DNA from: Macrostomum lignano | Lineage: Eukaryota | Reading direction: 5' to 3' | DNA length: 64,000 bases | Assembly (NCBI GenBank): GCA_002269645.1 | Contig: NIVC01001230.1 | Span: 124,001 to 188,000 of the forward strand | Shown here: positions 1 to 64,000 of the stretch, piece by piece | How the letters are laid out: each line of letters opens with the position of its first letter | Numbering within the stretch: position 1 is the stretch's first letter | The notes under the pieces: generated by a model | Told to the model about the DNA's origin: nothing | What the model saw: only the letters and a program-made list of their open reading frames with translations | Databases searched by the model: none | Program-made: the position numbers and the translations under genes

Positions 1-14
1 AGCGTCCTGCAGAA

Positions 15-350
15 ATCGTAGAAGCGTCATGAAATAATCATAGAAGCGTCATGTAAAAATCATAGAAGCGTCATGTAAAAAAGCATAGAAGCGTCATGTA
101 AACAATCATAGAAGCGTCATGTAAACAATCATGGAAGCGTTATGTAAAAAATTCATAGAAGCGTCATGTAAAAAGCATAGAAGCGTCATATAAACAATCA
201 TAGAAGCGTCATATAAAAAATCATAGAAGCATCATGTAATAATCATAGAAGCGTCATGAAAAAATCATAGGAGCCTCATTTAAAAACTAATGAAAGTGTC
301 ATTTAAAAAATCAAGAAGCATCATGGTAGAATAAAAGAAGCGTCATGTCA
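15..350. repeat. Degenerate ~22-23 bp tandem repeat (ATCATAGAAGCGTCATGTAAAAA)
   Basis: About 14 recognisable copies, decaying rightwards. Confidence 0.9.
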
Positions 351-476
351 GACATGAAGGGTGTCATGTAAAAATTAAATGCAGCTATAATGCTGTGCTG
401 GGGAGAAAAACTGAGACGTAAAGGCTCTCAGAGAATAACTGAGATTACGGGGGGGGTTTCTGAGATGTCAAAGCAA

Positions 477-1490
477 AAGTCAGAAGCTACTTCAAAGTTC
501 ATGTACTTTACTCAATTTTTTATTGCATTATTTGTTGGCTCGCCACGGGGGGGGGGCGCTGATAGAAGAAGAGTCATGTAAAAAATAAAAGTAGCACTAT
601 GTATACATAAAATAAAAGTCATGTCAAAGTTAAAAGATTCATTTGGGAATTGCTACGATGTCAAAGCTTGGTGGAAATCGTTATAGTGCTGTGATTCTTA
701 AAGAAGGAATCACTAAAATGTCAAGGCTTAGGGGAGAAGAATTGCTGTGATTTCAAGGCTTTAGGTTGGGTTAAAGTTAGGTTTAAGTCAGGTGTGGGTT
801 GAGGGTTATATTTTATCGCGTTTCAAGGTTAACAGGGGATTTTTTAGATTTCAAGGTTTATGGGGGCCATCGCTGACATGTCAAGGCTTACGGGGGGAAT
901 AGCTGAGATGTCAAGGCTCACGGGGGTATAAATGAGATTTCAAGGCTAAAGTCAGAAGCTACATGTAGTTTATTGAAAACTTTTTATTACATTATTTGAT
1001 GCCTCCTCAGGGGAGGGATCGCTGATAAAAAAAGCGTAATGTAAAAAATAAAAGAAGCTTCATGTCGAAGTTAAGAGATTCATTTGGGAATCCCTACGAT
1101 GTCGAGGCTTGCAGGGAATCGCTATAATGCTGTAGTAGTGCTATAATGACTCTTAGAGAGAATTACTGAAATTTCAATGCTTTAGGGTTGGGTTAGGGTT
1201 AGGGTTAGGGTTAGGGTTAGGGTTAGGGTTAGGCTATAGGGTTAGGGTTAGGGTTAGGCTAGCGTTAGGGTTAGAAGGTTGACAGATATTTTTATATTTC
1301 CAAGGCTTATTGGGGGCATTGCTGAGATGTCAAGGGGGGAAGTTGATATGTTAAAGCTTGTGGGGGGGGATTACTGACATGTCAAGGCTTACAAGGTTTG
1401 ACAGGAGATTTTTTAAGATTTCAAGGATACATGTAGCTTATTAAAAAAACGTGCATTGCATTTCTTTGGCTCCCCAACGGGGGGCGTAGA
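477..1490. repeat. Diverged ~470 bp tandem duplication (two copies plus a partial third)
   Basis: AAAGTCAGAAGCTAC at 477 and 948, then collinear blocks (ATTGCATTATTT, GATTCATTTGGGAAT..CTACGATGTC, TCAAGGCT repeats); a third partial copy starts near 1427. Confidence 0.75.
1181..1273 (+). repeat. Interstitial telomere-type repeat (TTAGGG)n
   Basis: About 15 mostly perfect TTAGGG units. Confidence 0.9.
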
Positions 1491-2096
1491 TTGCTAGTTA
1501 GTAAACTAATTTCTTTTATTTTTTGGTCTTAATTCAGTATTAACACACACCTGGTAGTGGAACATACAACACTTTCAACTATATCAAGATTATGTTTACT
1601 AGTTAAAACTCTATTACACAAATAGAATTTTTTTAAGAAATTTATGCAATATAATTTACTGCCCTTCCCTTAGCCTGATAGCTATAGCTCCTTTTTTTCC
1701 TTTTTTCCTATTCCTTTTTTCAAGTCACAAGGCAAAGTTCTAAGGGGATGTTTTAGTTTCGAAAAATAAATCAGTCTAAGAATAGTTTTAATTGTACTGT
1801 TATATTTCCACACTTATAGGCCCTGCCATAACTAAAAAGAGTGATACACACACACTAGGCCCTAAGGCCTAATTATTTTTAGTGCAGTTTTGAGGTTAAA
1901 ATAATTTATGCATAATGCATATATAGAAAGAAGAATTAGAATTAGATAATTTACTAGCAATCTTCGCCCCCCGTTGGGGGACATCTGTATAGAATCTCTG
2001 TTCTCTACAAGTAACAAAAAGATAGCGAAATAAAGCCTTCACAAAGAAAAGAGACAAAATACTCAAATGAAGTGCAATGCAAAAAGAAATCATCCC

Positions 2097-2352
2097 AAAA
2101 CAGCAAGCATCCCCCAGATAGCAAACATCTCCCAGATTGCAAGCATCCCTTGGATAGCAAGCATCCCCCAGATAGCAAGCATCCCCAAGATAGCAAGCAT
2201 CCCCCAGATAGCAAGCATCCCCCAGATAGCAAGCATCCCCCAGACGGCCAGATAGCAAGCATCCCCCAGATAGCAAGCATCCCCCAGATAGCAAGCATCC
2301 CCCAGATAGCAAGCATCCCCCAGATAGCAAGCATCCCCCAGATAGCAAGCAT
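2097..2352. repeat. 18 bp minisatellite (CAGATAGCAAGCATCCCC)
   Basis: About 14 copies; explains the repetitive ORFs 1896-2356. Confidence 0.95.
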
Positions 2353-4977
2353 CTAAAATTATATATTTTAGAAAACTAAACTTGGTATACTTTTAAAAAA
2401 AATCACTTTTTCTCTATACTCTAAATTATATAGTATGCCCAAAAATTAGGGCATGCATTGGCCTTGCACACCAAAAGTAGGCTTATAAAATTGGCATGTA
2501 TCACTCCTAAGAAAATAGTATGTGTGCATAGTATACCTGGTATCGGTATGCACTTTATAGAATCATATAGAAGAGTTATTGTGAAATAAAAAAAGATGAA
2601 AAAAGTTCCTTTTTAAGCATAAATTGAAAAAAATTAAAAAATTACAAATGCATGCCAAAAAATTGAATGCATACCCATCCCATTCCTAAAACTATGCCAT
2701 TATTAGGACAGTAAATGACCTTTTTATGTTATGACAACAAAAGACCTTTTTTGAATTGTATAGGCTAGGAAACCTTTTTTGCAAATAATTTGGTTGATTT
2801 TTATGCTTTTTCAGCAACACTATTTACAGCAAAAAATCAATACATGCAAAAGATTTGTTCAAATGCCTTATTACAAGCTTTAAAAACTTAGAAAGCTTGA
2901 AATTTATGCTTAAAAATGAACTTATTTATCTTTTTTCTATTTAACACAGTGTAACTCTTCTGTGGGATTCTATAAAATACATGCTAGGTATGCACGCACA
3001 CTATTTTTTAAGAGTGATATGTGTTAACTATGCACGTTTATTTCTGGCATGCAAGGCCAATGGACACTAGAATTTCTGGGCATATACTACATGATCTGGA
3101 GTGTGGTAGTACTATAGCACTGAAGCTAAAACTTGAATTTGGGTTGCTTTATAGCAGTCAATGGCCTTTTTATACCTCTGCATATTTGGCTTCTAGAAAT
3201 TCTATAGTTATCCTCATAAATCCCAAGAACTTTCTATTTTACCCAATATATAACATTAAAATAAGTTGAATTTTTGGCAATGATTTTTCAAACCAGTTTG
3301 TTTGAATTCAGTGTTTATATTATTTTCTAGATATCTGTACTATATTTAAAATATGGTTTTTCAACCTAGAGCTCTTTGTTCTTGGCACTTTTTAAAATCA
3401 AGATTCAATTGAAAAAAGTCGAAATCTTAAATATCAATTGCAATTGCAAAATTGAGATCTTTATCTATAAAATGAATCTATGACTATATAAAAAGCTTTT
3501 TTGCTTAAGTTTAGACTATAGGTCTAAGAATAATATTAGTAATGTAATAGTATTAAGAAATATATATATATTTCTAATATATAATATAGTATGGTATATG
3601 TATAATATATGTATAAAATAACAATTTCATTTACTTTTTAATAATTACAAAAGGATTACAAAAATCTTAAAACAACAAATTTTGGCAAAATTATCCCATA
3701 AATAGCAATAAGATGGTTTTGCCCACTCTACTGATTCTCAAGCAAATGCAAGTGCATAAATATTGCATATATAATTAAATTATATATACTAAGTATATAA
3801 TGACTTCAACTTTTCAGTCATTTAGGCATATATACTTTATGCTTTAGGGTTGGTCTTTATAGTTATGAATTATGTGAAACCCCAGGCTAATTTTTGTATG
3901 TAAGCATTGTGAATTGGGGTCAGATAAGATCTTAATTTCAGTCTCAATCATCAAGATTTTGGCACTTTTCTCAGTCTTAATCTTGGTTTTGAGATCTCAA
4001 GAAAAGTCAAGAATTGTGACTATTTTTTACTCTTTGTGACTATGATAATATAATATTATACAAATATACTATATTTGATATATCAAGTTATTAACAAGCT
4101 AAAAAATTAATATTTTTCCCTTTGTTGTCACCATTGTACACATTTAACAAATAATAATATTAGCATTGAATAGATAAAATAATGTAAATAAGACTACTAG
4201 ATGCTAATTAGGCTTAATCTTGAATCTTTATTGAATCTCAATTATCTTATAAGTATAGATCTGAAGTCTCAAAAATCTCAAAAATTTGATATTGTTTGAC
4301 TCCTAATTGTGAATATGGCTATGCATAATAAAACTAGGCATTGTGGCTTATGGGTTAGACATTTATTGCTAGCTAATCCGGCCTTGTTGGTAGGCCCATA
4401 TTTAACAGTGTTTCTTATAATGCATATGTTTGCATTTAAAATCAACAAAGTTGTTATGTAATATGCATGTTTTTTATTTAATCAATAATAGCATAGTTTT
4501 AATTACCATTCATTTAGGTTAGCTTCCAAGGTAAATAAAAATTTTTTTTTAGGATACATATGTTATATATTGACATGTCAAGGGAACTTAAAATATACAA
4601 CATTGAAATAGAATGAGCACAAAGTTTACCATATATAATCCAATTATATTAAGCACTGCTAATTGTCTTTTAGTTAAAAGAGTAAATAAAGTCAATCATA
4701 CAGTCTATAATTAGGAACTCTTGCAAATGAGTTTTCAGAGTTGCTTGCATTCTATTGCAAGGCAATGAAAGTTATCAAAATAGATTATATAATTTTTATA
4801 ATTATACATAATCAGCATATTAATTGTGTTTGTATACAATATTTATTGCAATTTGATTCCAGATGACTCAACTCAGCGGCTGAAAACATTGTTGCCAATT
4901 GAATTCAGCCAGTTAGCCCAGCCTGTCCCAGGATTCCAGCCATCTGGAGCTGACCAATATTGGCTCTTTATTAAGGC

Positions 4978-13148
<8,171 letters not shown>

Positions 13149-13159
13149 TTATCGTGAGT

Positions 13160-14890
13160 ACACTGACTACAGACCATCAACACACTGACAACAGACCAAC
13201 AACACACTGACTACAGACCAACAACACACTGACAACAGACCGAAAACACACTGACTACAGACCAACAACACACTGATTACAGACTGCCAACACACTGACT
13301 ACAGACCAACAACACACTGATTACAGACTGCCAACACACTGACTACAGACCAACAACACACTGACTACAGATCAACAACACACTGATTACAGACTGCCAA
13401 CACACTGACTACAGACCAACAACACACTGACTACAGATCAACAACACACTGACTACAGATCAACAACACACTGACTACAGATCAACAACACACTGACTAT
13501 AGATCAACAACACACTGACTACAGACCGAAAACACACTGACTACAGATCAACAACACACTGACTACAGATCAACAACACACTGACTACAGATCAACAACA
13601 CACTGACTACAGATCAACAACACACTGACTACAGATCAACAACACACTGACTACAGACCGAAAACACACTGATTACAGACCAACAACACACTGATTACAG
13701 ACTGCCAACACACTGACTACAGACCAACAACACACTGACTACAGATCAACAACACACTGATTACAGACTGCCAACACACTGACTACAGACCAACAACACA
13801 CTGACTACAGATCAACAACACACTGACTACAGATCAACAACACACTGACTACAGATCAACAACACACTGACTATAGATCAACAACACACTGACTACAGAC
13901 CGAAAACACACTGACTACAGATCAACAACACACTGACTACAGATCAACAACACACTGACTACAGATCAACAACACACTGACTACAGATCAACAACACACT
14001 GACTACAGATCAACAACACACTGACTACAGACCGAAAACACACTGATTACAGACCAACAACACACTGACTACAGACCAACAACACACTGATTACAGACTG
14101 CCAACACACTGACTACAGATCAACAACACACTGACTACAGATAAACAACACACTGACTACAGATCAACAACACACTGACTATAGATCAACAACACACTGA
14201 CTACAGACCGAAAACACACTGACTACAGATCAACAACACACTGACTACAGATCAACAACACACTGACTACAGATCAACAACACACTGACTACAGATCAAC
14301 AACACACTGACTACAGATCAACAACACACTGACTACAGATCAACAACACACTGACTACAGACCGAAAACACACTGATTACAGACCAACAACACACTGACT
14401 ACAGACCAACAACACACTGATTACAGACCAACAACACACTGACTACAGACCAACAACACACTGATTACAGACCAACAACACACTGATTACAGACCAACAA
14501 CACACTGACTACAGACCAACAACACACTGATTACAGACCAACAACACACTGACTACAGATCAACAACACACTGACTACAGATCAACAACACACTGACTAC
14601 AGACCGAAAACACACTGATTACAGACCAACAACACACTGACTACAGACCAACAACACACTGATTACAGACCAACAACACACTGACTACAGACCAACAACA
14701 CACTGATTACAGACCAACAACACACTGACTACAGACCAACAACACACTGATTACAGACCAACAACACACTGACTACAGACCAACAACACACTGACTACAG
14801 ATCAACAACACACTGACTACAGATCAACAACACACTGACTACAGACCAACAACACACTGATTACAGACCAACAACACACTGATTACAGAC
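13160..14890. repeat. 22 bp minisatellite (ACACACTGACTACAGACCAACA) just after the MARK stop codon
   Basis: About 78 copies; begins directly after GTGAGT at 13154. Confidence 0.97.
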
Positions 14891-16589
14891 AGCAGTTATT
14901 TGCCTCAGCTTCCCCACGCCATTCGCAGATCCACCTTCCTGGCCTCCCGAGCCGAGCCGAGGTCAGCTGTCCCTGCCCTGATCAAACCGTTTCCCCTCCA
15001 ATTGGCAATCTTCTGACTGCTTCAAATTTCCCCGTTTTCAATAATTTTCTAGTTTTTTTCCTTCTCTGTTAAATCTGCTTCAATATAGGATAACGCGTGC
15101 GCACTAACGCGTCCTTATCAACTACTACTAGTAGCTAACCTGCCCTTGGATTTTTGCAAATCATTTTTAAAAATATAATTGCGCACCCGTTCTATAGGCT
15201 GTTATAGAGAATTTATGCGGGACTGCCGCTTGAGGATTTCTGATGCGTCCTGCCAGCTAACTGTATTGAATATTTTATTTTCTAGAGGACCAGCTCGTTT
15301 TAGATATCTGTCTGCCGGTACATGTGCACTTTTTCATCCGGCAGTCTGTGCGGCCCCTGGCTTCCAGTCTATGGGAAACCAGGATTCAGGATTAGCCGGG
15401 TGAAGCCAGTGCACGCCCGGCTGTCGCAAAGTCTGTTTTTATGAGCAACAAAATTCGGCAATCTGTTGACCATGCAGCCCAAGTTGCAATCAGCCAGTGT
15501 GCCCAGATCCCAGACTGCACTTCCCCTCCGCCTGTGTGTAAATGCAATTAATTATGCTTCTTACTCACTATCCCATGCTAATTATACTACTGTTCAGTAG
15601 GCGCTCTCGTCTGTCTCTGTTGCACTTCTATTGTTAATTAGCGGTACCTGTTGAACAAAGCTGACGGCAAGCCCCCCCCCTCAGCCTGGCCAATCATAGC
15701 GGGCCGGTACATCGGCAGTATTAAAAAGTACTTTTTGGCTGGCTGCCCCGAACTGTAAATTGGAACCGCTCTGTCAGCGTGTTGTTTCTTCGCTCATTTC
15801 CCTCTCCTCACTGCGAGAACTAAATTAAAATTTGTTTTAATATGTATCCTACTACTCATCGATTTTGTTAGTAGTATAGTAAATTTAATAAATAATATTT
15901 TGGCTATACTACTGACCTTTATAGCTCTATAGTAGTGTCCTCGTCAAAATGCTAGCAAAGTTTTGTGTTCAAGTTTATTCTTTTTTATAGGCTCGCCCAG
16001 CGGCGCTTGTTGACGCTATAAATTACCGTTGCTAAGGCACCGGTTGAGCTTTTGTTTTAATCGAAATTATGCCGGATCTCTTGCACCGATAGATGCGCGT
16101 TCACTGCTTTGCAGCTCTTGTTTTACACCTCCTGTGTACACCAAATCTAATTTAATTATAGTTAGCACACGTGCCCTTCTCCGTTAGCTGTTGTACACAC
16201 AGAACCAGCTGTCAGTGAGCGAGCTCTGCCCTCCCCATCTTTCTACATGTACTTGAGTTCGCCTCCGGCCAATGCGAGATCGGAACTGCGATGCCGCACA
16301 GACCATCGCAGTTCTCCACCTGTAATCCTGTTGCTTGCCTGTGCTTTGCAAAGATTCTATATCAGCACTGATTCTATCAATTATTATAGCAAACTTCTTG
16401 ATGCCTCACCCGTGCTGTTTTTAATAATTTAACTGAAAAATAAATCAATCCATATTTCTGATGCGAGCGTCTCTGCCGCCACCCTTCGTTGTCTCGATGC
16501 GTGTGAAATTCAACTGAATGCAATTTCCTGACTGGCGGCTTTGTTGCCTTCTGCTTTTTTCAAGAGTTTCAGTTGCGTTTGGGTGTTGC

Positions 16590-17150
16590 TTGGGTGTCAG
16601 ATCGGAGATGCTTGGGTGTCAGATGCGAGATGCTTGGGTGTCAGATGCGAGATGCTTGGGTGTCAGATGCGAGATGCCTGGGTGTCAGATGCGAGATGCT
16701 TGGGTGTCAGATGCGAGATGCTTGGGTGTCAGATGCGAGATGCTTGGGTGTCAGATGCGAGATGCTTGGGTGTCAGATGCGAGATGCTTGGGTGTCAGAT
16801 GCGAGATGCTTGGGTGTCAGATGCGAGATATTTGGGTGTCAGATGCGAGATGCTTGGGTGTCAGATCGGAGATGCTTGGGTGTCAGATGCGAGATGCTTG
16901 GGTGTCAGATCGGAGATGCATGGGTGTCAGATCGGAGATGCTTGGGTGTCAGATGCGAGATGCTTGGGGTGTCAGATCGGAGATGCTTGGGTGTCAGATG
17001 CGAGATGCTTGGGTGTCAGATGCGAGATATTTGGGTGTCAGCTCGGAGATGCATGGGTGTCAGATCGGAGATGCTTGGGTGTCAGATGCGAGATATTTGG
17101 GTGTCAGATGCGAGATGCTTGGGTGTCAGACGCGAGATGCTTGGGTGTCA
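16590..17150. repeat. 22 bp minisatellite (GATGCTTGGGTGTCAGATGCGA)
   Basis: About 25 copies; explains ORFs 16518-17169. Confidence 0.96.
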
Positions 17151-17673
17151 GCTAGAAGGTAGAAAGTGAGTCATAGCATTTGTACTACAACACAGTATTT
17201 ACTGCATGCAGTCTAGAAGCGAACTCGCCCGTATGCAACTCTGCTGCCCAGCAGTCTTTGGATTCCAGCAACAAGTCCACCTGCCAATCATTGCTGGTGC
17301 TTTTTCAGTTTTCCTAAGTTTTTAAAAGTTTTATCGTTGCTGATAATGTATTTATAATTCTGCTGGAAAGCCTGATAGTGCAGCTTTAAGAGACCGACAG
17401 TCAGGCTGTCGGGTGCATAATCTTTAGTTGCGATCTTTCGGGTGCGGTCTAGGTTCGGACTGAGGGTGGAGAGAGAGCGCTATTAGTGTATCAGACCCAG
17501 CATTGTTTGCGTGAATTGTGCTACAGAAATATCTCTGTTTTTTTATCTGCGGTCTGAGGTGAGCAGGCAGAGAGAGAGTCTGTTATGGGGTGACCAGGGC
17601 TGGCCTGCTCTATTAAAACGGCGATGAGTTTTGAGCTCAGTTTGATGAGGCAAAAACAACCGGCGAAGAAGAT

Positions 17674-20600
17674 ATGCAGGCGGAGGCTGAGCTGCTGCCA
17701 AATCAGCCGGCTCAGTCTAGTCGGCAGGAGCTACTGCTGCTGGCTGACGATGAGGCGCAGAGGCTGGATCGAGGAGAGGACGAAGAGCTCGACAGCGGCG
17801 ACGACGATGGCGAGGAAGCTGGGAAAGCTGCCGATGAAGAATCGGACGAGGAGTCTGAACAGGAAGAAGAGGATGAGAAGTGCTTCACCCTGCTGCTGCC
17901 GCACAAGATGCAGATTGGAAAGCAGCAGCAGAAGGGCAGCAAGGGCGGCCCGTCTGCAGCTGCGGCGGTGAGCCTGACCGGCATGGCGTTCAGCTCCACG
18001 GTCGAGGCGCTGCTGGTCACCACTAAACTGTCTGGCACTGGTGAGCTGCGGTCTGGGGGGACTGGGACTGGAGCTGCGCATCTGAGCACAGTTTATGCAG
18101 TCTTGAGAAGGGTGTCAGTTTCCCCAGAATGATGTCAGTTTCCTCAGAATGATGTCAGTTTCCTCAGAATGACGTCAGTCTCATCAGAATGATGTCAGTT
18201 TCTTCAGAATGGTGTCAGTTTCCTCAGAATAATGTCAGTCTCATCAGAATGATGTCAGTTTCCTCAGAATGGTGTCAGTTTCCTCAGAATAATGTCAGTT
18301 TCCTCAGAATGATGTCAGTCTCATCAGAATGATGTCAGTCTCATCAGAATGATGTCAGTTTCCTCAGAATGATGTCAGTTTCCTCAGAATGATGTCAGTT
18401 TCCTCAGAATGGTGTCAGTTTCCCCAGAATGATGTCAGTCTCATCAGAATGATGTCAGTTTCCTCAGAATGATGTCAGTTTCCTCAGAATGGTGTCAGTT
18501 ACCTCAGAATGATGTCAGTTTCCTCAGAATGATGTCAGTTTCCTCAGAATGATGTCAGTCTCATCAGAATGATGTCAGTTTCCTCAGAATGATGTCAGTT
18601 TCCTCAGAATGATGTCAGTTTCCTCAGAATGATGTCAGTTTCCTCAGAATGATGTCAGTCTCATCAGAATGATGTCAGTTTCCTCAGAATGATGTCAGTC
18701 TCATCAGAATGATGTCAGTTTCCTCAGAATAATGTCAGTTTCCTCAGAATGATGTCAGTCTCATCAGAATGATGTCAGTCTCATCAGAATGATGTCAGTT
18801 TCCTCAGAATGGTGTCAGTTTCCTCAGAATGATGTCAGTTTCCTCAGAATGATGTCAGTTTCCTCAGAATGATGTCAGTTTCCTCAGAATGATGTCAGTC
18901 TCATCAGAATGATGTCAGTCATCAGAATGATGTCAGTTTCCTCAGAATGATGTCAGTTTCCTCAGAATGATGTCAGTTTCCTCAGAATGATGTCAGTTTC
19001 CTCAGAATGATGTCAGTTTCCTCAGAATGATGTCAGTTTCCTCAGAATGATGTCAGTTTCCTCAGAATGATGTCAGTTTCCTCAGAATGATGTCAGTTTC
19101 CTCAGAATGATGTCAGTCTCATCAGAATGATGTCAGTTTCCTCAGAATGGTGTCAGTTTCCTCAGAATGATGTCAGTTTCCTCAGAATGATGTCAGTCTC
19201 ATCAGAATGATGTCAGTTTCCTCAGAATGATGTCAGTTTCCTCAGAATGATGTCAGTTTCCTCAGAATGATGTCAGTTTCCTCAGAATGATGTCAGTTTC
19301 CTCAGAATGATGTCAGTTTCCTCAGAATGATGTCAGTTTCCTCAGAATGATGTCAGTTTCCTCAGAATGATGTCAGTTTCCTCAGAATGATGTCAGTTTC
19401 CTCAGAATGATGTCAGTTTCTCAGAATGATGTCAGTTTCCTCAGAATGATGTCAGTTTCCTCAGAATGATGTCAGTTTCCTCAGAATGATGTCAGTTTCC
19501 TCAGAATGATGTCAGTTTCCTCAGAATGATGTCAGTTTCCTCAGAATGATGTCAGTTTCCTCAGAATGATGTCAGTTTCCTCAGAATGATGTCAGTCTCA
19601 TCAGAATGATGTCAGTTTCCTCAGAATGATGTCAGTTTCCTCAGAATGATGTCAGTTTCCTCAGAATGATGTCAGTTTCCTCAGAATGATGTCAGTCTCA
19701 TCAGAATGATGTCAGTTTCCTCAGAATGATGTCAGTTTCCTCAGAATGGTGTCAGTTTCCTCAGAATGATGTCAGTTTCCTCAGAATGATGTCAGTTTCC
19801 TCAGAATGATGTCAGTTTCCTCAGAATGATGTCAGTCTCATCAGAATGATGTCAGTTTCCTCAGAATGATGTCAGTTTCCTCAGAATGATGTCAGTTTCC
19901 TCAGAATGATGTCAGTTTCTCAGAATGATGTCAGTTTCCTCAGAATGATGTCAGTTTCCTCAGAATGATGTCAGTCTCATCAGAATGATGTCAGTTTCCT
20001 CAGAATGATGTCAGTTTCCTCAGAATGATGTCAGTTTCCTCAGAATGATGTCAGTTTCCTCAGAATGATGTCAGTTTCCTCAGAATGATGTCAGTTTCCT
20101 CAGAATGATGTCAGTTTCCTCAGAATGATGTCAGTTCCTCAGAATGATGTCAGTTTCCTCAGAATGATGTCAGTTTCCTCAGAATGATGTCAGTTTCCTC
20201 AGAATGATGTCAGTCTCATCAGAATGATGTCAGTTTCCTCAGAATGATGTCAGTTTCCTCAGAATGATGTCAGTCTCATCAGAATGATGTCAGTTTCCTC
20301 AGAATGATGTCAGTTTCCTCAGAATGATGTCAGTTTCCTCAGAATGATGTCAGTCTCATCAGAATGATGTCAGTTTCCTCAGAATGATGTCAGTCTCATC
20401 AGAATGATGTCAGTTTCCTCAGAATGATGTCAGTTTCCTCAGAATGATGTCAGTTTCCTCAGAATGATGTCAGTTTCCTCAGAATGATGTCAGTTTCCTC
20501 AGAATGATGTCAGTTTCCTCAGAATGATGTCAGTTTCCTCAGAATGATGTCAGTTTCCTCAGAATGATGTCAGTTTCCTCAGAATGATGTCAGTTTCCTC

Positions 20601-23600
20601 AGAATGGTGTCAGTTTCCTCAGAATAATGTCAGTTTCCTCAGAATAATGTCAGTTTCCTCAGAATGATGTCAGTCTCATCAGAATGATGTCAGTTTCCTC
20701 AGAATGATGTCAGTTTCCTCAGAATGATGTCAGTCTCATATGAATGTTGTCAGTTTCCTCAGAATGGTGTCAGTTTCCTCAGAATGGTGTCAGTTTCCTC
20801 AGAATGATGTCAGTTTCCTCAGAATGGTGTCAGTTTCTCCAGAATAATGTCAGTTTCCTCAGAATGGTGTCAGTTTCCTCAGAATGATGTCAGTTTCCTC
20901 AGAATGATGTCAGTTTCCTCAGAATGACGTCAGTCTCATCAGAATGATGTCAGTTTCTTCAGAATGGTGTCAGTTTCCTCAGAATAATGTCAGTCTCATC
21001 AGAATGATGTCAGTTTCCTTAGAATGGTGTCAGTTTCCTCAGAATGATGTCAGTTTCCTCAGAATGATGTCAGTCTTATCAGAATGATGTCAGTCTCATC
21101 AGAATGATGTCAGTTTCCTCAGAATGATGTCAGTTTCCTCAGAATGATGTCAGTTTCCTCAGAATGATGTCAGTCTCATCAGAATGATGTCAGTTTCCTC
21201 AGAATGGTGTCAGTTTCCTCAGAATAATGTCAGTTTCCTCAGAATGATGTCAGTTTCCTCAGAATGATGTCAGTCTCATCAGAATGATGTCAGTTTCCTC
21301 AGAATGATGTCAGTTTCCTCAGAATGGTGTCAGTTTCCTCAGAATGATGTCAGTTTCCTCAGAATGGTGTCAGTTTCTCCAGAATAATGTCAGTTTCCTC
21401 AGAATGATGTCAGTTTCCTCAGAATGATGTCAGTTTCCTCAGAATGATGTCAGTTTCCTCAGAATGATGTCAGTTTCCTCAGAATGATGTCAGTTTCCTC
21501 AGAATGGTGTCAGTTTCCTCAGAATGATGTCAGTTTCCTCAGAATGAAGAATCAGTTTCCTCAGAATGATGTCAGTCTCATCAGAATGATGTCAGTTTCC
21601 TCAGAATGGTGTCAGTTTCCTCAGAATAATGTCAGTTTCCTCAGAATGATGTCAGTTTCCTCAGAATGATGTCAGTTTCCTCAGAATGATGTCAGTTTCC
21701 TCAGAATGATGTCAGTTTCATCAGAATGATGTCAGTTTCCTCAGAATGATGTCAGTTTCCTCAGAATGATGTCAGTTTCCTCAGAATGATGTCAGTTTCC
21801 TCAGAATGATGTCAGTTTCCTCAGAATGATGTCAGTTTCCTCAGAATGGTGTCAGTTTCCTCAGAATGGTGTCAGTTTCCTCAGAATGATGTCAGTTTCC
21901 TCAGAATGGTGTCAGTTTCTCCAGAATAATGTCAGTTTCCTCAGAATGGTGTCAGTTTCCTCAGAATGATGTCAGTTTCCTCAGAATGATGTCAGTTTCC
22001 TCAGAATGACGTCAGTCTCATCAGAATGATGTCAGTTTCTTCAGAATGGTGTCAGTTTCCTCAGAATAATGTCAGTCTCATCAGAATGATGTCAGTTTCC
22101 TTAGAATGGTGTCAGTTTCCTCAGAATGATGTCAGTTTCCTCAGAATGATGTCAGTTTCCTCAGAATGACGTTAGTCTCATCAGAATGATGTCAGTTTCT
22201 TCAGAATGGTGTCAGTTTCCTCAGAATAATGTCAGTCTCATCAGAATGATGTCAGTTTCCTCAGAATGGTGTCAGTTTCCTCATCAGAATAATGTCAGTT
22301 TCCTCAGAATGATGTCAGTTTCATCAGAATGATGTCAGTCTCATCAGAATGATGTCAGTTTCCTCAGAATGATGTCAGTTTCCTCAGAATGATGTCAGTT
22401 TCCTCAGAATGGTGTCAGTTTCCTCAGAATGATGTCAGTTTCCTCAGAATGGTGTCAGTTTCTCCAGAATAATGTCAGTTTCCTCAGAATGATGTCAGTT
22501 TCCTCAGAATGATGTCAGTTTCCTCAGAATGATGTCAGTTTCCTCAGAATGATGTCAGTTTCCTCAGAATGATGTCAGTTTCCTCAGAATGGTGTCAGTT
22601 TCCTCAGAATGATGTCAGTTTCCTCAGAATGATGTCAGTTTCCTCAGAATGACGTCAGTCTCATCAGAATGATGTCAGTTTCTTCAGAATGGTGTCAGTT
22701 TCCTCAGAATAATGTCAGTCTCATCAGAATGATGTCAGTTTCCTCAGAATGGTGTCAGTTTCCTCAGAATAATGTCAGTTTCCTCAGAATGATGTCAGTC
22801 TCCTCAGAATGATGTCAGTCTCATCAGAATGATGTCAGTTTCCTCAGAATGATGTCAGTTTCCTCAGAATGATGTCAGTTTCCTCAGAATGATGTCAGTC
22901 TCATCAGAATGATGTCAGTTTCCTCAGAATGGTGTCAGTTTCCTCAGAATGGTGTCAGTTTCCTCAGAATGATGTCAGTTTCCTCAGAATGGTGTCAGTT
23001 TCTCCAGAATAATGTCAGTTTCCTCAGAATGGTGTCAGTTTCCTCAGAATGATGTCAGTTTCCTCAGAATGATGTCAGTTTCCTCAGAATGACGTCAGTC
23101 TCATCAGAATGATGTCAGTTTCTTCAGAATGGTGTCAGTTTCAGAATTGTCAGTCTCAGAATGATGTCAGTCTCATCAGAATGATGTCAGTTTCCTCAGA
23201 ATGGTGTCAGTTTCCTCAGAATAATGTCAGTTTCCTCAGAATGATGTCAGTCTCATCAGAATGATGTCAGTCTCATCAGAATGATGTCAGTTTCCTCAGA
23301 ATGATGTCAGTTTCCTCAGAATGATGTCAGTTTCCTCAGAATGATGTCAGTCTCATCAGAATGATGTCAGTTTCCTCAGAATGGTGTCAGTTTCCTCAGA
23401 ATAATGTCAGTCTCATCAGAATGATGTCAGTCTCATCAGAATGATGTCAGTCTCATCAGAATGATGTCAGTCTCATCAGAATGATGTCAGTTTCCTCAGA
23501 ATGATGTCAGTTTCCTCAGAATGATGTCAGTTTCCTCAGAATGATGTCAGTCTCATCAGAATGATGTCAGTTTCCTCAGAATGGTGTCAGTTTCCTCAGA

Positions 23601-25388
23601 ATAATGTCAGTTTCCTCAGAATGATGTCAGTTTCCTCAGAATGATGTCAGTCTCATCAGAATGATGTCAGTTTCCTCAGAATGATGTCAGTTTCTCCAGA
23701 ATAATGTCAGTTTCCTCAGAATGATGTCAGTCTACCACAATCTACAAATCACGGACACCCATTGCGCCGCAGGCGGCCAGGAGGCCTACGCTGTGACGCA
23801 GCTGCACCCGACGACCTCCAGTTCGCGGCACCAGCAGCAGCAGCGCCACACCCGGCACTACCGGCCGGCCGGACTGGAGCACCGCGGCCCGCTCGGCCTG
23901 GCCAGCCGCGGCCGGGACGCCCCCGGCCAGCTGGTGTGCGCAGGCGCCGGCCCCGCCATTCACGGCGTCTTCCTGCTGCAGGCGCTGGCCGGGGCTGGCA
24001 GCCAGCCGGTGCTGTCCAGGTGCTGCGGCCCGCCGGGCTCCCGGCTCGGCCAGTTCAACCGGCCCGCCGGCTGCGCCGTGGACGCCGACAGCGTCTGGGT
24101 GGCCGACCAGCTCAACCACCGCCTGCAGCGGCTGGCGCTGCCCACCTTGGCGCCGCTGGCCGAACTGCGGCATCCGCGGCTGCTCCGGCCGAGTCACGTG
24201 ACCGTGCTGGCCGATCCGCACTTTGCGGTGCGGCTGCTGCTGGTGGCGCACGAGCGCGGCGTGCTGGCATTCGACCTGCTGACGGCTCGGCACAGTGCTG
24301 ACGGGTGCTGACTGATTTGCATGTACATGTAGCCTCTCAGTCTACCAGGCTTCTACCCTCTCAGTCTACCAGGCTTCTACCCTCTCAGTCTACCAGGCTT
24401 CTACCCTCTCAGTCTACCAGGCTTCTACCCTCTCAGTATACCAGGCTTCTACCCTCTCAGTCTACCAGGCTTCTACCCTCTCAGTCTACCAGGCTTCTAC
24501 CCTCTCAGTCTACCAGGCTTCTACCCTCTCAGTCTACCAGGCTTCTACCCTCTCAGTCTACCAGGCTTCTACCCTCTCAGTCTACCAGGCTTCTACCCTT
24601 TCAGTCTAGCAGCCACCTGTCAGTCTACCAGACTTCTACCCTCTTAGTCTACCAGGTTAGGCTTCTACCCTCTCAGTCTACCAGGCTTCTACCCTCTCAG
24701 TCTACCAGGCTTCTACCCTCTCAGTCTACCAGGCTTCTACCCTCTCAGTCTACCAGGCTTCTACCCTCTCAGTCTACCAGGCTTCTACCCTCTCAGTCTA
24801 CCAGGCTTCCACCCTCTCAGTCTACCAGGCTTCTACCCTCTCAGTCTACCAGGCTTCTACCCTCTGTCCCTTAGGCTTCTACCCACTATGAGACGTGTAC
24901 CGACGTGTATCGACGGACAATATAGAAATATGCACAATAATATCCAACATGACAAATCACCCAGCCGCAAAAATCATTCGCAGACAACCACAACCAGCCC
25001 GCAGCCGTCGGCAGTCACGGAATTTGCCAGAAGCCGCTCGCCAATTCGCCGCTGGGGCGGCCTCTGCGTCCACTGGGGCGCCGTCCTGCTGGCAGACCAG
25101 GCGGCCAACTGCCTCAGTGTCTATCGCTACCGGCCTGCGGCCCCGCTGCCCGAGTCCAGCTGCCTGCCTCATCCTGCCGCCAGCTTCAGCCTGGTGCAGC
25201 GAATCCCTCTGGCTCCGCTGGGCCTGTGCCTGCCCAGACACCTAGCCACTCACCGGTGGCTGGACCTGTTGTACCTGGCCGCTCACGATACCAGAGACAG
25301 CGGCGGCGAGATGTGCCTGCTCACCGCCCAGATGGTCCGCGTGCAGCAGAAGCAGCAACAATCTGATGTTGCAGAAGCTGATAAATGA
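17674..25388 (+). CDS. NHL-repeat (beta-propeller) protein with acidic N-terminus, 3 exons
   Basis: Exon 1 17674-18040 (donor G|GTGAGC); exon 2 23773-~24307 (in-frame acceptor CGCAG|GC); exon 3 ~24965-25388 (acceptor uncertain). Exon 2 contains the NHL signature GSRLGQFNRPAGCAVDADSVWVADQLNHRLQRL; exon 3 has VLLADQAANCLSVY. Confidence 0.75.
18110..23730. repeat. 20 bp satellite (CAGAATGATGTCAGTTTCCT), ~5.6 kb, fills intron 1 of the NHL gene
   Basis: About 280 tandem units with recurring variants (TCTCAT, GGTG, AATAAT). Confidence 0.99.
24330..24870. repeat. 24 bp minisatellite (CCTCTCAGTCTACCAGGCTTCTAC), NHL gene intron 2
   Basis: About 22 copies. Confidence 0.96.
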
Positions 25389-25444
25389 ATTATTTTATGT
25401 GATCTGTATTGACTGTAGCTTTACCTGTATTTGAATCCGGTATG

Positions 25445-26090
25445 TAGACATGGCGCGAATCTAGATTTTGTAAAATGTGGCGCCAATCTGGATTTTGTAG
25501 AATGTGGCGCCAATCTGGATTTTGTAGAATGTGGCGCCAATCTGGATTTTGTAAAATGTGGCGCCAATCTGGATTTTGTAAAATGTGGCGCCAATCTGGA
25601 TTTTGTAGAATGTGGCGCCAATCTGGATTTTGTAAAATGTGGCGCCAATCTGGATTTTGTAGAATGTGGCGCCAATCTGGATTTTGTAGAATGTGGCGCC
25701 AATCTTGATTTTTTAAAATGTGGCGCCAATCTTCATTTTGTAAAATGTGGCGCCAATCCTAATTTTTTCAAATTTAGCGCCAATCTTGATTTTGTAAAAG
25801 TGGCGCTAATCTCGATTTGTAAAATGTGGTGCCAAGCCTAATTTAAGTAAAAGTAGCGCCAATCTTGATTTTGTAAAATGTGGCGCCAATCTTAATCTTG
25901 TAAAATGTGGCACCAAGCTTAATTTCGTAAAAGTAGCGCCAATCTTGATTTTGTAAGATGTGGCGCCAATCTTGGTTTTGTAAGATATGGCCCCAATCTT
26001 GATTTTGTAAAAGTGGCGCCAATCTTGATTTGTAAAATGTGGCGCCAAACTTAATTTTGTAAAATGTGGCGCCAAGCTTAATTTGTAAAA
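25445..26090. repeat. 27 bp minisatellite (TGGCGCCAATCTGGATTTTGTAGAATG)
   Basis: About 24 copies, decaying rightwards. Confidence 0.94.
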
Positions 26091-26606
26091 TAGGGTCCAA
26101 TCCAATTGTATTTTGTAAATCTGCGCCATTGACATTTGTAGAGCAGTGCCGACTTTTAAAGAGCTATCTAGCAAATCTACAAGTAAACGTTGCAAATGAT
26201 TTATTACAATACAGGTACATCATGCAATGTAATCATGTAAATTACACACAGTACCAAGTTTCCAGAGCTTCATTTTCTAAACAAACAATAAAAAAGTTGG
26301 AAACCAGTCTTGTCTGACCGATATGTATCGAAAGTAACTTAGTTTTATTTAGTTCCACACAGCAGACCAGCAATTAAACGAAAATATTACTGACAGTAGT
26401 AACACTGTCCATAAAAAGCATCGATTACTAAAATGCAGAAAATCGAAAATTATTATTAATAAAGTAATAAAAGCGGCGAAAGGAGAGACTGATCAAGATG
26501 ACAAATTTTTGATAAAGTTGTTTTAAAATCAACAGCGACCGAGATTAAAAATAAAAGTACATCGACAGTCACTGACGTAAAAAAGCAAATAAAAAATTCG
26601 ATTCCC

Positions 26607-29600
26607 TCAATAATTTTGAAGACTGTTGGCCAGGGCCAGCCGAAGTGACACTCGGCGATTATTGCCGGAATTTTCCTTGTCCTCAGCCTTGACCCCCGGC
26701 TCGGCCTTGACCCCCCGATTGGCCTTGACCCCCGGCTCGGCCTTGACCTTGGCTTCGGCCCTGACCGCGGCAACCTTTTTCTTACGCCGAGAATTTTTCT
26801 CAGACAGCGGAGCCTTCGGCGTCTCGGGGGCCGGTCTGGGCGAGAGAGCAAGTAGAAATTCGAATGTAAAATGCGTTGCACACTACTGACTGATGTAAGA
26901 AAAAAGTAGAACTCGTAGAGCAAGGATGAATGACAATTGAGCATCGAAATTAATTCAGTCTTCTACCAATTAACCCGTCATGGAATCTTCCAACCTACCT
27001 TTTCGAGATGACCACTAAGTAATCTACCACAGAATCTACCAATATATTCAATGCACCATAGAATCTACCAATTTACCATAGAATCTACCTATCTATCATA
27101 GAATCTACCAATCTACCATATATTCTACCAATCTAGCAAATAATCTACCTATCTACTATAGAATCTATCAATTTACCATAGAATCTACCAATTTACCATA
27201 GAATTTACCAATTTACCATAGAATCTACCAATTTACCATAGAATCTACTAATTTACCATCGAATCTACTAATCTACCAATCTACCAATTTACAATAGAAT
27301 CTATCAATTTACCATAGAATCTACCAATCTACCATAGAATCTACCAATTTACCATAGAATCTACCAATCTACCATAGAATCTACCAATTTACCATTGTGG
27401 TAGCGTGGGTCTGCTCAATTGCTCCGCTTAGTGTAATGTACAGTGCAGGTGTACACCTGCACGCGCGCGTGTGATTGGCTGACGCTTTGTCAGACAACCT
27501 TTATTGTTGGCCAGCTATATTAAATACAAGCTCTCTGCCTTGGGGGGGTCTTACCCCCGAAGTGGAGTTTTCACAGTGGCGACGAGACTGAAACGATCCT
27601 GCGCAAATGAGTAGTGCAAGTGCACTAGGGCTTGTCGGCCCATACGAAGAAGGCTCTGAGCCGTGGCATATGTACCAAGCAAGGTTAAAACAATATTTTG
27701 TTGCCAATGACGTCACTGAGGAAGCGAAAAAGCGAGCGATTCTGCTGAGTTCATGCGGCAAGAAAGTCTTCCATCTGGCCTTCAGTCTTCTGTCTCCTGC
27801 ACAGCCATCAGCCAAGAGCTACACCGAAATTTGTGAGGCACTGAAGAGCCATTTCGAGCCTGAGGAGTCCGAGATCGTCCATCGTTACCGATTCTACACC
27901 AGAAATCGCAGGGAAGGTGAGGGCGTCGCTGACTTCGTCGCAGACCTCCGAGACCTGGCTCGCGACTGCAAGTTCGGCGACAGCCTGACTTCGATGCTTC
28001 GCGACAGGCTGGTGCTGGGAATCAACAACGACGGCGCTCAGCGGCGGCTGCTGGCGGAGCCCGATCTCACTCTAGCGAAGGCATTGAAGCTGGCCCTGGC
28101 CCACGAGTCCGCCGCCAAGGGCTGCCAGCTGGTGTCGGGAGCGAGTAAGCCAGATCCAGTCAGTCAGGAGTCCGTCAGCATTGTCAAGCAACAGCAGAAG
28201 TCATCTTCGACAAGGAGGTGCTTCAGGTGCCTGTCAACGAAGCATCTCGCTAATAAGTGCCCGTTCGCCACCCAGAAGTGCTACAAGTGCTCAAAGACCG
28301 GCCACACTGCGGCTGCCTGCAAATCCCAGTCGAAGGACGATAGAAGAGAGGCTCTGCAGATGCAGGACGGTGAGGAAAAAGACAGCTGCAAGGAGGAAAC
28401 GGCCCACTCACTGTACCAGCTGTCCGGCAAGCGAGTGTCGAAGGTGCCGCCGATTACAACGACGGTGCGCATCAATGGCCGACCTGTTGTCATGGAAGTG
28501 GACACCGGAGCCTCCGTGTCCCTGGTATCCTCGAAGACCTACAGGACCGTGCTCAACTCCCAGCCAGCACTGCAGCCTGCGTCCATGCAGCTGCGAACAT
28601 ACTCCGGTGAGAAAGTGCCAATCGAAGGCTGCATCTGCGTTGCTGTGGAAGCTGCTGAAGCACCGCCCAAGTCACTCAGCCTCCTTGTGGTCGCCGGCTG
28701 CGGATCCGACCTGCTCGGAAGAGACTGGCTGTCCGAGTTGCGGCTCGACTGGAGATCAATCAAGCAAATGGCGGCTGCTCCGGAGGTGTCGCCCAGACTG
28801 CAGCAGCTGCTCGACAAGTACAGCGATGTTTTTCGCCTGAGCTAGGAAAGTACAACGGACCACCAGTGAGTTTGAATATGAAACTCGATGCTCAACCTCG
28901 CTTTATGAAGGCCAGGAATCTCCCCTTTGCTGTGAAGGACAAGGTGGAGAGCCAACTGAACCGCGAGATCGAACAAGGAATCCTGGTGCCTGTGCAGCAC
29001 TCCGAGTACGCATCGCCGGTGGTGCCAGTGCTCAAGTCCGACGGCTCTGTGAGGGTCTGCGCCGACTTCAAGCAGACCGTCAACCCGAACGTGGAGCCCG
29101 ACTCGTATCCTCTGCCGCGGATCGAAGAGCTGTTCGCGAAACTGACTGGTGGGCGGCTCTTCACTAAGCTCGATTTGTCGCAGGCGTACATGCAGCTGCC
29201 ACTCGATGAGGCCTCCCAGGAAGTCTGCACGATCAATACGCACAAAGGGCTGCTTCGGTACACGCGGCTGCCCTTCGGTGTCTCGCCAGCGGTCGGGATT
29301 TTTCAGCGCCGGATGGACTGCTTGCTGCAAGGAATCACCAGCACCGCCTGCTTCATCGATGACCTCATCATCACCGGGAAGGACGACAGCAGTCATCTGA
29401 ACTCCCTGGAGCAGGTTCTGGAGAAGCTGAGCCAGAGCGGCCTCCGGTGCAAGCTGGAGAAGTGCCAGTTCATGCAGACGAGCGTCAGTTATCTCGGTCA
29501 CCGCATCGATGCCGACGGCCTGCACCCGATCAAAGACAAGGTCGAGGCGATTGTCAGCGCTCCAGCTCCCAAGGACGCAACTCAGCTGCGCAGCTTCCTA

Positions 29601-32600
29601 GGCATGGTGAACTACTATGGCAAGTTCCTGCCTAATTTGTCTCAAGTCCTGGCACCGCTGCACCTGCTGCTGCGCGAGCAACACCGCTGGAACTGGGGTG
29701 CTGCTCATAACGCCGCTTTCGAGAAGTGCAAGGCCCTGCTGTCTTCGGCTCCGGTATTGGCGCACTTCGACTTGAGCTGTCCGGAGCAGTCCGGCCTGTG
29801 GCCTTTGCCTCGCGTACGTTGCACGACGCTGAGAAAAACTACTCGCAGCTCGAGAAGGAAGCCCTCGCTGTAGTGTTTGCGGTCAAGAAGTTCAACGCGT
29901 ACCTGTTCGGCCGCCCATTTCTGCTGGTGAGTGACCACAAACCTCTGCTTGGATTGCTTGCTGAGAACAAGGCCGTGCCGGCCCTGGCATCTGGAAGAAT
30001 TCAGAGGTGGGCTCTGCTGCTGTCTGGCTATAACTACCGCATGGTTCACCGAGCCGGAGCCTCACTGCTGTGCGCCGATGCCCTGAGTCGCCTGCCGCTG
30101 CCCGACAAGCCGGCGACGGTCCCGAAGCTGGCAGAGCTGGTCATGCTGATGGACCACCTAGACGATGGACTTGTCACGGCAGCTCAGATACGCGGCCTGA
30201 CTCGAAGGGACCCCACACTAGCCCGAGCTCTGCACTTCACGCAAATCGGCTGGCCAGAGCGGGTCAGTGACGATCTGCTGCCATACTCCAAGAGAGCGGT
30301 TGAGCTCGGTGCGCAAGACGGCTGCCTCCTGTGGGGCGCTCGAGTGGTGGTCCCGGTCGGAGCGCGAGCTGCACTGCTCCAGGTGCTGCATCAAGGTCAT
30401 GCGGGGGCGTCACGCATGAAGACGCTAGCCCGAGGTTATTTCTGGTGGCCAGGATTAGACTCGGAGATTGAAAACCTGGCCAAGGCCTGCTCTGACTGTC
30501 AGGAGTTGCAGAACGCCCCGGCGCCTTCGCCAATGTTGTCGTGGCCGTGGCCTGACCGACCGTGGTCTCGAGTGCATATCGACTATGCGGGTCCGGTGTC
30601 TGGCAAGATGCTGCTGGTTGTCGTCGATGCCCATTCAAAGTGGCTGGATGTGCATGTGGTGACGTCAGCGACCTCAGCTGTCACCATCCAGAAACTCCGC
30701 TCCAGCTTCGCGACACACGGGTTGCCAGATGTGCTGGTGTCGGACAATGGGCCCAACTTGGTCAGCAAGGAGATGTCCGATTTTCTGCGGAGGAACGACA
30801 TTCAGCACGTGCGCGTTGCTCCCTATCATCCGGCGTCCAACGGCCTGGCGGAACGAGCTGTCCAGACGCTGAAGCGGTCCCTGGAGAAGCAGCGCGAAGG
30901 CTCCTTGGAGGATAAGGTCGCCCGGTTCCTGCTGAGCTACCGGGTCACTCCGAATGCGACAACTGGTGTGGCTCCCTGCGAACTCCTGATGGGACGGCGC
31001 CTGTGCACGTTGCTAGATCGAGCTCGGCCAGACATGGGAGCAAGAGTACAGCGTAAGCAAGGTCAGCAAAAAGAGCACCACGACTGCAAAGCTCGGTTCC
31101 GGACCTTCGAGACTGACGACGCTGTACTCGCCAGAGACTTTGGAGCCAACGGAGGTCGGTGGAAGCCGGCGCGAGTTGTCGGTGCCGCCGGTCCAGCCTC
31201 CTACCTGTGCGGCTTCGATGGCGACGACCGAGTGGCGTTGACCATGTCCGCGGTGGTCCTGAGCAGCCGCGACCTACCGGAGCTGGCGTGACAGACGGTG
31301 CTACCGACGCCAAGGCCGCGCCTGAGCCGAAAGCTGCGATGCCGGCCGTGGACGAGCCGCCAAACCTGGCTGCTCCTGGAGACCCTGAGATCGACGGGTC
31401 TCTGCGCCGATCGTCGTTTTGGTGCTGGTTAATTATTATTTATTATTAAGTTATTAAGTTTCGAGTTATTGTTCCTCACTAAAATGTGTTGCTCTAATGT
31501 ATTCTCTTGCGATCCCTGATCCCCATGTAGATGGGGAGGGATGTGGTAGCGTGGGTCTGCTCAATTGCTCCGCTTAGTGTAATGTACAGTGCAGGTGTAC
31601 ACCTGCACGCGCGCGTGTGATTGGCTGACGCTTTGTCAGACAACCTTTATTGTTGGCCAGCTATATTAAATACAAGCTCTCTGCCTTGGGGGGGGGGGGG
31701 GTCTTACCCCCGAAGTGGAGTTTTCACAACCATAGAATCTACCAATCTACCATAGAATCTACCAATCTACCATAGAATCTATCAATTTACCATAGAATCT
31801 ACCAATTTACCATAGAATCTATCAATTTACCATAGAATCTACTAATTTACCATAGAATCTACCAATTTACCATAGAATCTACCAATCTATCATAGAATCT
31901 ACCAATCTACCATAGAATCTACCAATCTACCATAGAATCTACCAATTTACCATAGAATCTACCAATCTACCATAGAATCTACCAATCTACCATAGAATCT
32001 ATCAATTTACCATAGAATCTACCAATTTACCATAGAATCTACCAATTTACCATAGAATCTACCAATTTACCATAGAATCTACCAATTTACCATCGAATCT
32101 ACTAATCTACCAATCTACCAATTTACAATAGAATCTATCAATTTACCATAGAATCTACCAATCTACCATAGAATCTACCAATTTACCATAGAATCTACCA
32201 ATCTACCATAGAATCTACCAATTTACCATAGAATCTACCAATCTACCATAGAATCTACCAATCTACCATAGAATCTATCAATTTACCATAGAATCTACCA
32301 ATTTACCATAGAATCTATCAATTTACCAAAGAATCTACCAATCTACCAAAGAATCTACCTATCTACCATAGAATCTACCAATCTAGCATAGAATCTACTG
32401 CAGAATATACTAAAGATAAAAGCTACTCACTTTCTCTTAATCGGACAAAAGCTCTCGTCCAGCAGCACTGGATCTTCATCGTTCTTGCCAGCAGGAGTCG
32501 TCACCACGGCGCCGATGTCGCGCATCCACCAGGGCGGCGGCTCGTCGGCCATCAGTTTCGCTGCCGCGGCGCACGCATCGCCGCTAGACTGACGCGACCG

Positions 32601-32765
32601 ACGGCCGGGCAGGCGGCGCAGCAGCTCCCGATCGCGCTGGCGTCCGCGCTTACAGGGCGGGGTGGCAGCGGCGTCAGCAGCTTTGGACAGGCCCAGCAGA
32701 GGAACGGGCAGGTTCAGACACGGCAGGTCGTCAAGAAGCTCCTGAAAGCCGAAGTTTTTGTTCAT
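26607..32765 (-). CDS. Two-exon orphan protein (~187 aa) with basic patch and VKAEPG repeats
   Basis: Exon 1 32765-32431 ends at AA|GTGAGT; exon 2 26835-26607 follows CTCTCTCGCCCAG| and is in frame: ..CPIKRK-PAPETPKAPLSEKNSRRKKKVAAVRAEAKVKAEPGVKANRGVKAEPGVKAEDKENS..LQNY*. GC-rich with coding-like codon use. No family recognised. Confidence 0.7.
27020..27395. repeat. 20 bp minisatellite (ACCATAGAATCTACCAATTT), left part
   Basis: Tandem array interrupted by the LTR element. Confidence 0.93.
27396..27575 (+). repeat. 5' LTR (180 bp)
   Basis: TGTGGTAGCG..GAGTTTTCACA, contains TATATTAAATA. Confidence 0.96.
27577..27586 (+). promoter_or_regulatory. Primer binding site TGGCGACGAG (complementary to a tRNA 3' end, probably tRNA-Ser(GCU))
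   Basis: Directly after the 5' LTR; from recall, eukaryotic tRNA-Ser(GCU) ends ..CCUCGUCG-CCA. Confidence 0.75.
27607..28845 (+). CDS. gag: Retrotransposon Gag + aspartic protease
   Basis: Gag capsid region (RLKQYFVAN..FYTRNRREGEGVADFVADLR), two Cys/His knuckles (CFRCLSTKHLANKC, CYKCSKTGHTAAAC), protease motif MEVDTGAS. Confidence 0.93.
   Translation: MSSASALGLVGPYEEGSEPWHMYQARLKQYFVANDVTEEAKKRAILLSSCGKKVFHLAFSLLSPAQPSAKSYTEICEALKSHFEPEESEIVHRYRFYTRNRREGEGVADFVADLRDLARDCKFGDSLTSMLRDRLVLGINNDGAQRRLLAEPDLTLAKALKLALAHESAAKGCQLVSGASKPDPVSQESVSIVKQQQKSSSTRRCFRCLSTKHLANKCPFATQKCYKCSKTGHTAAACKSQSKDDRREALQMQDGEEKDSCKEETAHSLYQLSGKRVSKVPPITTTVRINGRPVVMEVDTGASVSLVSSKTYRTVLNSQPALQPASMQLRTYSGEKVPIEGCICVAVEAAEAPPKSLSLLVVAGCGSDLLGRDWLSELRLDWRSIKQMAAAPEVSPRLQQLLDKYSDVFRLS
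28866..31291 (+). CDS. pol: Retrotransposon Pol (RT, partly deleted RNase H, integrase), frameshifted
   Basis: RT: KLDLSQAYMQ, RLPFGVSPA, FIDDLII. RNase H: RPVAFASRTL..YSQLEKEALA, but no N-terminal CDAS motif. Integrase: HQGHAG..C..C, HIDYAGP, SDNGP, SNGLAER. Frame changes at ~28838, ~29772 and ~31235. Confidence 0.93.
31542..31728 (+). repeat. 3' LTR (187 bp)
   Basis: Same as the 5' LTR apart from a longer poly-G run. Confidence 0.96.
31729..32395. repeat. 20 bp minisatellite (ACCATAGAATCTACCAATTT), right part
   Basis: Continues the array left of the LTR element. Confidence 0.95.
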
Positions 32766-32819
32766 TGTATGTTTTGAGCATCTGCTGATCCTGAAGCAGC
32801 ATCTTCCATTGATAATTCA

Positions 32820-33020
32820 ATTGACACAGAATCTGCCAAATCTAACTGATACAGAATCTGCCAAATCTAACTGACACAGAATCTGCCAAATCTAACTGAC
32901 ACAGAATCTGCCAAATCTATAACTGTCACAAAATCTGCCGAATCCAACTGACACAGAATCTGCCGAATCCAACTGACACAGAATCTGCCAAATCTGACGC
33001 AGAATCTGCCAAATCTAACT
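32820..33020. repeat. 25 bp tandem repeat (GACACAGAATCTGCCAAATCTAACT)
   Basis: About 8 copies. Confidence 0.9.
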
Positions 33021-33229
33021 GCTAAACTTGCTAATGTAGTTGAGACAGGAGTTTCCAAATTATTCAATAAAAAGCAATAAAATGGTTGCACTGGGCAAGC
33101 GGGTTTGCTTATCAGCGGTTATATTTACAATCAGCATTGACAATGGATAGAAAGTGAATTCTATTGTGCCATTTTCAACAGCTTAAAAATAATTTAGCCA
33201 AACAAAGAAACCACAAATTACTACCATAT

Positions 33230-33690
33230 TAACTGCCTTTTTACTACCAAATCTGCCGTTTTTTTATTGACTCTACCAGCCTTACTACCGAATCTGCAAT
33301 TTTTCTACAGATTGCGTTATTTGACACCCGAATCTGCCACTTTTCTACCGAATCGACCAGCTTTACTACCGAATCTTCCAGTTTTACACCCGAATCTGCC
33401 TATTTTAATACCGATTTTGCCAACTTTACTGCCGAATCTGCCATTGTTCTACAGATTCTGTTAATTTGACACCCGAATCTGCTAATTATACTACTGAATC
33501 TGCCATTTTCTACAGAATCTACCAGCTTTACTACCGAATCTTCCAGTTTTACACCCGAATCTGCCTATTTTACTACCGAATCTGCCATTTTTCTACATAA
33601 TGTTAATTTGACACTCAAATCTGTTAACTTTACTGCCGAATCTGCCATTTTACTACCGAATCTACCATTTTCGCAAATTTCAATACCGAA
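33230..33690. repeat. Degenerate ~19 bp repeat (TTTTACTACCGAATCTGCC)
   Basis: Many imperfect copies with an internal block duplication. Confidence 0.8.
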
Positions 33691-33743
33691 TTCAAAACTC
33701 AACGTGTCGCTCAACGGATCAATCAATCAGTCAATCAAGCAGT

Positions 33744-34345
33744 TCAACGCGGAGCGCCCAGCGCGTCCGGCATCCGCTCGACCGTGACCCGCCTGGCGTG
33801 CACGTACATGATGGGCACGCCGGGCACCCGGCGGAGTCGCCTGCGCAGGTCGCGATCGCAGGTGGCCACAATGTAGAATTTGTGATCGGTGACGCGGCGA
33901 ACCAGACAGTCGTCAGCGTAAGTGCCCTTGTGCAGGCAGGACAGCCGGTGCACCGGGGATCGTGCAGAATCTTCAAGGCCACCCGGTACTTCTCGCCCAT
34001 CTTCTCCATCTCGGCCAACACGCAGTCGGTGACGTACAGGACGCACTTGCCGTACAGGCAGTCCATGGCCGACTGAAACACGTCCAAGCGATTCTTAATA
34101 GCAAAGTTGACGTAGTTGGTGTCCAGCAGGATGTGATAGGGCGGCCCAATCTGGGTGTTGTAGTGCAGAAACATTGCGGAACTGACTGCGGTCTTGTGCC
34201 GAACAGGCAGCGGGTCGCTGTTGGTCTCGGCTGGCTTCCGCTTCTTGCCGGCCGGCTTGTCCCGGTCGCGCTTGCGGATCCGGCCATCGTTAAGGCTGAT
34301 CATGCGCTTAACCGCGGCGAACCGCTTCGCCTGCTTGCGCTTGGA
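33744..34345 (-). CDS. FCF1: rRNA-processing PIN-domain endonuclease FCF1/UTP24
   Basis: SKRKQAKRFAAVKRMISL..YNTQIGPPYHILLDTNYVNF..MDCLYGKC..HKGTYADDCLV..YIVATCDRDLRRRLRRVPGVPIMYV..ERMPDALGAPR*. One missing G at ~33957 (CGG/GTG) shifts the frame, probably an assembly error. Begins at splice acceptor CCCTCAG| with no ATG. Confidence 0.95.
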
Positions 34346-34404
34346 CTGAGGGGGTTTGTTCGGTGCGGACAGGATAACCTTGGGTGTCTGATGGGTAGCG
34401 ATTC

Positions 34405-34960
34405 CACTACTGGGTAGGGGTGTCCACTGCCTGATTGGGGTGTCCACAGCAAGATTGGGGTGTCCATTGCCTGATTGGGGTGTCCACTGAATGATTGGGG
34501 TGTCCACTGCCTGATTGCGGTGTCGACTGCCTGATTGGGGTGTCCACTGAATGATTGGGGTGTCCACTGCCTGCTTGCGGTGTCGACTGCCTGATTGGGG
34601 TGTCCAATGTTTTCTAGGGGTATCTAATGTTTTCTAGGGGTGTCTAATGTTTTCTAGGGGCGTCTAATGTTTTCTAGGGGTGTCTAATGTTTTCTAGGGG
34701 TATCTAATGTTTTCTAGGGGTATCTAATGTTTTCTAGGGGTATCTAATGTTTTCTAGGGGTGTCTAATGTTTTCTAGGGGTGTCCAATGGGTTTCTAGGG
34801 GTGTCCATTATCTGATAGGGGTGTCCATTGTCTGATAGGGGTGTCCACTATCTGATAGGATAGGGGTGTCCATTGTCTGATAGGGGTGTCTACTATCTGA
34901 TAGGGATGTCCACTATATGATAGGGATGTTCATTGTCTAGTAGGATGTCTGCTGCAAGAT
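34405..34960. repeat. 20 bp repeat family (GGGGTGTCCACTGCCTGATT / GGGGTGTCTAATGTTTTCTA / GGGGTGTCCATTATCTGATA)
   Basis: Three successive sub-arrays sharing the GGGGTGTC core. Confidence 0.92.
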
Positions 34961-35676
34961 AGGGAATCTATCTCTAGATATTTAATTTAATAAGATATCT
35001 GTTTACTGTTTACTGCCTAAGTGTCTAATTATTATAATTTATTCAGGGTGTTTCAATTACAATATAGGATTATACCTGTCTAATTCCAAATATTCACTAG
35101 AAGACAATAGTAGCCCTATCTACTTTAAGATAGGTTTAAAAAACAACTTAGAAACCATAAAAGATGTTTTAAAAATAGTTAAAAAGTATTTAATATCATC
35201 TTAATAAGGGCACTAGATAAAAAATTATATATCTATAAATTGTCTAATTGTTTTATAAGGTATCTTAGTAGCATTCTTTTATTTATTCTTTTATATATTT
35301 AAGCTTATCCCCTTCATGGCTAACTTTTATAAGTACTAGGCCTTATTGCAAGGCCTTTGGTTATTCTAGCTGGATTAAATTAATTTTTTATCATGAAATA
35401 AAAGATAAAAAGAAATCTTGGCATGTATTGACTTCCCACTATAAAGAATATTAGCAAAAAAGGAAAAAAGTGAAACAAAGGAGCAAAAAAGGTCATTTAG
35501 TGCACTGCAACAATAGAAATGACTCAATGAGGTTTGTTTTTTCTGGGATTATAATTTTGTATTGGAAAAAAATTTGGCATACACTGGCATACCAAAAAAA
35601 ATTGTGGGAGATTTTTTGTCTGACATATATTCAGGGTGCTCCACACTATGGCTTATAAATTGCCAATAGGCTATTA

Positions 35677-35863
35677 CAGTAGCGCAACCAGAAATTTTTC
35701 AAGGGGGGGCGGATTCTGAGGGTAAAGTCCCGGGAGGGGGGGGGCGGCGGAGGGGTGGCTCTGTTTTTGGCGAAAATTCGCTTGGTCCCCCCTTTGATTT
35801 TTTTTCGGTCCCCCGCCTAAGGGGGGGGCGACCGCCCCCCCGCCCCCCCTGGTTGCGCCACTG
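35677..35863. mobile_element. hAT-type MITE (187 bp)
   Basis: TIRs CAGTAGCGCAACCAG / CTGGTTGCGCCACTG; perfect 8-bp TSD GGCTATTA. Confidence 0.9.
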
Positions 35864-36009
35864 GGCTATTAAATGCTAAAAAAAGGCAAATTTGAATATA
35901 TAGTAAGCCTAGGTTTTCTACAATGAAAAAGCTTGCAAAATATCACTATTAATTTGAATAGGACCTATAACTATAAAATATTTATGTTTTTGTTTTGTTT
36001 TGTTTTTTT

Positions 36010-36140
36010 GTTTGGGAGATGCTTAGGCCTACTAGGCCTATCTGGCCTCTGGGAAGATGCTTGCTATCTGGGAAGATGCTTGCTATCTGGGTAGATACTT
36101 GCTATCTATTTTGCTATTTGCTATTTAAAAGGATGCTTGC
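36010..36140 (-). repeat. Degenerate copy of the 18 bp CAGATAGCAAGCATC repeat, inverted relative to 2097-2352
   Basis: GGGAAGATGCTTGCTATCTGGG repeated; reverse complement of the unit at 2.1-2.35 kb. Confidence 0.75.
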
Positions 36141-36815
36141 TTGCTTATCTTGGGGATTTTTTCTATTTAGCAGGAATGTCTATTAGGCCTCTATTTGTGA
36201 AAACTATATTTTGTTGTATTTCTATTAATTTTAGAAAAAAAGAAAGAGATTCATAGCAAACATCTTTTTCTATGACAATTTAATTTTATTTGAATAAGAT
36301 TATTTATAAAACTAAAGAAGGAAATATGCTTAAGAAAAGAAAATGAGCTTTTTTAATTATTTTTCATTAACACTTTTTGCTCCTAGCTTATTGTACACCC
36401 CAAAGGGGGCACTAGATTGCTAGTCTATGTCTATAATAAATAGACCTAGAATGTTTTATTGACAAAGGTACAAATTTCAAATTTAAACTATGTGGCATAG
36501 CTTTAAACCAACTACTGGGGCTGGAGCATAAAGGATAGGGGCCTAGGGCTAGGGGTAAGTGGGTTTCAGGCCTAGGAAGGTTCCTTGACTTTATAATAGG
36601 GGATTCATTCATTTTATAGACCTAGGGCCTATCTAATCTAAAAAAATAGATATGTGTCCCTATTGAAGTTGAGTGATATTGAGTTAATCCTCGATCTTAG
36701 ACTTAGGCCATTAGGACCACCTAGCCACTAAAGTTAAAACCTACGACTAGGCCTATATTCACTGGCACAATGATCGGCCTAGGTAGGCTAAGCAGTTGTT
36801 ACTCAAATGAAAAGA

Positions 36816-37118
36816 TAATAATAATAATAATTGATTACACCTGCCCAATGGGCAGATGTGCAACCGACAGCTCAGCCGCAGCTATTGCGCGGCGCATCTG
36901 AAGGCTGCGTACGGCTGTTCAGTCCAAGGACTGGGGGGTCGCCACACACACCCTCAATTACCCCAGCTAATGCTGGTACCCATTTTACAGCTGGGTAAAC
37001 TGAAGCAACGCAGAGTTAAGTGTCTTGCTCAAGGACACAAATTGTTGCAGAGGGATCGGGAATCGAACCCCCGACCTTCAAGTCGTGAGTCCGACGCCCT
37101 AACCACTACGCTACAACT
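36816..37118 (-). mobile_element. tRNA-derived CORE-SINE
   Basis: Minus strand: A-box TAGCGTAGTGG, B-box GGTTCGATTCC, CORE-like GTGTCCTTGAGCAAGACACTTAAC..CAGTTTACCCAGCTGTAAAATGGGTACC, (TTA)n tail, 13-bp TSD TCAAATGAAAAGA (36803 and 37119). Confidence 0.92.
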
Positions 37119-38000
37119 TCAAATGAAAAGAACAAATTGACTCTGCGGCCTGCGCAAACTACTTTGCCAACACTAGTTTTAAAATTTCTCACATGTCTTT
37201 CAGGCACCCTGGTACTTTACAATAACATTTCCATGCGCTTAGAGTCACTGTCTAGCGATCAGAACTGGCACAATAAGTGAAACACGTGAATAAAAACGTT
37301 CGTCCTATTAAATCCAATTCGAATTCGTACCTAAAAATACAGTTCAACAACCTAAATAACTACATAATACCTTAAAAACACTAGCGTTTTAAAAACAATT
37401 ACAGGATTTCAGCTTTAAATTCGCTTTCTTCAATTCATTTTGGCGCTTTTCTCCTTCGTTTTCAACCATGATCACTGCATGACTAAGATTATGGTTCTCT
37501 ATTTATTATTGCATGGGATGTACGTATACACCCCAGAAAATTGAACATTTTGTTCGAAGAAGACAATTCAGCGATCAAGTTCATAATGCAGTCAACCAGT
37601 TTTGCGCAATTCGAGTCGTGAAAACCTAGTCCCTCCTGGGTAAGCCCTAAGGAGGCCATTTGTAAGCCTACATCCAATTAATCACTAACTAAAGCACCTT
37701 GGATTAGCTACAAGGTATAAAATTGTGGTGTGTATGCTCGCACAGGGATCTAGACCTTGAAAAACAAAAGCTTCGATTTGAACAGCCAAAATCCTCGCTG
37801 CTTGCCAAAAATGGCTGCCTCCAGTTATAAAAAATCAAGGCTGATCGAGTCAACAATCAGCTTTCTTTTTTACTCGTCTGCAGCTGTTCATCAAAAAATA
37901 AAATACAAATGAATGATACGTGTACAAACTCATGCTCATATACCAACTCATACAGTAGGCTTTCGCTGCAAGTTACTTGCGACAGGTATTGAGATAAATA

Positions 38001-39959
38001 CTAACTATATACGATTGAATCTGATTCGCTGCAGCGCTGCAGCTCCGCCACTGTGCCGCGAATGTGACGCACGCACGACTCCAAGCTCTTCGTTAGCGTG
38101 AGCAGCGACTGCGACATGGAGTCGATGATTTTCGCCTCCCGGCGCTCCCGCTGAGATGCGGTCGAATGGTCGATAAGAGGCTGCACAGATGGCTCTGCAA
38201 GACCGTCATTGCACTGATAGTCGCCTTCGCAGCAACAAGTTCTAAAGTTGCAGCTGCAATATTGAGTGTCGCAGGCACAGAACTCATCGCTGCAGTCGTT
38301 TTCTTCGAAGTTCGACTGGTTTCCGTCGAGTACCTGCGTGTTCTCAAGCTCAGACTCCTCGACATCTTCGTCTTCAATCTCTTCATTTCTGTCATTTTCG
38401 CTGCCAAGATCGCAGATTGCAGGGCATGTCTGAAAGCTGCACGCCTTGCTCTGCTGCCTCCGGCGACGTCGTCCACTACCCGTCCCTGGACAGGAGAAAG
38501 TTGCAGAGACAGCAGAGCCGCTGTACCGCAGTCTCGCCCTCTCCAGCGTCTGCAGAAGGTGGTCGAATCCGCCTCTTGCAATGGCCGTATGCAGTACGGC
38601 TGATTCGGTCTCTGCTGACTGAGTTGAGACCGCCGAAGCTGACGGTGAATCCAAGGGAGCTCGCCGACGCTGCCGCCATCTCTTGTCTCCACGTCGTTCT
38701 GGTGCTGAGTGCACATTTGAGTAGCCAACTGATGTGCAGCAGTCGCTGTCGCGAGTTCGATGTGATGAATGTGGATCAGATGCAGGCGGCCACTGAAGCT
38801 TCATTTGTTGACAGTCGGTAGTGCAGCCGCAGTCGCCAGTACTGGCTCCACTTGAGTAATGCAAAGCCGGACACAGGACCTCAGTGAGAGGTTCGCACTG
38901 TGGCTCGTTGCACTGTATGCGCCACTGCTCCATTCGCCAATCAGCTGACGCAGTCGGTTTCTCCCTGATGCAACGTGCAGTCATGGGGTGACATTGCAGC
39001 TTGTAAAATGCAGCCATCTGCCAGTCCGTCACAGTCTCGTCACAGTCGGAAAGCTCACAGTAGAAAAGTACTTTTTCTCGCCGAGAAACAGCTGGTTGTA
39101 GGTTAATTGACTCGCTTCTCGACTCTGCACAGCTTTAATGACAGCTCTGTGGTTGCTGGTACAGCAGCTCCAGCTGAAGGTTGAATTCCTCCTTGAATTC
39201 TACGGCCAAGACAGGTGATGGGTCGTCAGAGACGCGGGATGTAATTTGATGCTCGAGAGCATACCGAAAGCTGCGGTTGACGCGGCGTGTCATTGAACTG
39301 CACTTCTGCAGAATGTTTTGTTCACTCGATAGCCATTCGATGGCGTCTCCAGTCGGACAGTCAATGCAGCGAAGGTTGCAGGGACAGTCGAGATTCGACG
39401 GGACCAAGTACGACCTTGGCGATGGTAGCACCTGTGCCGGAGTTGAGCTACAAAACACGATGCACCAGTGCTTCCTCACTGTCTTGATTACTGGTCTGTC
39501 TGTCTCCACTGGCGTTGGCATAGGTGTGCAGGACTCGAGCAGCAAATTGTGAGATACTTCCCTAGCTGGAGTAACCGGCAGACTCCTGAGGAAAATACTC
39601 TCGAAGAAGCAGTGAGTCCTCCTGCTTGCAGTCGCTTTCTCGTTCAGTGACGATACAACTGAACTCTCTGAGCGAGGCCTTGAATCCACAGCTGACCGTG
39701 ACCTGACAACCGCCTGCTGCAAGTCCGGGGTCAGGCAAACTTCCGCAGTGATGACTCGAGTAAGCTTATAGGTCTTTCTGCTTCGATCTGGGGACCGTTT
39801 GCAGCTCAACGGGGTGTCAGCGTTGAAGGCGTCGACAGAGGAGCTTCCGTCATCCGGTGGAAGCCGGAAATGCGCATCGCCAGCGGCTGCACAGCGTCGA
39901 AAGTCGCACAGACTGGGCGATGATGCGGCTTCGCTGATGCCTTCGCTGTTGAAGTACAT
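38001..39959 (-). pseudogene. Intronless Ser/Cys-rich orphan ORF, copy 1, interrupted by one in-frame TAA at ~39135
   Basis: ORFs 39135-39959 and 38001-39032 are in the same frame and collinear with the intact ORF at 55581-57509. Confidence 0.7.
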
Positions 39960-40849
39960 CTTTTAAGCACTGCATAACTTCAGCTTTGCTGCGTAAATTT
40001 AACTTAATTTTAGAGCATTCTTGGATACGTGTCAAAGTTGAACCCTAAACTATATAAACAACCAGAATCCTCGCTCATCTGATGTTTTACAAGCTAGGGT
40101 CCCAGTTGTCACAGAAGTTTTTGCATTGTAGCCAGCATAGTCCTAATAAGTAATATTTTTTCTGAAGGAGAGCCTTAAAAAGAACAAAATTACAGTTCTA
40201 CGTACGTAGCTCATTCAGTGTTTAGATCAGGTGATCGTACAACGCTGTTTATATTTTCTGTCGAAGATTGTCGAAGATGTCTAAAGAAATTTAAGCTGGG
40301 GTAACGCCGGCGTGAACGCAATCACAGACCCTTTGCAGGCCTGAAACAGCAGTGGCAATGAGATAGCTCATGGGATATTTCCCAAGCCAAAAATAGGGCT
40401 GAAACTCAGTGAAGAAGCGAGCGAAGCTACGGGGTCGACTAAGATCTATCCAATCAGAAAGCAACGACTGATGTTGAGGATGAAATTAATAGGGACCACG
40501 CCATGCAAGAGCCAATCAGAAGTGGAGAGGGTTAAAGCGAGCCCAAAAATGATTTCGATTTAAGCGCAAACGGCGTAAAACGACAGCTGAGGGTAAGGAA
40601 ATGGCAGGAAAAGGAAATGCTGGAGATGAAAAACTCAACACAAGCAGCCGCCGAGAGGTTAGTCTACTGTAAGTATACTAAATCCATATACTAAAAAATG
40701 GTTTATCGGTATCTATCTATGTCGGTATGTGATCGTTTTTTTCTGAAAATAGAAAAAAGAAAACTGATATTATGGTTAAAGCTAACGGTTAATTTTTCAG
40801 CAGTCAAATATATCTCAGGTCTCACAAACAAAAATCTCCCTGGTTCTTC

Positions 40850-41320
40850 CCCTCCGCTCTCTCTCTCTCATGCAATCCTACCCTCCGCTCTCTCTCATGG
40901 AGTCTTACCCCCCGCTCTCCCTCATGGAGTCTTACCCTCCGCTCTCTCTCCTGGAGTCTTCCCCCCGCTCTCTCTCTCTCCTGGAGTCTTCTCCTCCGCT
41001 CTCTCTCCGGGAGTCTTCTCCTCCGCTCTCTCTCCGGGAGTCTTCTCCTCCGCTCTCTCTCATGGAGTCTTCTCCTCCGCTCTCTCTCTCCGGGAATCTT
41101 CTCCTCCGCTCTCTCTCCGGGAATCTTCTCCTCCGCTCTCTCTCATGGAATCTTCTCCTCCGCTCTCTCTCCGAGAATCTTCTCCTCCGCTCTCTCTCCG
41201 GGAGTCTTCTCCTCCGCTCTCTCTCCGGGAGTCTTCTCCTCCGCTCTCTCTCCGGGAGTCTTCTCCTCCGCTCTCTCTCCGGGAGTCTTCTCCTCCGCTC
41301 TCGCTCCTGGAGTCTCCTGG
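40850..41320. repeat. ~27 bp CT-rich minisatellite (CCGGGAGTCTTCTCCTCCGCTCTCTCT)
   Basis: About 17 copies. Confidence 0.93.
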
Positions 41321-41427
41321 AGCCTAATAAATGGAACTCACCCAAGTCATTTCATTGGCCGAGAGAGGCCATAGACAAGACGCCTCCATATATATTAAGT
41401 AACATTTCCACGAAAAAAAATTTCTCT

Positions 41428-41472
41428 CAGCCAATTAAAGCGCGCGGGAAAACGCGGAACTTGAATTTGAAT
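41428..41472 (+). promoter_or_regulatory. Candidate promoter cluster: CCAAT, E2F-like GCGCGGGAAA, CHR-like TTTGAA
   Basis: Motifs adjacent, ~200 bp upstream of ATG 41661; further CCAATCAGA at ~40450 and ~40513. Motif match only. Confidence 0.3.
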
Positions 41473-41660
41473 TTCCTACACTCTGATTATTTCATCTGTG
41501 TCACGGAATCCAGATCCTTTTGGTAGTTTTTGGTTTATGGCTTAACCCGCTTCTTCAACTACGAAGCTAAGTCTCAGAGTCAAGAGTCAGCTAAGAGTCT
41601 CAAGTGAAGCTAGCCTTAAAGCTTGTAAATAATTTTTGACAGCAAAGCCACCAAAAAGGC

Positions 41661-42456
41661 ATGGCAGCTGAGAGCCACTACCGGGACGTCAGCCACATGC
41701 GACTGCACCTGTCGAGCTCCCTGGCTAGCCTGGCCAATCGCGATGCCTCCTACCGGTCGGCTCTGCCGGGCATCGCCGAGATCCACGCCGACTGCTTGCA
41801 GCTGGCCGCCGATGAAATCGATTGCGAATCGCTGAGAGCGGCCTACTCAACCGTATCCATCCAGGCCGAGTCCGCCGATGCCGATCGAACTCGTCGATGG
41901 CGCCGGATGCTGGCGGACACCTCCCAGCTGTGGCTGCAGCGCAGCCGAGCAGTTGAACGGCTGGTCTGCCGGCTGGAGGCCGCCTTCCTGCGTCACGTGA
42001 TCAAGTTTGCCGACGAAGTCGACCGCGGCGACCCGGATGTTGGAACTGAGTGAGTCGCAACCGGAGCAAAGATCAATAAATTTTGCAAGAACTTGGCATT
42101 GGCGTTCATTTAAGTCCATTTATTCATGTTCTAGATGCTAATTGAACTCACTGTTAGTAATTTCACACGGATCTTTTCAACAGGGCTCGTCGACTCGGTC
42201 AGCTGGCGGAGACTCTGGGCGCACTGGCCGACAGGCTGGACTACTCACTGAGCTGCGAGTTTGAACTGTGCCAGAGCCGAATTTGCCAATTTCTGGCCTC
42301 TAAGGACGGGCAGCAGCACAGGACTGCAATTGGTGAGTTCGAAGCTGTATGCTGAATCGCTATATGGGTTATAAACACTGAATCACTATAAAACATTTTA
42401 CTGTCTTCTGCTCAAACTTACTAGCAGGCTCCATGCAGAGGCGAGAGCAACAACAA

Positions 42457-42487
<31 letters not shown>

Positions 42488-42726
42488 CACTGCCGCCCCA
42501 GGCGATGCCTGGTCAGTACTGGCCGGCCACTGCCAGCGGCCTGGAGATCTCTCAGCAACCTTGGGAGCAATTTTTACCCGCTGGTCGGTGGCTTTTATGG
42601 CTCGTTGTGGTGGCAATTCTGGTGGCAGCTGCACTCAAATTGTGGAGCATCTTTCGAACCGAATCCTGCGGCTGGACATTCGATTGGCAGGTGCTGAACG
42701 AGCGTGATGGTTACAGGCCCTACTGA
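41661..42726 (+). CDS. Three-exon helical protein (~278 aa) with poly-Q, C-terminal TM helix and short KASH-like tail
   Basis: Exons 41661-42049, 42184-42332 and 42428-42726, with GTGAGT donors and CAG acceptors that keep frame. TM segment WLLWLVVVAILVAAALKLW, then SIFRTESCGWTFDWQVLNERDGYRPY*. Confidence 0.8.
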
Positions 42727-43594
42727 GCAGTTTTTGGCTTGTTAGCGTGCTCAATCCAGCTGCCCTGTTTATTGTGCTGAATACACTTTGCTGATCTCTG
42801 CATGGCTAATAAGACTGCCGCTTAATTCATTCTTCATCTAATCAGTAACCAGTTGGCCGAAAAGTCCCTTGATTTTTTGTTTTGTACAAAAATCACTTCG
42901 TAAATATGCAACCCATACGTCTCCTTCTAAAAGTGTACATGTTTGCCTCGCGTTCTACCTTCAGGCATGCTCGTTTGCATCGCCAATTGACAGGCAAGCC
43001 ATTCTAGAGAATATTCGAATCATTCGTACTTGCTATATGGGGTGCTAGAGCACTCATGCAGAGTGACTTGCTATAATTTTCCATTCTGTAGCGTTCAACA
43101 ATGCCTGAGATTCGTCAATTGTCCCACTGACCACTGTTCATCGGAGCACTCTATAATTGTCCTTTTACATGCTGGACCATCCCGTGATGGCGATTTGTCA
43201 CGCTTTCGGATGATTTTCAAGATCTCGGTTGATTTTTCGTGTTACACGACTGTCACTGCCGCAGTTTGTGTTTGGCACTCGGTCCTTAAATACATGTATG
43301 TAGTGTAGACCCATGCTACACCTGTCGTAATCCCTGTACAATTGAGCATGTACGATTGGACCAACATGTAATGAAAAATAGTTGTACTGTTGCCAAATAT
43401 TAGATGCATTCCCATAATTGCACGCATAATGCGTTGCATTTGCATATTAGCTCGAAATCCTCCCGAGAAGTAAAAATCTCGCTATGCATATTTAATTATG
43501 ATTGACATTAAAATTTGTTGTTCTGTCGTTATCTTCCACATGGCAAAATTTTGACTTTTCTGTATTCTTGGAAGTCGGTCCACGTGCGCTGCGT

Positions 43595-46197
43595 CCCAGT
43601 GAAAAATGATTTATGGATTCCACGTGGGTTCCACGTGGCCATGTGGAATTTAAATGTTTCTTTAATTTTTGCAAATTAATGACTTAAAGATGACATAATG
43701 GTATGCAAAGTATTTTTTATGCATTATTTTTTTATTTTTACTGTCCTAATGTTGATGTGGATTTTTCAAGGAATTCAAGAGAAATAAGCATATATTGATT
43801 CAACATGGAATCCACTTCGATAAAAAACTGTGATACACCACATTCAGACGTTTTTATGAAATTACTATAATAAATTATTATATTTATATGCTTTTAAGTA
43901 AAAATTAATATCTTAAAGCTAAATTATAATCGGACAATAAGACACTGTTTGTTAAAATAGACAAAATAGAAGTGAACAATAAAAAACGTTTCGTGCTTTT
44001 TAAAATGAAATTAATTTTATTTTATATTCGTCAATGTCTTGGTTCAAGGCCTTGAAACATAAATTGCCTTGTTTATGGCTATTTAAGCACCTTAAAAAGA
44101 CCTAGCCTATAGGCAATAACTTATAAGTCCATGGCCTCCATGGGATTAGAAATTAGATAAATCAGTATTTTATCATAGATAGGCCTAATACTTTTGGTAA
44201 ATCCATGATAAATTTATTTAGGCCTATCCAATTTCTAGGAATCCCATGGCCATGTCCATAGATTGGCTACTCATTTTTTAACTTAAATAGTAGGCCTTTA
44301 GAAGTTCATAATTTCCTCTTAGTCCTAACTATCTATTTATATGTATGCTTATTAGGCCTATTTTAAGCTAGGCCTATAACTATCAATTTCAGCCTAAAAT
44401 TTAGGTCCTTCTATTTTATTTAAGGTTAGGACTAGCTTGACTTTGTGAATTGTGACTAGTCAATCTAGTTAATCTGTTAAAAATCTATTAATTTATGATT
44501 TTCTTCAAAAAAAGCCTGTTAGTGTTAGCATCTTTTGGACTTGTTGCATTTTTAAAAAACAATTTTTCTCTAATCGATTGCATACAAACAAGCAAGATTT
44601 TCATTTTTAGTATATGGATATTATTAATTATAATAAATAATTCTTTGCAATTACACTTGCAACTTGCTTTTGGCATAGCTAGCCTAGCAGACCCCTAAGG
44701 CCTAAGGTTGCTATTATAAATAAGTATTAAATTATTGTAAATTTGATCTGATTTAGGCCAAGACCAGAATTTAATAGCCATAGGGCATAGCTATTTAGGC
44801 TTAGGCCGCTTAGGCCTAATGTTTAATCATACTAGGCCAGCAAATATAAAAAAAACATGCATTGCTTTGCCTAAATACTTTATAGTCTAAAATCAATTTT
44901 TAAAATAAAAAAATAAATTTATAAAAACATTCATTAATTCTTTTTGTACTTATTATTTTATTGGTAATTTTATTGATTGACTTAGGTAGAGTTTTCTTTT
45001 TTGCTAGAGACAAGGTGCAAAATCATACCCTATGCTTACTTTCAGGGTTTTATAATTTTAAGGCTTAGAATGCAGTTTCTCTTTTTTCTTATATAAAGGC
45101 AGTGCAAATAAGGCTTCAACAAAAAATAGGTAATGAGATTGCACCTAAACTGTATCCAATTTTTAATTTCAATTTTCAAGGTGGGATTTTAAAATTTAGG
45201 GTGCTTATGCATACTTTGCGCATAAAAAATAAACCTAGGACTTAGGCCTAGTTAATTTTAAAATAAACTTAATTAAGTATTCATCCTTAAATTAGTTTTA
45301 TGAATTATTTCAATATAATCTATCAATCCTTATTCACAACAATTATTTTTCTATTTCATTTCAGCCTAACATTACATGGCCCATCCTCAAACTTGGATGT
45401 CACCTTGGTCTTGCTTTTGAAGAAGCATGCAAAGCTACTTGGAATTTGAATTTAATATCTAGAATGCTACCTTTTGTGAAGCAATGGTAAGTTTTAGTTA
45501 TAAACTGATTTTTTTCTGTCATCAAAATCTGTTATAAGATCAAAATCTATTACAATATTTGTCATCAATCTGTTATAAAATTCTGTAATTTAACCCCTTT
45601 CTTTTCTAAGGTTGCTCACCTGACCCGAAGAAGCAGCATTATGGAAATTGGCAGCAGCATGTTTCTGACTGTTCTAATTCTGGTTCATTATATTATTGTT
45701 AATTAATTAATGCTATTGACAATGTCAATTTCAAATTATATATTAAATCATATGCATAGCGCAACTCAAGATATCAATATCTACATCAGTGTGTTTATTC
45801 TTTGTGTGCCAGTGACTCACTACTGTACATAAATACACCTTACTTATTGAGACATCCTTTTTGAATATATTTTTGTGCAGAAATATTTTTGGCTATAGCT
45901 AGTGTTTTTATCTGTGTTTCAGTTTCTTTTATATGGTATTGAGATCTGGGGTTCGTATGAAATTTTGAGATCTGGTATTATTTTGAGATTTAGGATGCAA
46001 CAATTTATTATGGCAACCAGTATAATGGCTGCTTGCTCAATGACAATGTGGATTCTATGTGAAATACATAATTACTTCCATGTGGATCTTCCATGTGGAA
46101 TCCATATCTTGATTCCACATGGATGGACGGAGACAAATGCACATATGGATTTCATATGAAAAATCCACATGGAATCCATATCATTTTTTTCACTGGG
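43595..46197. mobile_element. Degenerate CMC/EnSpm-like DNA transposon (2.6 kb), non-autonomous
   Basis: TIRs CCCAGTGAAAAA..TGAT..ATGGATTCCA(C/T)GTGG at both ends, subterminal CCACGTGG-type repeats, 2-bp direct repeat GT on both flanks; AT-rich interior with no long ORF. Confidence 0.7.
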
Positions 46198-48439
46198 GTG
46201 CGTGCGGAGAGAAGGCCAACTGTATGTTGGTGTTAGCCTTATGGGCTCCAAGTCCTCAATGGTTAATTATTAAATTAATAATCGCCGATCTAGATTATAG
46301 CTAGAGATCCCGGTAGGGTTGCTCGCTTGACAACAATTAAGTAGAGGAAACTGAAAATAAACTTTTTAGTTTCTTAGACTTTTGCCAATGCATTTCGACC
46401 GCAATAGCTAGAGAGTAGGGCCTATGTTTAATAATTCAGTATTTGAGTCAGCTAGATCTAGTTTAAAATATATATGAATAGGCCTATGAACTGCTTTATT
46501 ATTTTTGATTTTATATGTAGAACTTGCTATTTTGTTATTTCCCATGCTGTCAATACAATCTTGACTTTAGTTAAACTTAAATTTATATTTTCTTTTAACA
46601 CGGTTTAAGGCTTTTTAAAAAACGTTTCATTGACATATTCAAGTGGATAGGCCTATTTCCTATTATATTATTAGGCCCTATCTATTGGTACTGACTGACC
46701 TTTGTCTAGGAGACTGGCCAGGTTTACAACATGTTTAATACTATATAAAATACATACAGTAGCATTCTTTAAGTTGGTTTAAACATTTAAATTATATATA
46801 CTGGTATAGCCTAGAAAATAGTCATAAAACTAGCAATTTGATAAGGCAAATAATTCTTATATAGTTTCAACCCTAGCCCTAGGCCTTAGGTCTAGGAAAG
46901 CATTAATATCTAGGCTTAAATTATGGGTTGGCTTGGCAACTCTACCCTATGGGTCCTATGTGGCCCACAAAGCCTCTTTTTCTAGTCCTTGGGTCTATTA
47001 AACTACAATAGTAATCTAGTCCACCTAAGGCTTATGTCTTATCTTATAGCTTCTTTCTCTTTTCTTTTTCCCCTCTTCTTTCCTCTCCCCTCTCCTCTCT
47101 TCTTCTCCCTTCTTCTTTTTTCCTTTCTTTTCTATTCTCCATTCTCCTCTTCTGGGCCCTTAGTCTTATAGTTAAAAAGTTAGCCAAACATTGGCTTAAA
47201 CTAAATGTTATAAAATCCTTTATTATAAAAAGCTTTTATTATTTAAGACCTTTAGTTCTTAGCTAAAAATATTTTTAGATAGCAACAATAATCTAATACC
47301 TTGATACCTATGGGACTTATTATTTATAAGCACATGAATGAATCTAGAATCTACTTTAATTGTTGGGCCTATGCTAAATGTATCCAAGCCACAATTTTAT
47401 CAATAGCCTTCTCTAGATAGAGCCTAAATTTCATGAAAAAAAACATTTCAAATAGCAAAAGCATAGGTATAAAACTTTTGGATTCACTTGGCTATTTCTA
47501 TTAGTATATATATATAGGTCACTATAGCCAAACTTTAAATACAAATCACTAATAGCAACATATGTAATAGGCCTATACAAGTCAATTCAGGCAACATTTA
47601 CATACAAGTAACTTGAAACATAAGTCACTATTGGAAAAAGCATGTTTATTGCTTGTTTTCAAAGCAAGAAAATCAGCTTGTTTACTTACTACAGACAAAC
47701 AGATTCGGCCTATTTGTAAGTTTTTGAAGCTTACTTATCATGATATAACTAATCTATAGTTCATAATACTACTCATAGGTACTATGAGTAGATAGAGCAA
47801 TATTTTTATTTTCTACATGGGAATTTTTTAGAGCCAATATTTTCAACATTCAGTCTTTTGAAAGACTTAACAATGAGAACATGCATGTTGGATGCCTCTT
47901 GTTCATAATGTTGCATATTGCAGTTCTGTGAATTCAACCAAGCAGTGCTGTCTGTGCATTCGATTGACATGTGTCTGTGCCGTGCTTTGCTCTGCTCATC
48001 ACTAGTTTTCTGCGCGATAGCATTTTAGCCGCTATTTGCACCTTAATGAATTCCCCCTGCTGTACGAAGGCTCGATCTAATAAGGCTCTGGCCACGACCG
48101 CTGGCCTCGCTGTGGTGGGTTTCCGTTCAAGCCTCTGAATACTCGAGGCTGGAACAGCATTAAAAGGCTCTGTAGTGCCCAGCCAGCTGCCCATATAATG
48201 GCCACGTGTGAGGCTGCTACGTAAACTCGCCAGCAATTAAGAAGCTCTGGTAGTTAGAAAAACATCTGTGTTTTCGGTTGGTTTGCCGCGTTCATTTAAT
48301 CAGGAACTGCGGGGCATGCACCATTGTAGAGGATGCTTGGATTAGAACTAGTAATTCAAGCTACATGTTCAGATTATTCTTGACTGCATCTAAAATGCAT
48401 CGTTTATAAATTTACTAATGTTCATTCAACAAGCTGACA

Positions 48440-48456
48440 CAGACAGACAGACAGCC

Positions 48457-48516
<60 letters not shown>

Positions 48517-48608
48517 AGAAAGACAGAGAGACAGACAAACAGACAGACAGACAGACACTAAGACACTAAGACACTAAGACAGACAGACAGACAGAAAGAG
48601 ACAGACAA

Positions 48609-48649
<41 letters not shown>

Positions 48650-48710
48650 GAGACAGACACTAAGACACTAAGACACTAATACACTAATACACCAAGACAG
48701 ACAGACACTA

Positions 48711-48743
<33 letters not shown>

Positions 48744-48745
48744 CA
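48440..48745. repeat. (GACA)n microsatellite with ACACTAAG variants
   Basis: Seen directly. Confidence 0.97.
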
Positions 48746-49909
48746 AAGAAGATAAGCAATCAAAGGCTGAAGCCTGTTTAGTTGGCAGAGTTCGCCTATC
48801 TCTGCTCTCATCTTGTCTAGTGCGCAGAAGTCTCCAGTCTCGTCGGCTCTTCGTTGGTTGCCAAGTGGCGCGTTCTCGTTTGAGAGGGCACTCGACAGAA
48901 TCTTGCGGCTCTTCTACATAGACGCTTCAAAGCGTGAGCCGCCTTGAATCTGATGATTTGAATGCGTCACGCCTCTGCCGAAGCCCCCGGTCATTAAGAA
49001 TTCTAGAGATCGTTGCGGGTGACAATTTGAATTGAAATTGAACGAGGGGGGGGCAGGTGAGCGACCGACTGACGGTCAAATTGAATTAGCGATCTCGCTA
49101 TTTCAGTTGAGTCCGGCTGGAAAAATAAAATGTTCCCATCCAGTGTCTCGCCGCTAGCACGAGGTTTTCAGAATTGCAAAGGCAAACGAAGACTTTCCTT
49201 GTTTTTTATTATCGTTTTTCAACTGTTTTTTCTCTCTTCTTTGTTGCAAAAGAATTTGAAACGGAGATGAATTTTTGGGTCTAAAAAGAGTCGCGGAAAT
49301 GGGATCGGGCTTCGCTAGTCTATTCACCGGGGCTGCTGGGGACACGCAACGGGGGAGAGGGAACAGCGGAGGGGCAGTAATGACCCTGGCGCGGTTACGT
49401 CACGCCCCGTCCGCCAGCGATAGAAAACTGGAGATTCTGTGGGCGCCTGGCTGCCTGTCTTTCTTTTTCTGCATTTAACTTTGTGTAGCCCTTTTCTAAG
49501 GGAGGGTTTTATTTAGTGGCATGCCTGAATTGTATTTTTCTCAGCTAAGAATTCTTTGATAATTCGTTAATTGCAGAGGTCAGTTAAGCTCTAACTGAAA
49601 ACATTTTGGCTTCTAAAAGAGCGAATTTCAATTCGTAAGCAGGCGTAGCAAGATTTCTAGTTAATTAACGTGGAGACTGAAATCTGAGCTTGCCTATCGA
49701 GATTCGATTACAATTACGTAATCACCAGGAGTTTTGCCTCTGCAGAATCCTCGAGTTCTTAGCCAGTTTTCAGTTGCCGCGGCAAAGCGCCCTGATTGAG
49801 TTTCTTCTACGACTAACAAAATTTGCCTCCAAAATTTTGGCTATTTGATTTCGAATGATGTCCTCCCCGCGAGAGCTGAGGGAACTTAACATGTATCTAG
49901 GGGTGGCAG

Positions 49910-52260
49910 ATGCAAGCTGGATCACCGGGAATTCCCAGGGTGACAAAGATGCAAGCTGGATCACCGGGGAATTCCCAGGGTAACAAAGATGCAAGCTGGA
50001 TCACCGGGAATTCCCAGGGTAACAAAGATGCAAGCTGGATCACCGGGGAATTCCCAAGGTGACAAAGATGCAAGCTGGATCATCTGGAATTCCCAAGGTG
50101 ACAAAGATGCAAGCTGGATCACCAGGAATTCCCAGGGTGACAAAGATGCAAGCTGGATCACCGGGGAATTCCCAGGGTGACAGAGATGCAAGCTGGATCA
50201 CCGGGAATTCCCAGGGTGACAAAGATGCAAGCTGGATCACCGGGGAATTCCCAGGGTGACAAAGATTTAAGCTGGATCACCGGGGAATTCCCCAAGGTGA
50301 CAGAGATGCAAGCTGGATCACCGGGGAATTCCCAGGGTGACAAAGATGCAAGCTGGATTACCGGGAATTCCCCAAGGTGACAAAGATGCAAGCTGGATCA
50401 CCGGGAATTCCCCAAGGTGACAGAGATGCAAGCTGGATCACCGGGAATTCCCCAAGGTGACAAAGATGCAAGCTGGATCACCGGGAATTCCCAGGGTGAC
50501 AAAGATGCAAGCTGGATCACCGGGAATTCCCAGGGTAACAAAGATGCAAGCTGGATCACCGGGGAATTCCCAAGGTGACAAAGATGCAAGCTGGATCATC
50601 TGGAATTCCCAGGGTGACAAAGATGCAAGCTGGATCACCGGGAATTCCCAGGGTGACAAAGATGCAAGCTGGATCACCGGGGAATTCCCAGGGTGACAGA
50701 GATGCAAGCTGGATCACCGGGAATTCCCAGGGTGACAGAGATGCAAGCTGGATCACCGGGGAATTCCCAGGGTGACAAAGATTTAAGCTGGATCACCGGG
50801 GAATTCCCCAAGGTGACAGAGATGCAAGCTGGATCACCGGGGAATTCCCAGGGTGACAAAGATGCAAGCTGGATTACCGGGAATTCCCCAAGGTGACAAA
50901 GATGCAAGCTGGATCACCGGGAATTCCCCAAGGTGACAGAGATGCAAGCTGGATCACCGGGAATTCCCCAAGGTGACAAAGATGCAAGCTGGATCACCGG
51001 GAATTCCCAGGGTGACAAAGATGCAAGCTGGATCACCGGGAATTCCCAGGGTGACAAAGATGCAAGCTGGATCACCGGGAATTCCCAGGGTGACAAAGAT
51101 GCAAGCTGGATCACCGGGAATTCCCAGGGTGACAGAGATGCAAGCTGGATCACCGGGAATTCCCAGGGTGACAAAGATGCAAGCTGGATCACCGGGGAAT
51201 TCCCAGGGTGACAAAGATGCAAGCTGGATCACCGGGAATTCCCAGGGTGACAGAGATGCAAGCTGGATCACCGGGGAATTCCCAGGGTGACAAAGATTTA
51301 AGCTGGATCACCGGGGAATTCCCCAAGGTGACAGAGATGCAAGCTGGATCACCGGGGAATTCCCAGGGTGACAAAGATGCAAGCTGGATCACCGGGGAAT
51401 TCCCAGGGTGACAAAGATGCAAGCTGGATCACCGGGAATTCCCAGGGTGACAAAGATGCAAGCTGGATCACCGGGGAATTCCCAAGGTGACAGAGATGCA
51501 AGCTGGATCACCGGGGAATTCCCAGGGTGACAAATATTTAAGCTGGATCACCGGGAATTCCCAGGGTGACAAAGATGCAAGCTGGATCACCGGGGAATTC
51601 CCAGGGTGACAAAGATGCAAGCTGGATCACCGGGGAATTCCCAGGGTGACAGAGATGCAAGCTGGATCACCGGGAATTCCCAGGGTGACAAAGATGCAAG
51701 CTGGATCACCGGGGAATTCCCAGGGTGACAAAGATGCAAGCTGGATCACCGGGGAATTCCCAGGGTGACAAAGATGCAAGCTGGATCACCGGGGAATTCC
51801 CCAAGGTGACAAAGATGCAAGCTGGATCACCGGGAATTCCCAGGGTGACAAAGATGCAAGCTGGATCACCGGGGAATTCCCAGGGTGACAAAGATGCAAG
51901 CTGGATCACCGGGGAATTCCCCAAGGTGACAAAGATGCAAGCTGGATCACCGGGGAATTCCCAGGGTGACAAAGATGCAAGCTGGATCACCGGGGAATTC
52001 CCAGGGTGACAAAGATGCAAGCTGGATCACCGGGAATTCCCAGGGTGACAAAGATGCAAGCTGGATCACCGGGGAATTCCCAGGGTGACAAAGATTTAAG
52101 CTGGATCACCGGGAATTCCCAGGGTGACAGAGATGCAAGCTGGATCACCGGGAATTCCCAAGGTGACAAAGATGCAAGCTGGATCACCGGGAATTCCCCA
52201 AGGTGACAGAGGTTTAAGCTGGATCATCTGGAATTCCCAAGGTGACAGAGGTGCCAGCTA
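49910..52260. repeat. 39-40 bp satellite (GGGAATTCCCAGGGTGACAAAGATGCAAGCTGGATCACC) with ~516 bp higher-order repeat
   Basis: About 59 units; identical ORF translations recur at 516/515 bp offsets (50158/50674/51189). Confidence 0.97.
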
Positions 52261-53182
52261 GATCAGTGTTGCGGTGTTGCATGAATAGGATTTTTGAATT
52301 AGGAAATGAGTAGCAACTCACTTTTTACCAAGCTCTTTTGCAATCTTCCAAGCTCTGAATATTTTCTCTAGAATTCCGCACAGTTCTGACGGTGATAAAA
52401 AAGTCTAGCTAGCTAGTTCGCAATTTCGCTCTCTATTCTTCCTTACTCAAGGATGTTTGAAAAAAATCACTCGGGATTCGCTACAGAGCTCCCTCCCATC
52501 TGGAATAAGCTCGCGTTTTCCTCTCACTGCGCTCTGCTCTCAGACTCTCATGGCGAGCGGTGTTGTGTGTGATTGAGGAGGCTTGCTTAGCCGCAAAATC
52601 GGAAGCTGAGTAATCCCTCCTCCTGATCTCGCCTCTTCCTCAGTTCCACCTCTCCCTCTCGCGTCTTTGAATTACAGAGCAGGCGGGAGGGGCGGCTGCT
52701 GCGGCCCGGGACCTCGGCAGTTCCCCCCGATCGACCCAATCAGTAGGCACTGTTCGTCACTCTGTCTGTCAGTCTCCGGTAGCCAAGCGAAGCCTTCGAG
52801 TCCTAAATGTGATTCCCCCTGACCCCAATCTTATCTATCGCTCGCTTGCCTCGCTCGCCAAAGTCGCAAAAGAGTAGAGGGGCAGAAATGAGCTCTAGCT
52901 GAGCAGCAGATGAAGATGTAGACAGGGGTTGTACAGGCAGTCTGGCTCTCCTCTCGCACACTCGCCCCAGAGGGCTAGTAAGGTGACGAATGAATCGAAC
53001 GAGAATAAGTTTTCTGCCTCAAGCCTTTCTGATTGGCTCTGCCGCCGATCCGTGTGGGCGCCAATCCCTGACGCACTGCCGGCCCAACCGTGGGGCTATT
53101 AAGTCATTCTCGGGCCCGCCCCTGTGTTCCAGCGGTTTGACTGTCGGCAACTTGCTGGCATGGCATGACACTCTGACGCACT

Positions 53183-56100
53183 ATGCTGCCGCTGCTGTTG
53201 CTGCTGCCGCTGCTACACTCGCCCCCTGGCGCTAGCGGCCAGGCCAGCAACTTCACCTTCCATGTTGAGGAGAACGGAGACCGGCCGGACCTGCTTGTTG
53301 GCTCTGTGAACTCCGGCGACTGTGGCGGCGGCGCCGGCGCCCAGGTGTACAACTCCTTCAGCATCCCGCGCGACCGCTTCAGCTTGGACTCGCGCACCGG
53401 CCAGATTCGAACTCTGGCAGCCCTGGACCGCGAGGCCCAGGCTTCCTACAGCTTCGACTTCATCTGCGGCAGCCAGGTCGGTCACGTGACCGTGCTAATC
53501 GACGACAAAAACGACTGCGCCCCAACCTTCTCCAACTCCAGCCTGTGGCTGCGGCTGCTGGAGACGGTCGCTGTCCCCACCGAGCTGTCCTTGGGCTTCG
53601 TGGAGGACGCTGACTCTGCGGAGAACGGCCTCGACCGAGTGGAGATCACCGCTGGTAACGCCGAGCACCGGTTCCGCCTCCGGCTCCGCCAGCAGCCCGC
53701 CAGGCCGGCCCGCTCCGACTTGCTGCTGGAGCTGCTCGCCCCGCTGGACTTCGAGTCGGCAGCTGAGCACCGCCTGCGGCTGGTTGCCACGGATAAGCGC
53801 GGCCTGACCGGCTCGGCCGGTGTCACTGTGATCGTGGAGAACGCCAACGATGAGCGGCCGGTGTTTGAGCAGACTCGCTACAGCCTGGACGTGCTGGAGA
53901 ACGCCACTGTTGGCTCCCGGCTGCTCCAGGTGCGGGCCACCGATCGGGACGCCGGGGTGTTCGGCATTGTGAGCTACAGCATCGAGCACGGGGTGTCCGA
54001 GTCTAGCCGCCTGTTCTCAGTGGAGCCGGACACCGGGATTGTCCGCCTGGCCGGCCAGTTAGACTTCGAGACCAAGCGCGCCCACTCGCTGGTCCTGCTG
54101 GCGTCGGATGGCGCCAATTCCAACAGCGCCAACCTGCTGGTGCGCGTCTTGGACGTCAACGACCGGCCGCCATCGATTTCGGCCACCAGACTGGGCAGCG
54201 CCGACCTGACCCAGGTGACACCAGTGGGTCAACCGGTGTTCCGAGTGCAGGCGGCCGACCCGGACAGGCCCGGAGAACCAGTGAAATTGACGCTGGCCTG
54301 CCAGCTGGCGGGTGGCGCCGCCCAGTGTCCGGAGTACTTCAGGCTGGCGCCTCTGGATGTCAACCTCTATGTGCTGCAGGTGAGAACCGCAATGGGCCTG
54401 ACGTCTCGCTCAATGAACTGACATCTTATCAAATGAGCTGACACCTCAATACCTCGATCAATGATCTGACACCTCGATCAATGATCTGACACCTCGATCA
54501 ATGATCTGACACCTCGATCAGTAATCTGACACCTCGATCAATGATCTGACACCTCGATCAATGATCTGACACCTTGATAAATGATCTGACACCCCGATCA
54601 ATGATCTGACACCTCGATTAATGATCTGACGCCTCCATCAATGATCTGACACCTCGATCAATGATCTGACACCCCGATCAATGATCTGACACCTCGATTA
54701 ATGATCTGACACCTCGATTAATGATCTGGCACATCGATCAAAGATTCTTGTCATTGATTGTGTTGTTGCTCAATAGATTTATTTCAATTTTCTCGGGGCA
54801 ATTGCTTAACACATACTCAACCACACAAAAAGTATCTGTGCACCTATCAAACAAAGGTATACCAGCTGCTGTATAAAAAGTTTATAACCGGTCAAACTGT
54901 TTTGATGCAGCATAGGAACCCTCCCCGAAAGTCATTGCCACTCGGAAATCAGCACTAGTCATACAACGCTGGCGCTCTTGTCTGCCAAATTTTATGTATT
55001 TTATTGGGATTCGCGTCCTTGCAAAGCATTTTAAGGCGAAGTCAAGTGCGTGCTTAAACTAAACAACTCTCGATTCCAGGTAGAGCAAGTCAAGTCAAGG
55101 GGGGGGAGCATCACAAACCCAAAAAATCGCAACTCCAAAAACAAAAATAGCATTGCCCATCATAAACCCGAGATATCAAAACTCCGAAAGTTCTAGCAAT
55201 GTCCAAAAATATTTTGGTTTTCGGAGTTATTATATTTCGCCTTTGTGATATTTCGGGTTTATGATGGGCGTTGCTAACGCTTTCGGAGTTATGATATTTC
55301 GGGTTTGGGATATTTCGAGTTAATGATGGGAATTGCTTTCAGGGTTGTGATTTTTCGGGTTTATGATGGCGACCCAGTCAAGAAAATCGGACTGAATTCG
55401 GCCTCATTAAAAAGCTTAAGAGGGCAGTTCAGCTTTGAATATCTCATCGGCAGCTCTTTTATTTATAAAGGTAGAGAAAATGACTATACCGTACTGCAAC
55501 AAACAATATGTAAAGCTCATGTAAGTGGACTTATTGGTAAATAAATTTGTAGCAGTGGGTCTAATATCTATAATGCGGAATCAGAGTCGCTGCAGCTCCG
55601 CCACTGTGCCGCGAATGTGACGCACGCACGACTCCAAGCTCTTCGTTAGCGTGAGCAGCGACTGCGACATGGAGTCGATGATTTTCGCCTCCCGGCGCTC
55701 CCGCTGAGATGCGGTCGAATGGTCGATAAGAGGCTGCACAGACGGCTCTGCGAGACCGTCATTGCACTGATAGTCGCCTTCGCAGCAACAAGTTCTAAAG
55801 TTGCAGCTGCAATATTGAGTGTCGCAGGCACAAAACTCATCGCTGCAGTCGTTGTCTTCGAAGTTCGACTGGTTTCCGTCGAGTACCTGCGTGTTCTCAA
55901 GCTCAGACTCCTCGACATCTTCGTCTTCAATCTCTAATTCATTTCTGTCATTTTCGAGGCCAAGATCGCAGGTTGCAGGGCATGTCTGAAAGCTGCACGC
56001 CTTGCTCTGCTGCCTCCGGCGACGTCGTCCACTACCCGTCCCTGGACAGGAGAAAGTTGCAGAGACAGCAGAGCCGCTGTACCGCAGTCTCGCCCTCTCC

Positions 56101-59100
56101 AGCGTCTGCAGAAGGTGGTCGAATCCGCCTCTTGCAATGGCCGTATGCAGTACGGCTGATTCGGTCTCTGCTGACTGAGTTGAGACCGCCGAAGCTGACG
56201 GTGAATCCAAGGGAGCTCGCCGACGCTGCCGCCATCTCTTGTCTACACGTCGTTCTGGTGCTGAGTGCACATTTGAGTAGCTAACTGATGTGCAGCAGTC
56301 GCTGTCGCGAGTTCGATGTGATGAATGTGGATCAGGTGCAGGCGGCCACTGAGGCTTCATCTGCTGACAGTCGGTAGTGCAGCCGCAGTCGCCAGTACTG
56401 GCTCCACTTGAGTAATGCAAAGCCGGATGCAGGACCTCAGTAAGAGGTGCGCACTGTGGCTCGTTGCACTGTATGCGCCATTGCTCCATTCGCCAATCCG
56501 ATGACGCAGTCGGTTTCTCCCTGATGCAACGTGCAGTCATGGGGTGACATTTCAGCTTGTAAAATGCAGCCATCTGCCAGTCCGTCACAGTCTCGTCACA
56601 GTCGGAAAGCTCACAGTAGAAAAGTACTTTTTCTCGCCGAGAAACAGCCGGTTGTAGGTAAATTGACTCGCTTGTAGACTCTGCACAGCTTTGCCAGCTC
56701 TGTGGTTGCTGGTACAGCAGCTCCAGCTGAAGGTTGAATTCCTCCTTGAATTCTACGGCCAAGACAGGTGATGGGTCGTCAGAGACGCGGGTTATTTGTT
56801 GCTGGAGAGCATACCGAAAGCTGCGGTTGACGCGGCGTGTCATTGAACTGCACTTCTGCAGAATGTTTTGTTCACTCGATGGCCAATCGATGGCGTCACC
56901 AGTATGACAGTCAATGCAGTGATGCTTGCAGGGACAGTCGAGATTCGACGGGACCAAGTACGACCTTGGCGATGGTAGCACCTGTGCCGGAGTTGAGCTA
57001 CAAAACACGATGCACCAATGCTTCCTCACTGTCTTGATTACTGGTCTGTCTGTCTCCACTGGCGTTGGCATAGGTGTGCAGGACTCGAGCAGCAAATTGT
57101 GAGATACTTCCCTAGCTGGAGTAACCGGCAGACTCCTGAGGAAGATACTCTCGAAGAAGCAGTGAGTCCTCCTGCTTGCAGTCGCTTTCTCGTTCAGTGA
57201 CGATACAACTGAACTCTCTGAGCGAGGCCTTGAATCCACAGCTGACCGTGACCTGACAACCGCCTGCTGCAAGTCCGGGGTCAGGCAAACTTCCGCAGTG
57301 CTGAATCGAGTAAGCTTATAGGTCTTTCTGCTTCGATCTGGGGACCGTTTGCAGCTCAACGGGGTGTCAGCGTTGAAGGCGTCGACAGAGGAGCTTCCGT
57401 CATCCGGTGGAAGCCGAAAATGCGCATCGCCAGCGGCTGCACAGCGTCGAAAGTCGCACAGACTGGGCGATGATGCGGCTTCGCTGATGCCTTCGCTAGT
57501 CAAGTCCATTTCAGATTTTGCACGGAAAAAATTGTGTGAAATTTGTTTGGCTGTTATCAATAGGTTGCAAGTTCTAGTTTCGCAATTTTTGCCCTAGACG
57601 AAATGTAACTCTAGTGCTCATTCGACAAGTTAAGACAAAATCTACAAGTAGTTGTCTCTGCTAAGAAAAGCATCTGCTCTTCTAGGAAACCACTGAAAAG
57701 GCTGAAATATATTGACTCCCTATGTGATTTTAAGCTGATCTGAGTTCAATAAGTCCATACAGTTCATACTAAGGGGACAGATCATCTCTCGTAGTGGCCT
57801 GAGTCCCAGGAGGTGCGCTATGGAGTGCGGATGCTTACGGAGACACAGCACAAGCAACTTTTGCCATCCTCATCAACAAGCAAAGTACACTCATCTATGA
57901 AGAGAGATTAGCCCTCAGATTTGGGTCGCAAGACAAGCCGGGGCTGCAATCATTTTCCAGAAACAATCCTTAGCTACTCGTACTTAAGCACGGGAGCTTA
58001 GACGCGTCGCAGAGCAAGGTCTGACTTTAATCCTTCAGCATTTGACCACTCAATGAGTCATCAAACAGTATCAATGTGTTTGGCGCATCAGTCAATGATC
58101 TGAATTCTCCTCTCACTATCCTGACGCCCCTCAGGTGGCCTCGCGCCTGTCGCCCGGCCAGTTCACCCTCTCGCTCACGGCCACGGACTCCGCTGCGCCG
58201 CCGCTGTCGGCCAGCCTGCTGCTCAACCTGACCGTCCAGCTGCGCAACGAGCGCGCCCCGGTGTTCGCGCGGCCCGCCTACCAAGCCGCCGTCACCGCCG
58301 CATCGACCAGCGACGGGACCGGCGCCAGGCGTCTCTTGCAGGTGTCGGCTGTCGACCCGGATGGCGACCCGGTGACCTACGCCATCCTGAGCGGCGGCGG
58401 TGGCGCACTGGAGATCGACTCTGCCACCGGTTGGGTGTCGCTGGCCGACGGCGCCGGTGGCAGCTGGCTGCTGTGCGGCAGCCTCTCAGTACTGCTCGGC
58501 GCTACCGACTGCGGCAGGCCGCCGCTGACTGGGAACGCCACTCTGACAGTCACTGTCAGCAGCTCGGCCGCCTTCCCGCCCCGCTTCCACCGCCCGGTGT
58601 TCACCGCTGCCGTCTCCCTCGCCTCGCTCACCGACGGCGCCTGCGTCGCTCGGGTATCGGCCTTCGACCCAGACTGCGGCTCCGTGCTGAACTTTGACTT
58701 CGCCGTCAACCCTACAGCCAGCTGGTACGGTCGCGAGTTCGAATCCGCTTTTCGGCTGGAGCCGCGCACCGGCCAGCTGTGCGTCCTGAACGGCACGGCA
58801 GCGGGCCGGCTGATGGCGCGGGCTGGCGGCCGCCTGGACCTGTCGGTGCGAGTCACGGATCCGTCAGGCATGCAGAGCTTCGCCTTGCTGATCCTGCGGC
58901 TGCCTAGCAACGGCCTGGCAACCGAAAGCGCCTCCGCTGGCCATGGATTTTTTCCTATTGACAAGTTAGTTTGGGTAGTTAGTTTTTTTCAGATTCAATT
59001 GCGTTTCCGGATCTTTGGGATTAAAATATGAGGTTCTATGAGCTTAAAATTTTAATCAGTGTGGGATTCGAGTCGGTGTGGGATTTGAGTCAGTTTGGGA

Positions 59101-62100
59101 TTTGATTTAATGTGGGATTCGAATCTGTGGGATTCGAGTTAATGTGGAATTCGAATCTGTGGGATTCGAGTCAGTGTGGGATTCGAGTTAATGTGGGATT
59201 CGAGTCGGTGTGGGATTCGAGTTAATGTGGGATTCGAGTCAGTGTGGGATTCGAGTTAATGTGGGATTCGAGTCGGTGTGGGATTCGAGTTAATGTGGGA
59301 TTCGAATCTGAGGGATTCGAGTCAGTGTGGGATTCGAGTTAATGTGGGATTCGAGTCAGTGTGGGATTCGAGTTAATGTGGGATTCGAGTCGGTGTGGGA
59401 TTCGAGTTAATGTGGGATTCGAATCTGAGGGATTCGAGTCAGTGTGGGATTCGAGTTAATGTGGGATTCGAGTCGGTGTGGGATTCGAGTCAGTGTGGGA
59501 TTCGAGTTAATGTGGGATTCGAATCTGTGGGATTCGAGTCAGTGTGGGATTCGAGTTAATGTGGGATTCGAGTCGGTGTGGGATTCGAGTTAATGTGGGA
59601 TTCGAATCTGTGGGATTCGAGTCAGTGTGGGATTCGAGTTAATGTGGGATTCGAGTCGGTGTGGGATTCGAGTTAATGTGGGATTCGAATCTGTGGGATT
59701 GAGTCAGTGTGGGATTCGATTTAATGTGGGATTCGAATCTGTGGGATTCGAGTCAGTGTGGGATTCGAGTTAATGTGGGATTCGAATCTGTGGGATTCGA
59801 GTTAGTGTGGGATTTTAGTCAGTGTGGGATTTTAGTCAGTGTGGGATTTGAGTCGGTTTGGGATTTGAGTCGGTTTGGGATTTGAGTCAGTGCGGGATTT
59901 GAGTAGTGGGATTCGACCAAGGCTAAATCTCCAGTCCCAACTCGTGCCCCCAGACTCCAAGTGGACGTCAGCGAGTGGCAACCGCCAGGCCGGGAGATTT
60001 TCACCGTGGCGGCGGTCGGCGGCTGCCCCTCTGGCTACCGGCTTCTGGAGCCGCGGCCGCCCTTCCAGCTGCTGCCCAACGGCAGCCTGCTGCTGCAGCC
60101 GCCCGGCCTGGACTTCGAGACCGGGCCGCGAACTCGCGACCTTCGAGTCAGCTGCGACGGCATTGCTAGCTCCTCCGTCCTGCTGGTGAGCATCGGCCTG
60201 TTGAACGAGAACGACAACCCGCCCGACTGCGGCCGGCCCGCATCCGCCGCCGCCGCTTCCGGCCAGTCGGTGCCGGACAACCTCCGGCCGGGCGACCGAA
60301 TTGACAGCCTCGCCTGCGAGGACCCGGACGGCGGCCCGGTCGGCCTCACCTACGAGCTGGCGGGCCCCGCCGCCGAGCGGCTGTCGCTGGCGCCGTCCAC
60401 CGGCCTGCTGACCGTCCGCCGAAGCATCAGCGACCTCGCCGGCAGCGGCATCGACCTGTCCGTCAGGGTGTGCGACTCCGACCTGCTGTGCTCGAACTTC
60501 ACCCGCCGCCTGCTGGTGCGGGACACCAACGATCACCGGCCCGCGCTGTCCCAGCCGGCGGGCTACTGGTTCCTGGTCAGCGAGGCCGCCCCCGTCGGCT
60601 CGGTGGTCGGCCGCGTGGCAGCCTCCGACCCGGACCTCGGCGACAACGGGCGCGTCCGATTCCGATTTACAACGCCCAGCGACTACTTTGGCATCGACGC
60701 GGTGGACGGCGCTGTCCGAGTTCTGCAGCCGCTGGACAGGGAGGCCCAACCGGAGCATCTCCTGACTGTCGAGGCGGCCGACGCTGGCACACCCAAGTCT
60801 CTCAGCGCTATCGCCCCTCTCAGCGTGCTGCTCGTCTCCGATGTCAACGACGCCGCGCCGACATTCGGACAGCCGGCCTACCGTCTGCTTGCGGCCGGCC
60901 ACTCGCCGCTTGGTGCCGCTCTGGCGACTGTGTCCGCCACAGACGCTGACGCACCCGAATCTGGAGGCGGCGGCAACGGCGACACCCGATTTGCCGTGTC
61001 CGGTCCCGCGGCCGCTTTCCTGACCGTCCATCCGGTGACCGGCGTTGTCTCTGTAGCTGGCCAACTGGCGGACCTGGACAGTGGCGGCGTGTCCGGCCAG
61101 CTGACGGCACCGATGGGGGCGGCCTGACCGGCTCGTCGTCCATCAGCCTGCAAACTGTGCCGTTCGACAATGTCGATGCCGATAATGACAATGTCGGTGG
61201 CGATGACCGTTCGGACGGCTGGCGCAACAGCAGCGTCAGTTTGGCCGTGAGCGAGTCCGCCAGCGTTGGTCACGTGATCGGCCGGATCTTCACGGAGTCG
61301 CAGGCGGCGGCCTACTTCACTGTGGTGCGGCCGGCTGACTCGGCGGTGGCGGTGGCCATCGACAACGGCCGGGTGCTGGTGAACCGCCGCCTAGACCGGG
61401 AGTCGGCCCCAGTCCACGCCTACCAGGTGCTGGTGACCGAGGCGGCTCAGCGAGGCCCCGGCCGGCCCCGCTCCTGCTGGGTGGCACTCGAGGTCCGCGT
61501 TCTGGACGAGAACGACAACTGGCCGGTGTTCGCCGATGCCGCACCCGCGGTGACCGTGCCGGAGTCACTGCCCGCTGGCTCCCCGCTGTACCGCTTCTTT
61601 GCCGCCGATCCCGACACTGGACCAACGGCACCGTCCGGTTCCGCCTGGCATTCGACCGACTTGCCGACTTTCTCTGGCTGCACCCGGTGTCCGGTCAGCT
61701 GTACACCAAGCGCAGCCTGGTTAGCATGGCAACCGCTAACAACAGCTTCGAGGTGGCCGCGGTGGCCACCGACCTGTGCGCCGGCCCGCCCGATTGTCGC
61801 AGGCGGCGTCACGCGGTGCTTCGCGTCACTCGTCGTCCGCGATGTTAACAACTGGGCGCCGCAGTTCCGGCTGGGCGAGGGCGCCTTCTTCCTGCCCAGC
61901 GACCCGGCCGGCCGCATCGTGGGCCACCTGGAGTTGGCCGACCCGGACCCGGGCCCGGCCGGACTGGCTGCTCGGTTCCGCTGGAAGGCGGACGCTTCGG
62001 CCGGTCGGGCAGTCAGCATCGACTCGCTCGGCCTGGTGCGGCTTGCCGTGCCCGGCTCCGAGGCGGCTGCTGCGGCGGCGGCTGCAGCGGCGCGGCTGCG

Positions 62101-64000
62101 TCTTCAACGGTGCAGCATCGGCTGCAGCTGCGACTCAACGTCAGCGTCGAGGACGCCGGCGCGGTGCCCCGCTCGGACTGGCGCCTTGTCGGCCTGCCAC
62201 TGCTGCCCGACGGCTCCGAGTCCGACTCGGCCGGCTTCTCCCAGCCCGCCTACCTGGCCAGCCTGTCCACTGCCGCGCCGCGCCGGCCAGGAAGTCGCCC
62301 AACTAGCTGCCAGGAGCCGCTCCGCCCGAGTGTCCCGCCTGCAGCAGTCGGCCGCGGACCGGTTCGGCCTGCCCTCCGGCCTGTTCGACGACCTGTTCCT
62401 GGTTGACTCGGCCACCGGCCAGGTTCGGTTGTCCCGGACACTGCATCCGGACAGCAGGGATTTCTACTCTGTGACCGCGCTGCTGCGCGAGCCCGACGGC
62501 CAGCTGGCGGACACCTGCCTCATCACCGTGAGCCTGCAGGACGAGAATCTGCACTCGCCGGAGCTCGAGTACTTCACCGAGGTGCCGCCGAGGGCCAGGC
62601 TTCGCCGACTTGATCACCGTGACGCGCACGACCCGACCGCGGCCCCGCCGGCCGGCTTGTCTACTCCATCGACGGCGATGACGCTCTGAGCCGCTTCATC
62701 CTCGACCCGAGCAGCGGCCGCCTGTCCTGCTCGGCGCTCGACTACCCGAGGCCGCGCGCGGCCCGGCTAGCCCGCGCTATCATCATCGGATTCGCGTCGT
62801 AGCCACGGACGGTGGCGGCCGCACCGGGACCGCTCTGGTGCTGGTCCGGGTTCTGCCGGCCAACCGGTTCGCCCCGGTGTTCCGGAGAGCCGCTACTCGG
62901 CCCGCCTGCCCGAGCTCGCCCCGCCCGGCACCTGCTGCTCGCCGTGTCCGCCTGGGACCGCGAGGACGGCGACCGGCTCGCTATCGCGTCGTATCGCAGT
63001 CCGGAGGTGCGGCGGCCGGTCTGTTCAGCGTCACCCGGCCACTGGGGAGCTGCGGCTGGCCATTCCGGTCGATCGGGAGAAACTGGCCTTCGTGTCCATC
63101 ACTGTGGCCGCCACCGACTCCAGCGAGGTGCGCACTGGTTTCATAGTGACCCCCTATCCACCCATACAATCGCCCCTATCCTCCATAGAATCTCTTCCTA
63201 TCCGCCCAAAGAATCGCCCTTTCGCCCATAGAACCACCCCCTATCCGCCCATAGAATCTCTTCCTATCCGCCCAAAGAATCGCCCTTTCCGCCATAGAAC
63301 CACCCCCTATCCGCCATAGAATCTCTTCCTATCCGCCAAAGAATCGCCCTTTCCGCCCATAGAACACCCCCTATCCGCCCATAGAACCGCCCCCTATCCT
63401 ACCATAGAATCTCTTCCTATCCGCCCAAAGAATCGCCCCTTTCCGCCCATAGAACCACCCCTATCCGCCCATAAAATCGCCCCTTTCCGCCTATAGAATT
63501 GCCATAGAATAGCCCCCTTCCAATGATCGCATTGCCTAGTATTTATCCGGAGTCTTTGTCCCCGCATACTGCGCGCAGGTAAACCCGATGTCCGCCCTGG
63601 TGAGCGTTGACGTCGAGATTGTGGACCAGAACGACCACCGGCCCGAGTTCGCGTCGGCCTTCTACTCGGCGCGGGCCGCCGGCCCCGGCCCCTGCTGACC
63701 CTGCGCGCCACTGACCGGGACTCGAGCGCCGCGAACAGCCGCCTGACCTACAGCCTGGCCGAGCCGGACAGCGCCAGCCACGCCGTCACTGTGGATCCGG
63801 ATAGCGCCTGGTCAGTCTCGGACAGTCGGCCTTGCCAAACTCCCGACTGATTCGAGTGCGCGCGTCCGACTCCGGCCTTCCGGCTGCCCTGACGGCCGAG
63901 ACCGCCATTCTGCTGCTGCCGGCGACATCCAAGCCGGCGCTGCTGTTCGACCGAAACTTTACCGGCAGCATCGCCGAGAACTCCGCAGCGGGCACCTGCC
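53183..64000 (+). CDS. Giant cadherin (Dachsous/Fat4-like), 5' part, runs past the window end
   Basis: Signal peptide MLPLLLLLPLLHSPPGASG; many cadherin repeats (LDRE/LDFE, DxNDxxPxF, AxDxD). Exons 53183-54379, 58135-58964, 59954-63127, 63579-end. ITAGNAEHRFRL resembles EC2 of Ds/Fat4. Several 1-bp frameshifts from ~61100 onward. Confidence 0.93.
54440..54740. repeat. 20 bp minisatellite (ATGATCTGACACCTCGATCA), cadherin intron 1
   Basis: About 15 copies. Confidence 0.95.
55102..55375. mobile_element. Foldback MITE (MULE-like)
   Basis: Long imperfect inverted repeats (CATCACAAACCCAAAAAATCGCAACTCC vs GGGTTGTGATTTTTCGGGTTTATGATG); flanks AGTCAAGGG / AGTCAAGAA resemble a 9-bp TSD. Confidence 0.65.
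55581..57509 (-). CDS. Intronless Ser/Cys-rich orphan protein (~642 aa), copy 2, antisense in cadherin intron 1
   Basis: Uninterrupted 1.93 kb ORF from ATG GAC TTG ACT AGC (aligned with the ATG of copy 1); Cys clusters, an acidic tract and a C-terminal amphipathic helix. No family recognised. Confidence 0.7.
   Translation of the reverse strand: MDLTSEGISEAASSPSLCDFRRCAAAGDAHFRLPPDDGSSSVDAFNADTPLSCKRSPDRSRKTYKLTRFSTAEVCLTPDLQQAVVRSRSAVDSRPRSESSVVSSLNEKATASRRTHCFFESIFLRSLPVTPAREVSHNLLLESCTPMPTPVETDRPVIKTVRKHWCIVFCSSTPAQVLPSPRSYLVPSNLDCPCKHHCIDCHTGDAIDWPSSEQNILQKCSSMTRRVNRSFRYALQQQITRVSDDPSPVLAVEFKEEFNLQLELLYQQPQSWQSCAESTSESIYLQPAVSRREKVLFYCELSDCDETVTDWQMAAFYKLKCHPMTARCIREKPTASSDWRMEQWRIQCNEPQCAPLTEVLHPALHYSSGASTGDCGCTTDCQQMKPQWPPAPDPHSSHRTRDSDCCTSVSYSNVHSAPERRVDKRWRQRRRAPLDSPSASAVSTQSAETESAVLHTAIARGGFDHLLQTLERARLRYSGSAVSATFSCPGTGSGRRRRRQQSKACSFQTCPATCDLGLENDRNELEIEDEDVEESELENTQVLDGNQSNFEDNDCSDEFCACDTQYCSCNFRTCCCEGDYQCNDGLAEPSVQPLIDHSTASQRERREAKIIDSMSQSLLTLTKSLESCVRHIRGTVAELQRL
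59060..59915. repeat. ~17 bp minisatellite (GTGGGATTCGAGTCAGT / GTGGGATTCGAGTTAAT), cadherin intron 2
   Basis: About 50 units in alternating variants. Confidence 0.95.
63150..63510. repeat. Composite tandem repeat (CCTATCCGCCCATAGAAT..), cadherin intron 3
   Basis: Repeated CCTATCCGCCC(A/AA)AGAATC modules between donor 63128 and acceptor 63578. Confidence 0.88.

What the first reader, a model, noticed from the sequence alone, without database searches (positions are those of the whole stretch)
38001..57509. Dispersed duplicate of a 1.9-kb intronless orphan ORF, with homology ending at the start and stop codons
38001-39959 and 55581-57509 (both minus) are roughly 95% identical by eye. Similarity starts at the aligned ATG (MYFNSEGISE vs MDLTSEGISE) and ends around the stop. 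The flanks are unrelated, and I see no poly(A), TSD or TIR. Copy 2 lies antisense in a cadherin intron. The protein has Cys clusters (CPCKHHCIDC, CELSDC, CACDTQYCSCNFRTCCC), an acidic tract and a terminal helix, and matches nothing I recognise. Options: a retroposing young gene family, CDS-limited gene conversion, or an unclassified mobile element or viral-type cargo gene.
Basis: partly seen in the sequence, partly recalled or inferred. Interest (0 to 1): 0.7.

Follow-up and report, generated by a model that had tools for sequence, protein, structure and literature searches.

The report
Orphan flatworm gene pair, CDS-limited homology
Two copies of a species-restricted, intronless gene of the flatworm Macrostomum lignano lie 17.5 kb apart and resemble each other only from start codon to stop codon, most likely because gene conversion homogenised the coding part of an older gene pair. 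It is not a virus or a jumping gene, so it is a modest curiosity.

Summary
Window 38035-39947 and 55588-57497 (both minus) are 97.4% identical over 1916 nt. Similarity starts at the ATG and stops within about 3 nt of the stop codon, and nothing is alignable in ±6 kb of flank. The window is Macrostomum lignano contig NIVC01001230.1. Copy 2 (642 aa) is intact and lies antisense in an intron of a dachsous-like cadherin. Copy 1 carries one premature stop in this haplotype but is intact in another subgenome copy. Both copies sit at the same two positions in the other assembled haplotypes, so this is a local, same-strand pair, not a dispersed family. The protein has no relative among 5.8 billion clustered or 1.84 billion representative proteins, and no Pfam or PDB match. 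AlphaFold gives no fold (pLDDT 27). There is no poly(A), spliced-leader remnant, TSD, TIR, LTR or transposon domain. Differences between copy 1 and copy 2 are packed into short islands, including both CDS ends (p<2e-4). Later changes are spread evenly and look nearly neutral. I favour an older pair whose coding region was homogenised by interlocus gene conversion about when the subgenomes split (confidence about 0.5). A one-off CDS-sized copy is not excluded. Interest is modest.

The parts
55581..57509 (-). Copy 2: intact intronless ORF, 642 aa from the ATG, stop included. In GenBank it is a 5'-partial hypothetical protein (P0001, 654 aa), of the same type as Mlig012479.g3.
   Evidence: ORF list; exact match to P0001 on NIVC01001230.1; no Pfam or PDB hit; only itself in 1.84e9 representatives.
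38001..39959 (-). Copy 1: the same gene, interrupted in this haplotype by one premature in-frame stop. It has a copy-1-specific C-terminal tail that reads into non-homologous flank. The counterpart on NIVC01001231.1 is intact (651 aa, Mlig011834.g2).
38035..39947 (-). Homology block in copy 1 (BLAST HSP). The MAFFT alignment extends it to the ATG at 39959 and to about 38031.
55588..57497 (-). Homology block in copy 2 (BLAST HSP). It extends to the ATG at 57509 and to about 3 nt past the stop.
53183..54421 (+). Cadherin exon (ORF bounds) upstream of the host intron. The gene is dachsous-like (protocadherin-16/23-like).
   Evidence: Pfam Cadherin 1.1e-34; best named hits are protocadherin-16/23.
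58135..59031 (+). Cadherin exon (ORF bounds) downstream of the host intron. Copy 2 lies antisense between this exon and the previous one.
   Evidence: Pfam Cadherin 7.2e-12.
55323..60500 (.). A 5.2-kb tract that contains copy 2 and is almost identical (3 mismatches) between this contig and NIVC01000952.1. Sequence on both sides is 1-10% diverged. I read it as a recent homogenisation between haplotypes.

Best explanation
This is a two-member family of a Macrostomum-restricted, intronless protein-coding gene. The product is about 72 kDa, acidic, Cys-rich and largely disordered, and it evolves fast. The two members lie 17.5 kb apart in direct orientation. One is intergenic, upstream of Fcf1, and the other is antisense in a cadherin intron. 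I infer that the pair is older than its 97% identity suggests. The flanks, if they were ever homologous, have diverged beyond recognition. The coding region was homogenised by interlocus (non-allelic) gene conversion at about the time the three M. lignano subgenomes separated. On this reading a break in one copy was repaired from the other, and heteroduplex could form only where the two were still alike, that is inside the CDS. Short unconverted or patch-repaired islands were left behind, including at both CDS ends. Since then copy 1 has drifted almost neutrally in each subgenome and is disabled in this haplotype, while copy 2 has stayed intact. Shown here: the boundaries, the synteny, the orphan status, the clustering of differences, near-neutral drift with the ORF preserved, and the absence of mobile-element hallmarks. 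Inferred: the old age of the pair, conversion as the cause, and any function of the protein. My guess at function is an intracellular, possibly nuclear, metal-binding protein, perhaps germline-related. That rests only on the Cys/His motifs, the Arg runs, and the excess of Macrostomum-specific genes among germline genes reported in PMC5816591.
For: 1. Homology is confined to ATG-to-stop. The flanks show no similarity above shuffles within ±6 kb. The flanks of the orthologous copies in the other haplotypes still align at 97-98% right up to the gene. Flank decay since a recent duplication therefore cannot explain the boundaries. 2. The 26 substitutions that separate all copy-1 from all copy-2 sequences are strongly clustered. 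The median nearest-neighbour distance is 2.5 nt, and 20 of 26 lie in dense patches (p<2e-4). There is a 573-nt stretch with none (p about 0.001-0.005). Each copy-1 lineage's own changes are close to uniform. 3. The islands include the first 12 nt after the ATG and the last ~20 nt, which is the frayed-edge pattern expected at the limits of conversion tracts. 4. Five of the six synonymous fixed differences lie within 20 nt of a nonsynonymous one. That argues for a recombinational or mutational origin of the islands rather than positive selection. 5. The copies are close, on the same strand, and present at the same two sites on NIVC01000952.1. The single-copy loci also match (L002 for copy 1, L004 for copy 2). 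6. The region does undergo homogenisation: a 5.2-kb near-identical tract between haplotypes surrounds copy 2. 7. The ORF is under frame-preserving selection. No substitution among 72-98 creates a stop (3.3-4.6 expected, P 0.03-0.01), and all three internal indels are multiples of 3. This is needed if two old copies both kept a 640-codon ORF.
Against: The clock fits poorly. Outside the islands, copy 2 differs from the inferred ancestor of the three copy-1 sequences at only about 4 columns in about 1750 nt. Each copy-1 lineage has 25-37 changes over the same depth. For synonymous sites, 1-3 are seen against about 8.5 expected (P 0.002-0.03). If the islands are counted as ordinary substitutions, the branch has a normal length (6 S + 19 N), which is what a simple duplication at the subgenome split predicts. 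dN/dS of 0.56-0.9 and flat GC3 (0.58 vs 0.78-0.84 in neighbouring genes) show weak constraint, and that makes long survival of two old copies less comfortable. No outgroup genome was reachable, so neither the age of the pair nor the polarity of the islands was tested. No conversion event after the subgenome split is visible.
Confidence: 0.5

Rival explanations
1. A single recent copy of a CDS-sized segment was made at about the time of the subgenome split by a non-canonical route. One such route is capture of a truncated cDNA or RNA-templated repair tract at a break in the cadherin intron, with error-prone synthesis producing the mutation clusters. No later conversion is needed.
For: Copy-1/copy-2 divergence (2.1-3.1%; dS 0.03-0.04) equals the divergence among subgenome copies of copy 1 and the genome-wide 2.2% (PMC10733133). 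The branch separating the two copy types has a normal length (6 S + 19 N, against 8-11 S and 13-22 N per copy-1 lineage). Both copies lack introns. There is no flank homology. Clusters at both termini could be junction-associated errors.
Against: There is no poly(A) tract, no spliced-leader sequence (0 matches with up to 3 mismatches in the window; SL sequence taken from PMC8629364) and no TSD. The boundaries coincide with start and stop, not with transcript ends. The annotated 5'-partial models P0001 and P0004 show the copy-2 transcript running at least 36 nt upstream of the ATG into sequence unrelated to copy 1. Internal islands far from the junctions are not explained. I know of no mechanism that copies exactly an ORF.
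Confidence: 0.22
2. This was an ordinary DNA-level segmental duplication of a larger piece. Its flanks were later deleted or replaced by the very fast indel and minisatellite turnover of the M. lignano genome, leaving only the selected ORF.
For: PMC10733133 reports that indels affect about 36% of aligned paralogue length since the genome duplication. The window is full of minisatellite arrays and carries a haplotype-specific retrotransposon insertion.
Against: Over the same time span, the flanks of each copy remain collinear and 97-98% identical among haplotypes, directly adjacent to the ORF on both sides. Trimming would have had to stop within about 3 nt of both start and stop. No residual patches of homology remain in ±6 kb.
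Confidence: 0.1
3. The ORF is the cargo or the gene of an unclassified mobile element or an integrated virus, inserted independently at two sites.
For: The homology unit is sharply bounded and the flanks are unrelated. The protein is an orphan with atypical codon composition for this genome (GC3 0.58).
Against: Only two positions are known, and both are syntenic in the other haplotypes. The 90% cluster holds only the five M. lignano proteins from these loci, and there are no diverged relatives in 1.84e9 representatives. There are no TIRs, LTRs, TSDs or hairpins at the ends, no transposase, RT, integrase or capsid domain, and no relative in IMG/VR viral contigs. The unit has no non-coding termini at all, which no known element class shows.
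Confidence: 0.04
4. The pattern is an assembly or polishing artefact of a polyploid PacBio assembly: cross-mapped reads made two diverged paralogues look alike.
For: PMC10733133 notes that 93% of read pairs map to multiple loci and that the assembly carries copy-number errors. The GenBank model PAA74360.1 is a copy-2/copy-1 chimera.
Against: The same two-copy arrangement, the same boundaries and the same fixed differences appear on independently assembled contigs. The copy-1 versions keep 10-25 private variants each, so polishing did not homogenise them.
Confidence: 0.03

Closest known systems
Concerted evolution by interlocus gene conversion limited to coding regions. From my own knowledge, the classic cases are the duplicated Amy and Hsp70 genes of Drosophila, the globin duplicates of primates and the tuf genes of enterobacteria.
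   Same: The paralogues lie close together. Identity is high inside the CDS and drops abruptly at or near start and stop, with unrelated flanks. The divergence pattern is patchy and mosaic.
   Different: In those cases the genes are old, conserved and under strong purifying selection, and conversion is shown by comparison across species. Here the gene is an orphan with dN/dS of 0.6-0.9, no outgroup was available, and no conversion event after the subgenome split can be seen.
Processed retrogenes (LINE-mediated retrocopies)
   Same: The copy is intronless, lies at a new site inside another gene's intron in antisense, and its flanks are unrelated to the source.
   Different: There is no poly(A) tail, no TSD, no UTR or spliced-leader sequence, and the source copy is also intronless. 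Homology ends at the codons, not at the transcript ends.
Macrostomum-specific (taxonomically restricted) genes. They make up 35-45% of M. lignano genes and about half of germline-enriched genes (PMC5816591).
   Same: There is no homologue outside the species or genus. The gene is annotated only as a hypothetical protein, evolves fast and is predicted to be disordered.
   Different: A 642-aa intronless ORF is long for a young gene. Expression site and function are unknown; the gene IDs did not appear in the supplementary tables that could be searched.

Membership tests
Processed retrocopy / retrogene | 3' poly(A) tract directly after the copied transcript | tested here: not met
   Neither copy is followed by an A-rich tract. 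At about 3% divergence a tail would still be visible.
Processed retrocopy / retrogene | Target-site duplication flanking the insert | tested here: not met
   The repeat finder reports only weak two-copy matches (74-83%) that are not positioned at the block ends.
Processed retrocopy / retrogene | Homology covers the mature mRNA (UTRs, and here the spliced leader) | tested here: not met
   Homology starts at the ATG and ends at the stop. The 35-nt SL from PMC8629364 is absent from the window. The annotated copy-2 transcript extends at least 36 nt upstream into non-homologous DNA.
Processed retrocopy / retrogene | Parent has introns and the copy lacks them | tested here: not met
   Both copies are single uninterrupted blocks that align end to end. 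No third, intron-containing member exists among the annotated proteins.
DNA transposon, Helitron or MITE with cargo | Terminal inverted repeats or hairpin ends plus a TSD | tested here: not met
   No inverted repeat pair brackets either copy.
Any transposable element family | Multiple copies at non-syntenic sites | tested here: inconclusive
   Only two sites are known, and both are syntenic across haplotypes. The annotated proteome has no further members. The whole M. lignano genome could not be searched at nucleotide level with these tools.
Any transposable element or virus | Recognisable transposase, RT, integrase, capsid or other viral domain | tested here: not met
   Pfam gives no family at E<=1. 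PDB sequences give only one chance-level hit at E=0.2. IMG/VR gives none.
Plain segmental duplication | Homology extends into the non-coding flanks | tested here: not met
   Searches show no flank similarity above shuffled or reversed controls within ±6 kb.
Interlocus gene conversion / concerted evolution | Paralogues on the same chromosome, close together | tested here: met
   The copies are 17.5 kb apart on the same strand (13.6 kb on NIVC01000952.1).
Interlocus gene conversion / concerted evolution | Mosaic divergence: long identical tracts interrupted by short, highly diverged patches | tested here: met
   The fixed differences are clustered (p<2e-4), with a 573-nt tract free of them.
Interlocus gene conversion / concerted evolution | Paralogues within a genome more alike than orthologues between species (phylogenetic incongruence) | not testable with these tools
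   No other Macrostomum genome or proteome was reachable. Within the species, copy-1/copy-2 distance (41-60 mismatches) is about equal to the distance among subgenome copies of copy 1 (31-59), which is compatible but not decisive.
Any known protein family | Significant sequence or fold match | tested here: not met
   The AlphaFold2 model has mean pLDDT 27.2 and pTM 0.18, too poor for a fold search.

The most novel reading that the evidence does not exclude
The ORF was copied as an ORF. On this reading, a process in this trans-splicing, neopolyploid flatworm generates new gene copies whose ends coincide with start and stop codons. It might be RNA-templated repair or capture of a transcript fragment without leader or tail, with error-prone synthesis leaving mutation clusters. 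That would be a route of gene duplication not described for animals.
Probability: 0.15. Interest if true: 0.6.

Novelty: new member of a known kind. Interest (0 to 1): 0.3.

Why it matters
If the favoured reading is right, this is one more example of coding-region-limited concerted evolution. The gene involved is a fast-evolving orphan in a neopolyploid genome. The case is useful mainly as a caution: 97% identity does not date a duplication, and transcript-based annotation of such pairs produces chimeric gene models. If the minority reading is right and the ORF was copied precisely, it would point to an unusual duplication mechanism worth a genome-wide survey. For flatworm biology, it flags an intact 642-aa Macrostomum-specific gene (copy 2) with a decaying sister copy. 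That makes it a small natural experiment on the fate of duplicates after genome triplication.

Tried and rejected
1. Homology searches for the protein found only the M. lignano cluster itself. These were Pfam, PDB sequences, 5.8e9 clustered proteins, exhaustive HMMER against 1.84e9 representatives and IMG/VR.
2. Structure prediction with the shallow four-sequence alignment gave pLDDT 27. I did not run a fold search, because matches to such a model are meaningless.
3. I tried to find an outgroup or an empty site through the neighbouring cadherin exon. The search returned only distant protocadherins at 26-36% identity and no Macrostomum relatives, so no outgroup test was possible.
4. I could not reach copy 2 of the third haplotype. 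The fetched locus L002 stops about 8 kb short, and no exact protein was available to anchor a new fetch.
5. The gene IDs Mlig011834 and Mlig012479 gave no hit in full texts or in the supplements of four M. lignano papers, and several tables were truncated when stored. No expression information was obtained.
6. The 35-nt spliced leader quoted in PMC8629364 is absent from the window. Rfam gave no family.
7. No internal repeats were found in the protein.
8. I considered positive selection as the cause of the islands and set it aside, because synonymous changes co-cluster with nonsynonymous ones.
9. No recent conversion after the subgenome split was seen: copy 2 shares none of the private variants of any single copy-1 lineage beyond three scattered sites.


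Full report
OBSERVATION. A BLASTN self-comparison of the window gives a single dispersed repeat pair, 38035-39947 vs 55588-57497. It is 97.39% identical over 1916 nt, with 41 mismatches and 5 gaps. All other self-hits are minisatellite arrays or the two LTRs of a retrotransposon. In the MAFFT alignment of the two regions with 150-200 nt of flank, similarity begins at the aligned ATG. Ten of the first 14 nt match, and identity is above 97% from there on. Similarity ends about 3 nt after the TGA of copy 2. Smith-Waterman scores for 60, 200 and 600 nt of flank on either side are no better than shuffles. A sensitive blastn (word 7, +1/-1) over 6 kb on each side finds nothing beyond what a reversed-sequence control gives, apart from minisatellite noise. 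No inverted or direct repeats bracket either copy, and there is no A-rich tail. Copy 2 (55581-57509, minus) is an intact 642-codon ORF. Copy 1 (38001-39959, minus) carries one premature in-frame stop in this window, and every copy-1 version has a different short C-terminal tail that reads into non-homologous DNA. Copy 2 lies antisense between two + strand exons with Cadherin domains, at 53183-54421 and 58135-59031.

WHERE IT COMES FROM. The copy-2 protein is identical to a GenBank protein on contig NIVC01001230.1 of Macrostomum lignano assembly GCA_002269645.1. The window corresponds to record positions 124001-188000. Its 90% cluster has five members, all M. lignano hypothetical proteins: BOX15_Mlig011834g2, BOX15_Mlig011834g3, BOX15_Mlig012479g3 and the two encoded by this window. 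Three further loci were fetched. L002 (NIVC01001231.1) carries an intact 651-aa copy 1. L003 (NIVC01000952.1) carries both copies 13.6 kb apart. L004 (NIVC01003765.1) carries copy 2 and is 99.7% identical to the window over 17.9 kb. All are collinear with the window, with the order cadherin, copy 2, a 278-aa gene, copy 1, Fcf1. This matches the published finding that about 85% of this genome is present as three paralogous subgenome copies, which differ by 2.2% overall and by 1.1% in CDS (PMC10733133). So the family consists of two positions, each present in the different haplotypes. The gene names, two transcript families each numbered up to g3, agree with this. That last point is an inference from naming only.

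WHAT THE PROTEIN IS. There is no Pfam family at E<=1. The PDB search gave only a chance-level hit. No relative was found among 5.8e9 clustered proteins or in an exhaustive HMMER scan of 1.84e9 representatives, and there is none in IMG/VR. AlphaFold2 with the four available sequences gives mean pLDDT 27 and pTM 0.18, with only low-confidence helices at residues 448-476 and 602-641. I did not run a fold search on such a model. The protein is about 72 kDa with pI 5.8. It is hydrophilic, rich in Ser, Arg and Cys (39 Cys in C-x-C, C-x2-4-C and CCC motifs), and has Arg runs and an acidic tract. It has no internal repeats and no N-terminal hydrophobic segment. GC content is flat across codon positions (GC3 0.58), whereas the neighbouring cadherin and Fcf1 genes have GC3 of 0.78-0.84. 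Orphan genes are common in this species: 35-45% of genes are Macrostomum-specific, and about half of germline-enriched genes are (PMC5816591). Expression data for these IDs could not be found.

IS IT A GENE UNDER SELECTION? Pairwise dN/dS is 0.56-0.90. The changes private to single lineages, almost all in copy 1, fall 22:24:26 on codon positions 1, 2 and 3. They split 23 synonymous to 48 nonsynonymous, only slightly more synonymous than neutral expectation (p=0.046). Copy-1 CDS divergence among haplotypes (1.6-3%) equals that of its own non-coding flanks. Amino-acid sequence is therefore barely constrained. The reading frame, however, is preserved. None of the 72-98 substitutions creates a stop, against 3.3-4.6 expected (P 0.03-0.01). 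All three internal indels are multiples of three. Five of the six sequences keep the full ORF. This pattern fits a disordered, fast-evolving protein whose presence matters more than its exact sequence.

HISTORY OF THE PAIR. An alignment of six sequences gives the tree ((three nearly identical copy-2 sequences), (L003 copy 1, (window copy 1, L002 copy 1))). Copy-1/copy-2 distance (41-60 mismatches; dS 0.03-0.04) is about the same as the distance among the copy-1 versions of different haplotypes (31-59 mismatches). The bulk of the two sequences therefore last shared an ancestor at about the time the subgenomes separated. Over that same time, the flanks of each copy remain 97-98% identical among haplotypes, right up to the ORF. 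Co-duplicated flanks would thus still be obvious. Either only the CDS was copied, or the CDS of an older pair was homogenised.

THE DISCRIMINATING PATTERN. The 26 substitutions that separate all copy-1 from all copy-2 sequences are not spread out. Twenty of them lie in dense patches: the first 12 nt after the ATG, the last ~20 nt (together with an 8-nt indel), and internal patches of 13-74 nt with roughly 10-20% local divergence. The median nearest-neighbour distance is 2.5 nt, and one 573-nt stretch has none. The significance is p<2e-4 for clustering and about 0.001-0.005 for the gap, against both uniform placement and relabelling of the observed variable sites. The lineage-private changes are close to uniform (p 0.03-0.44 per lineage). 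Five of the six synonymous fixed differences lie within 20 nt of a nonsynonymous one (my estimate of the chance probability is about 0.001). The islands therefore do not look like products of positive selection. They look like blocks with a different history. Long identical tracts, short diverged islands and frayed ends next to unrelated flanks are what interlocus gene conversion between older paralogues leaves behind. The two copies are well placed for it, being 17.5 kb apart in direct orientation. The locus also shows a separate, very recent 5.2-kb homogenised tract between haplotypes around copy 2, with 3 mismatches between 55323 and 60500 and 1-10% divergence outside it.

WHAT DOES NOT FIT. 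Outside the islands, copy 2 differs from the inferred ancestor of the copy-1 sequences at only about 4 columns in about 1750 nt. Each copy-1 lineage has 25-37 changes over the same depth. One to three synonymous changes are seen where about 8.5 are expected (P 0.002-0.03, depending on how the islands are drawn). If the islands are counted as ordinary changes, the branch has a normal length (6 S + 19 N). That is what a one-off duplication at the subgenome split predicts. Each model therefore has one misfit. Conversion needs copy 2 to have been almost frozen afterwards. A simple copy has three problems: it needs a mechanism that cuts at start and stop, it leaves the clustering unexplained, and it lacks every retrocopy hallmark. 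There is no poly(A), no TSD and no spliced leader (0 matches to the 35-nt SL quoted in PMC8629364). The annotated copy-2 transcript also extends at least 36 nt upstream of the ATG into sequence unrelated to copy 1. I weigh the boundary and clustering evidence more heavily. My confidences are: conversion of an older pair about 0.5, a one-off CDS-sized copy about 0.2, a larger duplication trimmed by indel turnover about 0.1, and a mobile or viral unit or an assembly artefact a few percent each.

COMPARISON WITH KNOWN THINGS. As a process, this resembles coding-region-limited concerted evolution, well known from my own knowledge for conserved duplicated genes such as Amy, Hsp70, the globins and tuf. 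It differs in that the gene is an orphan under weak constraint, and in that the cross-species test that defines concerted evolution could not be run. The pair fails every tested defining feature of a processed retrocopy, of a terminal-repeat transposon, of an LTR element or virus gene, and of a plain segmental duplication (see the membership table). It belongs to no known protein family.

VERDICT. The orphan status is solid within the limits of the databases. The most exciting readings (a retroposing family, a new mobile element, viral cargo) are not supported. What remains is a local pair of a Macrostomum-specific gene with homology that is strikingly exact to the CDS. Gene conversion probably explains it, with one unexplained clock anomaly. 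Novelty: a new member of a known kind. Interest: about 0.3. An outgroup Macrostomum genome and transcript-end data would settle the mechanism.

Noticed in passing
window 27396-31728 (+): A Ty3/gypsy-type LTR retrotransposon of about 4.3 kb. Its ~185-nt LTRs (27396-27575 and 31542-31728) are 96% identical. The domain order is gag, zinc knuckle, aspartic protease, RT, RNase H, integrase. The coding region is read in three different frames, so there are two frame changes, one of which may be the normal gag/pol shift. It is inserted in a 20-nt minisatellite and is absent from the same site in L002 and L003, so it is a haplotype-specific insertion.
   Followed up: partly
window 55323-60500: A 5.2-kb tract with only 3 mismatches between this contig and NIVC01000952.1. 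It is bounded on both sides by 1-10% divergence and includes copy 2 and cadherin exons. It looks like a recent gene-conversion or recombination tract between subgenome copies.
   Followed up: partly
L003 10001-25569 (GenBank PAA74360.1 = P0004): This annotated gene model is a chimera. It starts in copy 2 and ends in copy 1 across a 13.6-kb 'intron', switching in mid-ORF without a splice junction. It is an annotation artefact of mapping near-identical transcripts.
   Followed up: partly
window 18113-23731; also 5345-6806, 13160-14890, 49908-52265, 59056-59916 and about 20 more: The density of minisatellites is exceptional. Units are 15-40 nt, and one 20-nt unit is repeated 281 times over 5.6 kb. 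Array lengths differ among haplotypes.
   Followed up: no
window 8996-13148 (+): Exons of a MARK/Par-1-like kinase, with protein kinase, UBA and KA1 domains, in a GC-rich stretch.
   Followed up: no
window 33731-34333 (-): An intronless Fcf1 (rRNA-processing PIN-domain) gene about 3.4 kb downstream of copy 1. It is conserved in position in L002 and L003.
   Followed up: no
window 55148-55369: A cluster of short inverted and direct repeats of a ~16-nt unit, 210-430 nt downstream of copy 2's stop. It coincides with the edge of the near-identical haplotype tract. Its significance is unknown.
   Followed up: no
copy 2 residues 192-202 vs copy 1: The densest island of copy-1/copy-2 differences falls in a C-x-C-x3-C-x2-C motif. 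Copy 2 has three additional His there that all copy-1 versions lack. This may be a metal-binding site that differs between the paralogues.
   Followed up: no
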